Assembly (NCBI GenBank): GCA_028718805.1
Contig: JAQUKY010000001.1
Coordinates: 16,384-80,383, forward strand
Length of the DNA stretch: 64,000 nucleotides
Direction: 5' to 3'
DNA from: Candidatus Nanoarchaeia archaeon
Lineage (GTDB): Archaea > Nanobdellota > Nanobdellia > Pacearchaeales > GW2011-AR1
The notes below the pieces were generated by a model. The model made no database searches. It was not told where the DNA came from and saw nothing but the letters and a program-made list of their open reading frames with translations. Positions within the stretch are counted from its first letter, which is position 1, and every line of letters starts with the position of its first letter. Shown here piece by piece: positions 1-64,000 of this stretch. Position numbers and translations under genes: made by a program.

Positions 1-961
1 GGGAACCAGAGATTAACCATAATAGGGGATATAAGGCAATGAATGCCATTGTTAATTTCATAACTTCGTAATTTCCGTATTTATCCGCAAATCTCCCCCA
101 TTGTTTCATAATTAACAATCCAAATAAAGTCTGTGAGAGGGTAACTATCATGAAGGTAACATAACTAAAATTAAGATTTCTTAACATGTAGACTGTAAAA
201 AATGGGCTTGCTATACAAACTGTAAAATCCATGACTGTCCTGAATAATACATATCTCCCAAAATTGTTTTTAGGAGCTTTTTTGATAAATTGCCACAAAC
301 TAAAATAATCCCCTTTCTTTAATCTTAATTTTGGTTCGTAGGTTTTTTTGAAATATTGCCTTGAAATTAACCTTGCGGCCATGGCTAGAAGGAAGAGTAT
401 GATAAACCCAAATATAACAAATTCCTGTTTTTTTAAATAATCCAAAAAAAATGCAGCTGTAATTGTAAACAGTATTGAAACAAAACCTGAAATAAAATTT
501 CTTTTTGAAAACCATTTTCCCCTATAGCCTTCATCAACTAAATCCCCTGTCCAGGAAAACCAGGCAGGGCTTGTTACATTTGAGATTATTGTGTAAACTG
601 AAAAGAAAAGCAGGAGCAGGAATGGTAAAGTGGAGGTTAGTATCCCTTTGTAAAATAAGAATGAGATTAAAATCATGGGAATCCAGGTTAATGCTTCATA
701 TAATGTTGCAGTTACTATAATCTTTTTTCTTGAATATTTCCCAATTAATCCTGAACTAAACCACTGGCTTATGGGGCCAACTAATCCAGAAATAGAACTA
801 ATCATTCCAATTAGAAAATTACTAGAATTAATTGCAATTGCAAAAGGAGTAATATAATAATCTCCTGCAGACGATCTGATTGAAGCAAAACATCCTTCTT
901 TTATAGACAATCTTCTTGCTTTATGCCTTAACTCAGTTATTCTGTTTTCTTTTTTTGCCAT
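1..961 (-). CDS. MFS-type transporter, 5' part (C-terminus lies beyond the window start)
   Basis: Not in the ORF track because it has no in-window stop. My translation of the minus strand from ATG (961-959) stays open to position 2: MAKKENRITELRHKARRLSIKEGCFASIRSSAGDYYITPFAIAINSSNFLIGMISSISGLVGP...IMKQWGRFADKYGNYEV. It shows repeated hydrophobic helices and a G-R-F-A-D-K-Y-G loop resembling MFS motif A. Confidence 0.6.
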   Translation of the reverse strand, partial: MAKKENRITELRHKARRLSIKEGCFASIRSSAGDYYITPFAIAINSSNFLIGMISSISGLVGPISQWFSSGLIGKYSRKKIIVTATLYEALTWIPMILISFLFYKGILTSTLPFLLLLFFSVYTIISNVTSPAWFSWTGDLVDEGYRGKWFSKRNFISGFVSILFTITAAFFLDYLKKQEFVIFGFIILFLLAMAARLISRQYFKKTYEPKLRLKKGDYFSLWQFIKKAPKNNFGRYVLFRTVMDFTVCIASPFFTVYMLRNLNFSYVTFMIVTLSQTLFGLLIMKQWGRFADKYGNYEVMKLTMAFIALYPLLWLISGS

Positions 962-1154
962 TTTTTGTTTATCGGTAATGTGTAAAACGATATGTTTTTG
1001 GTCTTCTGTCGATTAAGCTTTGCCTAAGACACTTATAGTTTCTTATGGCTTCAACTTCCTTTTAATTAGTTTTATTTATTACCAATGAGCTTTTCCTCTT
1101 TTTTATTAAATCGAAATCAGAATTAATAAAGGTTTTGAAGAAATTTTTTCTTAT

Positions 1155-1856
1155 CTATTTCATTATTATGAATTTGGTCCCGAATTTTTCACAGGTGTCA
1201 TGCTTCTCGCTAAGAAAGCGAACATGCTCTTGTAAGTCAGTTCTGATGCGCCTGTCAAGGCGCTCGTAGTCAGACATATTGTTGAGGTTGTTGCACGTAT
1301 AACTGTAAAACCATTCTTTATCCTGGTTGAAACCTGCACAAAAACTGATATCATAAGATCTAAGGTGATAGCGGGACCTGTGATGCCCATTTTTGATTGG
1401 TTTCCTTCCCAGGTCTACTGTATCTTCAGCCCTGGAATCGCTGTCAATAATCCTTTCGCCTGAGTATATTGGTTCAAAGACATAGTGAAAACGGTTTAAT
1501 ATCTCCTCAGGATTTTCTTGTGTTAATTCAGATGCTTTTATGTATTTGTTTACAAGATATTTATCATTAAATTTGGCAATATTCCGGGTAAAAAAGTCAG
1601 TTGGTGGTTCTCCTTTTTTTGGCAGGGATTCTGAATATGGAGCTATTTTATAACTAAGGGGGTTGTTTTGAAAACTTGCCTGTACGGGTTCAATTGTCTC
1701 TCTGAGAAAATCTGAAAATTTATTCCAATTTGCGTGCAAAATAACTATTGTAGTCATAATTGGCATGGGTAATTTGCCTTCTAACTCAGAAGCTGTAAAC
1801 ATATTTTCTTTTGTAATGTACCATCTTTCATTACTTATATCTAATTTTGCCATCAT
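1155..1856 (-). CDS. hypothetical protein (233 aa)
   Basis: Long open frame in a stop-codon-rich AT-rich background. No motif recognised. Confidence 0.5.
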   Translation of the reverse strand: MMAKLDISNERWYITKENMFTASELEGKLPMPIMTTIVILHANWNKFSDFLRETIEPVQASFQNNPLSYKIAPYSESLPKKGEPPTDFFTRNIAKFNDKYLVNKYIKASELTQENPEEILNRFHYVFEPIYSGERIIDSDSRAEDTVDLGRKPIKNGHHRSRYHLRSYDISFCAGFNQDKEWFYSYTCNNLNNMSDYERLDRRIRTDLQEHVRFLSEKHDTCEKFGTKFIIMK

Positions 1857-1901
1857 AAAAACTGATTAAGCAAATTTAAAAGCATTATTGTAATAGATGG
1901 A

Positions 1902-1972
1902 TGCAGTCTGCGAGGATTGCACTCGCGTCACAAGCTTGGGAAGCTCGTATTCTGCTACTAAACTAAGACTGC
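1902..1972 (-). tRNA. tRNA-Gly (anticodon CCC), 71 nt, no encoded CCA
   Basis: Reverse complement is GCAGTCTTAGTTTAGTAGCAGAATACGAGCTTCCCAAGCTTGTGACGCGAGTGCAATCCTCGCAGACTGCA. Perfect 7-bp acceptor stem (GCAGTCT/AGACTGC). 5-bp anticodon stem CGAGC/GCTTG with loop TTCCCAA. 5-bp T stem GCGAG/CTCGC. The D arm is weak and wobble-rich. This is the locally GC-richest patch. Confidence 0.78.
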
Positions 1973-2019
1973 ATGTTTTTAGTATGAGAATCAGGTTTAT
2001 TAATATTATTTTTGTTTGT

Positions 2020-2556
2020 TTATTCCAGGAACTTCCTTAATTTTTCCAAAGCTAATTTTCTCATAGAAATTTTATTTTTTTCCTCTGCTGACATTTCAGC
2101 AAAAGTTTTTTTGCTGTTTTCTGGGATAAATATTGGATCCCAGCCGAAATTTGTTTTTCCTCTTGGTTTTTTTGGCATTTTTCCTTTAAGCTGCCCGATA
2201 AAGATATGAAATTTTTTTCCATCATAAAGGCAGTAGCATGTTTTAACAGTTACTTTTCTATTTTTGTCTTGGAGAGCTTTGCATATCCCTTTGTTTCCAA
2301 GAGATCTTAGCATCCACTTAATCAGGGCTCCTGGAAAATTATTCCAGGCTTCAATATAAAATCCAGTATCTTCAACTAAAACCGTATTTTTTATAATCTG
2401 ATAGGCCTTTTTTGCTTTATGCTTAACAACTTCCTCAACTTCAAGTGCCTGGATTTCTTCCACATCTAAATTTATCCTTTCTAATTTTTTATTCAGTATA
2501 GCTTCAGCTTCTTTTACCTTATTTTCGTTTGAAGTTATAAAATATATGTTTTCCAT
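2020..2556 (-). CDS. rdgB: non-canonical purine NTP pyrophosphatase (RdgB/HAM1/ITPase family)
   Basis: MENIYFITSNENKVKEAEAIL...VLVEDTGFYIEAWNNFPGALIKW...FGWDPIFIP...TFAEMSAEEKNKISMR matches the HAM1 family pattern. Start moved to the internal ATG at 2556, because the track's longer ORF would overlap metG. Confidence 0.85.
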   Translation of the reverse strand: MENIYFITSNENKVKEAEAILNKKLERINLDVEEIQALEVEEVVKHKAKKAYQIIKNTVLVEDTGFYIEAWNNFPGALIKWMLRSLGNKGICKALQDKNRKVTVKTCYCLYDGKKFHIFIGQLKGKMPKKPRGKTNFGWDPIFIPENSKKTFAEMSAEEKNKISMRKLALEKLRKFLE

Positions 2557-2607
2557 AAGACTAGGATATAAATAAGGTTTAAATATATTCTTTCTCGTAG
2601 ATTTATT

Positions 2608-4029
2608 ATGATAAAGAAGAAATTTTATGTTACAACTGCAATAGATTATGTTAATGCAAAACCGCATTGCGGACATGCATTTGAGAAAACTTTAGCTGAT
2701 GCTATAGCAAGATGGAATAGACTTAATGGAAAAGATGTTTTTTTCTTAACTGGTGTTGATGAGAATGCACAGAAAAATGTTCAAGCTGCTGAGAAAGCAG
2801 GAATTAATGTGAAAGAGTTTGTCGATAAAAATACTGGTTTTTTCTTAGATTTATGCAAAAAATTGAATATAAGCTATGACGATTTTATTAGAACAAGTGC
2901 AAAAGATCATGCAGTTATTGTTCAAAAGATAGTTAAGAAGATAATAGAAAAAGGAGATATTTATTTAGGGAAATATGAAGGTTACTATTGCACTGGGTGT
3001 GAGGAGTATAAGACTGAAAAAGATTTAGTTGACGGAAAATGTCCTGAGCATAATAAAGAACCAGAATTCAGAAAAGAAGAGGCATATTTTTTTAAGTTAA
3101 GTAAATATCAGGATAAACTTCTTAAGATAATTCCAAAATATGTAATCCCAGAACAAAGAAAAAATGAAATAATAAAAAGGGTTGAGGAAGGATTAACTGA
3201 TCTTTGTGTTAGCAGAAGAAATGTAGAATGGGGGATTGATTTCCCAAATGATAAAAATTTTAAAATTTATGTTTGGGTTGACGCTTTGATAAATTATATT
3301 TCTGGCTTAAAAAATAAGGAAAAAAAATACTGGCCTGCTGATGTTCATGTTATTGGGAAGGGGATTAATTGGTTTCACTCAGTTATATGGCCCGCATTAT
3401 TATTATCTGCAGGTTATGAATTGCCAAAAACTCTTTTAGTTCACGGTTATTTAAATCTTGGTGGGAAAAAAATAAGCAAAAGTCTTGGGAATGTAATTGA
3501 CCCTTTAGGACTTTTAGGAAAATATGATTCAGATTCAGTAAGATACTCTTTATTGAAATGTTCTGTGTTTGAAGATTCTGATTATTCTGAAGAAATTTTA
3601 ATCAGCAGGAATAACAATGAACTGGCAAACAAATTAGGAAACTTAGTTTCAAGAGTTGAAGCATTGGCTGAGAAGTATGGAATTGAAAAAACTGAGAATA
3701 AGCTAATTTCAAAATTAAAATTAAAGGAAATTGAAAAATATGTTAATAATTATGAATTTGACAAGGCATTAAATGAGATTTTTGCCTTTATTGATGAATG
3801 CAATCTGTATGTTCAGGATAAAAAGCCCTGGGAGACTCATGATAAGAAAGTTTTGTATGAATTAGCTGATAGCATCAAGGCAACTGCAATCTTGCTTTAC
3901 CCATTTATGCCAAGCACAAGCGGGAAAATTGCAGAGCAATTTGGTTTTAAGATTGATTATAAAGAGATAAGCAAGCCTTTGAAAGTAAGTAAGATAAAGA
4001 AGGGTGAGATACTTTTTAAGAAGATGTAA
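2608..4029 (+). CDS. metG: methionyl-tRNA synthetase, core enzyme without C-terminal tRNA-binding domain
   Basis: Class I HIGH-type motif (AKPHCGHAFE), KMSKS motif (KISKSLGN) and a CxxC...CPxH zinc knuckle (CTGCEEY...KCPEH). 473 aa. Confidence 0.9.
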   Translation: MIKKKFYVTTAIDYVNAKPHCGHAFEKTLADAIARWNRLNGKDVFFLTGVDENAQKNVQAAEKAGINVKEFVDKNTGFFLDLCKKLNISYDDFIRTSAKDHAVIVQKIVKKIIEKGDIYLGKYEGYYCTGCEEYKTEKDLVDGKCPEHNKEPEFRKEEAYFFKLSKYQDKLLKIIPKYVIPEQRKNEIIKRVEEGLTDLCVSRRNVEWGIDFPNDKNFKIYVWVDALINYISGLKNKEKKYWPADVHVIGKGINWFHSVIWPALLLSAGYELPKTLLVHGYLNLGGKKISKSLGNVIDPLGLLGKYDSDSVRYSLLKCSVFEDSDYSEEILISRNNNELANKLGNLVSRVEALAEKYGIEKTENKLISKLKLKEIEKYVNNYEFDKALNEIFAFIDECNLYVQDKKPWETHDKKVLYELADSIKATAILLYPFMPSTSGKIAEQFGFKIDYKEISKPLKVSKIKKGEILFKKM

Positions 4030-4038
4030 ACCCAAACC

Positions 4039-4998
4039 TCACAAAGGCAAATAATTTAATTTGAGTAACTGGCTGTTTATGACTAATTCATATGAATCAA
4101 TTATATTCCCAAACTTTGATTTCATCTCAGACAAAAAAGAGTTCAGATCATTAATATCTGTGATTGCTACATTGATTTCATAGTCAAAAGAACCAATTTT
4201 TTTTGTAGTGTATATGACATTTTTTTTGTTTGCACACCAACAAATTAAATTATCTTCTTCCTTCAGGGTAGAATTTCTTATTTTTAACATTATGACATAA
4301 TGAAAATAGCCAATCTTGTTCATGTCAGCAATTACTCTGAATGAGCTCACTATTTTTTGTGTCAGATCTTTTACTCTGTGTTTTACCACATCTATTGTAT
4401 AACCTGTTTTTTCAGCCAGTTCTATTAAGGAGATATTTGCTTCCTGAGATAATACTCTAAGTATTTTTTTGTCTTTTTCATCAAGTTTAATTTCTTTATG
4501 ATCTTCTCCATATTTATCAAATTTAACTATTTCCTGTTTTTCTCCAAGAAGCAGTTTGTGCAGCTTAAATATTTTAGAAGAGACTACAATACTTACGAGG
4601 TAGTCATGCAAGATATCCCTGAATTTTGTTTTAACCTCACTTAAAAAAGAGTCTAATTCCCTGATGTTCTGAGATGCAATAACAAATGCATAATCAAATG
4701 AACCTTCTGTTTTAATGAAATTAATCACTTTTTTCTCACTTTTTATAAATTCAATAAACTCTTTTTCTCTTGCTGGAGTCATGGATTTCATCTTGCAATA
4801 AATCTTATGGTTCTTATAGCCAAGTTTTCCTAAGTTGACTGAGCAAATGTAATTAGTTATTATTTTTTCTTTTTCAAGTTTTTTTATCCTGTAGTCCAGC
4901 ACATTTCTTCCTATCCTGAGTTTTTTTGCCATTTTACTTAAAGGAGTCCTGCAGTTAATATCCAGTTCACACAGTATTTTTTTATCTATTAGGTCCAT
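4039..4998 (-). CDS. tandem (two-unit) Lrp/AsnC-fold protein, paralog 1
   Basis: Two AsnC-type HTH segments (LIDKKILCELDINCRTPLSKMAKKLRIGRNVLDYRIKKLEKEKII; LDEKDKKILRVLSQEANISLIELAEKTGYTIDVVKHRVKDL). Each is followed by an effector-type domain (EGSFDY.., IGSFDY..). Divergent from the 5092 operon. Confidence 0.8.
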   Translation of the reverse strand: MDLIDKKILCELDINCRTPLSKMAKKLRIGRNVLDYRIKKLEKEKIITNYICSVNLGKLGYKNHKIYCKMKSMTPAREKEFIEFIKSEKKVINFIKTEGSFDYAFVIASQNIRELDSFLSEVKTKFRDILHDYLVSIVVSSKIFKLHKLLLGEKQEIVKFDKYGEDHKEIKLDEKDKKILRVLSQEANISLIELAEKTGYTIDVVKHRVKDLTQKIVSSFRVIADMNKIGYFHYVIMLKIRNSTLKEEDNLICWCANKKNVIYTTKKIGSFDYEINVAITDINDLNSFLSEMKSKFGNIIDSYELVINSQLLKLNYLPL

Positions 4999-5091
4999 GT
5001 TATTAATAATAGGTATAAAGTATATAAATATTACCTTTTTTTAATAATTTTCTCTCACAGATTTTATATCTTATTGTATCCTGTAATTATT

Positions 5092-6264
5092 ATGGTAAGA
5101 GAAAAAAGCGCAGTTTATCCGTTATCAGCAGACCCAATACATAACGGGCACATATATACCCTAGCTGTAGCAGCAAACAGCGGCTTATTTGACAAAGTAA
5201 TTGTTGCTGTTGGAAATGACTGCAATAAAAATTATCTCTTTGACTTAGATGAAAGATTATTTTTAGCAAAAAAAGCAGTTTATTCTTCTGGATTTGAAAA
5301 AAACAAAGTAAGTGTAGAATCTTTTTATGGACTTTTAAGGAATTATGCAAGAGAGCAGGGAGCAAAATTTATAGTCAGAGGATGCAGAAACTCTAAAGAT
5401 TGGGAATATGAAAAAATATTGGGTGAATTTAATGGAGAATATGGATTACAGACTTTGATTTTTCCTGCTTCAAAAGAATTTGAGAATCTTAGTTCGACTT
5501 ATGTTAAATCCATAGCTGCGGAAGGGGGATTTGTTCATAATTTAGTTCATCCTTCAGTAAAACAAGCGCTTGAAGAAAGATTAAGAGAAGTTAGTCTAAT
5601 CGGAGTAACCGGCAATATGGGTGCTGGTAAAACTACTTTTTGTGAAAAATTAGTAGAATATTCTCAATTAAACGGAGGAAATTTGAGCCATATTGATTTT
5701 GATAAGCTAGTTCATTCATTATATTTTGGAGATTCGTCATTAAGTTATGAAGTTAGAAAGAATATAAGAGCGAGTTTTGGGGAAGATGTTTTCAATAGTT
5801 CTGGATTAGACAGAAGAAAGCTTGCTGAAATAGTTTTTGGAGATAGTGATAAGAGAGAAGAACTTTCAAGAATACTTATGGTTCCATCAATGATAAAATT
5901 TGAAGAAGAATTAAGACAAAGAAAAGGAATTGTCCTTGTTGATGCTGCATATTTTACTGAATATAACTTGCTTCCTTTGGTTAATTATAATGTAATTCTT
6001 GTGAGCTGCGATGAAAATGAAAGATTTAGGAGAGTTTTCAGAAGAGATGGAATAAATCGTGAAGAAATAGAAGCAAAAACAAAAGCTCAGCATAGTGAGG
6101 ACTTAAAAAGAAAAATAATAAGGGAAGCCCAGGATAAGTATAATCATGGTTTTTTCCATGAAATTGATTCTACAAATGGCATGAGATTAGATGAAATAAT
6201 GGAAAAAATTGAGTCTTATTTTCCTTTATTAAAATCAGGAGTCAGGGAAAATGCAATTGTCTGA
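5092..6264 (+). CDS. bifunctional phosphopantetheine adenylyltransferase (bacterial CoaD type) / dephospho-CoA kinase (CoaE type) fusion
   Basis: The N-terminal half has AVYPLSADPIHNGHIY (HxGH nucleotidyltransferase motif), FIVRGCRNSKDWEYE and SSTYVKSIAAEGG, as in bacterial CoaD. The C-terminal half has the CoaE-like P-loop IGVTGNMGAGKTT. The track start at 5074 is TTG, so I use ATG 5092 in the same frame. Confidence 0.8.
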   Translation: MVREKSAVYPLSADPIHNGHIYTLAVAANSGLFDKVIVAVGNDCNKNYLFDLDERLFLAKKAVYSSGFEKNKVSVESFYGLLRNYAREQGAKFIVRGCRNSKDWEYEKILGEFNGEYGLQTLIFPASKEFENLSSTYVKSIAAEGGFVHNLVHPSVKQALEERLREVSLIGVTGNMGAGKTTFCEKLVEYSQLNGGNLSHIDFDKLVHSLYFGDSSLSYEVRKNIRASFGEDVFNSSGLDRRKLAEIVFGDSDKREELSRILMVPSMIKFEEELRQRKGIVLVDAAYFTEYNLLPLVNYNVILVSCDENERFRRVFRRDGINREEIEAKTKAQHSEDLKRKIIREAQDKYNHGFFHEIDSTNGMRLDEIMEKIESYFPLLKSGVRENAIV

Positions 6265-6979
6265 TTTTATTTTTCGCCCACCAACTTTAAAGATGTGGAT
6301 AAAATATGGGAAGATATACGGAGAATTAGGTTCTAAATGGGCAGAGCTAATGAGAGAACTAAAAATTGATATGAGTTATGATGTTTATGGTACAAGCAAT
6401 CCCAAAGGCGAAACAGTGTTTTTAGAACTTTGCAGGAAATATTCTGAAAGTCACAGATATTATCATAATCCAAAACATCTTTTGGAATGTCTCAGAGAGT
6501 TTAATGAAGCTAGGGGTTTAGCAGAATTTCCTTTATCAGTTTCTTCAGCATTGTGGTTCCATGATGTTGTTTATGACACAAAAGCGGAAGATAATGAAGA
6601 AAAAAGTGAACAATATGCAAGGAAAAAACTTCAAGCATTAAAATTGCCTGATTCTTTTATTCAGAGAGTTGGCAATCTTGTTTTAATCACTAAACATTCT
6701 GATAAACCAAAAAACACTGATGAAAAACTTGTTTTAGATATAGATTTGTCTATCCTTGGAAAATCTGAAGAAGTTTTTAATGAATATGAAAAAAATATCA
6801 GGCAGGAGTATTCCTGGGTGGATGAAGAAGAGTTTAGAAAAGCAAGAAGCAGGATATTAGAGTCTTTTTTAAGCAGAGATTCAATATATCAAACTGATTT
6901 TTTCAGAGATAAGTATGAAGTCCAGGCAAGAAAAAATCTGGAAAGGTCTATAAACATATTAACTAATCCTGTTCCATAG
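6251..6979 (+). CDS. HD-superfamily metal-dependent phosphohydrolase (paralog of 55007-55603)
   Basis: YHNPKHLLECL ... LWFHDVVYDTKAEDNEEKSEQYARKKL ... VLDIDLSILG gives the H..H / HD / D pattern. Overlaps the CoaD-CoaE stop by 14 nt. An alternative ATG lies at 6293. Confidence 0.6.
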   Translation: MQLSDFIFRPPTLKMWIKYGKIYGELGSKWAELMRELKIDMSYDVYGTSNPKGETVFLELCRKYSESHRYYHNPKHLLECLREFNEARGLAEFPLSVSSALWFHDVVYDTKAEDNEEKSEQYARKKLQALKLPDSFIQRVGNLVLITKHSDKPKNTDEKLVLDIDLSILGKSEEVFNEYEKNIRQEYSWVDEEEFRKARSRILESFLSRDSIYQTDFFRDKYEVQARKNLERSINILTNPVP

Positions 6980-7062
6980 GACCCTTTATTCATATTATAT
7001 TAGGCAACCGATAAGTTTAAATTTCTATTAAAGAGGGTATATTATTATAAAAATATCATATC

Positions 7063-8562
7063 ATGGAATCTGAGAAAATGGGTTGCAATGAACTGGAAAA
7101 AATTGGTTATAATGGAATAAACCAGTCAATAGAACCTGAAGGTAACTCAAAGATTATAATTGAAAAGGATTTTGATGTTTCAAAAGTAGACTCTGCATTT
7201 AAGGATTTTTTTAAGGGAATTTCTCCTAAAGATGAGGATTCAAGATTGTTCTATTTTACAGAGCCTCATGTTGGCTCTAAGTCAAGGATGGGATTGTTTG
7301 GGGACTTTGCCCCTTCAGTTGTGTTTGCAGCTAATAGGTTTAATAAACTTCACCTTCCTGTAAGGGAAAAATATCTAAGGGAATTTGGATACGGCAAATT
7401 GTCTCATCTTTATTGTACTCTAGATAAGTCTGTAATGTTTGGTTTTCAGAATAAGTATATGGCCAGGAGCAAGATCCATAATCTTAATTCTGTTGCATCA
7501 ATTTTTCACAGACCTGGTTTGAAGATAGATGAGGAAAGACTCAAAGGCAAAGATATTTCTGATGATAAGGTTATAAAAGTATTGTTTGAAATAAAGAAAA
7601 ACGCAACTAAACTTTTTGGTGAGGTGAAATGTGAGGCTTTAGGCTATTCTACAATCAAACAATCAGAGCATAACTTCAGCTATCCTTCGCTTCTTGAAAA
7701 GATTGTTGGAGCAGATAATCTGATAAAAATCTTATTATATGGCTCAAGTGCAAAAGGACATGGGAATGACTTTGATAATCTTGGAGTTTTGCAGACAATA
7801 CCTCCTGATTTTTATGAAAAAATAAGGGGAACAAAACCTAATGAGAATGGAAAAGAAGTAGGGGTTATATTTATCCCAGAGGATATTCTTGAAAATTTTC
7901 TTTATGTAAATGTAAGCAATTCTTTACTCAGGCAAAGCAGCAAGTCTTTAAAGGGAGAGTTTGAGGTACCAATAGAATCTCCGAGATACCAGATATTCAA
8001 GGAGGCATATCACGCTGGAGTTGGCTCTGCAAAACTGCTTTCTGGGATGAATCTTGTTTATAGAAAGCCTGAATTGTTTTTTGACAAGCCAGGATTGTTT
8101 GATTATTTTATGAAACTGAACAGGTTTACACTGCAGGGGCTTTCCCAGAATGAAAAGTATGTTTCATTAAGCAAGGAAGAAACCCTGGAGAAACTTAAAA
8201 AAGGATTTGATTTTGAAATTCCAAAGTTTAAAGCAGATGTCAGCTATCTGCAGGAATGTTTTTTAAAAGCCAATAAGGCAAGCATTGAAATTGCAAGCAA
8301 ATTATATAACCCAAGACTGGCAATGGAAGGAAATGAGTTTTTAGCTGAATTGCAGCAGCAGTTTTCAAGAAAAATATTCAAGGCAGATTATCAGGGTCTT
8401 GACCTGTATGTTTTTGGCATGAGAGAGACTATGAGTTCAGGGGATATTGTTCCTGTAAGGATTCTTGATAAAAAGGAAAGAGATTATTCCTCCAAAAGAG
8501 AAGAGCTGAATTACAGGGGAATAACAAACAAAAAAAGAGTGTTAATTGGAAAAAGAGTTTAG
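7063..8562 (+). CDS. large protein with Pol-beta-type nucleotidyltransferase core
   Basis: LLYGSSAKGHGNDFDNL (G-S ... D-x-D minimal NTase signature) lies mid-protein. The flanking ~200-aa regions are unassigned. Confidence 0.5.
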   Translation: MESEKMGCNELEKIGYNGINQSIEPEGNSKIIIEKDFDVSKVDSAFKDFFKGISPKDEDSRLFYFTEPHVGSKSRMGLFGDFAPSVVFAANRFNKLHLPVREKYLREFGYGKLSHLYCTLDKSVMFGFQNKYMARSKIHNLNSVASIFHRPGLKIDEERLKGKDISDDKVIKVLFEIKKNATKLFGEVKCEALGYSTIKQSEHNFSYPSLLEKIVGADNLIKILLYGSSAKGHGNDFDNLGVLQTIPPDFYEKIRGTKPNENGKEVGVIFIPEDILENFLYVNVSNSLLRQSSKSLKGEFEVPIESPRYQIFKEAYHAGVGSAKLLSGMNLVYRKPELFFDKPGLFDYFMKLNRFTLQGLSQNEKYVSLSKEETLEKLKKGFDFEIPKFKADVSYLQECFLKANKASIEIASKLYNPRLAMEGNEFLAELQQQFSRKIFKADYQGLDLYVFGMRETMSSGDIVPVRILDKKERDYSSKREELNYRGITNKKRVLIGKRV

Positions 8563-8744
8563 GATTTTTTAAACTTATAATTGATGTCAGTAATGTGTAA
8601 GACTTTGGGATTTGCAAATGAGCAGATTAAGATTGAAATTCATAGAGTTTTTTTGTTTTAAATATTAAAGATATTATGAAAATTTTAACTAAATTTATTC
8701 TCTTATACAATAATCCTTTTAAATGATGTCTCAATTAATATCAA

Positions 8745-9818
8745 ATGGAATTTTGGCAGAGAGTTCACTGGTTTTTTACATCTAAATGCAATGAAAGATG
8801 CAAATTTTGTTTTAAACCTGATTTTGATGAGGGCTCTGCAGATAATGCAAAAACTTTAACAAATATATTAACTAAAAATGATGTTAAAGAAGTTGTTTTT
8901 ACAGGCGGGGAACCTCTTATTTCAAAAAATTTAGATAAGAGTTTAGAGATATTGCGCGATAATAATATTAATACAAGTATTCATACAAATGCAATTTTGC
9001 TGACTTCTGATAGGGTTAGAGATTTAACTTCTTTAGCAGACGAAATAGCAATACCATTAGATAGTATGAATAGAAAAACTCAGGAATATTTAAGAAATGA
9101 AGATTGCCTCAAACAAATTAAAAAAGTTTTTGGGCAATTACAAGATGCTGATGTTAGAATAGGGATACATACTGTTGCTACAGCAATAAACATGAAAGGT
9201 GTTCCTAAAATTTATGATTTTCTCTGCAAAGGAAGATTTGATTATTGGAAGATATATGAGTTTAATCCAAATTTAGTTAAGGATAGGACAAAAAGTGTAA
9301 AAAGATTTTATGAAGTAGAGAAACTTAGTGGAAGACATGCAACAGAGACTGATGGAGGGGTTAGATGTTTGTTTGCTGATTTTTTGTTAATGGAAGAACA
9401 GATGTCCAGATATAAGGACAAAAGAGTAAAATTTGTTGGTTTCAGTGATTATGACAGAGCCCCTTATTTTTTCCTGGATTCTAAAGGAAATGCTTATATG
9501 GCTACCTGGTTTTCCCAGCACAGGAAACCTATTGGAAATTTGCTGAATGAAGGATTCATAAAAGTCAGAGATAGAGCCATTAAAAAATATTCAGAAGGAC
9601 CATTATATGATGAAGATGCTTTTATTGAAACAGAACAAAGCCAGCCTCTTTGGGTCAGGGGTGCCTGGGCTGGAAATTATTTTGATGAAGAATTTGATGA
9701 TCTTGACCCAAAATACCATAATAAATTCAGGCACCTTTCAGAATTATACTTAGACAGGATAAAAAAGCAAGGAGAAGCTCCAAAAGATGCTAAACTTAAT
9801 TATACTATAATTTGTTGA
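8745..9818 (+). CDS. radical SAM enzyme, viperin-like N-terminal signature, no SPASM tail
   Basis: CNERCKFC (CxxxCxxC) and the FTGGEPLI motif. The blocks VHWFFTSKCNERCKFCF, EIAIPLDS, YWKIYEF and YFFLDSKGNAY line up by eye with viperin NYHFTRQCNYKCGFCF, ILAISCDS, RWKVFQ and SYLILDEYMRF. Confidence 0.75.
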   Translation: MEFWQRVHWFFTSKCNERCKFCFKPDFDEGSADNAKTLTNILTKNDVKEVVFTGGEPLISKNLDKSLEILRDNNINTSIHTNAILLTSDRVRDLTSLADEIAIPLDSMNRKTQEYLRNEDCLKQIKKVFGQLQDADVRIGIHTVATAINMKGVPKIYDFLCKGRFDYWKIYEFNPNLVKDRTKSVKRFYEVEKLSGRHATETDGGVRCLFADFLLMEEQMSRYKDKRVKFVGFSDYDRAPYFFLDSKGNAYMATWFSQHRKPIGNLLNEGFIKVRDRAIKKYSEGPLYDEDAFIETEQSQPLWVRGAWAGNYFDEEFDDLDPKYHNKFRHLSELYLDRIKKQGEAPKDAKLNYTIIC

Positions 9819-9829
9819 TTATAATGCCC

Positions 9830-12352
9830 TTAATTTATTTTTATTGCTTTCTTGATTATCTCAAAACCAGACATAACAATAATTCCTGCTAATATGACCA
9901 TTCCCCATTCTTTTAAATTAAGAGATTGAAACAAGAAAAGTTCCCTTAAATAAGGCACATAGATAGTCAATAACAAAAAGACTATTGCTCCTATAACAAT
10001 ATAAATCAGAGCCTTATTTTCCAGTTTGGTTTCTGAAAAAACAGATTCTTTCCATGATAGATTAGCCAGTATCAATACGAGATTAGCAATTATCAGTGTT
10101 GCAAATGCAAGTGTTCTTGCTTCAAGTTCTGTTTTGTTTAAAAATAAAGCAAATTTGAACATTAGTGCGATTATTATCAAGATAAAGATGCCCTGCAATA
10201 TGCTTAACAATACTGTTTTTTTGTTGAATATTTTTTCCTTGGGGTTTCTCGGTTTTCTTTTCATAATATTTTTCTCTTCTTTTCCTGACTCAAAAACAAT
10301 TGAACAGGCTGGGTCAATTATTAATTCTAAAAAAACAATATGAGCTGGAAAGAGAATCAGTGGCCATCCAAAAATGAGGGCTAACAAAGTTATCCCTGCA
10401 ATTGGAAAATGAACAGCAAACACATAGCTCATTGCCTTTCTTATATTATCGAAAATTCTTCTTCCAGTTTTAACGCCTTCTACAATAGAAGAGAAGTCAT
10501 CATCTAAAATAACCATTCCTGATGCTTCTCTTGCCACATCAGTCCCCCTCATTCCCATTGCAATGCCAACATGAGCAGATTTTAATGCCGGAGCATCATT
10601 TACTCCATCTCCAGTCATGACAGTAATTTCCCCATTTGCTTTTAGTGCATTGACTATCCTTAATTTTTGCTCTGGTACAACTCTTGCAAATATGCAGACA
10701 TTAGAAATTCTTTTTTTTAATTCATTATCATCTAATTTATCCAATTCCTGTCCGGTTATTAACTCGCATTCTTTTAGCCCTATCTGCGAGGCAATGTTCT
10801 TTGCTGTTACAGGATAATCTCCTGTTATCATGATTACTTTTATTCCTGCATTATAACATTCTTTTATTGCAGAAGCTACACTTGGCCTGACAGGGTCTTC
10901 AAATCCCAAGAAGCCTATAAAGTTAAAATCAAAGTCATGCACCTCTTCTTTATTATTTAATTTCTTTACTTTTGCTTTTGCAACTCCTATTACTCTTAAT
11001 CCTTCTGAAGCCATTTTCGCAACTTCTTTGAATAATTTTTGCTTTTCTCTTGAATTTAAATGACAAAGTTCTAAAATTGTTTCTGGTGCTCCTTTGGTAG
11101 CAATAACAAATTCTTTTTTTTCTGATTCCCAAACTTCAGAAGTTGCTAATATCTTTCTTGTCAAGGGAAAATCTTTTATTAATTTCCAGGAATCTATTTG
11201 CTTATCAAAACCTATTTTCTGGCTTAAATTCTTAAGTGCTTTTTCCATTGGGTCAAATGGGTCTTTTTGGCTTGCCAATATTCCAGTCTCAATTATCTCA
11301 TAAAAATTTGTGTCTAATTCTTTTTTTGAAAGATCAATAAATTTTCCTTTTGAATAGACTTTTTTTATACTCATTTTATTCATGGTTAATGTTCCGGTTT
11401 TATCAACACAAAGGACAGTTGCAGAGCCCAGCATTTGTATTGCATGCTGTCTTCTTGCCAGGACTTTTTTTCTTGACATTCTCCATGCACCTAATGCTAG
11501 GAATATAGTTAACACAACCGGGAACTCTTCAGGTAAAAGAGACATAGCCAGAGTTATCCCGGTTAGGAAACTTTGCAGCCAAACTTTTCTGGTTAATCCA
11601 TAGATTATAACAACTATTGCGCATAAAAAAAGACCCCAAATTGCAAAATACTTTACTAATGTATTCACTTCAGTTTGTAATGATGTTTTCTCTATTGTCA
11701 GGGTTTGTAGAGATTTGCCGATTTTTCCCATTTCAGTATTCATGCCAATTCCTATAACCTCTGCTATGCAGGTTCCGCTTACAACCAGTGTTCCTGAATA
11801 GAGAAATGGCAGGTCATCTCCGCCCGGTGTGCTTATCTTAGACAAATCCCTTGATTCAGCTTTTCTTACAGGAACAGATTCTCCTGTTAGTAGTGATTCA
11901 TCAACCTGCATATTACTGCAGGATAATATAATAGCATCAGCAGGAACTCTGTCTCCTTCTGAGAGAATTAATATATCTCCTCTGACAACCTCTCTTCCTG
12001 CAATTCTCTTTTTTTCTTTATCCCTTATGACAACTGCTCTTGGGCTTGACAGGTCTCTTAATGCATCCAAGGTTTTTTCAGTCTTGTTTTCCTGGTAAAT
12101 ATTTATTCCTATTATAACAAAGACGCAAAAAAGCAGCATCATAGCTTCTTTTATATCACCTAAAAAAACATAGATTAACCCGCAGGCAATCAAGAGAATA
12201 AACATTGGCTCTTTTAGTACTCCCCACACAATAGAAAAAATATTATTCTTGTTATGGCCAGCAATCTCATTATATCCTTCTGACTTTATTCTCCTGGCTG
12301 CTTCTTTTTCGGTCAGGCCTGTTATCTTGTCATGTTCAAGCTCTAAAACCAT
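9830..12352 (-). CDS. cation-transporting P-type ATPase (type II, Ca2+/cation-like)
   Basis: DKTGTLT phosphorylation motif, TGDGVNDAPAL hinge motif, N-terminal cation-ATPase segment (LTEKEAARRIKSEGYNEI) and multiple TM helices. 840 aa. Confidence 0.9.
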   Translation of the reverse strand: MVLELEHDKITGLTEKEAARRIKSEGYNEIAGHNKNNIFSIVWGVLKEPMFILLIACGLIYVFLGDIKEAMMLLFCVFVIIGINIYQENKTEKTLDALRDLSSPRAVVIRDKEKKRIAGREVVRGDILILSEGDRVPADAIILSCSNMQVDESLLTGESVPVRKAESRDLSKISTPGGDDLPFLYSGTLVVSGTCIAEVIGIGMNTEMGKIGKSLQTLTIEKTSLQTEVNTLVKYFAIWGLFLCAIVVIIYGLTRKVWLQSFLTGITLAMSLLPEEFPVVLTIFLALGAWRMSRKKVLARRQHAIQMLGSATVLCVDKTGTLTMNKMSIKKVYSKGKFIDLSKKELDTNFYEIIETGILASQKDPFDPMEKALKNLSQKIGFDKQIDSWKLIKDFPLTRKILATSEVWESEKKEFVIATKGAPETILELCHLNSREKQKLFKEVAKMASEGLRVIGVAKAKVKKLNNKEEVHDFDFNFIGFLGFEDPVRPSVASAIKECYNAGIKVIMITGDYPVTAKNIASQIGLKECELITGQELDKLDDNELKKRISNVCIFARVVPEQKLRIVNALKANGEITVMTGDGVNDAPALKSAHVGIAMGMRGTDVAREASGMVILDDDFSSIVEGVKTGRRIFDNIRKAMSYVFAVHFPIAGITLLALIFGWPLILFPAHIVFLELIIDPACSIVFESGKEEKNIMKRKPRNPKEKIFNKKTVLLSILQGIFILIIIALMFKFALFLNKTELEARTLAFATLIIANLVLILANLSWKESVFSETKLENKALIYIVIGAIVFLLLTIYVPYLRELFLFQSLNLKEWGMVILAGIIVMSGFEIIKKAIKIN

Positions 12353-12444
12353 AATCGAATTAATTAAATAGCATTTATAAAATTATACAAAAGGGAGGAT
12401 TGTTGGCTAGGTTCTTAGGTTGGAAGTTGAACTATATTTCTTGT

Positions 12445-13101
12445 TTATTTTAAACTAAATCTTTCATAAGTAGTTGTCTTAAATCCTTTGGGACTAAAAT
12501 CAAAATAAGCTACATCAATATTTTTAGGAACACTATTCCCTAATACTGGAGCTTCATTCATTAATTTAAAGAAATCTGTTAGTTCTTCAGGACTTTTTTG
12601 TTCAGCAAATCTATTAGAAGTAATATGAGCTCCCCAAGGCAATCTTAATTGAACGCCATTTCCTTCTGCTGAAGAATAAACATTTTGAGCAACTTCAAGA
12701 AATACCTGATTAGGCATTCCAGCAACAATAACAGTATTTTGGTTGTATAACCATTCTAAATAAGAGATTGTAGGTTTGTTCACAATAAGGGCCCCCCTAA
12801 CAGAATTGCATAGTCTTTCTAAAGTATCTTTTTCAGGAGCAAAATTCCCCTTTATACCTAAATCTGAAATTGTAGTGTGAACAGTAGCAGAATCATAAAC
12901 AATTGCAGGAACAGCTTGAGAAATTCTTCTTGAAAATTCTTCTATTTTTTGAGCTATTTCTAGAGGATGTCTTAAAACTATTAAGTATCCTCCTTGAGAT
13001 TTAGGAATATCTGGTTTTGTTCCTTCATTTTGTAATTTAGAGGTATCTCTAAACTTATCATAAACTTCTTCCTGTTTTCTTAAAAATTCTTGAAATTCCA
13101 C
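12445..13101 (-). CDS. 2H phosphoesterase superfamily protein (LigT / cyclic phosphodiesterase-like)
   Basis: Two H-x-T/S-x motifs (VHTTIS and AHITSN) roughly 85 aa apart. Start codon is GTG. Confidence 0.55.
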   Translation of the reverse strand: MEFQEFLRKQEEVYDKFRDTSKLQNEGTKPDIPKSQGGYLIVLRHPLEIAQKIEEFSRRISQAVPAIVYDSATVHTTISDLGIKGNFAPEKDTLERLCNSVRGALIVNKPTISYLEWLYNQNTVIVAGMPNQVFLEVAQNVYSSAEGNGVQLRLPWGAHITSNRFAEQKSPEELTDFFKLMNEAPVLGNSVPKNIDVAYFDFSPKGFKTTTYERFSLK

Positions 13102-13254
13102 TTTAATTTTTTTCAGAATTAAGTTCTGAAGTAACTATCACCTCATAGAATTAATAAATATCTTCTTTAAAAACTATCTGTTTGTAACTTTTTCTTATTT
13201 GTTGAGGAAAATGTCGTTAAGTTAATCCTTAGAATTAAGTAATCGCGGGGGCGT

Positions 13255-13590
13255 TTAACTAACCTTACTTCCTAATTCCATTGCCCCATCGGGCTGAAGA
13301 AGCTTGACCTCGTTATGGTCATCAGAAACTGCTGCAAGAACCATCCCTTTGCTTTCAATTCCTTTTATTTTTCTTGGCTCTAAATTTGTGAAAACAATTA
13401 TTCTTTTTCCTTCCAGTTCCTGTTTTGTGTAATAAGGCTTAATTCCTGCAACCAAAGTTCTTGTTTCTGTTCCCAGGTCTATTTTTAATTTATAGAGCTT
13501 ATCTGCCCTGGGAATTTCCTCAATTTCAAGTATTTCTGCGACTCTTAAATCAATTTTCTCCCAGTCTGAGAATGAAACTATACCTTCCAT
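13255..13590 (-). CDS. stand-alone tRNA-binding domain protein (Trbp111 / MetRS C-terminal domain-like, OB fold)
   Basis: IDLRVAEILEIEEIPRADKLYKLKIDLGTETRTLVAGIKPYYTKQELEGKRIIVFTNLEPRKIKGIESKGMVLAA matches the Trbp111/EMAP pattern. Confidence 0.85.
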   Translation of the reverse strand: MEGIVSFSDWEKIDLRVAEILEIEEIPRADKLYKLKIDLGTETRTLVAGIKPYYTKQELEGKRIIVFTNLEPRKIKGIESKGMVLAAVSDDHNEVKLLQPDGAMELGSKVS

Positions 13591-13631
13591 GTTATTTTTT
13601 AATCTGTTTAATTTATTTATTAATAATGTTC

Positions 13632-13686
13632 AACTTATAACGCTTGGGCTTCTGTTTTCATAGCGTTAAAGAGTTTTTCTTATTAC
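13632..13686. repeat. conserved intergenic element, family 1, copy A (diverged)
   Basis: AACTTATAACGCTTGGGCTTCTGTTTTCATAGCGTTAAAGAGTTTTTCTTATTAC is alignable with the copies at 15088, 15793 and 61466. Confidence 0.6.
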
Positions 13687-13749
13687 TGATTTTCTCAATA
13701 TGATTTTTAGAATAATTATATTTAAAAAGTCTTTGTTTGTTAGCATTTT

Positions 13750-14313
13750 ATGAAAGACAAACTTAATTTAGCTTGGGTAGAAGATGCACCAAGAATTGTA
13801 GAAGAAAATAATGATTTCTTTTATCCTATAGCAAATATAGATTCATTCAAGGATAGCGAGGGATATTTAGATTTTGTAACTGCAAGAGAACATTTAATCA
13901 AAACTCACCATTATGATGGGATAATTTTAGATGATATGTTCTTAACAAACGATATTTATCCTTCAGACGGAATGGAGGCTGGGGAGCATTTGCTTTGCGA
14001 TATTCGCTCGTATGATATTAATAAAGAAACTCCGGTTATAATCTATGCTACAAGGGGTATGGAAAATCTTATTGAAAGATTTAAAGAACTTGGCGCTAAT
14101 TTTTATTTATGTAAACATTTCCAGATTCTTTCTGATGATATGAAACAAGGAGTTTATACTCTAAATCCCACAAAAAAGTCTTTAGATCTAAAAAATAAAA
14201 TTATTGCAATTCCTAAAAGTTCAGAATATGAAATTAGAGAAACAGCGATTGAACTTATGACCGCAGAGATAATGTTAGAAGGTATGAAAGCAATGCATGC
14301 TTCTTCACCTTAA
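13750..14313 (+). CDS. stand-alone receiver (CheY-like REC) domain protein with C-terminal extension
   Basis: REC landmark residues occur in order: acidic pair (WVEDAP), candidate phospho-Asp (GIILDDMF), Thr (VIIYATRG) and Lys (FYLCKH). Confidence 0.45.
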   Translation: MKDKLNLAWVEDAPRIVEENNDFFYPIANIDSFKDSEGYLDFVTAREHLIKTHHYDGIILDDMFLTNDIYPSDGMEAGEHLLCDIRSYDINKETPVIIYATRGMENLIERFKELGANFYLCKHFQILSDDMKQGVYTLNPTKKSLDLKNKIIAIPKSSEYEIRETAIELMTAEIMLEGMKAMHASSP

Positions 14314-15069
14314 TCTAAATAGTTTTGCCCAGAAACCTCTTTTAATAATTGGTTCTTTATAATCATCTCCTAAAAGTCTTTTTGAGGTTTCAATGTAATG
14401 TCTTGCTGCCTTGCTTTTTGGGTGAGTATGAACTACTGCATTTTTTAAAACCTGGGAGATTTTTACTGCTTCATCTTCTGGGATAATGCCCAGAATAGAA
14501 GTTTCTAACATATCATGTATATTTGCAATTGGCATTTCTGTCCTTACTCCCCTGTATCTTGTTATTATAACTCCTTTTACTGGTTTGTGCATTTCTTCTG
14601 CAAGCTTGATTGTCTTTAAAGCATCTGTTACAGCAGCCATTTCAGGATTAGTTACAATGATAACTTCATCACAAGCCTGCATTACAGACCTTGCTTCTTC
14701 TCCTAATCCTGCAGCAGAGTCTATTAAGACATGATTGGTTAGTTTCTTCAGTTTCCTTATTATATCTATTATTTTTCTATAGTCAACTCTTTCAGTTTCT
14801 TTTAATGATAAAGAGGCAGGGATTATTTTTGTTCCTGATTCATGCTCATAAATAGCATCTTCTAATTTTGCCTGTCCGCTTAAAACATGATTAAGAGTTA
14901 CTGGCACTATTGGAGCACCTAAGTGGATTCCTACATTAGGTGTTGTTAGATTTCCATCTATTATAATTACATCTTCTCCCAAGGAGTTTAGAGAAGTTCC
15001 TAGGTTTATTGTAGTTGTTGTTTTTCCTACTCCCCCTTTTCCAGAAATTATTGCATATACTTTTGCCAT
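14305..15069 (-). CDS. minD: MinD/ParA-family ATPase (archaeal MinD-like)
   Basis: Deviant Walker A ISGKGGVGKTTTTINLG and family-wide similarity (IIDGNLTTPNVG, VLIDSAAG). Confidence 0.85.
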   Translation of the reverse strand: MAKVYAIISGKGGVGKTTTTINLGTSLNSLGEDVIIIDGNLTTPNVGIHLGAPIVPVTLNHVLSGQAKLEDAIYEHESGTKIIPASLSLKETERVDYRKIIDIIRKLKKLTNHVLIDSAAGLGEEARSVMQACDEVIIVTNPEMAAVTDALKTIKLAEEMHKPVKGVIITRYRGVRTEMPIANIHDMLETSILGIIPEDEAVKISQVLKNAVVHTHPKSKAARHYIETSKRLLGDDYKEPIIKRGFWAKLFRLR

Positions 15070-15087
15070 TTTCCCTTAGTTTTTATT

Positions 15088-15156
15088 ATTAGTAATATAA
15101 TATAACTCATACGCTTTAGCTTCTGTTCTCATAGCGCATCAGTGTTGTTTTATTAC
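15088..15156. repeat. conserved intergenic element, family 1, copy B (19 nt upstream of the minD start)
   Basis: ATTAGTAATATAATATAACTCATACGCTTTAGCTTCTGTTCTCATAGCGCATCAGTGTTGTTTTATTAC is near-identical to copy C. Two CTCAT half-sites lie at 15106 and 15128, 22 nt apart. Confidence 0.75.
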
Positions 15157-15216
15157 TAGTAGTGTAATTTATAGATACAGTTTAATGTTTTAAAGCTTTT
15201 TCTATATATTCTTCAC

Positions 15217-15675
15217 TCAATTTTTCTCTGAAAGAAAAAGTTTGGTCTGATTTATAAATCTTTCCAGGATTTCAGAGTATTCTTTGAGTTTTTCCAAGTC
15301 TACCTTGACCTCTTGCCCCCTATACTGAATTTTTAGGCAAACCCCTTTTCTGAACTCACTTTCCTTTGTTTTTTGCAATAAATCTATTAATTTGAACATG
15401 TCATAAATGTCTATGGCTTGTATAATCTCTGGTTTTTTCTTAAATACTTCCCTCATCTCATCAATTTTTAATTTTGGTGCAGTTGGAACTTTTTTGATTA
15501 ATTTTTTCTTTTTTGCTTTGTCCAATAAACCATCTATAGAATAATCTATCATTATCTTCCATCTCTTGATAAGATTAATCATTACATCGCAGGTTTTTGT
15601 GTACTTCAGGCTTACATACAAGAGATGGTCTGCACTTATTTTTTCTTTTATAATTTTTTCTAATACTTCTGACAT
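15217..15675 (-). CDS. hypothetical helical protein (152 aa), paralog of 15900-16370
   Basis: Shares with the neighbour an N-terminal ADHLLYV / ADHMTYV block and a C-terminal V-D-x-x-K-(L/I)-K-E-Y block. Confidence 0.5.
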   Translation of the reverse strand: MSEVLEKIIKEKISADHLLYVSLKYTKTCDVMINLIKRWKIMIDYSIDGLLDKAKKKKLIKKVPTAPKLKIDEMREVFKKKPEIIQAIDIYDMFKLIDLLQKTKESEFRKGVCLKIQYRGQEVKVDLEKLKEYSEILERFINQTKLFLSEKN

Positions 15676-15792
15676 GTTTTACCTTTTTGATATTTCCCTC
15701 TATGGGAAAAAGAGCTAAAAACGGTTTAAACTAAAGGTATGACTTCTATATAAATCCTTCTTTTGAATTATGGGGGTTTTATTCTTTTTCTT

Positions 15793-15860
15793 ATTGGTAA
15801 TATAATATAACTCATGCGTTTTGGCTTCTGTCTCATAGCGTTTTAGTGCTGTTTTATTCC
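15793..15860. repeat. conserved intergenic element, family 1, copy C
   Basis: ATTGGTAATATAATATAACTCATGCGTTTTGGCTTCTGTCTCATAGCGTTTTAGTGCTGTTTTATTCC. CTCAT half-sites lie at 15811 and 15832, 21 nt apart. Confidence 0.75.
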
Positions 15861-15899
15861 TTATTTCCCTGTTTTGTTAGTGATGTTTTTAATAATTAA

Positions 15900-16370
15900 T
15901 TAAACGATTTGAGCTTTTACTTTCTCGTTAACCCGCATTAAAAGCTCTTTTGCCAGGATTAAGTATTCTTTTATTTTGCGGACATCAATAGTCTGAGTTC
16001 CTAGACTCTCTGAAAGTATTATAATCCTGTCCTTTTTGACAAATTCCATTGCACTTTGCTCATGTTTTTTATTTAGTTCCAGGATTTCCAGTATTTTCTT
16101 GACCTGTTCATGGCTTAAGTTATAACTTTTGGCACACTTTGCAAAAGTTCTCATATTTTCCCCATTATCAACATAAAGATGAACTCTTTTGTACAGATAC
16201 TCATAATTCAGTATGGCATTAACACAGTTTCTTATTGACTTATAAATCTCATCAAATATTTTTAGTAAAAGTCTTTGCTCATTGACTAAAGGGAAGGTTA
16301 CATAGGTCATGTGGTCTGCTATCTGCAGGCTTCTGATTGCTTCTTTCAGGTTTTCCTGGTATTTTTCCAT
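15900..16370 (-). CDS. hypothetical helical protein (156 aa), paralog of 15217-15675
   Basis: See 15217-15675. Long ORF with a shared motif pattern. Confidence 0.5.
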   Translation of the reverse strand: MEKYQENLKEAIRSLQIADHMTYVTFPLVNEQRLLLKIFDEIYKSIRNCVNAILNYEYLYKRVHLYVDNGENMRTFAKCAKSYNLSHEQVKKILEILELNKKHEQSAMEFVKKDRIIILSESLGTQTIDVRKIKEYLILAKELLMRVNEKVKAQIV

Positions 16371-16442
16371 GGTTTTGGATGGTATTTTCTATGGAAAAAT
16401 AAGGGAGAAATTGTTAATAAGATTATAGGTAGTAGGAAAACG

Positions 16443-16958
16443 TTAATATGCGTCAAGTAATTTTAATTGGGATTTATATACCCAAATCATAAAACATTTG
16501 TCATTTTCAAGAATTTGCGCATAATATCCTGGATATTTTTCACCCTTTTTTGTTATATCAACAGAATTTCTGTTTACCTTTGTATGATAACCCTCTTCTT
16601 TGTAGAACAACCCAATAGTTTTGGCTATATCTTTAATTGATTTTAATGAGTAATCGGGTTTATTTATTTCTATAAGCCCTGTTTCTAAATTTTCTGTTTT
16701 TAATCTGTGCTGATGAGGTTTTGTCAGGCCTAATTCAGAACAAAGAGCTTCTTCTAATCTTGGTAATATCTGGTTGGGGAAATAATGTCTTTGAACTTCT
16801 TTTAATGAAGCGAATGTTTGCGGTTTGTTATTTTCATCATTTATCCTGACTACCTTTTTTCCTTTGCATGTGTGACAGGGCTTTGTTCCTAATAATCCAA
16901 CTTGCCCTAAAGAATTATCGCCTGTTCCATTGCATGCAAGACATGTTGTTTCATACAT
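16443..16958 (-). CDS. hypothetical protein with DnaJ-type CxxCxGxG zinc-finger N-terminus
   Basis: CLACNGTG ... CHTCKGKK at the N-terminus. The rest is unassigned. Confidence 0.5.
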   Translation of the reverse strand: MYETTCLACNGTGDNSLGQVGLLGTKPCHTCKGKKVVRINDENNKPQTFASLKEVQRHYFPNQILPRLEEALCSELGLTKPHQHRLKTENLETGLIEINKPDYSLKSIKDIAKTIGLFYKEEGYHTKVNRNSVDITKKGEKYPGYYAQILENDKCFMIWVYKSQLKLLDAY

Positions 16959-17051
16959 TTTATAATAATCTAAATATTTTTATATTGTTTATAAATTTTT
17001 ATATGATTAAAGTTTAAAAAATTATGTATGTTGCTCTGAAAGATTTGGTGT

Positions 17052-17414
17052 TTATTTATCAAATCGCATTAATCTTAACATATAAGCAGGAAGGCTTTTT
17101 TCCAGAATTGGTTTTATAGATTCTTTGAAAAATTTCTCTAATTTGGGATTATTGGAGTAATCTTTACTGCTTTTCACAGAAGCAGAATGCCGGTTAATAT
17201 TACCATAATCTAAAAATTCTGCATATAATCCAAGACGTCCATCAAAGTCAGGAATCTCTATTTTCAATCTTTTTCCAGAACCCCTTTGTGTATTTTTATT
17301 TAATTCATAGGTACCATAGGCAGTTAAAATTCCATTCTCAAGATTAAGGGGAATTTCAAACCTTTGGGTCAATTCAGTTTCTAGTTCAAGTTTTTCTTTA
17401 GTTTCGGTTATCAT
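17052..17414 (-). CDS. hypothetical protein (120 aa)
   Basis: ORF only. Confidence 0.45.
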   Translation of the reverse strand: MITETKEKLELETELTQRFEIPLNLENGILTAYGTYELNKNTQRGSGKRLKIEIPDFDGRLGLYAEFLDYGNINRHSASVKSSKDYSNNPKLEKFFKESIKPILEKSLPAYMLRLMRFDK

Positions 17415-17485
17415 TTCGAATCATAAATAGTGACAGTAGTTCTTTTTAAGATATTATATGTTCTAAAAGCTATTTTAAATCATAA

Positions 17486-17818
17486 CTAACTTAAACTCAA
17501 AATAGCTTCTGCTAAATCCCCATCAGCATCTTCTAAAGCTTTTTTTGCTTTAGGTTCTGAACAGCCTGTTTTTTCTATTATTGTTTTAATGTCTTCTTCA
17601 CTGTTATCTTCTTCTGTTGCTTCTTCCTCAGAAATATCCCCAGAAATCTGAAAACTGTCCTGCCCCTGCATATTAATTTTAACTACAGAAGGATTGTTTA
17701 TTATTATGTTTTTTTCAGGTGTTTCAATTATAACTCTTGTTGCATCAATTTCATTTTGGGATATTCCCATCTGCTTCATCATAGCCTGCATTTTTTTAGG
17801 GTCTAATTTTGGGAACAT
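17486..17818 (-). CDS. nac: nascent polypeptide-associated complex protein (archaeal NAC, NAC + UBA domains)
   Basis: MQAMMKQMGI...VIIETPEKNIIINNPSVVKINMQGQDSFQISG is the NAC beta-barrel. The C-terminal EPKAKKALEDADGDLAEAILSL is UBA-like. Confidence 0.8.
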   Translation of the reverse strand: MFPKLDPKKMQAMMKQMGISQNEIDATRVIIETPEKNIIINNPSVVKINMQGQDSFQISGDISEEEATEEDNSEEDIKTIIEKTGCSEPKAKKALEDADGDLAEAILSLS

Positions 17819-17860
17819 TTTTGGTTTATTATTTTATAAATAAATATTAATATTTAAATG

Positions 17861-18370
17861 TTAACTTAATTCAGATTCATAAAACTGATTTATATCCGGG
17901 TTTCTGTCCCAAATGCCAGTTGAATCAATGTCAAATATCGTTTTAGGAGGATGATGATAACATGCCTGCAAATCTTCAAGTTTTTCCCAGCTCATTCCTT
18001 CTTGCCTTAGCTCTATTAATGTTTTTCTACCATCCCCACATGCTAAAAAAGGCACCTCCCTGTAATCTTTGAAAATACCTCTCATATCTTTACCATCACT
18101 TAATCTGCATGTTATTTCCCATTCTCCTTGCTCATTAAATCCTACTATATCAAAAATATCTCTTTTAGAATCCATAAACAAATCAGAAATGTATTCTATT
18201 CTCTCATCTGGAAATCCCTCTCTTGAACTTCCGTCAAAACTTCCATTTGACTTTAAATTTTCAGCTAGGGGCAATACAGAAAATATGTTTTTTTCTAAAT
18301 TATTGTCTGGATTTGTTTTTAATATTTGTCTAGTTTTTCTATATAATTCAGATAATTCTGCAGTCAACAT
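17861..18370 (-). CDS. hypothetical protein (169 aa)
   Basis: ORF only. Confidence 0.45.
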   Translation of the reverse strand: MLTAELSELYRKTRQILKTNPDNNLEKNIFSVLPLAENLKSNGSFDGSSREGFPDERIEYISDLFMDSKRDIFDIVGFNEQGEWEITCRLSDGKDMRGIFKDYREVPFLACGDGRKTLIELRQEGMSWEKLEDLQACYHHPPKTIFDIDSTGIWDRNPDINQFYESELS

Positions 18371-18418
18371 TAATTTCTAAATATAATAGAGGTTTATAAT
18401 CATTATTGTAATAATCTT

Positions 18419-18586
18419 TTATGCTGCAATAGGAAAAAAGAATTTTAGAAATAAGGTAAAAGCTATGACTGCAATTATAAATATAATCACATGAGCGGGT
18501 TTAAGCTTAAGTCTGCTGTCATATTCTTCATTATATCTCATTAACCCCCCTCCAGATGAGGGCATGCTTATACCTTGATTTGCCAT
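18419..18586 (-). CDS. secG: preprotein translocase subunit Sec61beta (archaeal SecG), 55 aa
   Basis: Below the ORF-track size cutoff. My translation is MANQGISMPSSGGGLMRYNEEYDSRLKLKPAHVIIFIIAVIAFTLFLKFFFPIAA. It has the (S)xGL(M)RY motif followed by a single C-terminal TM helix. Confidence 0.7.
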   Translation of the reverse strand: MANQGISMPSSGGGLMRYNEEYDSRLKLKPAHVIIFIIAVIAFTLFLKFFFPIAA

Positions 18587-18682
18587 AAGATTTAAAACAG
18601 ATGATGATTTAAAAAGGTTATTGTTTTAAGAAAAGAGGTTTTGAAGAAAGATATTTAAAGACAAAAATATTATGTATCTATC

Positions 18683-19378
18683 ATGGGAGAAAGGAGAGAG
18701 ATTACAAGGGGGGATGTTCAAAATCACTTGAAGGGATTAAAAAGTGATGTATCAAGATTAAAATATTTAGACAGGCTTTTTTGGGAGAATAGAAAGCGAG
18801 AAAAGAAATCTGATTTGCTTACACGAGATGCGAGGACTTTTGTGCGTGAAGAGGAAGATAGATTGTACTCTAAGATTGGAAAATTAGGGGAGATGGGTGA
18901 AATTGGAGTTACAAAAGAATATCTAAAGACTGTTGGAAATGTTTACAAGGAAAAAGGACTATTTGCTGCAGCAGGTTATGAAATCAACTCTACGTTATAT
19001 TCTTTGGCTAATAGGATCCATCATTTCTTTTCAACGTTGGCAGTTGGAGCTGATGAGATGATGCATACCGGTGCCCCCGAGCCAATGAGAGTTTTTGAGC
19101 CTCAGGCATATTATGCAAGAGAGGAAGTTAGAGGCAGACCAAATTATATTAAATCAAGGAGAAAATCATTTATTTTAAGGGGGAAAAAAGATAATAATTT
19201 AGAAACTGCTGCTGTAGCTACCTCCATACTGGCTTTTGTTGGAGGCATATTTTTTTTATCTCCTAATTTAACTGGAAATGCAATAGGAAATATGACAAAT
19301 TCTACTACAAATATTATTGGGGTAGTTTTGTTTACTATAGGAATTGTTGGGGCTTTTTTCTATTTTAGAAGAAGATAA
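18683..19378 (+). CDS. hypothetical protein with C-terminal TM anchor
   Basis: Ends in ...NIIGVVLFTIGIVGAFFYFRRR (hydrophobic helix plus basic tail). Confidence 0.5.
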   Translation: MGERREITRGDVQNHLKGLKSDVSRLKYLDRLFWENRKREKKSDLLTRDARTFVREEEDRLYSKIGKLGEMGEIGVTKEYLKTVGNVYKEKGLFAAAGYEINSTLYSLANRIHHFFSTLAVGADEMMHTGAPEPMRVFEPQAYYAREEVRGRPNYIKSRRKSFILRGKKDNNLETAAVATSILAFVGGIFFLSPNLTGNAIGNMTNSTTNIIGVVLFTIGIVGAFFYFRRR

Positions 19379-19566
19379 TTTTAAAGATTATTTGCAATTC
19401 ATTGTTTATTTAGTAATATCACAAACGATTTAAGCTTTGCAGATGAGTTGATTTGCTTGATTGCTCATGCTTAACTCAGTTTTATTTTTTGTGGATACAA
19501 TAAAGCTATTTTTGAATATATTTTGCAAATCAAAATATTTAAAACATAACACTTCTTGAAGTTATC

Positions 19567-21891
19567 ATGGACAATTATGATTCAAAGAAGGTAGAGGAAA
19601 AAATAAGGCGTTTTTGGGATAAAGAGAAAATCTTTAAGTTTGATTTAAAGAAAAAAGGGAGAGTTTATTCTATTGATACTCCTCCGCCAACTGTTTCCGG
19701 AAAAATGCATATTGGCCATGCTTATATGTATTCTCAAATGGATTTTGTTGCCAGGTTTAGAAGGATGTTTGGATTAAATGTTTTTTATCCTTTTGGGACA
19801 GATGATAATGGTTTGCCAACAGAAAGGTTAATTGAGAAGCTGAAAAATGTTAAAAGCAAAAGCATGAAAAGAGAAGAATTCATAAAGCTTTGCCTTAAAA
19901 CTTTAAAAGAAATAACCCCCGGTTTTATTCAGGACTGGAGAATATTAGGTATTTCAGCAGATTATTCTCTTTGTTATTCTACTATTGATGATAATTCCAG
20001 GAGATTGTCACAAAAGTCTTTTATTGAGCTGTATAAAAAAGGATTGATTTATAAAAAGGGATTTCCAACTCTTTGGTGCCCTGAATGCCAGACATCTGTT
20101 GCACAGGCAGAATTAGAGGACAAAGAAATTCCAAGTTTATTTTCAACATTAAAATTTAATTGTAATGGGAAAGATCTATTGATTGCCACAACACGCCCAG
20201 AACTTTTAGGTGCATGTGTTGCTGTTTTTGTTAATCCTAAAGATAAAAGATATGCTGATTTAATTGGAAAAAAAGCAAAAGTTCCATTATTTGATTTTGA
20301 GGTTCCTGTTATTTCTGATGAATCTGCTGATATGGAAAAAGGAACAGGTGTTTTGATGATATGTTCTTATGGGGATAAGTATGATGCAGAGGCAATTAAT
20401 AGGCATAAATTAGAACCAAGAATTGTCTTGAACTTAGATGGAACACTAAAAATAAAACCCTATGAAGGATTGAAAATTAAAGAGGCAAGGAAGAAGATTT
20501 TAGAAGAGTTAAAGGAAAAAAATCTGATTACAGAACAAAAACAAATTTCTCATGCTGTTAATACCCATGATAAATGCGGGACTGAGATTGAATTTTTGCC
20601 AACTGAACAGTGGTTTATCAAAATCCTTGATAAAAAGAAAAAGTTTATTGAGCAGGGCAATAAGATAAAATGGCATCCTGAGTTTATGCATAAAAGATAT
20701 GACAACTGGGTTAATGGATTAGAATGGGACTGGAATATTTCAAGAGACAGGCATTTTGGGGTCCCTATTCCTGTCTGGCAGTGCGAGAAATGCAAAGGAA
20801 TTATTATTGCTGAAGAAAAAGACCTGCCTGTTGATCCTACTACAACAAAAAAGAAATGCCTTAAATGCAAACAAGAAGCAAAAGGAGAGGAAAAAGTTCT
20901 TGATACCTGGATGACTTCTTCAATTTCACCGCAAATTGCTTCAAGCTTGATTAAGGAGAAAGTTAAGATTCCATTTTCATTAAGGCCCCAAGCTCATGAC
21001 ATAATAAGGACTTGGTTGTTTTATACACTGACAAAATCTCTGCTCCATGAAAATAAAATTCCCTGGGAAAATGTGATGGTTTCCGGATTTGTTACATTAG
21101 GGGGGGAGAAAATGTCAAAGTCAAAGGGAAATGTTATTTCTCCCCAGGAAGTTATGGAAAAATATAGCGCAGATACATTGAGATTCTGGGCAGCTGGTTC
21201 AAAACTTGGTGAAGATTTAGATTATCAGGAAAAAGACATTGTTGCAGGAAAGAAATTTGAAACCAAGCTGTGGAATGCAAGCAGGTTTGTTTTTATGAAT
21301 CTAAAAGACTTTAATGGTAAGAAGCCTAAAAGCTTGATAAAAATTGATGAGTTATTTTTAAGAAAATTAAATTCTCTGGTTAAGTCTATTACAGGTGGGT
21401 TTGAAAATTATGAATATTCAAAAGCTAAAATTGAAACAGAGAAGTTCTTTTGGCAGATGTTTTGTGATAATTATCTGGAGATTGTTAAAAAGAGAATATA
21501 TAATAATAAAAAGGGAAAAGAAAGTGCTCAATATGCTTTATATACTGGACTTTTAACAATACTAAAACTAATTGCTCCTATAATGCCATTTATAACAGAA
21601 GAAATATATTTGGAAAATTTCAAGAAGACTGAAAAAGATAAAAGCATTCACATAAGTAAGTGGCCTGAATATGGAAAAGAAGGAAAAGCAGATGAATTTG
21701 ATTTATTTATTTCTATTTTAGGAAAAATCAGGCAGGAAAAAACAAATAACAAGAAGGCAATGAATGCAGAAATAATCTTGACTATTGAAGATAAAGATTA
21801 TAGACAAATAAAAGAAATGATTGAAGATTTAAAAGATGTTGCAAATGCAAGGGAGATAAAAACAGGGGGGTTCGGGGTGGAGTTTGTGTAA
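19567..21891 (+). CDS. valS: valyl-tRNA synthetase
   Basis: PPPTVSGKMHIGHAY (HIGH), KMSKSKGN (KMSKS) and an editing-domain-sized insertion. 774 aa. Confidence 0.9.
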   Translation: MDNYDSKKVEEKIRRFWDKEKIFKFDLKKKGRVYSIDTPPPTVSGKMHIGHAYMYSQMDFVARFRRMFGLNVFYPFGTDDNGLPTERLIEKLKNVKSKSMKREEFIKLCLKTLKEITPGFIQDWRILGISADYSLCYSTIDDNSRRLSQKSFIELYKKGLIYKKGFPTLWCPECQTSVAQAELEDKEIPSLFSTLKFNCNGKDLLIATTRPELLGACVAVFVNPKDKRYADLIGKKAKVPLFDFEVPVISDESADMEKGTGVLMICSYGDKYDAEAINRHKLEPRIVLNLDGTLKIKPYEGLKIKEARKKILEELKEKNLITEQKQISHAVNTHDKCGTEIEFLPTEQWFIKILDKKKKFIEQGNKIKWHPEFMHKRYDNWVNGLEWDWNISRDRHFGVPIPVWQCEKCKGIIIAEEKDLPVDPTTTKKKCLKCKQEAKGEEKVLDTWMTSSISPQIASSLIKEKVKIPFSLRPQAHDIIRTWLFYTLTKSLLHENKIPWENVMVSGFVTLGGEKMSKSKGNVISPQEVMEKYSADTLRFWAAGSKLGEDLDYQEKDIVAGKKFETKLWNASRFVFMNLKDFNGKKPKSLIKIDELFLRKLNSLVKSITGGFENYEYSKAKIETEKFFWQMFCDNYLEIVKKRIYNNKKGKESAQYALYTGLLTILKLIAPIMPFITEEIYLENFKKTEKDKSIHISKWPEYGKEGKADEFDLFISILGKIRQEKTNNKKAMNAEIILTIEDKDYRQIKEMIEDLKDVANAREIKTGGFGVEFV

Positions 21892-21892
21892 A

Positions 21893-22141
21893 TCATTTAT
21901 TTTTTCTTAAGTGATACTCTCCCTTATTGTTTTGATAAAGAACTATTATCTCATTATTTTTTCTATGCAAAATCAAGTCATCTAATTCATCTTTATTGAC
22001 ATCTTTTTTAATAGCAACAGGAACTCTTTCAAGGTCTATTTGTTTTTGGTATTGTCGATAATGAATAGGAGACAATATTAAAACCCCTAACAAAAAACCA
22101 GTTATTTTATCATCCTTTCGGTTTTTATTTTCCATTTTCAT
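21893..22141 (-). CDS. hypothetical small membrane protein (82 aa)
   Basis: One hydrophobic helix (ITGFLLGVLILSPI). 4-nt overlap with the upstream gene. Confidence 0.4.
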   Translation of the reverse strand: MKMENKNRKDDKITGFLLGVLILSPIHYRQYQKQIDLERVPVAIKKDVNKDELDDLILHRKNNEIIVLYQNNKGEYHLRKNK

Positions 22142-22452
22142 TCTATTCCACTAGATGCCTTCTTAATTTTATATTCTTCGATACTCCTTTTAGCTAAAGG
22201 AATGTGATTCTCTAAATAATTTTTTAAAGAGACATATTTTTCACTTGAGTACTTAACCAGAATAATATTTTTTCCTAATGGCCGATTTAAAACTATTATT
22301 GAGGGTCTATTTTCATTTTCTTTGTAAATACTTGCTTCATAATAAGGCTGTATAAAGAAAGTTGAGACCAATCCTCCTAAAAATCCAGTAACTCCCGCAA
22401 ATGCAATTTTTTCTAGAGTAGTAATCTTTGGTTTGATATTTTTGTTTTCCAT
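22138..22452 (-). CDS. hypothetical small membrane protein (104 aa)
   Basis: One hydrophobic helix (IAFAGVTGFLGGLVSTFFI). Operonic spacing with both neighbours. Confidence 0.4.
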   Translation of the reverse strand: MENKNIKPKITTLEKIAFAGVTGFLGGLVSTFFIQPYYEASIYKENENRPSIIVLNRPLGKNIILVKYSSEKYVSLKNYLENHIPLAKRSIEEYKIKKASSGIE

Positions 22453-22454
22453 TT

Positions 22455-23015
22455 TTATTTTTCTCTTGAGATTATGTTCTCCATACCTTTCAAACAGCTT
22501 TTCTCCAACTTGCTAAAATTTCCTTTTAATATGCTAATTTCATCATCAATCTTGTTTTGCTTCACTACATAGTCCTCTATAACTTCAATTATTCTGGGAT
22601 CACAAGCGAGAGTATGATAAGTATTAAATACATTTAACATACGATTAGCATCCTCGGCCTCACTGCAATAAACTCTAAAATGATTAGCCATCCCAGAAGT
22701 CTCAACTCCTGTTTTTTTAGAAACAAAATTTTTCAAAATTCCTATTCCTCCGGATATATTCCCCCATAACACAGGTTTACGAAAAGGTTTTTGGCTATAG
22801 TACGGATTATCTAATTTGACAGATAAATTAAATAAATCGGGATCTATCTCAAGATTATAAGAGATAATTAAATTACTATCTTCTTTATGCAGATAGGGTA
22901 CAGCTTTTTTTACTTCCCCCATCTTTGATAGCTTAAAATCTAATAAACTTTCGATATCTAAGTATAATTGAGACTCTGGGTCTTTTCCATCAAAATATTT
23001 TTCTATTTTTTTCAT
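22455..23015 (-). CDS. hypothetical protein (186 aa)
   Basis: ORF only. First gene of a three-gene minus-strand unit. Confidence 0.45.
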   Translation of the reverse strand: MKKIEKYFDGKDPESQLYLDIESLLDFKLSKMGEVKKAVPYLHKEDSNLIISYNLEIDPDLFNLSVKLDNPYYSQKPFRKPVLWGNISGGIGILKNFVSKKTGVETSGMANHFRVYCSEAEDANRMLNVFNTYHTLACDPRIIEVIEDYVVKQNKIDDEISILKGNFSKLEKSCLKGMENIISREK

Positions 23016-23250
23016 CTTAGTTGTTTTTCATTTGTTTGTTTTATACCTGCATTATGTATCTGCAGGTTGTTTTGTTTAACTTAATAGTAGTAATGAAATA
23101 CACATATTTAATACTTTTTTCACTATTTTATTACTTTTGAGTAAAATTTATAAACTATACACACATAATAAAGAATAATAGCAACCTATAAAGATAAACC
23201 CCGAAGCTAATACTAAAACAAGAAAATCCAAAACTAAAAATTTATAAAGG

Positions 23251-23274
23251 ATATTAACTATATATAGTTAATAT
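23251..23274. promoter_or_regulatory. perfect 24-nt palindrome, candidate operator upstream of the MNT-HEPN-Lrp operon
   Basis: ATATTAACTATA|TATAGTTAATAT ends 60 nt upstream of the 23334 ATG. Another ATTAAC half-site follows immediately. Confidence 0.4.
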
Positions 23275-23333
23275 TAACCAAAAATGAATAATCTAAATAA
23301 TTGTAAAATAAACAAGAATCTAACTATCTAAAA

Positions 23334-23909
23334 ATGAATAACCTATTAAAACTGATTTACACTTTAGGGAAAAATCTGAAAGAAGAAATAACTTTAAGAG
23401 AACTTTCTGTTCAGGCAAAAGTGGCTTACACAACTGCTTATAGAGAAGTTATGTTTAATAAAGATATTTTTATAATAAACAAAAAAGCAAATATTAATTT
23501 ATGTTCTCTTAATTTAAAAGATAGTATAACAAAAAACTACCTTATTATTGCAGAAAGAGAAATTGCAAAAGAATTTCTAAAAAATAACAAGATTTTTTCT
23601 TTAATAAAAAAAGAACTTGTTGAAGGGGATTATTCATTAGTATTATTTGGTTCAAGAGCAGAAGGAAAAGAAAGGGAAAAAAGTGATATTGATTTATGCA
23701 TAATAAACAAAGAGGGAAAGAAAGTCATTAAATTGGACAAATTTGAATCTTTATTTGATTTAGAGATTAATCCAATTTATTTAAGCAGGCAGGAATTTCA
23801 GGCAATGATAAAGGAATCTGAAGAAAATCTTGCAAAACAAATAATAAAAAAGCATATTGTCTTGTATGGAGAAGAATATTTTTGGAGGCTGATCTTAAAT
23901 GATATTTAA
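23334..23909 (+). CDS. minimal nucleotidyltransferase (MNT-type) with N-terminal winged-helix-like segment
   Basis: LVLFGSRAEGKEREKSDIDLCII (G-S-x9-D-x-D). Confidence 0.7.
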   Translation: MNNLLKLIYTLGKNLKEEITLRELSVQAKVAYTTAYREVMFNKDIFIINKKANINLCSLNLKDSITKNYLIIAEREIAKEFLKNNKIFSLIKKELVEGDYSLVLFGSRAEGKEREKSDIDLCIINKEGKKVIKLDKFESLFDLEINPIYLSRQEFQAMIKESEENLAKQIIKKHIVLYGEEYFWRLILNDI

Positions 23910-24423
23910 CACTAAGTTTTATAAAAGAGAGTTTGAAAGACTTCTTAAAACAAAAAAAAGGAAGAAGTTTTATATTAAAAATAGCACCTCTCTTTTCAAG
24001 ATTAAAAAGTTTATAAAAAAAGGAGTAGATAGTTTTGAGCTTGCAGGATTTATAAAAAAATCTTCTCAAAATGCAAAAGACTACTGGACAATTGTAATTT
24101 GTTATTATTCTATGCTTTATCTGGCAAAAGCATTAATTTTAACTAAAGATTATGAAACAGATGACCATTATTCTACTCAAATTGCTCTCGGGCATCTCTT
24201 TCTTGAAGATAAGCTAAATCAGCAGGATATTGAAGTATTAAATAAAGCATATCAAACATTTGAGCAGGAATACATAGATTATTTTCATGATGCAAGAAAA
24301 GAAAGTAAGATAAGCAGATATTCCACTACAACAATATATTCTCAAAGAAGAGTTGAAGAAATTTATCATAATTCAAAAAAATTCATAGCTAAATTATTGG
24401 TTTTATTAGAAAAATGGCAGTAG
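23899..24423 (+). CDS. HEPN domain protein (partner of the MNT)
   Basis: Overlaps the MNT gene by 11 nt. All-helical, with an R-x5-H candidate motif (RRVEEIYH) near the C-terminus. Confidence 0.55.
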   Translation: MIFNTKFYKREFERLLKTKKRKKFYIKNSTSLFKIKKFIKKGVDSFELAGFIKKSSQNAKDYWTIVICYYSMLYLAKALILTKDYETDDHYSTQIALGHLFLEDKLNQQDIEVLNKAYQTFEQEYIDYFHDARKESKISRYSTTTIYSQRRVEEIYHNSKKFIAKLLVLLEKWQ

Positions 24424-25385
24424 GAAAGATTAAATTAGACCTAAAAGATAAGAAACTTTTAACTTTACTTGATGAAAATTCAAGATACAGCAATAGCCAG
24501 ATTGCTAAAAAAGTTGGATTAAGCAAACCTGCTGTTGAGTACAGAATTAAAAGATTTGAAAAAAATAATGTAATCTTTAATTTTTATGCTGTTGTTGATT
24601 TCACAAAATTAGGATATTCCCAGTATAAGTTATACATTAAATTTCAGAATACAAATTTGGAAGATGAACAGAAAATAATAGATTATTGGATTAGGACAAA
24701 AAATGTTATGTGGGTTGCTGAAATTAGAGGAAGATGGGATTTAACAGTTTCTATGCTTGCTAAATCAAATTTTGAGTTTGGAAAGATTTTATACGGTTTT
24801 ATGAACAAATTTTCAAAATTTGTCCTTGAAAAAGATGTTCTTTTAACAGAATACTCTCCTATTTATTCAAGAGAGTATTTAACAGAGACAAAGCCAAAGG
24901 AATTTGTTTATGGAATTCCTGAAAAAATTTATGAACTTGATGAAGCAGACATAAAGATATTGCAGGAACTTTCAACAAATGCTAGGATTAATTTTGTTGA
25001 CTTGGCTGAAAAAACAAAATTAACAAGAGATATTATAAATTATAGGATAAAAAAATTAACAGAAAAGGGGATTGTTATTCAATATCGCTGTTATCTTAAT
25101 CTGCAAAATCTGGGGATTAATCATTATAAAGTAATTTTCAGGACAAAAAATCTTGATGAAACAGCTGAAAACAAGATTAAACAATATACGAAGAAGCATA
25201 AAAAAGCAACACAATTCTTAAAATTAATTGGAAGCTGGGATTTGGAGATAGAGTTTGAAACTGAAAATGAAGATGAATTGTACAGAATCTTAACTGAAAT
25301 AAGAAAAGAATTTTCAGATATAATAAGAGATTTTGATATTTTAAGAATAACAAAAAATTATAAATTTAGTTTTTTTCCGTTTTAA
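24414..25385 (+). CDS. tandem (two-unit) Lrp/AsnC-fold protein, paralog 2
   Basis: LDLKDKKLLTLLDENSRYSNSQIAKKVGLSKPAVEYRIKRFEKNNVI and LDEADIKILQELSTNARINFVDLAEKTKLTRDIINYRIKKLTEKGIV, each followed by a G-x-W-D-L type effector domain. Overlaps the HEPN gene by 10 nt. Confidence 0.8.
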   Translation: MAVGKIKLDLKDKKLLTLLDENSRYSNSQIAKKVGLSKPAVEYRIKRFEKNNVIFNFYAVVDFTKLGYSQYKLYIKFQNTNLEDEQKIIDYWIRTKNVMWVAEIRGRWDLTVSMLAKSNFEFGKILYGFMNKFSKFVLEKDVLLTEYSPIYSREYLTETKPKEFVYGIPEKIYELDEADIKILQELSTNARINFVDLAEKTKLTRDIINYRIKKLTEKGIVIQYRCYLNLQNLGINHYKVIFRTKNLDETAENKIKQYTKKHKKATQFLKLIGSWDLEIEFETENEDELYRILTEIRKEFSDIIRDFDILRITKNYKFSFFPF

Positions 25386-25394
25386 TAATAGGGT

Positions 25395-25835
25395 CTATTT
25401 AATCATCCCGTAATCCCGCATATCTTTAACAAAATCAGCCCTATTTTTTGCAAAAAATATGTTCTCATCTTTCGCATCTTTACTAATGTAACATCTCCAG
25501 AAAGGTGGATGAGAAGTCCTGTGATCTACTGAACCATCTGCGTATTCATCAATATAACCTTCACATTTTTCAGTTAGGACATTTTTCTCAAAATATGACT
25601 CACAAAGCATACTTCCTGCACTTACAAAATTTTCTGTGTGCCTATCATTAGCAAGATATCTTCTAAAGATTCTTTTAGTAAAAAGGCCCTTTGTTTTTAC
25701 TGATTGAAAGAAATGTGATTCTTTATCATAATAAATGTTATTATTAGACAAATAAAAATTCAGAAAACTTCCTGCTGCTATTACGCCAATTGCAACTGGC
25801 AAAACTGATATTTTTAATATTTTTTTAAGGTTCAT
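25395..25835 (-). CDS. hypothetical membrane-anchored protein (146 aa)
   Basis: N-terminal signal/anchor helix (ISVLPVAIGVIAAGSFL). Confidence 0.45.
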   Translation of the reverse strand: MNLKKILKISVLPVAIGVIAAGSFLNFYLSNNNIYYDKESHFFQSVKTKGLFTKRIFRRYLANDRHTENFVSAGSMLCESYFEKNVLTEKCEGYIDEYADGSVDHRTSHPPFWRCYISKDAKDENIFFAKNRADFVKDMRDYGMIK

Positions 25836-25995
25836 ATTATTATTTGATTATTCCTGCTTAGTTTATAAGAATTGTTATTTTTAAGAATAACTGATAGATA
25901 ATAGCAAGTTTGGGGTGGAGTTTGTATAAGATAAATTTATAAATACCTTCATATTCGTATTTTCACCTCAGGGAAAAAGAGTTCTGATATGAAAA

Positions 25996-26835
25996 ATGTT
26001 TGAGAGATTTACAGATAGGGCGAGAAAAGTAATGGCTCTTGCAAACCAAGAGGCTCAAAGGTATAATCATGATTTTGTTGGTAGTGAGCATATTCTTTTA
26101 GGATTAATAGAAGAAGGTTCTGGGGTAGGCGCTACTGTATTAAAAGGTTTTGATTTAAATCTTGAAGATTTAAGAAAAGAGGTACAAAATTTAGTGCCTC
26201 AAGGTCCTGATACGGTTACTATGGGTAGTTTGCCTATAACCCCCCTAGCAAAAAAAATAGTTGAAAATGCAATCGACTATTCTCGTGAGATTGGGCATAA
26301 CTATGTTGGAACAGAACATTTGCTTTATGGATTAGTTTCATTAGAAGAAGGGCCTGGAGCAGAAATATTGAAAAAACATGGTTTGGATAAGGATAAAGTG
26401 GTGAATGAGTTGGAAAATCTGCTTGGGATAAACTCGGATGATTTGGCTACACCCGCAGGAGTTATCGATTATTGGAAAATTCCTAAAGGAAATATAAATC
26501 TTGAAAAATTTTTAGAAACCGCTGGGTATGAGGTATTAAAAGAGGAAGAAGATCCTTTGAGAATCTTTAAAAGAGAAAGTCCTGACTCTGCATTGGAGGT
26601 TGGGAGACTTGATTTAACTCTTGGAGATCCTGTGAGATATGATTCTCCAATCATTGTTTATTTTCCAAGTAATAAAGAGCAAATAAAAGAAGCTCTTGAT
26701 TTAAGGGACCTTTTTGATGTTAATAATGTCAAATATTCAGAAGAGCCTCCTGCATCAGAAGTTGTAAAAGAGTTAAGGCAACCTTTTGAAGAAGAGATAG
26801 ATCCTATTATAAAAAGATTAGAAAAAATGGTTTAA
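25996..26835 (+). CDS. Clp N-terminal (double Clp_N repeat) domain protein without an AAA+ module
   Basis: MFERFTDRARKVMALANQEAQRYNHDFVGSEHILLGLIEEG and TPLAKKIVENAIDYSREIGHNYVGTEHLLYGLV are the two Clp_N repeats. The C-terminal ~130 aa are unassigned and there is no Walker motif. Confidence 0.75.
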   Translation: MFERFTDRARKVMALANQEAQRYNHDFVGSEHILLGLIEEGSGVGATVLKGFDLNLEDLRKEVQNLVPQGPDTVTMGSLPITPLAKKIVENAIDYSREIGHNYVGTEHLLYGLVSLEEGPGAEILKKHGLDKDKVVNELENLLGINSDDLATPAGVIDYWKIPKGNINLEKFLETAGYEVLKEEEDPLRIFKRESPDSALEVGRLDLTLGDPVRYDSPIIVYFPSNKEQIKEALDLRDLFDVNNVKYSEEPPASEVVKELRQPFEEEIDPIIKRLEKMV

Positions 26836-26980
26836 GATTGAGTTTGATTAACCTGATTAACTTATAATTTTATAAAATTTTATTATACTATTAATTGCAA
26901 AGCGTTTATAAATTATTGATTACTGATAAAAGCGTCTTTTTTCAAAAAAAGATGCAGGCAAAAAATTTAAGGACTAAAAA

Positions 26981-29365
26981 ATGGCACTATCAGAAGCTGA
27001 AAAATTAAGACTTGAAGAATTTGTTGAAGAAATGAAATCACATAGAGCAAGGCATACAGAACTTATTACTGTTTATGTTCCAAAAGGATATGACATTAAT
27101 TTTATCACCAAGCAACTGGAATCTGAAAAATCAACTGCTGCTAACATAAAAAGCACTGGCACAAGAAAGAATGTCCAGGATGCCTTGGAAAGCCTGATTA
27201 GAATTGCAAAAGGAATGAAATCAACACCTAAAAATGGAGTTGCTTTATTTGCGGGAAATGTATCCAAGGTTGAAGGGCAAGATAATTTTATAACAGAGAT
27301 TTTTGAGCCTCCTGAAGAACTCAATGTCCGGTTATACAGATGCGACCAGACTTTTGTTTTAGAACCTCTTGAAGAGATGTTGGAGATAAAGGAATTATAT
27401 GGGTTGGTTGTAATTGAGAGGCAGGAAGCTACAATTGGAATGTTAGTTGGAAAGAAAATCAAAGTTCTTCAAAAATTTGATTCAATGGTTCCTGGAAAGA
27501 CAAATAAGGGTGGGCAGTGTTTATCCCCTGATACTTTTATTATGAAAGATGATGGGGAGATAATTGAGATTAAAAACTGCCATAATCCTTTAATTCTTGT
27601 TTCTGAAAATTTTAACAATGAAAAAAGCGAATTAACACCCGTGATAGAAAAATGGGAAAATGAAAAACCCATCTTTAGAATCAAAACTAAAAACCCTGTT
27701 TTTGAAATTAGTGCTTCTCAAGACCACTTATTTTTTGTAAGAACTGAAAATGGAATTGAAGAGAAGCCATTGTCTGTGATTAGAGAAGGGGATTATTTAA
27801 TAATTCCTTCTAAAATAAATATAGAAGGAAAGTTACAAGAAATTAATTTTAAGCCGCAAAAAATCAAGAAAACGAAAGAAATAATATTTCCTAAATTTTT
27901 GAATGAAGATTTAGTTAAGATTTTTGGTTATTATTTAGGTGATGGTAATTGGGAAGAGTATAGAATAAATTTTTCAGAACAAAGAAAAGAAGTTGCGAAT
28001 TATTATAAAAATCTATTAGAAAGCGTTTTTAAAATACCTTGTAGTTTGAGATTTAGAGAAAATAAAGGCTATTATCAATTAAGGATCCATAATCTTTATT
28101 TATCTCAGTTTTTTAGAGAATACTTCCCATTAAAAAATAAAACTCTTGAAGAAGAGATACCTAAAAGCATACTCATATCTCCAGATAATGTGCTTGCATC
28201 TTTTATCTCTGGATTTTTTGATGCAGAAGGATATGTTTCTGATTCACGAATTGGTCTTGGAATAAATAATAAGAAAATAGCTAAACAGCTTCAGTTAATT
28301 CTCTTAAGGTTGGGGATTGTTTCATCTATTTTAGAATACGATAACAGAAGAAATCTTTATTCTAATAAAACAAGGTATACTATCGAAATAAATGGGATAG
28401 ATTCTATGAAAAGTTTTTTTGAAAAAGTTGGTCTTTCTTCTACAGAAAAAAACATTAAACTTAAAAAAATTATAGAGAAAAGAGGAAATCAGGACCACAT
28501 TGATCAATTAGTTGTTAATGGCAGAGAAGTTGCTAAAATAATAAGAAATTCTGGGGAATTGCTGCAAAAATTTAATTGCCCTATGTTTTTTTCAAATAAA
28601 AGGCAGATGAGCAGACAGGTTTTTAAAAGGAGAATTTTAGACAAAATAGATAATTCTGAATTGAAGAGAAGATTGGAATTTTTTTATGGTTCAAACCTTA
28701 CTATTGCTAAGATAAACAAAATTTTTCCTATAGGGAAGAGTTTAACTGTTGATATTGAAACTAAAAATCATAATTTTTTGGCTAATGGTATATTGGTTCA
28801 TAATTCAGCAGCACGTTATAGCAGGATAAGAGATAATATGGCCAGGGATTTTTTCAGGAAAATTGCAAGTGTAATGAAAGATGAATTTTTTGATTTAAAA
28901 GGATTAAAAGGGATATTAGTTGGAGGGCCTGGGCCAACTAAAGAGGATTTTGTAAAAGAAGGGGAATTAGTAACTGCCCTAAAAGAAAAGATACTTGCTA
29001 TAAAAGATATTGGTTATGCAGATGAACATGGCTTGGAATTGCTGGTTGGTGTTAGTGGTGATGTTTTAGCAGGGCAGGAAATTTATCGTGAGAAGAAGCT
29101 TTTAGAGAATTTTTTTAATATGCTTGGAAAAGAAAAAGATAAAACAGCATATAAAGAAAAAGATATTGAAAAAGCTCTTAGTTATGGCGCAGTTGATACG
29201 CTTTTGCTTTCAAAAAAGCTGAAAAAAGAGATTATAAGCAAATATGAGAAAAAAGCAGCTGAAACAAGTGTAAAAGTTGAATTAGTTTCAGTTGACACTC
29301 CTGAGGGCCAGCAGTTCTGGAATTTGGGGGGGGTTGGGGCTGTTCTGAGGTTTAGGGTGCAATAA
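26981..29365 (+). CDS. prf1: peptide chain release factor aRF1, interrupted by an intein
   Basis: NIKS motif (TAANIKS), YxCxxxF motif (LYRCDQTF) and GGQ (TNKGGQ). The exteins total 179 + 186 aa. Confidence 0.9.
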   Translation: MALSEAEKLRLEEFVEEMKSHRARHTELITVYVPKGYDINFITKQLESEKSTAANIKSTGTRKNVQDALESLIRIAKGMKSTPKNGVALFAGNVSKVEGQDNFITEIFEPPEELNVRLYRCDQTFVLEPLEEMLEIKELYGLVVIERQEATIGMLVGKKIKVLQKFDSMVPGKTNKGGQCLSPDTFIMKDDGEIIEIKNCHNPLILVSENFNNEKSELTPVIEKWENEKPIFRIKTKNPVFEISASQDHLFFVRTENGIEEKPLSVIREGDYLIIPSKINIEGKLQEINFKPQKIKKTKEIIFPKFLNEDLVKIFGYYLGDGNWEEYRINFSEQRKEVANYYKNLLESVFKIPCSLRFRENKGYYQLRIHNLYLSQFFREYFPLKNKTLEEEIPKSILISPDNVLASFISGFFDAEGYVSDSRIGLGINNKKIAKQLQLILLRLGIVSSILEYDNRRNLYSNKTRYTIEINGIDSMKSFFEKVGLSSTEKNIKLKKIIEKRGNQDHIDQLVVNGREVAKIIRNSGELLQKFNCPMFFSNKRQMSRQVFKRRILDKIDNSELKRRLEFFYGSNLTIAKINKIFPIGKSLTVDIETKNHNFLANGILVHNSAARYSRIRDNMARDFFRKIASVMKDEFFDLKGLKGILVGGPGPTKEDFVKEGELVTALKEKILAIKDIGYADEHGLELLVGVSGDVLAGQEIYREKKLLENFFNMLGKEKDKTAYKEKDIEKALSYGAVDTLLLSKKLKKEIISKYEKKAAETSVKVELVSVDTPEGQQFWNLGGVGAVLRFRVQ
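27518..28804 (+). mobile_element. intein (429 aa) with LAGLIDADG homing-endonuclease domain, inserted after GGQ of aRF1
   Basis: Junctions are GGQ|CLSPDTFI and NGILVHN|SAARYSRIRD. Block B-like SQDHLFF. Two LAGLIDADG motifs (IFGYYLGDGNW, FISGFFDAEGYV). Coordinates were derived by codon counting and checked against tgt (27518-27520) and aat (28802-28804). Confidence 0.85.
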
Positions 29366-29409
29366 AAGATAGCAGTATTTATAAATAAATAATGTTTTGT
29401 AGGGTTTAT

Positions 29410-30324
29410 ATGATTAGCGCAAATAAGAAGGAACGAATAGCCTATGAAGTTATAAAGACACTTAAATCTAGATTTGAGTCTTTTCCAGAAGATTCGAAAA
29501 ATAATAGAAATGCTCCGTTTCATGAAGCATTTCTTAATGCATTTTCTAATAAATTAGAAGGCAACATTAAAGATGCGCCTTATTTAATAAGTCTTAGTAG
29601 TTGGTTGCATGGGCTCAATACTACGCTAGGCCAATCCTTTTTTGAGAATATCGCACATATCTTATCTGGTGGAATAAAAAAGGAATTCACAAAGAAGAAA
29701 AGAAGTTCTTTGTGTATTACGACCATACAACAAAGTGAAATTGCATCAATAATTACTAGTCTTAAAAGCCAGTCAAGAAAACCAAACCTAGTTGGAGAGA
29801 ATAAATTAATCTTTCAATTAGATAAATCAACTATAGTTGAAGCCATGGATTTTACAGCAGATAATTATATTGAAACGGATACAATTATTGAAGCTATTGA
29901 ACTAAAATCTGTTAAGCCTAATTCGGGGGAGATGAGAGGAGAAAAACAAAAAATATTAATCGCCAAGGCCGCACTTAAGAAGAAGTATCCTTCAAAAGAT
30001 ATTAAATTTTATATAGGATTTCCTTTTGATCCAACTTCCTCTACACTTGCGGGTACCGACAAAAATAGGTTTATGAGTTCTATAATTGAATTTAATAAAT
30101 TTTTTAGTTCTGATGAAGTATTGATAGGAGATGAATTGTGGGATCAGCTTTCTGGGGATGAAAAGACTATGCAGCAAATATTGGATATAATAAATAAAAT
30201 TGCTACTAAAGATTTTATTGATAATTTTAATTTTCTTAAAAATCCTGAAAATCAAAAAAGTAATCCAAAGAAATATGATAAACTCATAAAAGAATGGAAT
30301 CTGAGCAGTAAATTGCTAACTTAA
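29410..30324 (+). CDS. putative type II restriction endonuclease
   Basis: Tail-to-tail with the methyltransferase, 61-nt gap. Candidate PD-(D/E)xK core (MDFTADNYIE...IEAIELKSVK). Start set at ATG 29410 (MISANKK). Confidence 0.5.
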   Translation: MISANKKERIAYEVIKTLKSRFESFPEDSKNNRNAPFHEAFLNAFSNKLEGNIKDAPYLISLSSWLHGLNTTLGQSFFENIAHILSGGIKKEFTKKKRSSLCITTIQQSEIASIITSLKSQSRKPNLVGENKLIFQLDKSTIVEAMDFTADNYIETDTIIEAIELKSVKPNSGEMRGEKQKILIAKAALKKKYPSKDIKFYIGFPFDPTSSTLAGTDKNRFMSSIIEFNKFFSSDEVLIGDELWDQLSGDEKTMQQILDIINKIATKDFIDNFNFLKNPENQKSNPKKYDKLIKEWNLSSKLLT

Positions 30325-30385
30325 TCTTATCAAAATATCATTCATTTGTTTCTCTTTGAAAACTAGTTTTATAATAAAATGCTTA

Positions 30386-31987
30386 TTAATGCTGCATCTT
30401 CCTCATATGAAATATAATTTCAGCATAGGGCTGCCTATCTCTTTCTGTTCTATTCAAGACTGGTCTTTTGAATTGTTCGATAATCTTCAAACCGCTTTTT
30501 TCAGCAATTAACGGATATAAATTATATTTATCGTTAGCAACTATAAAAAGATCTCCATCGTCTTTGATAAACTTGCTTATATTAATAAAAACCTTACTTA
30601 TTCCTTCAACATATTCATCTTTTGCTTTTTGTCCTTGACCCTTGGATAAAGGCCCTATTTCTTTATTATCTTCTCTTGGTATACTAAAAAGTTCATAAGC
30701 ATAAGCATGTTGTTCATGATAATTAATTTGACCAACATAAGGAGGAGAAGTAAAAACACCATCTATTTTTTTAGCAGTTAATAAATTATAGAACTCTGGA
30801 TTTTTATTTTTTATCTCTTCGAATATGTTCACTTCTCTTGAGTCTCCATGAATAATCTCGCTAGATACATTCTTTTTTAATTTTGAAAATTCATCTATTC
30901 TTTTTACTGTGTCATAAGTATACCTTATCAAGTGTTTGATAATAGAATTTATTGGGGTACATAGCTTCTTATGTTTTCTGCAGTAATAAGGACATGTTTG
31001 TGGCTCTGTTAATGTTGCCAAATCAGAATGAGTAGTGGCTCTGCATGAACGAGCAGTTCTACTCAAAATAATTCTTAGGACATTCATTAAATTTTCATCT
31101 TCAACTTTTCTTAAAAGTTTGATATAATAAAATAATTCTTGCTTTACTCTTTTTGAAAACCATTTATTCAAAAAATTACTCATCTCTTTTTCGTTCAATA
31201 AATTAGATTTATCCTTTGTTCCATTTTTTTCAAAAAATTCTTCATTTTCTTTTAGAAATTGTTTAAGTTTTTCTTCCCCATATTGTTCTTCATTACTCAC
31301 TATGCCTTTCCAAATATTTTTCTTAAATTCAGGATTAGGAAAATATTTTTTGTTGAACTCATTTAATCTTTCTTTTAATTGCTCATCAAACGAATCATCA
31401 AACACTTCTTGACTAAACTCTACTGTCTTGAAACAGATATCTCTAGCTTTCTTGTCTAGCATGGATAAATCATACTCTCCAACTTTGACTTCAGAAATTA
31501 AACAATTAAAATCAGAAACATCTATTCCAATAGAGTGCAAACCTAGTTCTGAGCATTGAACAAGTGTTGTTCCGCTTCCCATAAAAGGATCCAGTATGAT
31601 ATTCCCAGATTTAAAAAAAACTTCTTTTTTGAAAGTATTAAGATGAGGATCTAAAAAATATTCTACTAATTGGGGGATAAACTTCCCCTTGTAAGGATGC
31701 AATCTATGAACATGCTTTGTGGTATCGGATTCTTTTAAATGTCCGAAAGACAAACCCCAGTTTAAATCTTTACCTAATCTCTTTTTCCACTCTTCTTCTT
31801 TTTTGATATCTCTTTCATAATAATTTTTTAATTCATCTACGTTTATAGTAGTATTATTTTTATAAAAGGTTTTAGCTACTTTTGCATATTGAATAAGATA
31901 CTGAATATTTGAAATAGTTACTGGTCTACCTAAGAACTTTGTTGCCCATTCTGAGGCCTCTTTTATTGACAAAAGTTCTTGACTCAT
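30386..31987 (-). CDS. DNA amino-methyltransferase (N4-cytosine or N6-adenine)
   Basis: AdoMet motif I DPFMGSGTT and catalytic motif IV TSPPYVG, separated by about 280 aa (a presumptive target-recognition insert). Confidence 0.8.
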   Translation of the reverse strand: MSQELLSIKEASEWATKFLGRPVTISNIQYLIQYAKVAKTFYKNNTTINVDELKNYYERDIKKEEEWKKRLGKDLNWGLSFGHLKESDTTKHVHRLHPYKGKFIPQLVEYFLDPHLNTFKKEVFFKSGNIILDPFMGSGTTLVQCSELGLHSIGIDVSDFNCLISEVKVGEYDLSMLDKKARDICFKTVEFSQEVFDDSFDEQLKERLNEFNKKYFPNPEFKKNIWKGIVSNEEQYGEEKLKQFLKENEEFFEKNGTKDKSNLLNEKEMSNFLNKWFSKRVKQELFYYIKLLRKVEDENLMNVLRIILSRTARSCRATTHSDLATLTEPQTCPYYCRKHKKLCTPINSIIKHLIRYTYDTVKRIDEFSKLKKNVSSEIIHGDSREVNIFEEIKNKNPEFYNLLTAKKIDGVFTSPPYVGQINYHEQHAYAYELFSIPREDNKEIGPLSKGQGQKAKDEYVEGISKVFINISKFIKDDGDLFIVANDKYNLYPLIAEKSGLKIIEQFKRPVLNRTERDRQPYAEIIFHMRKMQH

Positions 31988-32124
31988 TTTTCCTCCTTTT
32001 TTATTTTTTCTTCCATAAAAACATCTATACTCCTTGATAGAGCGACAGCATTTTTTTTACAAAACTCTTTATATTTCTCATAAGTATCTTCATCAAGACT
32101 CAATGTTACATTCTTCTGAACCAT
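31984..32124 (-). CDS. ribbon-helix-helix (CopG-like) mini-protein, 46 aa, candidate R-M controller
   Basis: Below the ORF-track cutoff. My translation is MVQKNVTLSLDEDTYEKYKEFCKKNAVALSRSIDVFMEEKIKKEEK (beta strand plus two helices). Its TGA overlaps the methyltransferase ATG (ATGA). Confidence 0.55.
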   Translation of the reverse strand: MVQKNVTLSLDEDTYEKYKEFCKKNAVALSRSIDVFMEEKIKKEEK

Positions 32125-32272
32125 GTTATTACCTCATTTGAATATAAATGTAAATAAATGAATAATCTATATAAATCTTTTGGCCCATTTTTTAAGTAGT
32201 GACTGAATTCTTTGTATAGTTTAGTAGATGTGCAATAACAATCTTTATAATATATTTCTTTTTAGTTAATTC

Positions 32273-33028
32273 ATGGAAAATGAGGAAAAAGTGAGTGAAG
32301 AAACTGAAACAGAAATTGATGATAATCTTGAAATAGATGAATCTGAAAATGAAGAAAAGAAAGAAGAAATAAAAGAAGAAAAGGATTTAGTTCAGCATGC
32401 TGTTGAAGCTGTTGAACATGTAAGCTCACAGACTGCCAAAGAGCTGGACGAATCAAGCGAGATTGAAAACACAAAAAAAGTTGAAGCTGCATTATTTATT
32501 GCAGGAAGATTTCTTACTCTCCAGGAGCTTGTTATGCTTACTGATATTAATCCTTTGATGTTAAAGGAAATTCTGGAAAAATTAATTGAAAAATATAATG
32601 ATAACTCTGGAGTTGAGATTATTGAAAAAGGTGGTGGATGGAAAATGGATGTAAGACAAGAGCATGTCCATATGATTAATAAGCTAGCAACAGGAAATTC
32701 TGAGTTTACAAAGGCAGAGCAAGAGACTCTGGCTGTGGTTGCGTATAAACAGCCTGTAAAACAATCAGTTATAATTAAAATAAGGGGAAACAAGGCATAC
32801 GACCATGTTAAGAAATTTATTGAAAATGAACTGGTTGTCGGAAAAAGGGTAGGACACACAAAAGAGTTAAGATTATCTGATGATTTTTATGAGTATTTTC
32901 ATATAACTGACAAAAAAGTTGAAAAAATAAGTAAGAATAACGAAGAATCAGTAAGTGATGATATTTCAAGTGAGAAAAGAGAAGAGAATTCTGGGAAAGA
33001 AGAGGTGATTAAAGAAGAAAATAAATAA
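32273..33028 (+). CDS. scpB: segregation and condensation protein B (ScpB) with acidic N- and C-terminal tails
   Basis: VEAALFIAGRFLTLQELV and TKAEQETLAVVAYKQPVKQSVIIKIRG are winged-helix ScpB blocks. Confidence 0.8.
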   Translation: MENEEKVSEETETEIDDNLEIDESENEEKKEEIKEEKDLVQHAVEAVEHVSSQTAKELDESSEIENTKKVEAALFIAGRFLTLQELVMLTDINPLMLKEILEKLIEKYNDNSGVEIIEKGGGWKMDVRQEHVHMINKLATGNSEFTKAEQETLAVVAYKQPVKQSVIIKIRGNKAYDHVKKFIENELVVGKRVGHTKELRLSDDFYEYFHITDKKVEKISKNNEESVSDDISSEKREENSGKEEVIKEENK

Positions 33029-33081
33029 AGTAAAAACAATATTACTAATGTAAAAAACGAAATAAGATATGATAGAGAATC

Positions 33082-33105
33082 TTAAGCTGCTCAAATCAAG
33101 CTTAA
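33082..33105. promoter_or_regulatory. inverted repeat TTAAGCT-N10-AGCTTAA
   Basis: Perfect 7-nt arms with a 10-nt spacer, about 70 nt upstream of the GT2 gene. The same architecture occurs at 60227-60250. Confidence 0.4.
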
Positions 33106-33175
33106 TCTATTCAATCCCAAATTAAAATCGTCTATTGATATTACAAGTAAATAAAAACAACAAAAATAAAATAGA

Positions 33176-34411
33176 ATGGCAATTTTACCTTATGTCTACC
33201 TTGGGTATATGTTCATATCCCTGTATATGTTAAGCATGTTCTTAATTATTTATTTAAAAAATAAGAAAGAAATTTTTGATTATCCTAAAGCAAAAAAAAA
33301 GTATGCTGTAAGCTTTGTTGTTCCAGCTTATAATGAAGAAAAGACAATTGAAGATACAATAAAAAACATTTTTAACGTGGACTATGATATGTTGGAGGTA
33401 ATTGTTGTAAATGATGGTTCTACAGACAATACTAAAAAGATTATAGAGAAACTTATGAAAGAATATCCTAAACTTAAGCTTATAAATAACATAAAAAATC
33501 TTGGTAATGCTGCAAGGTCTCAAAATGTTGGTTTAAAACATGCTAAAGGAGAGATTATAGCAGTAGTTGATGCAGACAGTTATCCCTCTAAAGATTCTGT
33601 TAGTAAGATGCTTGGGTTTTTTAATGATGAAAAAGTCGGGGCGGTTACCTGCCCTGTTATTGCCAGAAACACAAATAGGTTTATAGAAAAATTGCAGGCA
33701 ATTGAGTACAAAATGATTTCATTAACAAGAAAATTGTTGGATTATGTTGATGCTATTTATGTTACTCCTGGCCCTTTAGCTTTGTACAGAAAGAAAGTTC
33801 TTGTTGAGATAGGGGGATTTGACGAGAATAATATGACACAGGATATAGAGGCTACATGGCATTTAACTTACAATGGGTGGATGAGAAGAATGTGTCTTTC
33901 GGCAAGTGTTTCAAGCACTGTCCCAAACAAACTTAAAGCCTGGTTCAGGCAGAGGAGAAGGTGGAATGTCGGGGGATTACAATGCATTCAGAAATATAGA
34001 AAGTCTTTGTTTGATCCAAAAAAAGGAATGCTTGGATTTTTCATAATCCCTTTTTTTATTTTAAGCACTTTTTTGGGTTTGCTTGGTTTAAGCATATTCT
34101 CTTATCTGATAATTAAAAGAACTATTTCTAATTTCCTTTATACAAAATATTCTATAGTAGCAGGTACTCCTTTATTAACACTTGAAAACTTTTATATTAC
34201 TCCGAGTGTCTTAAATTATCTTGGGGTTGCATTGTTTATTTTAGGATTAATCTTCCTTTTTATTGTGTTTGCAGTGTTAAAGGAAAGGGTTTTGAGAAAA
34301 GAGAATATTTTAAATATCCCCTTTTATATGATGGTTTATATTGCATTTTATCCTTTTATAATGCTTTCTGCAATGTGGCATATGGCAAAAGGCAAGAGAA
34401 TATGGCGTTAG
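33176..34411 (+). CDS. family 2 glycosyltransferase, processive beta-glycan synthase type (NodC/PgaC/chitin-synthase-like)
   Basis: VPAYNEE, VNDGSTDNT, VVDADS and the Q-x-x-R-W motif (FRQRRRWNVG). TM helices at both ends. Confidence 0.8.
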   Translation: MAILPYVYLGYMFISLYMLSMFLIIYLKNKKEIFDYPKAKKKYAVSFVVPAYNEEKTIEDTIKNIFNVDYDMLEVIVVNDGSTDNTKKIIEKLMKEYPKLKLINNIKNLGNAARSQNVGLKHAKGEIIAVVDADSYPSKDSVSKMLGFFNDEKVGAVTCPVIARNTNRFIEKLQAIEYKMISLTRKLLDYVDAIYVTPGPLALYRKKVLVEIGGFDENNMTQDIEATWHLTYNGWMRRMCLSASVSSTVPNKLKAWFRQRRRWNVGGLQCIQKYRKSLFDPKKGMLGFFIIPFFILSTFLGLLGLSIFSYLIIKRTISNFLYTKYSIVAGTPLLTLENFYITPSVLNYLGVALFILGLIFLFIVFAVLKERVLRKENILNIPFYMMVYIAFYPFIMLSAMWHMAKGKRIWR

Positions 34412-34447
34412 GATATATTAAAAAAAATAAAATATCAAAAAAATAAA

Positions 34448-35116
34448 ATGTTCAATTCACAAAAACATGCTTTTTGGGAAGCGCTTCTAATAACCATTTT
34501 AATATTTGGAATAGGAGTTTTTTTTGGGGTTATCTTAGAGAATTGGAGATCCTCTAAAATAAGTGATTTGTATGATAAATCAGAAATAGAATTATTGGAT
34601 ATGAGAATTCAAGATGAAATATATTCAAAGGGGAAGTTTAATTGTGATATTGCCGCTGAGGAAAATCTTAATCTTGCAGATAAAATATACGGGGAAGCAA
34701 AGTTATTAGAAAGGTATGAGGGTGCGAGAAGGATTACAGATAGTTTAATTATACAGCACAAAAAATATGATCTTCTGAGAGAGATGTTATTTTTGAATTC
34801 TATGCATATAAAGGAACAATGCAAACTTCCTTATTATGCTGTTGTTTATTTTTATATTCCTGCTTATGAAGAATTATCTTTAGATGAGACATCAAAACAA
34901 CAGGTTTTTTCAAAACTTCTTGAAGAGTTGAAACAGAAAAGGGGTAAGGATGTACTTCTAATTCCTATTGCTGTAAATCAAGACATTTCTTCAATACAGG
35001 TAATCACAAATCTGTATAATATATCTAGGGAAGATTTACCAGTTATTCTTATAAATGAAAAAACAAAGATAACTGAAGTTCGAAATATTGAACAAATAGA
35101 GCAATATTTGAAATAA
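34448..35116 (+). CDS. hypothetical membrane-anchored protein (222 aa)
   Basis: N-terminal TM helix (ALLITILIFGIGVFFGVIL). Directly downstream of the GT2 gene. Confidence 0.45.
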   Translation: MFNSQKHAFWEALLITILIFGIGVFFGVILENWRSSKISDLYDKSEIELLDMRIQDEIYSKGKFNCDIAAEENLNLADKIYGEAKLLERYEGARRITDSLIIQHKKYDLLREMLFLNSMHIKEQCKLPYYAVVYFYIPAYEELSLDETSKQQVFSKLLEELKQKRGKDVLLIPIAVNQDISSIQVITNLYNISREDLPVILINEKTKITEVRNIEQIEQYLK

Positions 35117-35122
35117 AAATCC

Positions 35123-35140
35123 AGGAAACCAAGGTTTCCT
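35123..35140 (+). terminator. short perfect hairpin after the 34448-35116 gene
   Basis: AGGAAACC-AA-GGTTTCCT: 8-bp stem with a 2-nt loop, 7 nt after the stop codon. A function as terminator is inferred only. Confidence 0.3.
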
Positions 35141-35234
35141 AGATGAACCTTCCTTCAGTTAACTATAACGATTTTTTTTGATATATATTTTTGATTATAA
35201 ATAAGTATTAAAACTGAATTTTTGTGCTTTATTT

Positions 35235-36215
35235 ATGGTAGAAAGATGTGCTAGATGTAGAGTTAGTGGTGAAGAAATAAGGCTCTTTGATTCTGTTTAT
35301 TCAGGAAAAATAGATAAGATTTGTGAGAGATGTTCTATTATTGAAAATATACCTGTAATAAAACGACCAGATGCATCCCAACTAAAGGAATCAGAAAGAG
35401 GGAAGGTTTATGATAGAATGAAAAGACTTTCTGGAATCAAAGAGCAGAAAAAAGAAGATACTTTCTTTATTGAAGACAGACTAAAGAAATTAGATGCTAT
35501 GCCAGAATTACAATTACCTGAAAAAAACAAATTGAATCTTATTGAACATTTTGAATGGGAAATTATGAGAAATAGAAGAAGAAAGGGGCTTACCCATGAA
35601 AGATTGGCAGAGAATCTTGGGGAGAGTGCTATTGCTATCGCTATGCTTGAAAAAGGAAAAGTACCTGAAGGTGCTGAAGGGCTAATAAGAAAACTTGAAC
35701 AATTTTTTCAGGTAAGATTAAGAAAGGTAAATTATGCAGATGCAATGCAGGAAAGAGTAAGGAGAGGGCCTGTGCTTTTGGATCGAGAGGGAAGGGAATT
35801 AGAGAGGATTCCTGAGCCAGAACCAGAAGTAATTGAAGAAAGTATTGAGGTGGATGAAGATAAAATTAACGAGGTTCTTGATTTAAGAGGTATTGATAAG
35901 GAAAAAGCAGAAGTTGATATAGGAAAAGTTAATTTAAGCCAGGTCAGGATAGGGGATTTAAAAGAGCTTCACAGGAAAAAAATAGAAGCAACAAAACAGG
36001 AAAAAGAAGAGGAAAAAAGAAGAATAGCAGAAAAACAGAAATTAGTTGAAGCAAGAAAAGAGGAAATGAGGTTAATGAGGGAGAAAGAATCTAAAGAATT
36101 AGATACTCGTTTAGGCGGAGCAGAGTTATTAAGCAAAGACAAAAAAGAAGAATTTGAGTCTGAAGAAGTAGATGATTTTGATAAAGAAATTGATTTAGAT
36201 GAAGAGGAGGATTAA
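35235..36215 (+). CDS. zinc-ribbon + XRE-type HTH protein (MBF1-like) with long charged coiled-coil tail
   Basis: CARCRVSG...CERCS zinc ribbon, then KGLTHERLAENLGESAIAIAMLEKGKVP (HTH_3-like), then a K/E-rich tail. Confidence 0.55.
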   Translation: MVERCARCRVSGEEIRLFDSVYSGKIDKICERCSIIENIPVIKRPDASQLKESERGKVYDRMKRLSGIKEQKKEDTFFIEDRLKKLDAMPELQLPEKNKLNLIEHFEWEIMRNRRRKGLTHERLAENLGESAIAIAMLEKGKVPEGAEGLIRKLEQFFQVRLRKVNYADAMQERVRRGPVLLDREGRELERIPEPEPEVIEESIEVDEDKINEVLDLRGIDKEKAEVDIGKVNLSQVRIGDLKELHRKKIEATKQEKEEEKRRIAEKQKLVEARKEEMRLMREKESKELDTRLGGAELLSKDKKEEFESEEVDDFDKEIDLDEEED

Positions 36216-36227
36216 GGTATTAAAGAG

Positions 36228-36539
36228 ATGAGAGAAGGCAGAGCAGCAGGGTTGGGAAAATACATTGCTAAGTCAATAAGGCAGTATGCAGCTCTTATTA
36301 ATGATCCTTCTTATGCGAAAACAATTAAAAGAATTTTGAGCGAGGAAGAGTTTAAGCCAAGAAAAAAGGGAAGCCCAAATCCAAAGAAAAATAAAAGTGC
36401 ATTAGCAGGTATTCCATACGATGAATTTGATGTCTCTATTCCTGAACATCATGCTGCCTTGCTTATAGAAAGAGGTCATTTTAATTATAATGCAGATACT
36501 GCTAACAGAATAAGAAAATCCCTTTTAGAACACCTATAA
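36228..36539 (+). CDS. hypothetical protein (103 aa)
   Basis: ORF only, 12 nt downstream of the previous gene. Confidence 0.4.
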   Translation: MREGRAAGLGKYIAKSIRQYAALINDPSYAKTIKRILSEEEFKPRKKGSPNPKKNKSALAGIPYDEFDVSIPEHHAALLIERGHFNYNADTANRIRKSLLEHL

Positions 36540-36641
36540 GAAACCTTTTTAAACCTATTTTTCTCACATTTCTATATAACCTACTATATTTGTAACAGAT
36601 AAAACGAGATTTGTTATGGATGAGAAGAGTAATAGAAGCTG

Positions 36642-36662
36642 CTCATCTGCAAAGCGAATAAG
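36642..36662 (-). repeat. 21-nt motif CTCATCTGCAAAGCGAATAAG (exact reverse-complement copy at 40310-40330)
   Basis: Exact match read off the sequence. Its end lies 34 nt upstream of the rpoL ATG. Confidence 0.8.
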
Positions 36663-36696
36663 AGTTATAAATTACTAAAACAATCAAAATAAAAAA

Positions 36697-36960
36697 ATGG
36701 ATATAAAAATTCTTAAGGACGAGAAAAATGAATTAGATGTTCAGATAGATAATCAAACAGTAGCTGAACTTATAAGGGTCTATTTAAATGAAGATGATAG
36801 TGTTAAGCTCGGTGCATGGAAGAAAGAGCATTATTCCAAACCAGTTATTTTAAGAGTGGAAACAGATGGGAAAACTGCCAAGAAAGCACTGCAGGATGCT
36901 ATTTCTAAAGCGCAAAAGGATTTAAGCAAGTATGCTGATGAGTTTAAGAAAGCAGGTTAA
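36697..36960 (+). CDS. rpoL: DNA-directed RNA polymerase subunit L (Rpo11)
   Basis: 87 aa. ELDVQIDNQTVAELIRVYLNEDDSVKLGAWKKEHYSKPVILRVETDGKTAKKALQDA fits the RpoL/Rpb11 fold pattern. Confidence 0.6.
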   Translation: MDIKILKDEKNELDVQIDNQTVAELIRVYLNEDDSVKLGAWKKEHYSKPVILRVETDGKTAKKALQDAISKAQKDLSKYADEFKKAG

Positions 36961-36962
36961 AA

Positions 36963-38141
36963 TTATTTTTTGAGGTTGTAATAAACTTCTTCAAGTTTTG
37001 AAATACACTTGTCTATGTTGTATCCTTTAGCGTCTTTGTAACTTTTTTCACCCATTTTTTTCATTAGTTTTTTATTTTTTAAAATCTTAAGGCATTTTTC
37101 TGCTAATTGTTTTGGAGAGTTTGGATCAAAGAGAAAACCATTGTCATTAACAAAATATCGTGATGCACTATTCTCCGCGTTCGATATTAGTATTGGTTTA
37201 CCACATGCCATTGCTTCTAACACAACCATACCTTCAAGTTCTACGAAAGAAGGAAGCACAAAAATGTCACAGAAATTATAGGCCCGGATAAGTTCTTCAT
37301 CGGAAACGAAGCCAAGAAATTTAATTTTATGTCCCCCCTTTATTTTTTTTGCAGTCTTTTCAAGCTGTTCTTTTAGTCTTCCTTTTCCGATTATGCAAAT
37401 TTCAAAATTTCCATAGCTTTTGCATATATGAGGAATTGAATTTAAAATTAAGTTAACATTTTTTTCTGGATCCAATCTTCCAACGAACATAATTTTTTTT
37501 GTATCTCTTGAAAACCCGTATTTTTCAGCATGTTTGTGGGGATTTCTGATTTTTTTGAATTTAGAGAGATTTACGCCGTTGCTTATAACTTTTGTTTCTG
37601 GTTGTACACCTCTTAATTTAATCAATTGTTCTGCAAATTTTGATGGACAGATGATAATATCTGCCTTATTGTAAGTATTTATAAGATATTTATAGAAGAT
37701 TTTTGATGCTGTCTTTCTAAACAGGGGTACGTATGGTTCCAAATTTTCAGGCTGGGTGTGGGAATGAGCCACAACTTTCAAATTTAATGCCCTCGCAGCT
37801 TTAACTGTAGCGAGTGAAAGCGGTGTTGGAATCATGAAGTGGACTATATCTATTTTTTCTTTCTTTAGAATTTTTTTTATTTTGCCCGATCTTGCAAAAG
37901 AAAAATACATCTTTTTTTCAGAACCAGGAATCAAGACTCCCGGAGAAAATCTGTAAATTTTCACTTTATTGTGGTATGCGATATTCCTCTCTTTTGGATG
38001 TTTAGAAGAGATTAATATAACTTTATGTCCTCTTTTTGATAAAAGTTCTGCAACACGCAGAGTTGAGACAAATGATCCACATAAAACTTTGCTTACGGCA
38101 TCACATACTATAGCTATATTGAGCTTTTTTTTCTGCATCAT
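36963..38141 (-). CDS. GT-B fold glycosyltransferase (GT4/GT1 family)
   Basis: C-terminal E-x7-E motif (FVELEGMVVLEAMACGKPIL) and N-terminal IAIVCD..GG-type start. Confidence 0.75.
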   Translation of the reverse strand: MMQKKKLNIAIVCDAVSKVLCGSFVSTLRVAELLSKRGHKVILISSKHPKERNIAYHNKVKIYRFSPGVLIPGSEKKMYFSFARSGKIKKILKKEKIDIVHFMIPTPLSLATVKAARALNLKVVAHSHTQPENLEPYVPLFRKTASKIFYKYLINTYNKADIIICPSKFAEQLIKLRGVQPETKVISNGVNLSKFKKIRNPHKHAEKYGFSRDTKKIMFVGRLDPEKNVNLILNSIPHICKSYGNFEICIIGKGRLKEQLEKTAKKIKGGHKIKFLGFVSDEELIRAYNFCDIFVLPSFVELEGMVVLEAMACGKPILISNAENSASRYFVNDNGFLFDPNSPKQLAEKCLKILKNKKLMKKMGEKSYKDAKGYNIDKCISKLEEVYYNLKK

Positions 38142-38222
38142 CTTTCTTGATTATATTTATCCCCTTTTCTTTTTAAATTTATCTTTAGAAAAGTTTTTAA
38201 TTAGCATAAGTTAATAACTTAT

Positions 38223-38822
38223 ATGATTGCCCAATCATTTGACAATGCTTTTATTCTTGCGCAAACAAGTAGTTATTTCTTAATATTTATTTTAATGGTT
38301 TTTGAAGGACCAGTAATTACTACTGCCGCAGCATTTGCTTCTTCTCTTGGTTTTTTAAATATTTGGATTATCTTTTTTCTTTCTTTACTAGGAGATTTAG
38401 TAGGGGATTTTATGTATTTTCTGCTTGGTAAAGGTGGGAGAATGGCAGTAATAGAAAAATTTGAAGGTAAGATTGGGTTTAAAAGAATAAGTAAACTAGA
38501 GAGGAATATAAAAAATCATTTTGGAAAAACATTATTGGCAATTAAATTTACTCCCTTGATAGGGGGTCCAGGTTTAATGCTTACAGGAGCTTTAAAAATT
38601 CCTATAAAAAGATTTTTATTTTATTCATTTATAATTACTCTTCCCAGGACAATATTTTTTACAGCGCTTGGATTCTATTTTGGGTTGACAGTTAATTCTG
38701 TGTTAAAATACCTTAAACTAGGAGAATATGCTCTACTTTTTATATTAATAGCTGCGATTATAGTATATATAGTTTATAAGAAATTATTTGAAGAAGTTTC
38801 AAAGGAATTGTTAAAAGTTTAA
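38223..38822 (+). CDS. DedA/SNARE-associated family membrane protein
   Basis: VFEGPVITTAAAFASSLG near the N-terminus and 4-5 TM helices, about 200 aa. Confidence 0.5.
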   Translation: MIAQSFDNAFILAQTSSYFLIFILMVFEGPVITTAAAFASSLGFLNIWIIFFLSLLGDLVGDFMYFLLGKGGRMAVIEKFEGKIGFKRISKLERNIKNHFGKTLLAIKFTPLIGGPGLMLTGALKIPIKRFLFYSFIITLPRTIFFTALGFYFGLTVNSVLKYLKLGEYALLFILIAAIIVYIVYKKLFEEVSKELLKV

Positions 38823-39442
38823 TAACTGTTTATCCTCTTAAACATATATTCCCCTATTTTAAAGCTCCCATAAGTTATAAAAACGGCAGCAAAAACATCT
38901 ATGCTGTAATGAACATGCATAAGCAGAACAGTCAAGGCCATTACAAATGTAGCAATCAGGAAAAAGATACCTATTTTTTCTTTTCTGAACAGCAAAAAAC
39001 CTAAAAATGCAATTGCTACATGGCCTGAAAAGAACTGGTCATTATGAAAAACAAGCACATTGTAAATATGCGGCATTTTTATTATTATTGCATTTACAGG
39101 AGCAGATAGATGTGTTAATGAAATAAAAAAACTTCTTATCAAGACAAGCAGGCTAAACTGGCTTATTGCTTTATGCAAATCTTTAACATTAAAAAATAAA
39201 ACATAGAATAGTCCAATTGCTATGACCAGAGTATAGCCCCAGATAAAAATAAAAGATAAATTAATTACGGGCAGATGGTCTAATATTAAATCTGAAACTG
39301 CGGACACTTTGGCCTTTTCATCAACATATTCTCCAGCAAAGTTATTTAAAATTAAAGCTATTGCAAGAAAGATTAATGAAAATATTATAGCTTTCTTATT
39401 ATTCCTTATTTCAAATTTCCATTCCCGCATTCTTTCACCCAT
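38819..39442 (-). CDS. PAP2-superfamily membrane protein (PAP2_C / sphingomyelin-synthase-like)
   Basis: FFSGHVAIAF and HVHYSIDVFAA motifs (SGH ... H-x-x-x-D) in a polytopic membrane protein. Confidence 0.55.
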   Translation of the reverse strand: MGERMREWKFEIRNNKKAIIFSLIFLAIALILNNFAGEYVDEKAKVSAVSDLILDHLPVINLSFIFIWGYTLVIAIGLFYVLFFNVKDLHKAISQFSLLVLIRSFFISLTHLSAPVNAIIIKMPHIYNVLVFHNDQFFSGHVAIAFLGFLLFRKEKIGIFFLIATFVMALTVLLMHVHYSIDVFAAVFITYGSFKIGEYMFKRINSY

Positions 39443-39490
39443 TTTATAGATAAATTATTTAAACTTTAAAAACTTTTACAAAAATAAAAC

Positions 39491-39928
39491 TTATCTCCAT
39501 AAGAAATACCAGGATAAAACAGCAATTATAATCCCGGTTACATAACCTAAGGGTATTATCTTTTTTCCGTTAATTTTTATCCAGGGATAATAATCTGAAA
39601 AGCTAGTAAAAAATTCTTTAAATTTAACAACCGGATTTACAACATACCACATAAAATCTTCTATTACCATCCCTGAAAAATAAGCACTGACTAAAATTCC
39701 AAATAATTTTGTATCCCATCCGTAAATTACTAGGGGCAGGCTTAATAAAAGAGGGAACATAACCCAAGAGATATAAACATGGTATGCAGAAATAACATAT
39801 TTCCCGATTCTTATCTTCCAGCCAAGTTTCCCTTTATCCCATGCATTTCTGCCTTCAACATAAGATTCCCAGAAAGACATTGCAATCATTGCTGCATAAA
39901 TCAAAATAAAAATTAGTAAGATATTCAT
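39491..39928 (-). CDS. hypothetical polytopic membrane protein (145 aa)
   Basis: Four hydrophobic helices. No motif recognised. Confidence 0.45.
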   Translation of the reverse strand: MNILLIFILIYAAMIAMSFWESYVEGRNAWDKGKLGWKIRIGKYVISAYHVYISWVMFPLLLSLPLVIYGWDTKLFGILVSAYFSGMVIEDFMWYVVNPVVKFKEFFTSFSDYYPWIKINGKKIIPLGYVTGIIIAVLSWYFLWR

Positions 39929-39959
39929 CTCTATTTTTTTGTTTATTTTCTAAACCTGT

Positions 39960-40238
39960 TTATTTCTCAAACTTGCTTATTCTTTCCATTGATGTAAAAG
40001 GGAAAGGGCGTTTGTTTGAAACAAAGGTCATGTATCTGATAAGCTTGTAAATTTCAGTGTTCCAGTATTCACAAAAGCCTGCAAGTTCCTTGTTTCTTTT
40101 TCCTGAAAAAACAACTATAAACCAGTTGACTATTCCCAAAATAACTATTAAGATTTTCCAGACGCCTAAAATAATCCCAGAAACTATGCCTACTATAATT
40201 CTCATCCATCCCTCTTTTCTTTCACTTAATTTTCCCAT
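39960..40238 (-). CDS. small membrane protein (DUF4389-like)
   Basis: Two TM helices, then FCEYWNTEIYKLIRYMTFVSNKRPFPF. The family assignment is from memory and tentative. Confidence 0.4.
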   Translation of the reverse strand: MGKLSERKEGWMRIIVGIVSGIILGVWKILIVILGIVNWFIVVFSGKRNKELAGFCEYWNTEIYKLIRYMTFVSNKRPFPFTSMERISKFEK

Positions 40239-40309
40239 AATATTAGATGTTTTTTGTGTTTATAAATCTAATCTTATATTTTATTTTTTTGTCTCAATAA
40301 TTCTATAGA

Positions 40310-40330
40310 CTTATTCGCTTTGCAGATGAG
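40310..40330 (+). repeat. 21-nt motif CTTATTCGCTTTGCAGATGAG (reverse complement of 36642-36662)
   Basis: Exact match. 72 nt upstream of the minus-strand start at 40238, in the same orientation relative to that gene as the other copy has to rpoL. Confidence 0.8.
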
Positions 40331-40439
40331 GAGGTTAAAATTTTTTGCTTTTCTTGTGTGTATTATTTAGGTTTATACATTACTGATAAGGTTCTAATAA
40401 AACAATAATACTTATAACTGAATTTTATCTTATTTATTA

Positions 40440-40943
40440 ATGGAAAATCTCGATATTGAATTTAAAGCTACTCTAATAAAATTTCCTCTGTTAAATGCAG
40501 ATAATTTTCTTTATAAAATAAGTGAGAGTGGAATTATTAAATTTCCTGGACTTTGTGTTGATTATACTCTTCCTGGAAATAGAGTAGTTCTCTGCTATAA
40601 CTGGGCTGAAGAAGAATTAATACAAAGAGAAGATGTTTTAAGAAAAGGAGTTATGGGTTATACTGGAAAAATGCCAAGAGATCAATTAACAATAACTATT
40701 TTTAAAGATTTTGATTATGGTTCTATCTTATCTGCTGAAATTGCCAAACCTATAATCTTACCCTGGAAAGATTTTAATGTTGATAATGGAACAGAGCGCC
40801 AGAGACTTGAATTTAAAATTCTTGAAAAAGTTAAAAGGCATAAATTAAATCAAACTAAGGGTTATGAAAATGACAGAATAATAAAAGACTTAATGAAGGA
40901 GTATATTGATAAATTTGGAAATCAAAATTCTTGGGTAGTATAA
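40440..40943 (+). CDS. hypothetical protein (167 aa), co-transcribed with radB
   Basis: The stop is 1 nt before the radB ATG. Confidence 0.45.
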   Translation: MENLDIEFKATLIKFPLLNADNFLYKISESGIIKFPGLCVDYTLPGNRVVLCYNWAEEELIQREDVLRKGVMGYTGKMPRDQLTITIFKDFDYGSILSAEIAKPIILPWKDFNVDNGTERQRLEFKILEKVKRHKLNQTKGYENDRIIKDLMKEYIDKFGNQNSWVV

Positions 40944-40944
40944 A

Positions 40945-41709
40945 ATGGAAAAAATTGAGATTGAAGCAAGGGATGAGAGAAAAATATCAAGTAAACTTAT
41001 GACAGGCAGTTATGATTTGAACAATTGGCTTGAAGGGGGTTATGAAAACGACATAATAACTCTGTTTTATGGGCCTTATGCATCTGGAAAGAGCAATTTT
41101 GTTGTTTTAGCTGCATGCCATAATGCAAAAAAAGGAAAGAAAATTATTTTTATTGACACAGAAGGAAGCCTTTCTTTAGACAGGATTAAGCAGATGACAG
41201 GAAATCTTCCAGAGATAGTTTTAAAAAATATGGTGATTCTCAAGCCAACTAATTTTAAAGAACAAAAAGAAGCTTTTTTAAAGCTGCATAAAGAGATTAA
41301 AAGTGAGAATATAGGATTGATTATTGTTGATTCTATGACAATGCTTTACAGATTAGAGTTGGCAGAAGCAAGAAAATCTGGGAGAGATGGAGTTATGGAT
41401 GTAAATAATGATCTGGCAAAACAGATGAATGCATTGTATGAAATTGCAAGAAAGCAACAGATACCTATTTTAATAACAAGCCAGGTTTATTCAGAGTTTT
41501 TGAGCGAGGAAGATTGGCAGGCGGGGAAAGAAGCTGGGGTCAATGTTGTTGGCGGAGATTTATTGAAATATTACTGCAAGTGCATAATTGAATTGCAGAA
41601 TAGAAACGGGAAAAAGAAAGCTATTATAAGGAAGCACAGAAGCATGCCTGAAACAGAACTAAATTTTGAAATCTGCAATGAAGGGATAAGAAAGAGGGGG
41701 TGGCTGTGA
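40945..41709 (+). CDS. radB: RadB-like recombinase paralog (RecA/RadA superfamily)
   Basis: Walker A variant YGPYASGKSNF, FIDTEGS, Walker B LIIVDSMTMLYR and ILITSQVY. Confidence 0.7.
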   Translation: MEKIEIEARDERKISSKLMTGSYDLNNWLEGGYENDIITLFYGPYASGKSNFVVLAACHNAKKGKKIIFIDTEGSLSLDRIKQMTGNLPEIVLKNMVILKPTNFKEQKEAFLKLHKEIKSENIGLIIVDSMTMLYRLELAEARKSGRDGVMDVNNDLAKQMNALYEIARKQQIPILITSQVYSEFLSEEDWQAGKEAGVNVVGGDLLKYYCKCIIELQNRNGKKKAIIRKHRSMPETELNFEICNEGIRKRGWL

Positions 41710-41716
41710 TATATTT

Positions 41717-41956
41717 CTAGGGGCAGTAACCGAGCAACTTTTCTTTAGGGGCTATGATAGTCCCCCCGCGAAAACAATATACCCTATAATCACTTCTTTG
41801 TTCAATTTCTGCAGCTCTTGTTCTTAGTTCACTATTTAATTTCGATTTTTCTTCTGGACTACATTTCTCTGTATAAATTCCGTTTGGTAATGTTCTTGTC
41901 ATAAAATATGTTAATAAATAGGGATATAAAAAGATTGTTATGTTATAATCTATCAC
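41717..41956 (-). CDS. hypothetical small protein
   Basis: ORF only. The real start may be the internal Met (MTRTLPNG) at 41902. Confidence 0.3.
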   Translation of the reverse strand: MIDYNITIFLYPYLLTYFMTRTLPNGIYTEKCSPEEKSKLNSELRTRAAEIEQRSDYRVYCFRGGTIIAPKEKLLGYCP

Positions 41957-41992
41957 AGATTTATTTTTAAATCGTATTCTCTTTAATTTTAT

Positions 41993-42625
41993 ATGGCTTG
42001 TTTAGGCAGCTTGATATTAAGCAAAGGAAAGAAATTTGAAGAATCTTATAAGACTCCTAAAGCACCATCTAAACTTTCTAATAAACAAATAAAAGATTAT
42101 CTTGCAACTTATGGATGGGTAAATAAAGACCAGAATTTCGATTTTAATATTCCACATTTAATTGCAAGCCCGATTGATAAACCTAAAAAAGGATTAGAAT
42201 TCAAATCAGGATATACAGGAGATGTGAAATATTCTGGAATAACTGATAATATGTATAGGCATTTTAGCAGAAAAGAGGCAGAGGAATATGTTTCAGGTGA
42301 TAGGGCGAGTTTTGAAAACAGACAAATAAAAATAGACACTTATTTTAATGAAGTCCTATATGAATCCTGGAAAAGAGGGATTATAACTTTAGAGAGAAAA
42401 GTTGGTACGATTTATATGGGTAAGAAAAAAATTAAATTTGATAAACCCATCGAAACTATTTTTCTTAATGATTTAATTAGCTTGAGAATGGGTGCTTCTC
42501 TTAAAAGAGATTCTGTTCAGAATAGGAGATTTATACGACAAATGAAAGATTTAGAGATTTTTGAAGAGGCATCAAAACGGGCTATAGAAAGAGATGATAG
42601 GCCTATTTGTGCAGCTGTCGGTTAA
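41993..42625 (+). CDS. hypothetical protein (210 aa)
   Basis: ORF only. Confidence 0.45.
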   Translation: MACLGSLILSKGKKFEESYKTPKAPSKLSNKQIKDYLATYGWVNKDQNFDFNIPHLIASPIDKPKKGLEFKSGYTGDVKYSGITDNMYRHFSRKEAEEYVSGDRASFENRQIKIDTYFNEVLYESWKRGIITLERKVGTIYMGKKKIKFDKPIETIFLNDLISLRMGASLKRDSVQNRRFIRQMKDLEIFEEASKRAIERDDRPICAAVG

Positions 42626-42637
42626 TCTTTCTTATTT

Positions 42638-43375
42638 TTACTTCTTAGCATATTTCCACATTAACCTGAATTGATTTTTGTAAGACTCTGCATTATCTTT
42701 ATTTTTTATTACAACTGCAATTGGAGGCTTTGCTGTCCAGATAAATAAAACAACTGTATCTTTGTAAATTATTGTGTCTGTTATGCTGGAATATTCTTTT
42801 GGATGAAATCTTGTTTCACCATAATAGTCTTTTATTAGTTCAGGATTTTTCTTTTTTAATTCAGCATTAAAAATAACATAAGATTTTATTTTGTATTTTT
42901 TCTTTTGTTTTTGCCATAAATCCCAATATTCCTTCATGACCTCTTTAAACAAGCCGGAAACTCCAAAATCATAATACTCTCCTTTTGGATTTAGTTCTTC
43001 TAACATTTTATCCATGACTGAACGAATGCCTTTAACTCCTGAATAAACCGTAATCTCCTGCAGCTCTTTTCCTATTCTTGATTTTTCTTTTAAATTAGGG
43101 AGAATTTCCTGCAGTTTTCTCTGTTTTTCTTTTAATATATCCAAAAATCTCTCTGGTTCTGCTGCTGAAAAATATTGTTTTTTGCCTTTTATCACAGAAG
43201 AAGCAAGTCCTTTTTCTTTTAATCTCTGGAGTATCTGGTAAGTTGTTCCTCTGTGCAATCCCGTTTTCTTTATTATCGGGCCTGCTAAAGTCGAGCCTGT
43301 TTCAATCAGAGCAAGATAAACTTTTGCTTCAGCTTCTGACAAGCCTAAGCCTTCCAAGACTTCTATTTCTGGCAT
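42638..43375 (-). CDS. TrmB-family transcriptional regulator
   Basis: LGLSEAEAKVYLALIETGSTLAGPIIKKTGLHRGTTYQILQRLKEKGLAS is the TrmB N-terminal winged helix. Confidence 0.75.
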   Translation of the reverse strand: MPEIEVLEGLGLSEAEAKVYLALIETGSTLAGPIIKKTGLHRGTTYQILQRLKEKGLASSVIKGKKQYFSAAEPERFLDILKEKQRKLQEILPNLKEKSRIGKELQEITVYSGVKGIRSVMDKMLEELNPKGEYYDFGVSGLFKEVMKEYWDLWQKQKKKYKIKSYVIFNAELKKKNPELIKDYYGETRFHPKEYSSITDTIIYKDTVVLFIWTAKPPIAVVIKNKDNAESYKNQFRLMWKYAKK

Positions 43376-43527
43376 CTTACAAATAGCATTTCTGACTATT
43401 TAAATTCTTTTATTCTGTCATCTTAATTAAGACTACAATTGTTTAAATAATTGGGTGTTGTTACTATATCATAATAAATAATTAAATAAAACGATACAAA
43501 ATAAATTCAAACAGGAGGTAAAACAAA

Positions 43528-43956
43528 ATGGAAACAAATAATGAAAAAGCAAGGGAATTGCTTGCACAATTCAAGAACAGAAACTTTGCAAAAATTGAAG
43601 ATGTCAATCCTTTAAATCTGGAATTATTGGCAGTTAGAGATTACGGATCTTGTGACGGACTTTTTGGATTGTTTGGGGATTGTACTTACACTAACAGTTT
43701 TACTGTAGTTAAAAATCCATCAGTAACAGAAACACCTGGCAGAAGATATGTTATAGAAGGAAAATGGACTGACACATTAGTACACCGTAAAACAGAATAT
43801 TCTTTATTAAAAAGAATGTTTGGGAAACCAAAGATAAGGCATGATTACTGGTTAGGTTCTGATATTAATCCAGACCATACTGAATTTGATTATTGTGAGA
43901 TGGCTGATAAAGATAGAGAAGTCATTCCGCTTACTGCTATTTCCCCTTCTCTTTAG
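43528..43956 (+). CDS. hypothetical protein (142 aa)
   Basis: ORF preceded by a GGAGGT Shine-Dalgarno-like sequence. Its 3' end overlaps the topA 3' end by 20 nt (convergent). Confidence 0.45.
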   Translation: METNNEKARELLAQFKNRNFAKIEDVNPLNLELLAVRDYGSCDGLFGLFGDCTYTNSFTVVKNPSVTETPGRRYVIEGKWTDTLVHRKTEYSLLKRMFGKPKIRHDYWLGSDINPDHTEFDYCEMADKDREVIPLTAISPSL

Positions 43957-46237
43957 TATTCCCATTAATATCCAAATCTTTCTTGGATTCACATTTGGGG
44001 TTGGGGCAGAAGACCCATGGGCGCTTGCCCTGCTTTATTCTTAACAGCAATGGCCATTTGCAGTATTCGCAAATTTTGTCTGTCTTTTTGATGAGGGATT
44101 GAGATGGAAGAGGAAAGGTCTGCTTGCAGTTTGGATATTCTGTGCAGGCCAGGAAATAGGATTTAAATCTTGGAGTGTATTTTATTGTTACTTCTCCTTT
44201 TCCACATTTGGGGCATTTAATCCCAAGCTTATTATCTTCTTTTTCCTGCTCAAAAATAGCCTGATTTGCATCATTTAGTTCTTTTCCTATTTCTTTTTCC
44301 TGCTTTTTAAAATCAGTTGAAATTTTTGTCAATGAATCTTCAGCTTTTTTGATTATTGTTTTTTGTTTTTTATCCAGGTCTTTTTTGCTTACCCTTATAG
44401 AATCCATGTCTTTTTCAAAATCTCTTGTTAATTTTTCATCAATTATTATTGGGGAGTGTTTTTCTAAGCTTTCTATTAGCCTCATTCCAAGTTCTGTTGC
44501 TTGTATGGATTTTCCTTTTACATAATTTCTTTGATATAAAGTCTCAATAATATTTGCTCTTGTTGCTTTTGTTCCTAAATTTCTCTTTTCTAATTCTGTT
44601 ATTATTGAAGCTGGAGAATATCTTTTTGGAGGTTGTGTTTCTTTTTCTTCTATTTTTACACTGTCTATTTTTACTTCCCCATTAAAATCTTTTATTTCTC
44701 TTTCTTCCATTTTTGCAGGATAAACATTCATCCAGCCAGCTTCCAATATTTCCATACCTCTTGTATTAAATTTTAAATTGTTAATTTCTGCTTCAACTTT
44801 CTTATTTGCAAGTTTTGCATCTGCACAAAAACAAGAAATAAATCTTTTCATAATCAGGTTATAAACTTTTTCCTCATAGTCTGTCAATTTACTATAAGTT
44901 CCTGTGGGGATTATTGCGGGGTGGGCAGGGTCAGATTTATTTCCTTCAATTGGCTTGCTTCTTGTGACATGTTTTGTTAAATTTGAATAGGATTTGGATA
45001 ATTGTTTTAAAATTTTTTGAGGATTCATTGCTTCGGGTATTTTTTGAGAAGAAGTTCTTGGATAGGATATTAGCCCTCCGAGATATAGTTTTTGAGCAAC
45101 CTGCAATGTATTTGCAGGGGTTATTGAATGAAATTTATATGCTTCTATTTGCAAAGTAGTTAAATCGAAAGGAGCAGGAGGAGTTATTATTTGTTGAGTT
45201 TTTGTTGTATTTGCAATTGCTTTTTTACCTTTTAACTCTTTGAATTTATCTAACTCTTGTTTTTTTATTATATCTTTTATGTGCTTTAATTCTAATTTAT
45301 TCTTCCCATCGTTTATTTCTATAAAAATCTGCCAGTAAGGTGTTGGCTTAAATGCGTTTATTTGTTTTTCTTTATCCACAATTAAATGCAATGCAGGTCC
45401 TTGAACTCTTCCTATTGACATTATCTTGAATTTTCCTGTTGATGAGATTGCATGCATTAGTGCTCTTGAAAGGTTTATGCCATATAACCAGTCTAAGAAG
45501 TGACGTGTCTCTCCTGCAATTGCCTGCCCCCATTCTATTGTAGGATGAACGTTATCATAAGAATTTTGCAGTTCATCTGCAGTTAATGAACTAAATTTCA
45601 TTCTTTTTGCATCATTTCTGTTTGCAATAAACCTTACAATATTATAACCAATAACCTCTCCTTCAATATCAAAATCTGTCGCAACTATGATTTCAGAGGC
45701 GTTTTTAGAAAGTTTTTGGATTGCAGTATAATAACTCTTGGTAAAATCTCTTTTCCTGACTTCAAAATTTGGCTTCCATCCTATGTCAAAGACAGGATAT
45801 CCTTTTTGTTTCTGGGTCTGGCTTACTGAAAATAAATGGCCTACTGCACATGCAACAATTATTTTTTTATTGTTTCTTTCCAGTTCATAATAATAAACTC
45901 CCTTTCCGCTAGAAACTCTTTTGTCTTTTCCTTCTGATAGTGCTGCTGCAATTTTTGATGCTGCCTGGGGTTTTTCTGTTATTATTAAGATGTAATTGCC
46001 CTTGCCTGGTTTTGTTTTTAATTTTGTTTCTGATGATTCTGACTTTAATTTTTTCTCTTTTGTTTTCTTAACTCTTTCTTTCTTTAGCTTTTTTCCAGGT
46101 TTTTCAATTTTTTCCAGCTCTTCTATTGAAGGTCTTGGTTTTACAGCTACCTCTACTGTTTGCTTTATTGTTTCAGGATTAAAAACCCTGAATTCTTTTT
46201 GTTCTATTATACTATGGTTTATTTTCCTTTTTGGCAT
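43937..46237 (-). CDS. topA: DNA topoisomerase, type IA
   Basis: TOPRIM (YILIITEKPQAA; ATDFDIEGE), active-site Tyr motif (LISYPRTSS) and C-terminal CxxC zinc ribbons (CPKCGKG, CEYCKWP). Confidence 0.85.
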   Translation of the reverse strand: MPKRKINHSIIEQKEFRVFNPETIKQTVEVAVKPRPSIEELEKIEKPGKKLKKERVKKTKEKKLKSESSETKLKTKPGKGNYILIITEKPQAASKIAAALSEGKDKRVSSGKGVYYYELERNNKKIIVACAVGHLFSVSQTQKQKGYPVFDIGWKPNFEVRKRDFTKSYYTAIQKLSKNASEIIVATDFDIEGEVIGYNIVRFIANRNDAKRMKFSSLTADELQNSYDNVHPTIEWGQAIAGETRHFLDWLYGINLSRALMHAISSTGKFKIMSIGRVQGPALHLIVDKEKQINAFKPTPYWQIFIEINDGKNKLELKHIKDIIKKQELDKFKELKGKKAIANTTKTQQIITPPAPFDLTTLQIEAYKFHSITPANTLQVAQKLYLGGLISYPRTSSQKIPEAMNPQKILKQLSKSYSNLTKHVTRSKPIEGNKSDPAHPAIIPTGTYSKLTDYEEKVYNLIMKRFISCFCADAKLANKKVEAEINNLKFNTRGMEILEAGWMNVYPAKMEEREIKDFNGEVKIDSVKIEEKETQPPKRYSPASIITELEKRNLGTKATRANIIETLYQRNYVKGKSIQATELGMRLIESLEKHSPIIIDEKLTRDFEKDMDSIRVSKKDLDKKQKTIIKKAEDSLTKISTDFKKQEKEIGKELNDANQAIFEQEKEDNKLGIKCPKCGKGEVTIKYTPRFKSYFLACTEYPNCKQTFPLPSQSLIKKTDKICEYCKWPLLLRIKQGKRPWVFCPNPKCESKKDLDINGNTKEKGK

Positions 46238-46258
46238 GTTTTATAATTAATCTAAAGG

Positions 46259-47095
46259 CTATTTAAGTTTATTCATTTCTTCAAGTCTTTTTTTGGCATC
46301 AATTGAAGATGAATACATTTTCCAAAATATTCTTGAAAGCCATTCCACCCAATCTTTGTCCTTGAATGTGTAAAATATAAAAATCTTTTTTCTTAATTCA
46401 TGCTCCCTTCCTGTGGGCTCTTTTATCTCTTTTATCCTCATTATTTTATTATCCGAGATTATTGCCCTTAATGGCTGTTCTCTGTGCCTTATCTCTATAA
46501 TCTCTTTTCCATACTTAAAGTTTAAAGATAATAATTTTTTTACATTTTCAATTCCTGCTACATCTACCCTGCAGATAACTTTCATAGTAACCCCCTTTTT
46601 AATCAGCTGTTCGATTATCTTTAATATTTCTATTTTTTTATCCTTAAAATTTATAAAAGAGAGGTTTCCGGAGAATACAATCAGTTGTTTTTTTGTGTTT
46701 AATAAGAACTCTGATAATTCCTCTAAGTTTGTTGATTCTTCACTTGTAACTTCTTCTAATTTTGCTTTCTTATTCTTGTCAGCTATGTGCTGGAACATAT
46801 CAAATGCTGAAAATTCATATTTTGTTTTTCCTCTCATAATCTGTTCTTCTAATTGTTGTTGGAAAACAGAGCTGCTTATTTTTTCTACAGAAGACCAGTA
46901 AACTATTTTTAATGCTCCCCTTGTCCCTTCCCTGAACACCCTTGTTGTTATTGTTCCGAAATTCTTTTCTATTTCCTGAATATACCTGTCTGCTGTCCTC
47001 CAGTTTTTGTTTATATGAACAGCTATTTCCTGAATGCTTCTTGGTTTTGAGTAAACAAAATCCTCTATTTTTTTAATAATCTCTGGATTAAGCAT
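46259..47095 (-). CDS. putative winged-helix regulator (TrmB-like architecture)
   Basis: N-terminal IEDFVYSKPRSIQEIAVHINKNWRTADRYIQEIE is wHTH-like. Start set at the internal ATG 47095; the track ORF extends to 47176. Confidence 0.4.
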   Translation of the reverse strand: MLNPEIIKKIEDFVYSKPRSIQEIAVHINKNWRTADRYIQEIEKNFGTITTRVFREGTRGALKIVYWSSVEKISSSVFQQQLEEQIMRGKTKYEFSAFDMFQHIADKNKKAKLEEVTSEESTNLEELSEFLLNTKKQLIVFSGNLSFINFKDKKIEILKIIEQLIKKGVTMKVICRVDVAGIENVKKLLSLNFKYGKEIIEIRHREQPLRAIISDNKIMRIKEIKEPTGREHELRKKIFIFYTFKDKDWVEWLSRIFWKMYSSSIDAKKRLEEMNKLK

Positions 47096-47300
47096 TTTTA
47101 TTCCTTTTTGATAATTTATGAAACGATTTACTTTGGGGCAATCATGCATAACTTCTGCTCCTGATATCCTCCTCAAAATCGTCTTTGGCTATTACTGAAA
47201 TATTAAGATTTTGATGTTTTTAAGCATTTTGCTTGCATACAACACCATGAACAAAATTTTGTCAGAAATAGGTATATAGTTTACAAGTCCATATTATAGT

Positions 47301-47819
47301 ATGCCTTATTATAATGTAAGCGATGATAAAGAAGGGGAATGTGAGGTTTGCAAAACAACTTACATAAAAGAGGTTTGGGATTCGTTTGGGAGCAACCCTA
47401 ATGATTGGGGCTACCAATTTGAAAATTGTCCGACTTGTTTATATAACCCCCAATTAAAGAGGGATATTTCTGAACTTATTGGGATTGGGGTTCGTGCCGA
47501 TATTGTTGATGGAAAAATCAAATATAATTGCAGAGAATTATCTGAGATGGTTAAAGATGAGGTGATCAGGCATATTCAGAATCTTGAAAATAAAAATGAA
47601 AGAAGATGGCATGAGTTACTATACCATTCTTCTTTACAACTTCCTGAGATGTTGAATAAAAATACGAGGGGAACTTTTAGTTCTTTCGGAAATCTTGAAT
47701 TTAATACGCAAGAGCTTTCTGATTTAGTTAATCAGAAAATTATAGAACTTTGGGGTAGATATGGAGCAAGTGAAGAAAAATGGTTGAAACAGGAGGTCAA
47801 AAGTGGATATATAAAATGA
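47301..47819 (+). CDS. hypothetical zinc-ribbon protein (172 aa)
   Basis: CEVCKTT ... CPTCLYN at the N-terminus. Its stop overlaps the next ATG (ATGA). Confidence 0.45.
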   Translation: MPYYNVSDDKEGECEVCKTTYIKEVWDSFGSNPNDWGYQFENCPTCLYNPQLKRDISELIGIGVRADIVDGKIKYNCRELSEMVKDEVIRHIQNLENKNERRWHELLYHSSLQLPEMLNKNTRGTFSSFGNLEFNTQELSDLVNQKIIELWGRYGASEEKWLKQEVKSGYIK

Positions 47820-48325
47820 AGGTTGTAATAACAGGAGGCCCATGTTCGGGAAAAACAACCCTTATTAATGAGTTAAAGAAAAGAGGATATTATTGTTTAG
47901 ATGAGGTTGCAAGAGAGATTTTAACTGAGAATAAGAATATAAGTTTTCTGGAATTGCAGGAAGAAGTTTTTAAAAAACAAATTCAAAAAGAGAATAATAT
48001 TAATGGAGAACTTGTTTTTTTAGACAGAGGATTGGTTGATAATTATGTTTATTATTCTCAGAGCAATAACTTCCCCGATTATATAAAAAATTTTGAATAT
48101 AAGGGGAGATATGACAAGATTCTCTTCCTTGAGAGATTCCAATTTGAAAATGATGGATTAAGAATAGAAAAAGATGAAAAGGAAGCCGGAGAGATTCATG
48201 ATAAGATAAGGCACACTTATTCTAATTTTGGTTATAATCTCTTGGAAGTTCCAAGAATGGATGTTGGTAAGAGGGCGGATTTTATCTTGTTTCATATTAA
48301 AGACTTGAAAGGGGGTGGGAATTAG
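47816..48325 (+). CDS. P-loop ATPase/kinase (AAA_28 / NadR-kinase-like, predicted ATPase family)
   Basis: MKVVITGGPCSGKTTLINEL, FLDRGLVDNYVY and a C-terminal GY-x-LLEVP pattern. Start set at ATG 47816. Confidence 0.6.
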   Translation: MKVVITGGPCSGKTTLINELKKRGYYCLDEVAREILTENKNISFLELQEEVFKKQIQKENNINGELVFLDRGLVDNYVYYSQSNNFPDYIKNFEYKGRYDKILFLERFQFENDGLRIEKDEKEAGEIHDKIRHTYSNFGYNLLEVPRMDVGKRADFILFHIKDLKGGGN

Positions 48326-48326
48326 A

Positions 48327-49343
48327 ATGGGTGGATGTTACGGAGGAAGTTACGGATACAGTAGTTGTTCAAAACCTAAAAAGGTAAGAAAAGCTCCAAA
48401 CCCTAAGTGGAAGGTTAAATTGAAAGAGTTTGCAAAAGACAATGATCTTGAAGACTTAGTTTCAGCTTACAAGTCTTTTTTCAGGACAAGGACAAAAGGA
48501 GGTTTTTTTGGTAAATTAGCAGAAGCTTGCAAAATAGAAACTGTTAATGATATCCCAAAAGAATTTTCTGAAACTGAATATGAAGTAAAGTTCGATATTG
48601 AACCATATGGGAAGGGTACAGAGCCTTCTGTGGTTCAGTATCTTAATGCATTTGATTTTCCAGTGAGTTCCGGGACAAGATTCCTGAAAGATCCTGTTAA
48701 TCATTTTGCAGAGGGTATCAATCATTTTATAGGAGACGAACTTGATGAAAGACTGGTTGTCATTGAAAAATGCGGGAAAACTTATCTTAAGGAAAAAGGA
48801 TTAGTTGAGCCTGTTAATACTGGAGTTCCTTTTGAGCATGTTGTGATAAAGAGAAGTGAGTCTAGGTATTCTGCAGGAATGGAAGAGATTATCTCTAAAA
48901 CAAAACAGGTTACAGATGAGCCCGGTGTTGAATACAAGGGCAAGATAAGGAAAGAGAAAGGGGATGCTTTTATCTTAGATACAAATGACGGAAGGATTTA
49001 TTCTATGACAATCACAAGAGCTCATTTGACAAAAGCAGGAGAAAAAAAGGAATCTGATATACAGAGACAGCTTGAACTTGAATATGCAGGATATGTTCCT
49101 GGATTTAAGGGTTTTGAAAAAGATTCTGAAAGGCAAATAGTCCAAGGGATGGTTGACCTTGCTAAATACACTGCTATTATGTATAATAATGCACCAATTA
49201 CAGATGGTTGGAGAATGAATCTTCAGATAACAGGCGAGAGAAAATATGATTTTGTTATTGGAAAACAAGATCATATTCTTGGAGCTGGCATGACTAAAGT
49301 GCCTATTCCTTCAATGGCTTTAACTGCTGAAAATGCAAAATAA
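48327..49343 (+). CDS. hypothetical protein, possible CYTH/triphosphate-tunnel-like beta-barrel
   Basis: ATG lies 1 nt after the upstream stop and is preceded by GGGGGTGGG. E-x-E-x-K (TEYEVKFDI) and later alternating charged strands (VIKRSESRY, KGKIRKEKG, RQLELEY). The fold assignment is a guess. Confidence 0.5.
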   Translation: MGGCYGGSYGYSSCSKPKKVRKAPNPKWKVKLKEFAKDNDLEDLVSAYKSFFRTRTKGGFFGKLAEACKIETVNDIPKEFSETEYEVKFDIEPYGKGTEPSVVQYLNAFDFPVSSGTRFLKDPVNHFAEGINHFIGDELDERLVVIEKCGKTYLKEKGLVEPVNTGVPFEHVVIKRSESRYSAGMEEIISKTKQVTDEPGVEYKGKIRKEKGDAFILDTNDGRIYSMTITRAHLTKAGEKKESDIQRQLELEYAGYVPGFKGFEKDSERQIVQGMVDLAKYTAIMYNNAPITDGWRMNLQITGERKYDFVIGKQDHILGAGMTKVPIPSMALTAENAK

Positions 49344-49947
49344 TTTATTTTTTTTGTGCGGACCGCACGGCTCTGGAAAAACAACACTTGCAAGTTTGCT
49401 TGCAGAAAAAGAGAATGTGTTGGTTCCAGAGCTTTTTTCTCGAACAATCAAGCTTAATACTGACCCTAAGGACAGGCTTGTACTCAAAATCTGCCAGAGA
49501 AGCCTTGAAAATTTTGAATATCTTGAAACAGCAAGGAGAAATCCGGATAAGATTGTTCTTGGAAACAGGTGCATTTATGACCAGCTGACCTATAATCTTG
49601 TTTATGCATATAGGGGATGGCTGGACAAGAATAAAGTAGAAAAATATAATCTTCTTTCAGAGAATCTTTATATCAATAGTCTGAAAGAGCCTTTTGCAAT
49701 AGTGTTAAACCCGGGATTTGATGTTGTTAAAAAACATCTTGAGAAGAGATGGCAGGAAAAAGGAAAAAAATGGAGAGAAGATGACTGGGAATATGACAGA
49801 TTAGCATGTGATGTTTACGAACAGTTTAAAGATAATGAAAAAATCTTTTATATTAATCATGAAATTGATTTAAATTCCGGAGATGAAATAAGCCGGGTAT
49901 ACGAGTGGATGAAGGAAATCAAGGAAGGAGTTCCTGTTTTTGCTTAG
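49333..49947 (+). CDS. P-loop NTPase / nucleoside(-tide) kinase-like protein
   Basis: FFLCGPHGSGKTTLASLLA Walker A and a kinase-sized 204 aa. Overlaps the upstream gene by 11 nt. Confidence 0.5.
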   Translation: MQNNLFFLCGPHGSGKTTLASLLAEKENVLVPELFSRTIKLNTDPKDRLVLKICQRSLENFEYLETARRNPDKIVLGNRCIYDQLTYNLVYAYRGWLDKNKVEKYNLLSENLYINSLKEPFAIVLNPGFDVVKKHLEKRWQEKGKKWREDDWEYDRLACDVYEQFKDNEKIFYINHEIDLNSGDEISRVYEWMKEIKEGVPVFA

Positions 49948-50001
49948 ATTTCTGTTCAGAATATAAGTCTTTATATATCTTTGTTGATTAGATGGATTAT
50001 G

Positions 50002-50213
50002 GACTGCTTAATAGGTATTATTAAAAGACCAGAGGGTGATGAATCAAGAAAAAAAGGATTATTAATGAACTGCAGACTGGAAAAGCGCATAAAATGATAA
50101 CTATGGATTCATGTCTTGAACAGCTCTACAATTCTGGGAAGGGGAAAATAGAAAAAGAGCAGGCTATACGCTATGCTTCTAACCAGGAAGTTATGAGAAC
50201 TAAGCTAAAATAG
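50002..50213 (+). pseudogene. frameshifted C-terminal remnant of a PilT-type (twitching-motility/secretion) ATPase
   Basis: Frame B (50043-50213) reads IKKKRIINELQTGKAHKMITMDSCLEQLYNSGKGKIEKEQAIRYASNQEVMRTKLK, which matches the PilT C-terminal pattern IQTG...GMQTMD..L..LY..G.I..E.A. Frame A (50002-50097) reads DCLIGIIKRPEGDESRKKG. No ATPase core is present. Confidence 0.45.
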
Positions 50214-50289
50214 AAAATCAATTCTATATATCAAGATGTATTCTTTCTGTTAAAATTATATTTATAAACTGATATTAAGAGTATATGAA

Positions 50290-50697
50290 ATGGGAAGAAT
50301 AAAAAGAACAGATATTGTTGGACAAAGAATTGTTGAATATCTTCCTTCTCACGATTATGCAACAATTGTTTTAGATAATGGACGTGAACTTGAAATTGGT
50401 GTAGATGAAGATTCTCCTGTTTCTGGTCCAAGACATCCTCCAGTATTAAGAAATATTTATAGTCTGGAGAGAAAATTATCCCGCGTAATAGGGGATAAAA
50501 ATGAGAAGCTGCAAGGAAAATATGAATCTCAGATATCTGAATTAAAAAAATCTCTTGTTGGGAAAAGATTTAATTTTTGTGGGGAATCCTGTTTAGTTAC
50601 AAAAGTTATTTTAGATAAAGAAACAGATACTGATTGTCTGATTATACAACAAGGAGACAGAAAACGAAAAATTGATCTTTATAGCTTAGAGCAATAA
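50290..50697 (+). CDS. hypothetical protein (135 aa)
   Basis: ORF only. Confidence 0.45.
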   Translation: MGRIKRTDIVGQRIVEYLPSHDYATIVLDNGRELEIGVDEDSPVSGPRHPPVLRNIYSLERKLSRVIGDKNEKLQGKYESQISELKKSLVGKRFNFCGESCLVTKVILDKETDTDCLIIQQGDRKRKIDLYSLEQ

Positions 50698-50709
50698 TCA
50701 TTTTTAGAA

Positions 50710-51330
50710 TTAAATCTCAATTATCTTTCCTTTCTTGCCAACAGAAATTACTCTTGTTTTCCCTATTTTTTCGTTTAATCCCTCTGCTTCATGAATATGG
50801 CCTGAAATAAACAAATCGGGCTGAAATTTTTCAATTGCTTTTCTTATGGCCTTGCTTCCTGGAAATCCTGAAAATTCTGCTTTTGTTCTTGCAGCATGCA
50901 TATGGCTGACCATTATCTTCTTTTCCAAATCCTTGATTTTTTCAAAGTCTTTTTCCAGTTTTTTAAATGCATTACCCTCGTTTAATTTCAGCTGCCAGTC
51001 TTCATTGCCCACCCCAAAAATTCCAACATTGTCATACTTGACATAGTGTTTTCCAATATTTTTTATGCCATATAACCTTGAGATAGTTTCTGTGGCTTCT
51101 GTTGTATCCCAGTTTCCAGGAACAAAAACAACCCTCTTGTTTTTCTGGAGAAACGGCTTTATTAAATTTTCAGTTTCAATCAATCCCGTTATATCTCCTG
51201 TCAGGACAACCAGATCAACATTTTCTTTTTCAGCTTTTTCAGCTAATCTTTTTGATGCAGACGAATCTCCATGAAAATCCCCTGCTGCGAGAATCTTGAA
51301 TTTCTTTTGTTTGTTTATCTGGTTTTTCAT
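50710..51330 (-). CDS. calcineurin-like metallophosphoesterase (YfcE/MJ0936-like)
   Basis: ILAAGDFHGD, VVLTGDITG, VPGNWD and SGHIHE motifs in canonical order. Confidence 0.75.
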   Translation of the reverse strand: MKNQINKQKKFKILAAGDFHGDSSASKRLAEKAEKENVDLVVLTGDITGLIETENLIKPFLQKNKRVVFVPGNWDTTEATETISRLYGIKNIGKHYVKYDNVGIFGVGNEDWQLKLNEGNAFKKLEKDFEKIKDLEKKIMVSHMHAARTKAEFSGFPGSKAIRKAIEKFQPDLFISGHIHEAEGLNEKIGKTRVISVGKKGKIIEI

Positions 51331-51412
51331 GATTTTCTTAAGATAGTTATATTTTTAAACCCTATTTTATTCTATTTTTGACCATAGGGGAAGAGAGTTC
51401 TGATAATTTGAA

Positions 51413-51880
51413 ATGGCAGAAGATAAATTAAGTATGATACTCGGGTTAGAACTCTCTTCTAAGGCCCTGGAACATTATTTTTCTCTTAAAAAGAGAGGTA
51501 TTAGCAGTATTGATGTAGCTAAAGAGTTTGTAATCGAACTTGATAAAAAATCTATTGATTTAAAGCAGATGATTGAAGATTTTACTTATGCGTTCTTAGG
51601 GGATAAAGATGCTCAAAAATGGTCTCAAAAAAAACCTGTTTTGGGAAAAATGCAGGATGATAGAAAATATGCTTTAAGACTAATAGGACAGCATGTTAAA
51701 AATGACGGAAAGACTTCAGAAGAGGAGAGGGGTTTTGACTATATTATCAGTCATTTAAGATATCTGAATAAAACTAAAGATAAGGACCAAAAAATAAAAA
51801 GTGATGCTTATGCAAGATTACATGGGTTTTTTGACTACATTGCCCAAGAAGCTGAGAAGGAAGTTAGCAAACTCTTCTAA
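51413..51880 (+). CDS. hypothetical protein (155 aa)
   Basis: ORF only. Its leader (GGGGAAGAGAGTTCTGATAATTTGAAATG) resembles the leader of the 25996 gene (GGGAAAAAGAGTTCTGATATGAAAAATG). Confidence 0.45.
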   Translation: MAEDKLSMILGLELSSKALEHYFSLKKRGISSIDVAKEFVIELDKKSIDLKQMIEDFTYAFLGDKDAQKWSQKKPVLGKMQDDRKYALRLIGQHVKNDGKTSEEERGFDYIISHLRYLNKTKDKDQKIKSDAYARLHGFFDYIAQEAEKEVSKLF

Positions 51881-51913
51881 ATTTTTTGCAACTATTTTAT
51901 ACCTAAAAGAGGT

Positions 51914-52366
51914 TTATCCTGCGAGGATTTTAACAGCAGCACATATTTTTTCTTTATCAGACATGTTGTACTTATATTCATACACCTCTTTAAGAATTTC
52001 TTTGGATTCTTCTGGTTTTATGCCGTGTGTTGCTGATTCAAATCGTTTTTTTAGCTGTTCTACTTCCAAACCATGAAAAAGATAAGAAGTTTTCTCTTCA
52101 CCTTCTTTTAATAAATCTTCAATATCATTTCCAAGAGGCCTAATATATGCATAAACTTTTTTTGAATCAGTAAAAGGCAAGGATTTTTTTTGAGAATCTC
52201 TTTTTACACTTAAATCTATAACTGAGCAGTCTTCTATATCCAAAGCAATTACTTCTAAGTTCCCTATTCCATCTAATTCTGGCTCTGTTTTTAAAATTGG
52301 TGTCTCTTGTTTATCTTCTGTTTTAGCATATTTTTGTTCTATCATCTTTAAAATTTTACATATCAA
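51914..52366 (-). CDS. hypothetical protein (150 aa), last gene of the HD / radical SAM / kinase operon
   Basis: Overlaps the kinase gene by 11 nt. No motif recognised. Confidence 0.5.
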   Translation of the reverse strand: MICKILKMIEQKYAKTEDKQETPILKTEPELDGIGNLEVIALDIEDCSVIDLSVKRDSQKKSLPFTDSKKVYAYIRPLGNDIEDLLKEGEEKTSYLFHGLEVEQLKKRFESATHGIKPEESKEILKEVYEYKYNMSDKEKICAAVKILAG

Positions 52367-52952
52367 GAGTTTTTAAGTTTTTATAGACAAAAATTTCTAG
52401 CGCTTTAGATGATTGTTCTGCTGTTTTATTTGTAGTATCTATCTTTGTTTTATAGCCATTGAATTTTGTGTATAAATCTAAATATTTATTTTCTCTTGAA
52501 ATTATCAGATGAGGATTTTTTGAGAGGATTTTGTGATATTTATTATCTGAACTTTTACTAAGTCTTTTGATTATTTCTTCTAAAGATGCATGAAAGTATA
52601 CCAGTGCATCTGGTTTGATTATAAATGGTTTGAAAATTTTTGCTATTAATTTATTATACTCTCTTTCTGCAGTCGGGTAGGATAAAATGGAAAGGTCATA
52701 TCTGTCCTGCAATATTATCTTATTTTGCTTTAAATTTGGTTTTATTATCCTGTATTGAATATACATCAACTCCAGCAAAAATAACAAAGTTGATGGAAAT
52801 TTTCTTGCTAATTTGCCTATAAAAGTATCTGAACCAATTCCTTTGCTGTATATATAGTCATTATTCTCTTTGTTATTGCTTAATAGCTGTTTAATTGTTG
52901 TTGTTTTACCTGTTCCATCTAATCCTTCGCATATAATTAAAAGTCCTTTCAT
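52356..52952 (-). CDS. thymidylate kinase-family P-loop protein
   Basis: LIICEGLDGTGKTTT (the EG-DG-GK-T motif of dTMP kinases) and QDRYDLSILSY (DRY..S..Y). Its ATG overlaps the upstream TGA (ATGA). Confidence 0.65.
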   Translation of the reverse strand: MKGLLIICEGLDGTGKTTTIKQLLSNNKENNDYIYSKGIGSDTFIGKLARKFPSTLLFLLELMYIQYRIIKPNLKQNKIILQDRYDLSILSYPTAEREYNKLIAKIFKPFIIKPDALVYFHASLEEIIKRLSKSSDNKYHKILSKNPHLIISRENKYLDLYTKFNGYKTKIDTTNKTAEQSSKALEIFVYKNLKTLDM

Positions 52953-53968
52953 TTTACATCCCCTAATTCAAATTTTCTTAGAGGGCATACAAAACCATAT
53001 TTTTTACAATCATAATTTTTTATATCAAATGCATTTTTAAAATTAACACAGTATCCTCCAAATCCTTTAAATAGTTGAGATAAATCTTTCCAGTATTTGT
53101 TCCATAATTCTGTATTATTCCAAATATCTTTGACAGAGCATTTGTGCAGGTTTGCAAGAGGTTTGTTATAAGAAGCTAAGATTGCGCATGGATATACATT
53201 TCCATCAGGCAAAATCTGAAGGTGACTTTTTTCTTTATTTGCAATGCATCCTAAATTAGGATTCCATTTTTCTTTTTCTATTAAAGGGAATTCAATAGAG
53301 ATTCTCATTCCTTTATTCTGATATTTTTTTAATTTTTCTCTGATAAATTTTAGCCATTTTAGTGGTTCAACAGCTAATTCTTTGCTTTTGTTACCTCTTC
53401 CTATTGGAGTAAAGTAATAGATTCCTTGTTCATCTGCTTTTAAATTCAAGGCTAACTCAGTTATGTTTGAAATATCTTCTAAATTACAAGAAAAAACAGT
53501 AGTGTTTATTTTAGTATAAAATCCTGTTTTTTTTGATTCTTTTATATTTTCTATTACTCTTTCAAAAGTTTCTTTATCTTTTCTTCTTATTTTATTATAA
53601 ATTTCTGCATTTGACCCATCTAAGCTAATTGCTATTGCATCTAAACCCAGCTCTTTAAATTTTCTTAATTTTTCTTTTGTAAGCAGTGAGCCATTGGTGA
53701 CCAGTTCAATCTTGTAATCTAATCTTTTCCCTAATTTGATGATTTCTTCAACATCATCTCTTACTAATGGTTCGCCGCCGGTTATATCAAATCTTTTTCC
53801 TCCAAGTTCTTTTGTGTCTGTTAAAATTTTTTCTAATTCCTTTAGATTAAGTTCTGGCATTTTTGTTATCCCAGAATCAAAAGCGCAATGAGTGCACCTA
53901 AAATTACATCTGTTAGTTATGTTTAAGTCTAGTTTTGGTAGTGTTCTATTTTCCATTTTTTTCTCCAT
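52949..53968 (-). CDS. radical SAM enzyme (second of a pair), C-terminal Cys-containing auxiliary region
   Basis: LNITNRCNFRCTHC (CxxxCxxC), ITGGEPLV and C-terminal cysteines (LGCIANKE, VYPCAIL, GGYCVNF, YDCKKYGFVCP). Start set at the internal ATG 53968; the track ORF extends to 54010. Confidence 0.7.
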   Translation of the reverse strand: MEKKMENRTLPKLDLNITNRCNFRCTHCAFDSGITKMPELNLKELEKILTDTKELGGKRFDITGGEPLVRDDVEEIIKLGKRLDYKIELVTNGSLLTKEKLRKFKELGLDAIAISLDGSNAEIYNKIRRKDKETFERVIENIKESKKTGFYTKINTTVFSCNLEDISNITELALNLKADEQGIYYFTPIGRGNKSKELAVEPLKWLKFIREKLKKYQNKGMRISIEFPLIEKEKWNPNLGCIANKEKSHLQILPDGNVYPCAILASYNKPLANLHKCSVKDIWNNTELWNKYWKDLSQLFKGFGGYCVNFKNAFDIKNYDCKKYGFVCPLRKFELGDVK

Positions 53969-55013
53969 TAACGGGTATGTATAATGTGCAAAGATACAGC
54001 TCATGCACATTCCAGTTCTTTTCGAGGTCTTTTTTTACTTCGGGTTTTTTTGTTTTTGGATTAAGCCAGCATAAAGGGTCTGGGCCATTAAAATGTCCAT
54101 AAGCCAGATAAGAAGCTCCTGCATCTCCTCCCTTGCAATGATAGTATGCATTGCAGGATTTACATTTTTCATTTGGGTGTCTGTCTCTTATTCTTTTAAA
54201 AATATCAGAATTCATTATTTTTTCTACAGACTGATATTTTATGTTTCCTCCGGATTCTGATAGAAAAACTGAAGGACTTACTTCTCCATTAGGCTGTATT
54301 CTAAATGCAGTGAAACCTGAAGGATCCCCTGGAGAATAATAAGTTCCTCCAAAAGCTGCTCTGAAAACAGGCTCTGGTGTCAAAATTCCTTTTCTTTTAA
54401 ACTGGTTTAAATAAGTATATGATTTTTTGAGGTCTTTTTTTGAAAGAGCTAAGATTTTCTCATTTTCTATTCCTCTGCCATTTGCCCTGAATCTATTGAG
54501 TCTCCATGAGTCAACATTTAATTTATCAGCTAAATTATACAATTTTTGTAATTCTTGTTCAGAACAATTAAGTTTTGTCAAGCAAGTTACCATTTCATTG
54601 TCAATTCCTTTTTTCACTAAAACTTCCAGAGCATGAATTGCTTTGTTGAAAGTTCCGTTTCTTCCTCTAAACTGGTCATGTTTTTCTGCATCTGCAAAAT
54701 CAATGCTAACTCCAATATCATGAAAAAGGTTTAGATGGTCTTTTATTCTGTCAAAAGTAGTTCCATTTGTAGTATAAGATATTGCTATTCCTTTATTTTT
54801 AATATATCTGCATAAGTCAATGAAGTCTGGCCTTAGAGCACATTCTCCTCCTCCAAAATTAATTGCAATTACTCCTGATTTTTTTAGTTTATCCACCACC
54901 TTAAAACATTCTTTAAGGTTTAATTCATCAGGGCTTCTTTTTCCAGAAGCATTGTAACAATGAGCACAATTGAGATTGCATGCATTTGTTAAAGACCAGC
55001 CTGCGACTAACAT
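53946..55013 (-). CDS. radical SAM enzyme with SPASM-like C-terminal domain (NirJ/AhbC/AhbD/PqqE-like class)
   Basis: WSLTNACNLNCAHC (CxxxCxxC), NFGGGECAL and C-terminal CKSCNAYYHCKGGDAGASYL...GPDPLCW. Its ATG overlaps the HD gene stop by 7 nt. Confidence 0.75.
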   Translation of the reverse strand: MLVAGWSLTNACNLNCAHCYNASGKRSPDELNLKECFKVVDKLKKSGVIAINFGGGECALRPDFIDLCRYIKNKGIAISYTTNGTTFDRIKDHLNLFHDIGVSIDFADAEKHDQFRGRNGTFNKAIHALEVLVKKGIDNEMVTCLTKLNCSEQELQKLYNLADKLNVDSWRLNRFRANGRGIENEKILALSKKDLKKSYTYLNQFKRKGILTPEPVFRAAFGGTYYSPGDPSGFTAFRIQPNGEVSPSVFLSESGGNIKYQSVEKIMNSDIFKRIRDRHPNEKCKSCNAYYHCKGGDAGASYLAYGHFNGPDPLCWLNPKTKKPEVKKDLEKNWNVHELYLCTLYIPVNGEKNGK

Positions 55014-55603
55014 CTTTGAACCTCCTCAATTTTTCTGATTAATTTCTGAATATTTTCTTTTTCCTTTTTTTCTCTTAATCTTTTTGCAGGTTCTGTGTAA
55101 TATTTGTGATTAGAAATAAACTGGAATGTTTTTTCATACCAGCTTGCATTATCAGGCAAGCCTAGTTCATTTCTGAAGTTATTGCCTTTTTCAAAGAAAT
55201 CTTCTCTTCCAAAATTGTCCAAATCTGCATCACAGATAATTTTTTCAAGCAGGTTCAATGGTCTTTGAGGAAGTTTTGTAGCCAGAATCATCCCTTTAAT
55301 CTTGTTTATCTGTTCTTTAGAGTAATCTAATCCAGAGAGATATGTTCTTGCAAATTCCATACTTTTTTCTTCATTATCCTGAGCAAAAGGAACATAGATA
55401 ATATCATGAAGAAGCACTGCACTTTCCAGTAAAAACTGGTCTTCTTCATTTAAGTTATTTAAAGGTCCATATTTTTTTGCAACAGAATAAACATCCATGA
55501 CATGTTCAAAATTATGATATGGAAGATTAGGCATTGTCCTTTTGGCAACTTCCTTAACTTGAATCAGCTTAGCCTGATTATCTGTGTATGTTTTCTTTTC
55601 CAT
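55007..55603 (-). CDS. HD-superfamily metal-dependent phosphohydrolase (paralog of 6251-6979)
   Basis: PYHNFEHVMDV ... AVLLHDIIYVPFAQDNEEKSMEFARTYL ... ICDADLDNFG aligns block for block with the 6251 protein. Confidence 0.65.
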   Translation of the reverse strand: MEKKTYTDNQAKLIQVKEVAKRTMPNLPYHNFEHVMDVYSVAKKYGPLNNLNEEDQFLLESAVLLHDIIYVPFAQDNEEKSMEFARTYLSGLDYSKEQINKIKGMILATKLPQRPLNLLEKIICDADLDNFGREDFFEKGNNFRNELGLPDNASWYEKTFQFISNHKYYTEPAKRLREKKEKENIQKLIRKIEEVQRC

Positions 55604-55695
55604 ACTTATTATAAGATATGGTTATATAAGAAATATTTTACCTAAAAATACGCATTTTCCGTAATATTTATAAATAATGTTAGTTTTATCCTAAT

Positions 55696-56694
55696 ATGAG
55701 ATGCCTTCAGCAAAAACAAGATACTAAAGAAATAAAACTTGACGTGAAAGATATAAAAATACTTGCTTTACTGAGCAATAATGCCCGAATTCCTTTGACT
55801 CAGCTTTCTAAGAAAGTGGCTTTATCAAGAGATGCAGTTGATTACAGAATTAAAAATTATGAAAAAAGTGGATTAATACAAGGATACAGAACAATAATTA
55901 ATGTGGCAGAATTTGGGTATAATAATTATCATTTATTTATCAAATTAAATAATCCTTCAGAAGAAATTGAAAAAAGGATTTTAAGCAGATTAATAAAACA
56001 TGATTTTATAAGAGCAATACTAAAATTCAGTGGAGGATTTGATTTTGAAATTGCGATAATTGCAAAAGATTTAGAAGAGCTGGATAAAAGAATAGAAAAT
56101 ATAACAAGAGATTGTTCTGGTTTTGTTCAGGATTATGAAATTCTTACATTTAGCAAGTTTTATGCTTCAAGAACTCTGCCAAAAAGTTTTTCAAATATTA
56201 TAGAAGACTTGGAGATTAAAAAAAAGCAGTATAAAATAGATAAAAAAGACATTGAAATTCTAAAGTTAATAAGTGAAAATGCCTTGCTTCCATTATATGA
56301 GATAGGAAATAAGATTAAGCTTAGTGCAGATGCAATATCTTACAGGATAAAGAAGATGAGGGAATCTAAAATTATTAACAAATTTATTCCCGTAGTAGAT
56401 TATAGCTTATTAGGATATAATGTTTTTGTTGTTTTATTTGATATTAATTCATTAAATGAAGAAAGAGGAAAAAAGCTTGGTGAGTTTTTTATTCATGATA
56501 ATAATACCATTTGGGCAGTTAAAACAATTGGCAAGTTTAATGTTCTTGTTTATTTTCTTGTTAAAAACATTGATGATTTGCAGAAAAGCATATCAAAACT
56601 AAGAAGCATGTTCCCTGGTGAAGTAAGGAATCATAATGTGCTGATAGCTTATGAAGAATACAAATTTACTTATTTTCCTCCAGGTTTATTCTGA
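55696..56694 (+). CDS. tandem (two-unit) Lrp/AsnC-fold protein, paralog 3
   Basis: LDVKDIKILALLSNNARIPLTQLSKKVALSRDAVDYRIKNYEKSGLI and IDKKDIEILKLISENALLPLYEIGNKIKLSADAISYRIKKMRESKII, each followed by an effector-type domain (SGGFDFEIAI, IGKFNVLVYF). Divergent from the HD / radical SAM operon. Confidence 0.8.
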   Translation: MRCLQQKQDTKEIKLDVKDIKILALLSNNARIPLTQLSKKVALSRDAVDYRIKNYEKSGLIQGYRTIINVAEFGYNNYHLFIKLNNPSEEIEKRILSRLIKHDFIRAILKFSGGFDFEIAIIAKDLEELDKRIENITRDCSGFVQDYEILTFSKFYASRTLPKSFSNIIEDLEIKKKQYKIDKKDIEILKLISENALLPLYEIGNKIKLSADAISYRIKKMRESKIINKFIPVVDYSLLGYNVFVVLFDINSLNEERGKKLGEFFIHDNNTIWAVKTIGKFNVLVYFLVKNIDDLQKSISKLRSMFPGEVRNHNVLIAYEEYKFTYFPPGLF

Positions 56695-56753
56695 TTTGAT
56701 ACTAATCCTTACACTACCCTTAATTTTATAAACTTCATTGTCTTTTATATGAT

Positions 56754-57680
56754 ATGCAATTCAGGAATTTAATATACCCTGTAATTTTTATGGCAGGCAT
56801 GGCATTTGGAGCTGGAAATGAGCCAAATGACAGAGAACTTTTTTTATTGAATTACAAGGCTGGGCAGTATACTAATAAAAAATGTGAGGATGCTAATTCA
56901 ATAAAAAAAAGAGTGTCTGAACTTGAGGAATATTATTCTTATTTAAACGACCCTGACTTATCTGAAAAAATTCTTAAGGTTGAAAAATTTAATACAGGTA
57001 GAAGGATAATCCAGGATAAATCTTCTCTTCGTGCATTGACTGATTGCAATGATGCTGACTTAGAGAAAATAGTGTCTTTTGCTTCTGAATTGAAAAAGCT
57101 GTGTCCTGAACTTGCGCGTGAAGGAACCCAGGTTTATTGTTGGACTGAGCCCAATGTAATTAATGAATTTAAAAAAACATGTTTTTTTAGTGATGAAAAA
57201 GAAGTATTGCCTGTATTCAGCAATTTTTACGGACATAGCAGAATATCAGAATACTTTGGAAAAGAGCCTCCTCCTATTGAGTTTAAAAGTTCTCTTAATT
57301 TTGGTTTTAATAAGGAAAGATTTACAGGAAAATTAGATTTTAGGGAATATAAGGGCAGTGTTGTTTTGGTTAATTTTTTTACAGAATGGTGCGGCCCATG
57401 CAAAGAAGAAATGCCTTATCTGCAGAAAATTTCTGAGAAATATCAGGGAAAAGTTAAAGTAATAGGAGTTTGCTGTAATCCTGACAGAAATTTTTGGGGT
57501 TATCCAAACCTGGAAAAAGTGATAGAGGAGAACAAGATAACTTATCCTGTACTTGTTTTCTCTAAAAATTATGGAGAAGATAATTATAAAGTGACTGGCT
57601 GGCCGCAGTCTTTTTTAATTGGAAAAGACGGGAAAGTTATTAGTGGAAGAAGTTCTATACAGGAAGAGCTTTCAAAATAA
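56754..57680 (+). CDS. secreted/membrane-anchored TlpA-like thioredoxin-fold protein
   Basis: N-terminal hydrophobic segment and a C-terminal redoxin domain with VNFFTEWCGPCKEEMPYL (CxxC). Confidence 0.7.
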   Translation: MQFRNLIYPVIFMAGMAFGAGNEPNDRELFLLNYKAGQYTNKKCEDANSIKKRVSELEEYYSYLNDPDLSEKILKVEKFNTGRRIIQDKSSLRALTDCNDADLEKIVSFASELKKLCPELAREGTQVYCWTEPNVINEFKKTCFFSDEKEVLPVFSNFYGHSRISEYFGKEPPPIEFKSSLNFGFNKERFTGKLDFREYKGSVVLVNFFTEWCGPCKEEMPYLQKISEKYQGKVKVIGVCCNPDRNFWGYPNLEKVIEENKITYPVLVFSKNYGEDNYKVTGWPQSFLIGKDGKVISGRSSIQEELSK

Positions 57681-57703
57681 GATTCTCTTTCTTAGTTTTT
57701 ATT

Positions 57704-58303
57704 TCAAATTAAAAACTTTGTAATCAAAAACATTGCTGTTCCTGCTGCTAAAGGAATTATTAAGTTATCATCTAAGGGGATTTTCTGAACTTCTATAACA
57801 ATGGATTCAAAGAGCATTGCTATTATCGCCCCTGAAATTGCTAAAATCGGGGAAACAAAAAACATCGCCATTAAACTGCTTATTATTGCTCCTGCGATAT
57901 GGCCTTCTATATTTTTTGTTTTATTTAATGGCGATTTTGTTTTTCCAAAAGCTTTTCCTACTAGATGTGATATTGGGTCTGCAAAAACAAGAATTATTAT
58001 TGAGGCCAGTGCAATATTTAAATCAAATAATTGTAATGCAAGAAGAGAGCCTGTAACTGCAAATATTATCCCTCTTCCAGGAAGAGTGTTCTTATCCTTT
58101 TTTCTCTCAAAATTATCCAAAAACCAGGAAATTAATGGAATTCTTATTTTCAGGCTTAATAAGCTTACAAATATTCCTATTGTTAATGTTATGAAAATTA
58201 TTAGAGGGGTTATTATCTTATAAATCAATAAAAAAAGTGTGATTATCCCTAGAAGTATATGCATTATTTTTCTTTTAAGTTCGAGCTGATTAATTTTTTC
58301 CAT
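57704..58303 (-). CDS. CTP-dependent polyprenol/dolichol kinase or cytidylyltransferase family membrane protein (CdsA superfamily)
   Basis: VFADPISHLVGKAFGKTKSPLNKTKNIEGHIAGAIIS matches the CTP_transf_1 signature region. Polytopic. Confidence 0.55.
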   Translation of the reverse strand: MEKINQLELKRKIMHILLGIITLFLLIYKIITPLIIFITLTIGIFVSLLSLKIRIPLISWFLDNFERKKDKNTLPGRGIIFAVTGSLLALQLFDLNIALASIIILVFADPISHLVGKAFGKTKSPLNKTKNIEGHIAGAIISSLMAMFFVSPILAISGAIIAMLFESIVIEVQKIPLDDNLIIPLAAGTAMFLITKFLI

Positions 58304-58331
58304 TTTAATCGCCCCCTCCCAGAAGAATTGA

Positions 58332-58511
58332 TTATATTTTATCTATCCAGGAATAATAAATTTGTTTAATAAATCCTTTTAGGGGGTTTTTTCTTTGGTA
58401 ATCTCTTAACTCAACTAAATTCTTTAGTTGTTCTATTGTTTTCTCTAAAGGTTCTGTTCTTGTTATTTCTTCTAATTTTTTATTTGCTTCTTCTGCTGAT
58501 TTATCTGGCAT
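58332..58511 (-). CDS. possible small protein (59 aa)
   Basis: Below the track cutoff. My translation is MPDKSAEEANKKLEEITRTEPLEKTIEQLKNLVELRDYQRKNPLKGFIKQIYYSWIDKI. It fills an otherwise empty 266-nt gap, but there is no other support. Confidence 0.3.
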   Translation of the reverse strand: MPDKSAEEANKKLEEITRTEPLEKTIEQLKNLVELRDYQRKNPLKGFIKQIYYSWIDKI

Positions 58512-58569
58512 GAATTTTATATTATTTAAGAGTTTAAAAGTATTATTGTTTTATTTTTAATTTAAATTC

Positions 58570-58773
58570 TCAGTTAAAAATAGTTAAATCAGAATAATTT
58601 TTTATTTTTTCTGTAGAGTGTATTTCTCTCGATTTTAGAAAGTCCTGAAATGCCTGCCGCGCTGTTTTTTCAAGATTTTGGCTCCATTCTTCAAGGTTTT
58701 GGAGCTCATAAGGCCTTTCAAAGGACTTTGATCCTATGCCTTCGTATCCTACTTCTTTATTTAATGTAAGCAT
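58570..58773 (-). CDS. hypothetical small protein (67 aa)
   Basis: ORF only. Confidence 0.35.
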   Translation of the reverse strand: MLTLNKEVGYEGIGSKSFERPYELQNLEEWSQNLEKTARQAFQDFLKSREIHSTEKIKNYSDLTIFN

Positions 58774-58814
58774 CTTTTTGTTAGATTTTTAATATTTAAG
58801 AATATTATTGTTGT

Positions 58815-60113
58815 TTACTTTTTTATTGCTTTTTTCTTAATGGGTTTTTCTTTTTTTGCCTTAATTTCTTTAAAACCAGTATATTTCCATAATGCTTTTG
58901 GAATCTTAATGCTTCCATCTTTTTGCTGATTATTTTCAACCAGGCATGCAATCATTCTTTCTGTTGCAATTGCAGTATTGTTTAAGGTGTGAACAAATTT
59001 TAATTCTGATTTATCCTGATATCTTATACTGCTTCTCCTTGCCTGATAATCAAGGCAGTTTGAACAGCTTCCTAATTCTCTATAGCAATTTCCAGATGGA
59101 AACCAGCACTCGAAATCTACTGTTTTTGTTGGGACTCTTCCTGTATCTCCTGAAGAAAGAATTACAAATCTGAATGGAATTTCTAATGCTTTTAATAATT
59201 CTTCTGAGTTTTTTAAAATTAAATCAAATTCTTTCCAGGAATCTTCTGGTTTGCAGAAAACAAATTGTTCAATTTTTTCAAATTGGTGTATTCTGAAGAT
59301 TCCTTTAGTATCTTTTCCATGTGCTCCTGCTTCTTTTCTGAAACAAGGAGAAACACCTGCATATCTTATAGGTTTGTTTACATTTATTGTTTCATTTGAA
59401 TGATAAGCATTTAAAGCATGTTCTGCTGTTCCTATTAAATATAAATCTTCTCCATCTATCTTGTAAATCATTTCTTCAAAAGCAGCTAATGGGATTGCTC
59501 CGCCTAGAATTTCTCTTCTAAGCATGTATGGGGGCTGCATTAGTGTAAAACCCTTCTTTTTTAGAAAATCTAAAGCGAAACACATTATAGCATAATTTAA
59601 TCTTACTAAATCTCCTTTAAGATAATAAAATCTTGAACCAGCAACTTCTGAAGCTTTTTTTGTGTCAAGCAAATCAAGTGGTTCTAATAAATCTGAGTGG
59701 TCTTTTATTTTAAAGTTAAATTTTTTAGGTTTTCCAAAAACTTTTATTACTTTATTTTTGGAAACATCTCCAATAGGAACGGATTTATCAATTATGTTAG
59801 GAATTTCTCTCCATAAAGAATCTCTTTTTTCTGCTAATTCGTTTAATTCTTTTTCTAATTTTCCTATTTTATCTGGTATTTCTTTTGCTTCTTTAATCAA
59901 TGAATCTACATTCTTTTTTTGTTTTTTAGCCTGATTAATTTCTTCAGAAATTTTATTTCTTCTTGCTCTTAGTTTGTCAACCTCATTTTTTGCATCTCTC
60001 CAGTTTTTGTCCAGACTAATAAGATTGTCTACATCTTTTTCATTCATCCCTCTTTTTTTCTGGCTTTCTTTGACAAGCTTTGGATTTTCTCTAATAAACT
60101 TAATATCTATCAT
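58815..60113 (-). CDS. serS: seryl-tRNA synthetase
   Basis: N-terminal coiled-coil arm, class II motif 2 (SPCFRKEAGAHGKDTKGIFRIHQFEKIE) and the motif 3 region (HTLNNTAIATERMI). Confidence 0.9.
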   Translation of the reverse strand: MIDIKFIRENPKLVKESQKKRGMNEKDVDNLISLDKNWRDAKNEVDKLRARRNKISEEINQAKKQKKNVDSLIKEAKEIPDKIGKLEKELNELAEKRDSLWREIPNIIDKSVPIGDVSKNKVIKVFGKPKKFNFKIKDHSDLLEPLDLLDTKKASEVAGSRFYYLKGDLVRLNYAIMCFALDFLKKKGFTLMQPPYMLRREILGGAIPLAAFEEMIYKIDGEDLYLIGTAEHALNAYHSNETINVNKPIRYAGVSPCFRKEAGAHGKDTKGIFRIHQFEKIEQFVFCKPEDSWKEFDLILKNSEELLKALEIPFRFVILSSGDTGRVPTKTVDFECWFPSGNCYRELGSCSNCLDYQARRSSIRYQDKSELKFVHTLNNTAIATERMIACLVENNQQKDGSIKIPKALWKYTGFKEIKAKKEKPIKKKAIKK

Positions 60114-60226
60114 AATGATTAAAGAGAGAAATGTTATTTAAATCTTGCTAATTCTGAAGCTTGTCTAAAAAATATTTTTTCTTTATTGGTAATGTATAAA
60201 ACTAAGAATAGCATGAGCAATCAGGC

Positions 60227-60250
60227 TTAAGCTGTTCAATTATAGCTTAA
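60227..60250. promoter_or_regulatory. inverted repeat TTAAGCT-N10-AGCTTAA
   Basis: Perfect 7-nt arms with a 10-nt spacer, between the accA 3' end and the serS 5' end. The same architecture occurs at 33082-33105. Confidence 0.4.
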
Positions 60251-60272
60251 AATCGTTTGGTAATTACTAAAA

Positions 60273-61334
60273 TTAGGTGTTGGACACGCTCTTAATTTTG
60301 CCGATATTCCTTAATTTTTCATATCTTGTTTTTAATAATTCTTCTATTTTGATTCTTTTAAGCTCGTTTAGATTTTTGACAGCATATTCTTTAACATTAT
60401 AGAAAGCATCGCGATGATTTCTATGTGCTCCTCCTAATGGCTCCCGGATGATGTTATCAATTAATTTAAGCTCCAATAAATCTTTGCTTGTTAATTTAAG
60501 AGCTTCTGCAGCTTCTTCAGCTTTTTTTCCATCTCTTAATAAAATAGCAGCACATCCTTCTGGGGATATGACTGAATAATAGCTGTGTTCTAACATTGCA
60601 ACCCTGTCAGCTACACCTATTCCCAAGGCTCCTCCGCTTCCACCTTCTCCAATTACAATTGAGATTATAGGAACTTTTAATCGTGACATTTCTGTTAAAT
60701 TTCTTGCAATTGCACTTGCTTGTCCTCTTTCTTCTGCACAAATTCCAGGATAAGCTCCTGGAGTGTCAATAAAAGTTACAACCGGGATGTTATATTTTTC
60801 AGCAAATTTCATCTTGAGAAGAGCTTTTCTGTAGCCTTCTGGATTAGTGCATCCTGCCTTGCATCTGAGTTGTTCATTGATTAATTCTTCTCTTTTTCTT
60901 TCTAAGTCAGGATTTTCTTTAGATTTTTTATTAGTTTTTAATAGTAGGTTTATCTCTTCTATTTTTTTGTCTGCTCTTTTTGTCTTTCCACGTTTATTTT
61001 GTCCTATAATCATAACTTTATATTCCCCAATTCTTCCAAGTCCGGTTACAATAGATTCGTCATCACCAAAACACCTGTCACCATACAGTTCTTTAAAATC
61101 TGTGATAATATTTTCAAGGTAGTCTTGGAATACAGGTCTTTTTGGATGTCTTGCTATCTGGACAACCTGCCAGGCTGTTAGATTGGAATATATATTTTTT
61201 AATTCTGTTACTTTTTCTTCTTCCAGACTTAATATTTCAGAAGAATAATCTATTCCCTTTAAAGATTGATATTTTTTTAATTCATGTATCTGCTCATCGA
61301 TTTTATATATTTTTTTTTCAAAATCTGGCTCCAT
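60273..61334 (-). CDS. accA: acetyl-CoA carboxylase carboxyltransferase alpha subunit (bacterial AccA type) with an internal insertion
   Basis: IARHPKRPVFQDY, PEGYRKALLKMKFAEKYNIPVVTFIDTPGAYPGICAEERGQASAIARNL, VIGEGGSGGALGIGV, SVISPEGCAAIL and EPLGGAHRN. Extra lysine-rich segment RGKTKRADKKIEEINLLLKTNKKSKENPDLERKREELINEQLRCKA. Confidence 0.85.
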   Translation of the reverse strand: MEPDFEKKIYKIDEQIHELKKYQSLKGIDYSSEILSLEEEKVTELKNIYSNLTAWQVVQIARHPKRPVFQDYLENIITDFKELYGDRCFGDDESIVTGLGRIGEYKVMIIGQNKRGKTKRADKKIEEINLLLKTNKKSKENPDLERKREELINEQLRCKAGCTNPEGYRKALLKMKFAEKYNIPVVTFIDTPGAYPGICAEERGQASAIARNLTEMSRLKVPIISIVIGEGGSGGALGIGVADRVAMLEHSYYSVISPEGCAAILLRDGKKAEEAAEALKLTSKDLLELKLIDNIIREPLGGAHRNHRDAFYNVKEYAVKNLNELKRIKIEELLKTRYEKLRNIGKIKSVSNT

Positions 61335-61465
61335 TTAATCTTTACATAATAATCGTTTTTAAGAATTGTTGTGTTATCTCGTATGCTTATTTTTCTTCTG
61401 TATTTTCTTTTATAGTTTATAAAACTATTTTAAGGTTTTGTTGAGTTTTCATTAAGCTTTGATTT

Positions 61466-61514
61466 AAACGCTTAAGCTTCTTTCATATAGCTCATTTAGT
61501 TTTTGTTTATTACC
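61466..61514. repeat. conserved intergenic element, family 1, copy D (diverged)
   Basis: AAACGCTTAAGCTTCTTTCATATAGCTCATTTAGTTTTTGTTTATTACC aligns with copy A. It is preceded by a second TTAAGCTT starting at 61452. Confidence 0.55.
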
Positions 61515-61582
61515 AACTTTGTTTTTTAAATTCGAAACATTTATTAATTATCTTCTTTTTCTGGCATCTAATGATGTAAAAA

Positions 61583-62188
61583 ATGGTGAATCAACAAGTG
61601 CTTGTAAGAGATAAATATGGGACTACTAAGAAAGTTATTAAGGTTTTGCTGGTTATTTTTGTGGTTTTGCTTGTTCTTTTGATAGCTTTTGCTACTGGAT
61701 TTTTAATTAGCAAGCCAAAAGTAGAAATTCATTTGGACAATCCAATTGCCGGAGTTGTATTAAAGAATACAAATGAGTTAGGATATACAAACAAGGCAGC
61801 GGTTGTTGAAGAGGGGGTTATTGAGTTTAATGAAGAGTATATTAATTATATTTTGATTGCTTTAGGGACAGGCTATCTGCATAAATCCCCTTTTTTTGAA
61901 AATCCATTAATAGAATTTAATTTAGGAGGAGAGGTATGGAGTTCTGAAATAAAAGAAGGAAATCCAAATTCTAAAAAAGTTGCAATAGAAAATGAGGATT
62001 TAAGTGTGAGCATCAGCAAAGAAGAGGCTGTTGAAGCATTGCTTTCTGAAAATATTGAACAGTTTATGAAAGATTCAGTTGCTAATGGCAACACTAAAAT
62101 AGAAATGGTTGCTGGAAAAACCGAGTTGTTTACAAAAGGTTATTTAGAAATGTATAAATATTTGACTGAAGAGAAGGTTTATGTGTGA
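61583..62188 (+). CDS. hypothetical membrane-anchored protein (201 aa)
   Basis: N-terminal TM helix (VLLVIFVVLLVLLIAFATGFLI). Confidence 0.45.
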   Translation: MVNQQVLVRDKYGTTKKVIKVLLVIFVVLLVLLIAFATGFLISKPKVEIHLDNPIAGVVLKNTNELGYTNKAAVVEEGVIEFNEEYINYILIALGTGYLHKSPFFENPLIEFNLGGEVWSSEIKEGNPNSKKVAIENEDLSVSISKEEAVEALLSENIEQFMKDSVANGNTKIEMVAGKTELFTKGYLEMYKYLTEEKVYV

Positions 62189-62217
62189 TTCATAAATTAA
62201 ACTACTTTGAAGAAATT

Positions 62218-62466
62218 TTATTTTCCCTTTAATCTTAATGCGATCCCTGCCAGGAAAAAGAAAGCAATAAGTATTATCATCCCGGCATTAAATTCTGAAA
62301 ATCCTTCTCCGGATATTTCTATCCCCCCTATCTTTATACCTATTGATGATGGGAATGCCATCGTGTAATTATATGTAATAAATATCAACAAAATAACCGA
62401 GCCAATGATAAAGAAAATAGTGCTTAATTTTACTTTATTATCCTCCACCCCTTCTTTTTTTGCCAT
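62218..62466 (-). CDS. hypothetical small membrane protein (82 aa)
   Basis: Two hydrophobic helices. Confidence 0.4.
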   Translation of the reverse strand: MAKKEGVEDNKVKLSTIFFIIGSVILLIFITYNYTMAFPSSIGIKIGGIEISGEGFSEFNAGMIILIAFFFLAGIALRLKGK

Positions 62467-62751
62467 GATATTTGTATGCGTCCGTAATATAAAAACTTAT
62501 CCTTTAAATGTTAATTTCATAAAATGCATGAGGGGGTATGTTAATCCTAGGAAAAATGTTTCCGTGCAAGAATGACAACACGCTGTTACTATTCATGCAA
62601 CACCATTCAAATTCGCTACTGATTGGTTAATTTTCCTTATCGAAAGCTTTATAAGCAGGGTATATAACTAAATATATAGTTTGTAATGGGTATAAGATAA
62701 CATAACTTATAAAATACTTAATAACCAATACAGGCTTTAATAAATAAAAAA

Positions 62752-63018
62752 ATGAAAGACAATTTTGATATCTTTTTTAGAAGGAAACCCGCTTTAATGT
62801 TGGTTGCTTTAAGAAAATTGTCTAAGGCAAGGTACGGAAGTGTTCTAGCGAAAGAAGTTGACTGCACATATAGTCATGCAGTTAAAATTTTGCAGACCTT
62901 AGAACAGTTAGGACTTGTTAGTTTTGAGAAAAAAGGAAGAATTAAGCTAATAAAACTAACAAAAAAAGGACAAGAAGTAGCTGAAAATATAGATTCTATA
63001 AGAAGACAATTAATGTAA
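62752..63018 (+). CDS. small winged-helix DNA-binding protein (MarR/ArsR-like)
   Basis: RYGSVLAKEVDCTYSHAVKILQTLEQLGLVSFEKKGRIKLIKLTKKGQEVA. Confidence 0.5.
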   Translation: MKDNFDIFFRRKPALMLVALRKLSKARYGSVLAKEVDCTYSHAVKILQTLEQLGLVSFEKKGRIKLIKLTKKGQEVAENIDSIRRQLM

Positions 63019-63075
63019 ATTAACGCCTTAGCTTTTCGGGGTGATTGTGTTTTAGTTAGATGTATCCAAAATAAA

Positions 63076-63327
63076 ATGATAATTGATTTAATAACCAATA
63101 GTCAAGAGATTGTTAATTATGTTAAAAAGAGCGAAGGATGCGGAGATATTGAGGATAAACAGCCTAAGGCTTATGTAATGCTTAATGTACAGATAGGCTT
63201 TTTTGATGATCTTTATAAAAGACTAGAGAAACTTATAGAGGAAGAAAAGATAAACAAGAACAAATATGGTTATAGGGTGCTAGACCCAAGAGGAGTCGTA
63301 AGAATTGAGGAAGGAAATTTATCTTGA
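63076..63327 (+). CDS. hypothetical protein (83 aa)
   Basis: ORF only. Confidence 0.35.
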   Translation: MIIDLITNSQEIVNYVKKSEGCGDIEDKQPKAYVMLNVQIGFFDDLYKRLEKLIEEEKINKNKYGYRVLDPRGVVRIEEGNLS

Positions 63328-63339
63328 TTTCTTGGCACA

Positions 63340-64000
63340 TTAAAACAAACGGCCTTCAAGGTGGGGATTCAGCAATACTCTTGCTTCAGAATAAGATTTT
63401 TCTCCATTTATAATCTTTTTAAAGTATTTTTCCACTTCTTTTCCGATAATAATTTCAGAAGTTAATTTTGGGCAATATCTGCTAAACCCTCCTGAGTAAA
63501 AAGAAAGCCAGTTTTTAACAGGCTCGCCAAAAAGGTGTCGCAGTTCATCATATTTATTTTTAATCTCTCCTTCAATTTTCTCCCAGCCAGTTTTTTCTGG
63601 AAAAAAGTCAATATCATCAGAACAACATTCAATTTTTGCTTTTGCATGGCTTTTTGTTGGGATTATGATCTCTCCTGTCTGGACATCAAGCTCAAGCTGG
63701 TTTGATATTGCTCCTAACTGTAATTCAATCTTAGAGCTATAAAATACTGGTTCTTCCATGCATCCTATTCCATCTAGCATATGCCTCATTTCGCTCTCAC
63801 TTGTTTCTTTTTTTATAACTAGAACCTCTCCGCCGATATTTTCATTTATCTGTTTTTCTAGTTCTCTGTAGGGGCTTGTTGTTTTGCTATCCCACATTCC
63901 GAAATAAGCAGTAACAAAATCTATTATTTTGTCTTTGCTTGAGGCATTTCCGCTCCTGATTGCTTCCTTTAGATTTCCTAATTTTTGTGAATAAGAATCA
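63340..64000 (-). CDS. hypothetical protein, probably 5'-truncated by the window end
   Basis: The track ORF starts at 63897, but the same frame stays open to the window edge in my translation (DSYSQKLGNLKEAIRSGNASSKDKIIDFVTAYFG-MWDS...). Confidence 0.45.
   Translation of the reverse strand, partial: DSYSQKLGNLKEAIRSGNASSKDKIIDFVTAYFGMWDSKTTSPYRELEKQINENIGGEVLVIKKETSESEMRHMLDGIGCMEEPVFYSSKIELQLGAISNQLELDVQTGEIIIPTKSHAKAKIECCSDDIDFFPEKTGWEKIEGEIKNKYDELRHLFGEPVKNWLSFYSGGFSRYCPKLTSEIIIGKEVEKYFKKIINGEKSYSEARVLLNPHLEGRLF

Follow-up and report, generated by a model that had tools for sequence, protein, structure and literature searches.

In a 64-kb stretch of DNA (hereafter the window, within which all positions are counted), five consecutive minus-strand open reading frames, encoding an HD hydrolase, two radical SAM enzymes (rSAM1 and rSAM2), a kinase of the Tmk family and a protein of no known family, lie 92 nt away from a tandem Lrp/AsnC gene on the opposite strand. 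This arrangement raises the question of what such a set of enzymes would make. An earlier note had described the layout and the motifs, both of which are confirmed, and Pfam returns the families that it had named, namely HD, Radical_SAM together with SPASM (twice), Thymidylate_kin and two HTH_AsnC units (Table 1).

Table 1. Features of the locus, with their positions in the window
Feature	Position	Strand	Size	Basis
Tandem (two-unit) Lrp/AsnC-family transcription regulator	55696..56694	+	332 aa	2x HTH_AsnC-type and AsnC_trans_reg fragment (Pfam)
TATA-like box ATTTATAAA	55666..55674	+		Conserved block, intergenic alignment of 16 loci
Candidate operator TTACGGAAAATGCGTATTTTT, consensus TTTCGGAAAAnnCGnAATTTT	55644..55664	-	21 nt	Lies between the two divergent TATA boxes
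TATA-like box TTTCTTATATAA	55622..55633	-		Conserved block 'AAAATCTTTCTTATAT', intergenic alignment
Stand-alone HD-domain phosphohydrolase, YpgQ/YedJ-like	55007..55603	-	198 aa	HD, 32.7 bits (Pfam)
rSAM1, radical SAM with degenerate SPASM domain	53946..55013	-	355 aa	Radical_SAM and SPASM (Pfam)
rSAM2, radical SAM with twitch-like C-terminal domain	52949..53956	-	335 aa (from ATG 53956)	Radical_SAM and partial SPASM (Pfam)
Tmk-family P-loop nucleotide kinase, altered base pocket	52356..52952	-	198 aa	Thymidylate_kin, 62 bits (Pfam)
Lineage-specific ORFan	51914..52366	-	143 aa (ATG 52345) or 150 aa (TTG 52366)	No Pfam, NCBIfam or PADLOC match

Composition and conservation of the module

The comparison covered 59 orthologous metagenome loci together with further loci from a protein look-up, each synteny count being restricted to loci in which the position in question is present on the contig. 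It delimits a conserved module of four genes, encoding HD, rSAM1, rSAM2 and the Tmk-like kinase, with which the divergent tandem AsnC gene belongs. rSAM1 is followed by rSAM2 in 44/46 loci, the kinase gene is found in 32 of 36, HD lies upstream of rSAM1 in 30/39, and the tandem AsnC gene is present in divergent orientation in 28 of the 34. No other family recurs, all remaining surroundings being variable, and since the kinase is absent from 4/36 loci and HD from 9/39, neither is strictly obligatory in cis. Gene order, whose conservation the earlier note had set beforehand as the test of chance adjacency, is kept even where the rSAM1 orthologues are only about 50 % identical. This synteny is far more than chance, thereby bearing out the proposal of a real cluster of undescribed function linked to a divergent tandem Lrp/AsnC gene. 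The module occurs widely among DPANN archaea (Nanoarchaeota, Pacearchaeota and Woesearchaeota), its flanks consist of housekeeping genes (aaRS, aRF1, EF-G, EF-1alpha and S10), and its inheritance looks vertical, with a stable synteny.

The reading frames overlap by 7 nt (HD/rSAM1), 11 nt (rSAM1/rSAM2) and 4 nt (rSAM2/kinase), which implies translational coupling. The first and last values are exactly those given before, whereas for the rSAM1/rSAM2 junction, where a range of 11 to 65 nt had been allowed, only the 11-nt end holds, because the orthologues of rSAM2 start with 'ME-NR..LPKLDL' and thereby fix its start at ATG 53956. As for the fifth gene, the 11-nt overlap with the kinase that had been ascribed to it needs TTG 52366, while ATG 52345, the start chosen by the gene callers of L001/L002, leaves a 10-nt gap. 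The supposed five-gene unit itself shrinks to four: this ORF finds no homologue but itself in 5.8 billion proteins and is absent from all 59 related loci, and it therefore stands outside the conserved module. Different genes occupy the position downstream of the kinase gene in other lineages. The ORF is probably co-transcribed with the module.

The enzymes and their variants

Across its orthologues, the HD protein keeps H34, H66-D67 and D125 invariant, and its profile matches 2pq7, 3djb, 5dqv, 2qgs and 3gw7, which are small HD hydrolases of the YpgQ/YedJ type; YpgQ is an NTP pyrophosphohydrolase. HD is fused to the N-terminus of rSAM1 in a bacterium (P0074/L005), and a MutT-type NUDIX stands in its place in three loci of deep branches (L135, L146 and L150). 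Fusion and displacement both point to a nucleotide. Besides, an inorganic pyrophosphatase gene adjoins HD in one locus (L004).

rSAM1 is the enzyme that stays constant at the core of the family. Its orthologues are found in more than 120 DPANN clusters at 53-86 % identity, which ranks as high for DPANN, and score 350-710 bits as against 100-176 bits for the nearest paralogues. In addition to the CNLNCAHC motif, C284, C287, C293, C315 and C342 are invariant, while in rSAM1 of the window type one SPASM cluster out of two has lost its Cys, with GDPSG/GGDAG where the deep branches have GCPCG/GGCAG. Its best NCBIfam match is the mycofactocin maturase MftC (177 bits, under the cut-off), and its AF2 model (pLDDT 79.9) retrieves BlsE, SkfB, SuiB, anSME and viperins at the top of Foldseek (TM 0.55-0.67). 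rSAM2, which is 26 % identical to rSAM1, combines CNFRCTHC with just four invariant C-terminal Cys, indicating a single auxiliary cluster of the twitch type. MoaA, GDGT-MAS and BlsE are its best PDB sequence matches, and PqqE, BlsE, MoaA, SkfB and SuiB its top Foldseek neighbours (AF2 model, pLDDT 88.3). Type-B clusters have a B12-dependent rSAM in its place, and methyltransferases dominate that class. While BlsE, MoaA, viperin and DesII, all of them nucleoside/nucleotide enzymes, are among the solved relatives nearest to both rSAMs, the Foldseek neighbours are generic SPASM/twitch proteins and as such non-specific (TM 0.55-0.72).

The kinase profile matches genuine Tmks (66 bits), and the orthologues keep EGxDxxGK(T/S) and QDR(Y/W), so that the P-loop and DRY motifs are intact. 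Nevertheless, the protein reaches 74.4 bits against the TIGR00041 dTMP-kinase equivalog, whose cut-off is 83.25, and has F-x-x-E-L-x-Y in place of F-x-x-x-R, i.e. without the thymine-reading Arg; its predicted base pocket is thus different from that of dTMP kinase. More generally, no module protein attains the NCBIfam cut-off of the AhbC/D, NirJ, MftC, MoaA, viperin or dTMP-kinase equivalogs. The four-gene operon with its Lrp-type regulator matches no described pathway, in agreement with the earlier failure to name one.

Several loci carry accessory genes. A cyclodipeptide-synthase-like (CDPS-like) gene with overlapping boundaries is inserted between rSAM1 and rSAM2 in 8 of about 46 loci, scattered across the whole divergence range, and its product aligns at the GIS...PYF Ser motif, at Y...E and at Tyr; no such gene was found in the window or in the flanks fetched around the remaining loci, which reach at most 10 kb per side. 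NrdR and a class II RNR lie 1-2 kb from the module in L138, L141 and L144; in L110, the module adjoins an RNR gene without NrdR. This association represents two independent lineages only. Finally, the L130/L132 variant contains a PfkB kinase, and L130 resembles a natural-product cluster in that it has additional B12-rSAMs, a glycosyltransferase and a gene of the Asn-synthase type.

The regulator and the intergenic region

The tandem Lrp/AsnC protein has LysM (91 bits) and AsnC (83 bits) as its best NCBIfam matches, as against 32 and 26 bits for the AhbA and AhbB models, whose cut-offs are 140 and 125. In the same line, the profile of its orthologues scores 74 bits with LrpA (1i1g), 65 bits with FL11/PH1519 and 23 bits, the weakest value, with a NirD-like protein (4ch7). 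On these profiles, it is a regulator dedicated to the module, with predicted DNA binding, rather than an enzyme of the AhbA/B type. Tandem AsnC genes as such are not confined to the module, two others being present within the window.

In the intergenic region, ATTTATAAA lies about 22 nt upstream of the regulator ATG and, from the archaeal TATA consensus and this spacing, is a putative leaderless promoter of the regulator; TTTCTTATATAA, which precedes the start codon of HD by about 20 nt, is the putative promoter of the operon. The candidate operator between them, with the consensus TTTCGGAAAAnnCGnAATTTT, forms an imperfect GAAAA-N5-7-TTTTC inverted repeat and is near-invariant in the 16-locus alignment, whereas the flanking proteins are only 35-50 % identical. 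Among the matches within the window, this site ranks first with one mismatch, the six others having two. For 9/14 held-out loci, the top match of a PWM built from the 16 sites and run over the whole locus falls in this intergenic region.

Candidate functions

The reading that we prefer, and to which we give about an even chance, is that of a self-contained, regulated DPANN biosynthetic operon whose core would be an undescribed nucleotide-tailoring pathway. The tandem Lrp/AsnC protein would bind the 21-nt element, whose conservation is observed, between the two leaderless promoters under the influence of an effector, and would thereby control its own gene and the operon. HD would act on a nucleoside tri- or diphosphate or on a phosphorylated product, releasing (pyro)phosphate, and would work together with rSAM1, as the observed fusion and NUDIX displacement suggest. 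By analogy with BlsE, DesII, BtrN, MoaA and viperin, the SPASM-derived rSAM1 and the twitch-type rSAM2 could perform two consecutive radical transformations of the sugar or the base, one auxiliary Fe-S cluster in each possibly serving as an electron conduit. The kinase, with its intact catalytic motifs and its non-dTMP-kinase pocket, would phosphorylate either the substrate or the product as a monophosphate. In some lineages, the CDPS-like enzyme may attach an aminoacyl-tRNA-derived unit, and in deep branches, the chemistry may have been diversified by a B12-dependent rSAM, a methyltransferase and a purine-type amidohydrolase. Precedents for such a logic are the cordycepin pathway, with a kinase, an HD protein and an oxidoreductase, and those of puromycin and tubercidin, which use the NUDIX proteins Pur7 and TubG, respectively. 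The oxetanocin pathway likewise pairs an HD with a radical SAM enzyme, OxsA and OxsB acting on dAMP/dADP/dATP (PMC7074753). That kinase, rSAM and phosphohydrolase together obey a nucleotide logic had been one suggestion of the earlier note, and it is the best-supported one in view of the HD-rSAM1 fusion, the NUDIX, the pyrophosphatase and the RNR/NrdR neighbours.

Peptides are the most frequent substrates of SPASM enzymes, and the NCBIfam and fold neighbours of the rSAMs include the maturases MftC, PqqE, SkfB, SuiB and AlbA. It is conceivable, although unlikely, that the two rSAMs cross-link or modify a small aminoacyl-tRNA-derived peptide, with the kinase and HD in ancillary roles (activation, self-protection), the cyclodipeptide being made by a CDPS-like enzyme whose gene belongs to the operon in certain lineages, while others would have it elsewhere or be supplied from outside. 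The CDPS-like insertion, with its aligned motifs, and the Lrp-type regulator, whose relatives are typically amino-acid sensors, would fit an amino-acid- or peptide-derived substrate equally well. A search for a ribosomal precursor-peptide ORF found none, as had been stated before; the eight loci nonetheless hold an unexpected, non-ribosomal peptide source. However, the CDPS-like gene is limited to these loci, the Tmk-like kinase and HD/NUDIX, which recur much more constantly, have no known role in cyclodipeptide pathways, and the HD-rSAM1 fusion and the HD-to-NUDIX swap indicate a nucleotide.

Somewhat less probable again is a viperin-like antiviral or antagonistic system, in which the kinase would give NTP, the rSAMs would make a chain-terminating or toxic analogue and HD would mature it or protect the producer. 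Both rSAMs do match PADLOC pVip models (84-113 bits), the kinase matches VakA, the model for viperin-associated kinases (31 bits), viperins figure among the structural neighbours, and the L130 variant has its natural-product look. Nevertheless, with the NCBIfam viperin equivalog, whose cut-off is 180, the rSAMs reach 70 and 99 bits, and both have auxiliary-cluster domains, which viperins lack. Moreover, searches for a copy in viruses and for a defence island around the module loci found neither, the neighbours not being defence genes; the stable, vertical-looking synteny between housekeeping flanks also argues against defence, and having an Lrp-type regulator of its own and a deeply conserved putative operator is typical of a metabolic operon. 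The defence version of the nucleotide logic is thus not upheld.

A housekeeping deoxynucleotide step, such as folate-independent rSAM thymidylate synthesis in which HD would convert dUTP/dCTP to dUMP, the rSAMs would methylate it and the Tmk would yield dTDP, appears quite improbable. The order HD-rSAM-rSAM-Tmk brackets the thymidylate-synthase step exactly and mirrors the pathway, RNR is near the module in four loci (with NrdR in three of them), a B12-dependent rSAM can replace rSAM2, no convincing ThyA/ThyX is present in the window, and Woesearchaeota have minimal nucleotide biosynthesis (PMC8421398). Against this stand the kinase, without its thymine-contacting Arg and under the dTMP-kinase cut-off, both rSAMs, which fall outside every known methylase class, and the CDPS-like and other accessory genes, which do not fit. 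As for the alternative-haem or haem d1 module formerly envisaged, in which the tandem AsnC would be a decarboxylase like AhbA/B or NirDL and the rSAMs would correspond to AhbC/AhbD/NirJ, a superficial likeness to ahb/nir loci and the presence of NirJ2 and AhbD among the higher-ranking sub-threshold NCBIfam matches are outweighed by AhbC/D/NirJ scores of 86-150 bits against cut-offs of 500-650, by the low AhbA/B scores, the Lrp-like profile and the conserved putative operator, by the absence of tetrapyrrole genes from the window and from more than 60 loci, and by an HD and a kinase left unexplained, so that it is effectively refuted.

As to the product of the proposed nucleotide-tailoring pathway, we lean slightly towards a metabolite needed by the cell, such as a modified nucleotide or a cofactor, over an exported or antiviral nucleoside analogue.

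Composition and conservation of the operon

The six ORFs described in the earlier note are all present at their places in the window, and Pfam agrees on their domains, namely HD in the hydrolase, Radical_SAM plus SPASM in each of the two radical SAM enzymes (rSAM1 and rSAM2), Thymidylate_kin in the Tmk-like kinase, and twice HTH_AsnC in the divergent tandem Lrp/AsnC protein. The claimed overlaps of 7 nt and 4 nt are exact, and the N-terminus of the rSAM2 orthologues, 'ME-NR..LPKLDL', places the start of this gene at the ATG that overlaps rSAM1 by 11 nt. The overlap between the Tmk-like gene and the fifth ORF exists if the latter is read from TTG 52366 but disappears from ATG 52345, which leaves a 10-nt gap. 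The window belongs to a 'Candidatus Nanoarchaeia' (DPANN) MAG, and its rSAM1 protein is 100 % identical to MDD5191883.1. The G+C content is about 31 % throughout, and no compositional island was found.

Coordinates of the operon, of its surroundings in the window and of features in related loci
Feature	Sequence	Coordinates	Strand	Length
HD hydrolase	window	55603-55007	-	198 aa
rSAM1	window	55013-53946	-	355 aa
rSAM2	window	53956 (ATG)-52949	-	335 aa
Tmk-like kinase	window	52952-52356	-	198 aa
Fifth ORF	window	end 51914	-	143 or 150 aa
Tandem AsnC/Lrp	window	55696-56694	+	332 aa
TATA-like box	window	55666-55674		
TATA-like box	window	55622-55633		
Putative operator TTTCGGAAAAnnCGnAATTTT	window	55644-55664		
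Third radical SAM gene	window	8745-9818	+	357 aa
Four-gene group	window	47301-49947	+	172, 181, 342 and 204 aa
Helicase-like protein	window	43937-46237	-	766 aa
Calcineurin-like metallophosphoesterase	window	50710-51330	-	206 aa
Further tandem AsnC/Lrp	window	4039-4998	-	~320 aa
Further tandem AsnC/Lrp	window	24414-25385	+	~320 aa
CDPS-like gene	L091	3363-4187		
CDPS-like gene	L096	2896-3651		
CDPS-like gene	L097	391-1182		
CDPS-like gene	L103	10374-11162		
CDPS-like gene	L124	5579-6394		
CDPS-like gene	L137	419-1219		
CDPS-like gene	L140	10297-11166		
CDPS-like gene	L142	330-1148		
HD-rSAM1 fusion (P0074)	L005	4360-6012		550 aa
Type B cluster	L150	151-13023		
Type B cluster	L146	8001-13760		
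RNR-associated region	L138	8905-11915		
RNR-associated region	L141	12777-17017		
RNR-associated region	L144	12128-14831		
RNR-associated region	L110	5615-7612		
AP_endonuc_2-AAA_33 fusion after Tmk-like gene	L148	10960-12720		586 aa

More than 120 clusters of rSAM1 orthologues, with 53-86 % identity, are present in Nanoarchaeota, Pacearchaeota and Woesearchaeota, and the distribution of rSAM2 equals that of rSAM1. When species-representative genomes were first scanned with the complete rSAM1 alignment, whose patterns were generic radical SAM motifs, the matches listed comprised only paralogues of at most 37 % identity; these serve as a negative control, scoring 100-176 bits versus 350-710 for true orthologues and having no module neighbours (no HD, Tmk or AsnC gene). 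A second scan, with the family-specific C-terminus of rSAM1 only, retrieved 59 orthologous metagenome loci, which were annotated with the window proteins, the denominators being the loci whose contig spans the position concerned. The gene-neighbourhood check suggested in the earlier note thereby reveals an order kept far beyond the window genome: rSAM2 follows rSAM1 in 44 of 46 loci, a Tmk-like gene is present in 32 of 36, the HD gene precedes rSAM1 in 30 of 39, and the divergent tandem AsnC orthologue is found in 28 of 34. All-against-all clustering of the neighbouring ORFs returned the module genes as the only recurrent families, the remaining neighbourhood being variable and mostly of housekeeping nature (aaRS, aRF1, EF-G, EF-1alpha, S10). 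Since the fifth gene is matched in none of the 59 related loci and, among 5.8 billion proteins, by nothing but itself, it is a lineage-specific ORFan outside the unit. The 'five-gene' operon proposed at first is thus a four-gene operon under the presumed control of an Lrp-type regulator.

Some other genes of the window deserve mention. The third radical SAM gene (Radical_SAM plus Fer4_12, without SPASM match) has no relation to the operon. A group of four tightly packed or overlapping genes, some 2 kb away from the operon, codes, in the order of the table, for a Cys-rich protein, an AAA_28-type P-loop kinase-like protein, a protein of unknown nature and a deoxynucleoside-kinase-like protein; this group, which may be a nucleoside-salvage set, recurs only in L001 and L002, which are other assemblies of this genome or of one nearly identical to it. 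In PADLOC, the helicase-like protein matches DpdF with 109 bits, in its N-terminal region only, and the metallophosphoesterase matches the candidate defence model PDC-S10 with 53 bits, both of which probably reflect generic domain similarity. A ThyA/ThyX motif scan of the 64-kb window gave a single RHR...S match, rejected as spurious, in an unrelated 305-aa ORF.

The radical SAM enzymes, the hydrolase and the kinase

The rSAM1 protein combines the CxxxCxxC motif with five invariant C-terminal cysteines (C284, C287, C293, C315 and C342), matches Pfam SPASM and possesses conserved arginines (WRLNRFRxNGRG). The window-type enzyme fails the seven-Cys SPASM motif, which goes with two auxiliary [4Fe-4S] clusters, and, having only these five cysteines, is predicted to have a domain that derives from SPASM and probably binds a single cluster. 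Most members, including that of the window, read GDPSG, SPSVF and GGDAG at positions where the deepest branches read GCPCG, SPCVY and GGCAG, and the full-SPASM-type cysteines are kept in the homologues P0112, P0119 and P0120. From such alignments, one of the two SPASM clusters has apparently been lost within the family. The gene set of the module is unchanged by this loss, as the loci that keep GGCAG (L138-L144) have the same module. With its ligands replaced in a constant neighbourhood, the rSAM1 family looks like a naturally occurring example of a SPASM enzyme that lost an auxiliary cluster.

The rSAM2 protein, 26 % identical to rSAM1, also matches Pfam SPASM and carries CxxxCxxC together with four invariant C-terminal cysteines of spacing C-x19-C-x45-C-x20-C, a pattern predictive of a single twitch-type auxiliary cluster. 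Neither enzyme reaches any of the NCBIfam equivalog cut-offs: scores are 177.5 bits versus 265 for the mycofactocin maturase MftC, 77-122 versus 381 for PqqE, 81 versus 850 for AlbA, and 69-122 versus 231-325 for the MoaA equivalogs (111-122 for rSAM2 itself). The AlphaFold models (pLDDT 79.9 for rSAM1 and 88.3 for rSAM2) find BlsE, SkfB, SuiB, anSME, PqqE, MoaA, viperins and DesII as PDB fold neighbours, with TM-scores of 0.55-0.72, and these neighbours are non-specific. The module enzymes share with BlsE, DesII, BtrN and MoaA a partial TIM-barrel radical SAM core followed by a C-terminal auxiliary Fe-S domain, BlsE being the first fold match of rSAM1 and the second of rSAM2, and MoaA the best PDB sequence match of rSAM2. 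However, the identity to these proteins is only 14-25 %, and MoaA has a three-Cys C-terminal motif instead of the four cysteines of rSAM2. In agreement with the earlier note, which had seen no short precursor ORF, a small-ORF conservation search for a RiPP precursor revealed no short ORF shared by more than four loci, and the 4-locus 'family' is DNA of the putative operator (see below) in translation.

The HD protein scores 32.7 bits against Pfam HD (threshold 22) and displays the H...HD...D signature, with H34, H66-D67 and D125 invariant in 15 orthologues; its profile matches small stand-alone HD hydrolases, i.e. 2pq7, 3djb, 5dqv (YpgQ) and 3gw7 (YedJ). As for the kinase, its Pfam Thymidylate_kin score (62 bits versus 27), a profile score of 66 bits against genuine Tmks and the motifs EGLDGTGKTT and QDRYDLS of the window protein, whose P-loop and DR(Y/W) are kept in 39 module kinases, mark it by sequence as a clear member of the Tmk family. 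With 74.4 bits, it nevertheless stays under the cut-off of the dTMP-kinase equivalog TIGR00041 (83.25). In Tmk structures, thymine is recognised by a Phe-x3-Arg motif in helix 3. The module kinases have F-x-x-E-L-x-Y aligned to 'LLFSANRWEH' of PfTMPK and 'MFYAARVQLV' of the E. coli enzyme, thereby showing Leu for Arg at the thymine-reading position, with a conserved Glu one residue earlier.

The tandem Lrp regulator and its putative operator

The tandem AsnC protein scores 91 bits with the NCBIfam model LysM, 83 with AsnC and 80 with LrpA. It contains two HTH_AsnC-type stretches, and AsnC_trans_reg is found in unit 1 with 22.8 bits, just below the threshold of 25. A profile of 15 orthologues retrieves LrpA (74 bits) and FL11/PH1519 (65 bits), aligning to LrpA/FL11 over their full length (profile positions 10-144), so that the protein is best described, on sequence criteria, as a predicted regulator and DNA-binding Lrp homologue. 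Two further tandem AsnC/Lrp genes are present in the window, so that fused double Lrp regulators form a family with several copies in this genome, and the related loci L003, L110 and L143 have paralogues as well. The operon-side gene is a distinct orthologue, with 250-445 bits in most loci versus 26-184 for the paralogues in the same loci.

The 92-nt intergenic region has 19 invariant columns in 16 loci and is conserved far above the flanking proteins (35-50 % identical). Two TATA-like boxes in this region, at about 20-22 nt from the respective start codons, enclose the putative operator, an imperfect GAAAA-N5-7-TTTTC inverted repeat. When the window was scanned with the conserved 21-nt element, the best match was the intergenic site (1 mismatch), six other matches having 2 mismatches each. 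With a PWM built from 16 sites, 9 of 14 held-out loci have the best match of the whole locus in this intergenic stretch, with 15-27 bits versus 7-16 for the runner-up and a chance of about 0.3 % per locus.

Variants of the module and its possible function

Related loci provide several clues to the function of the module. In the bacterial contig L005 (GCA_964450195.1; EF-P, DnaN, HU and FtsH nearby), HD and rSAM1 form a single polypeptide followed by rSAM2, with a divergent TrmB-type regulator in place of Lrp and no adjacent Tmk-like gene, a fusion that implies inter-domain transfer of the module as well as a physical partnership between HD and rSAM1. The deep branches L004, L135, L146/147 and L150 display a variant, type B, composed of a full-SPASM rSAM1, an orthologous TIGR03960-like B12-binding radical SAM enzyme instead of rSAM2, and the Tmk-like kinase. 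Here a MutT-type NUDIX gene occupies the place of HD, except in L004, where HD is kept and an inorganic pyrophosphatase is added, while L146/147 and L150 additionally possess a TRZ/ATZ-type amidohydrolase (purine or nucleoside deaminase family) and a UbiE-type methyltransferase. The invariant core is rSAM1, a second radical SAM enzyme, a Tmk-family kinase and a predicted nucleotide pyrophosphohydrolase. As HD and NUDIX are unrelated families of nucleotide pyrophosphohydrolases, no other single observation speaks as strongly for a nucleotide substrate as the displacement of one by the other.

Other variants concern the neighbourhood. In L138, L141 and L144, the module is followed after 1-2 kb by NrdR and a class II-type ribonucleotide reductase (RNR, with TSCPD domain), and an RNR gene alone adjoins the module in L110, these loci belonging to two separate sub-lineages. 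In L130 and L132, rSAM1 is found within a larger tailoring-type cluster comprising a PfkB kinase, two B12-dependent radical SAM enzymes, another radical SAM enzyme, an Asn-synthase-like gene and a glycosyltransferase. The L150 cluster abuts 7-deazaguanine/archaeosine genes (FolE2, QueE, QueC, QueD, a RaSEA-like radical SAM gene and an ArcS-like fragment), but this link recurs in no other locus and is a lead only. In the marine lineage L148, which lacks HD, the Tmk-like gene is followed by a fusion of AP_endonuc_2, a xylose-isomerase-like TIM barrel, with an AAA_33 kinase, and then by a DUF362 plus 4Fe-4S ferredoxin-domain protein; a weaker relative of this fusion follows Tmk in L143.

The combination of phosphate handling with radical chemistry is the logic of known nucleotide-tailoring pathways, such as those of oxetanocin, of viperin and its kinases, and of cordycepin, puromycin and tubercidin. 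The core genes of the module fit this logic, and the favoured reading, about as likely as not, is that the module is a nucleotide-tailoring pathway. HD and rSAM1 would act jointly, rSAM2 would perform a second radical step, and the kinase would work on a monophosphate species whose base would be other than thymine. In oxetanocin A biosynthesis, the HD phosphohydrolase OxsA and the B12-dependent radical SAM enzyme OxsB act on dAMP, dADP and dATP (PMC7074753). There, a phosphorylated nucleoside is processed jointly by a small stand-alone HD protein and a radical SAM enzyme; the module is alike in that its HD adjoins or is fused to rSAM1, and in that the partner is B12-dependent in type B variants. 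However, no sequence relationship to OxsA/OxsB is detectable (the HD profile matches 2pq7, 3djb and YpgQ), the module has two auxiliary-cluster radical SAM enzymes instead of one B12-dependent enzyme, plus a Tmk-like kinase and an Lrp regulator, and it is chromosomal and widespread in archaea, whereas the oxetanocin cluster is a plasmid-borne antibiotic cluster.

An aminoacyl or peptide unit as the true substrate is unlikely, although both the Lrp-type regulator and an insertion resembling cyclodipeptide synthases (CDPSs) speak for it. Eight related DPANN loci, spanning the whole divergence range, contain a gene of 263-289 aa between rSAM1 and rSAM2, with overlapping boundaries. In the PDB, its profile matches CDPS structures only (E 1e-7 to 2e-4). 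Six of seven members match Pfam CDPS PF16715 at E <=1 (best E 4e-5), the one with a reported score having 18.3 bits, below the 27-bit gathering score, and two members have no Pfam match at E 1e-3. The invariant S36 in 'GIS..YPFF' aligns with 'GISINHPYF' of 9gun, 'Y-x-x-x-D/E' with 'YVLEEV', and K-Y-E with a Tyr of 9gun; the aligned Ser, Tyr...Glu and Tyr are presumably the catalytic residues, as judged from our knowledge of AlbC. According to a 2014 review, no archaeal CDPS was known; radical SAM genes are listed among CDPS neighbours (PMC4159871), and the coupling of nucleobases to cyclodipeptides is known (PMC11610984). These eight loci thus resemble CDPS clusters in having a catalytic-Ser CDPS-like gene inside the operon beside tailoring-type enzymes. 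Nevertheless, the gene is optional in the module family and absent from the window, and the constant kinase and HD/NUDIX are not CDPS tailoring enzymes. Within the nucleotide-tailoring reading, an aminoacyl or peptide component could be a decoration, in a peptidyl-nucleoside-like manner. The related loci also contain what look like archaeal CDPSs with a radical SAM enzyme on either side, an arrangement that appears undescribed in the literature searched.

An antagonistic, viperin-like role is distinctly unlikely. As in prokaryotic viperins, a radical SAM enzyme stands beside a nucleotide-monophosphate kinase, viperins are among the structural neighbours, and PADLOC gives generic pVip/VakA matches. 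However, with the viperin model NF038283 (viperin_w_prok) rSAM1 and rSAM2 reach 69.6 and 99.4 bits versus 180, through the radical SAM core, and they carry SPASM/twitch domains with 5 and 4 C-terminal cysteines, respectively; the module moreover has two radical SAM enzymes and HD. Apart from these generic matches and weak candidates, PADLOC revealed no defence island around the module or among its window neighbours, and no module relatives were found on the viral contigs scanned. Inheritance of the module looks vertical and housekeeping-like. A housekeeping role in dNTP or thymidylate supply is, for its part, highly improbable; the RNR genes beside the module in some loci would speak for it, the Leu of the kinases at the thymine-reading position against it.

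The tetrapyrrole reading, raised in the earlier note and based on two NirJ/AhbD-like SPASM genes adjoining an AsnC-fold tandem protein as in Ahb and haem d1 (NirDL/NirJ) loci, is effectively excluded: the module misses all family cut-offs widely (AhbC/AhbD/NirJ 86-150 bits versus 500-650, with NirJ2 at 150 and AhbD at 132 versus 500; AhbA/AhbB 32.2/25.7, in the HTH region only, versus 140/125), the tandem profile places the NirD-like haem-d1 protein 4ch7 last among 28 matches (23 bits), LrpA/FL11 being nearest, HD and kinase are foreign to this pathway, and no tetrapyrrole gene turned up in the window or, among the neighbours that recur or were annotated one by one, in over 60 loci.

No module protein can be assigned to a characterised equivalog family. 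Their combination is likewise undescribed in the literature searched, which offers analogies only (oxetanocin/albucidin, cordycepin, CDPS reviews), although the general logic of the module is that of known nucleotide-modifying radical SAM systems. DPANN archaea have genomes of about 1 Mb with very few biosynthetic genes. A four-enzyme operon that includes two costly radical SAM enzymes and is conserved at 50-90 % identity, with a fixed gene order, a dedicated predicted regulator and a putative operator, is therefore bound to matter to them. It is rather unlikely, but conceivable, that the module is a core DPANN pathway, shared horizontally with at least one bacterium, in which the two radical SAM enzymes make an otherwise unobtainable nucleotide under the control of a metabolite-sensing tandem Lrp; this might be a canonical DNA precursor reached without folate, or else a new modified nucleotide or cofactor on which the symbionts depend. 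The module is remarkable for being so tightly conserved in symbionts with reduced genomes and for its putative regulator-operator pair, which is tractable and provides an experimental entry, as a metabolite of the pathway is expected to be the effector ligand. Should a nucleotide analogue be the product, the module would represent a new branch of radical nucleotide chemistry beside viperin, oxetanocin and MoaA, and possibly yield a bioactive nucleoside not seen before; should it be a housekeeping metabolite, a gap would be filled in the symbionts' supply of DNA or cofactor precursors.
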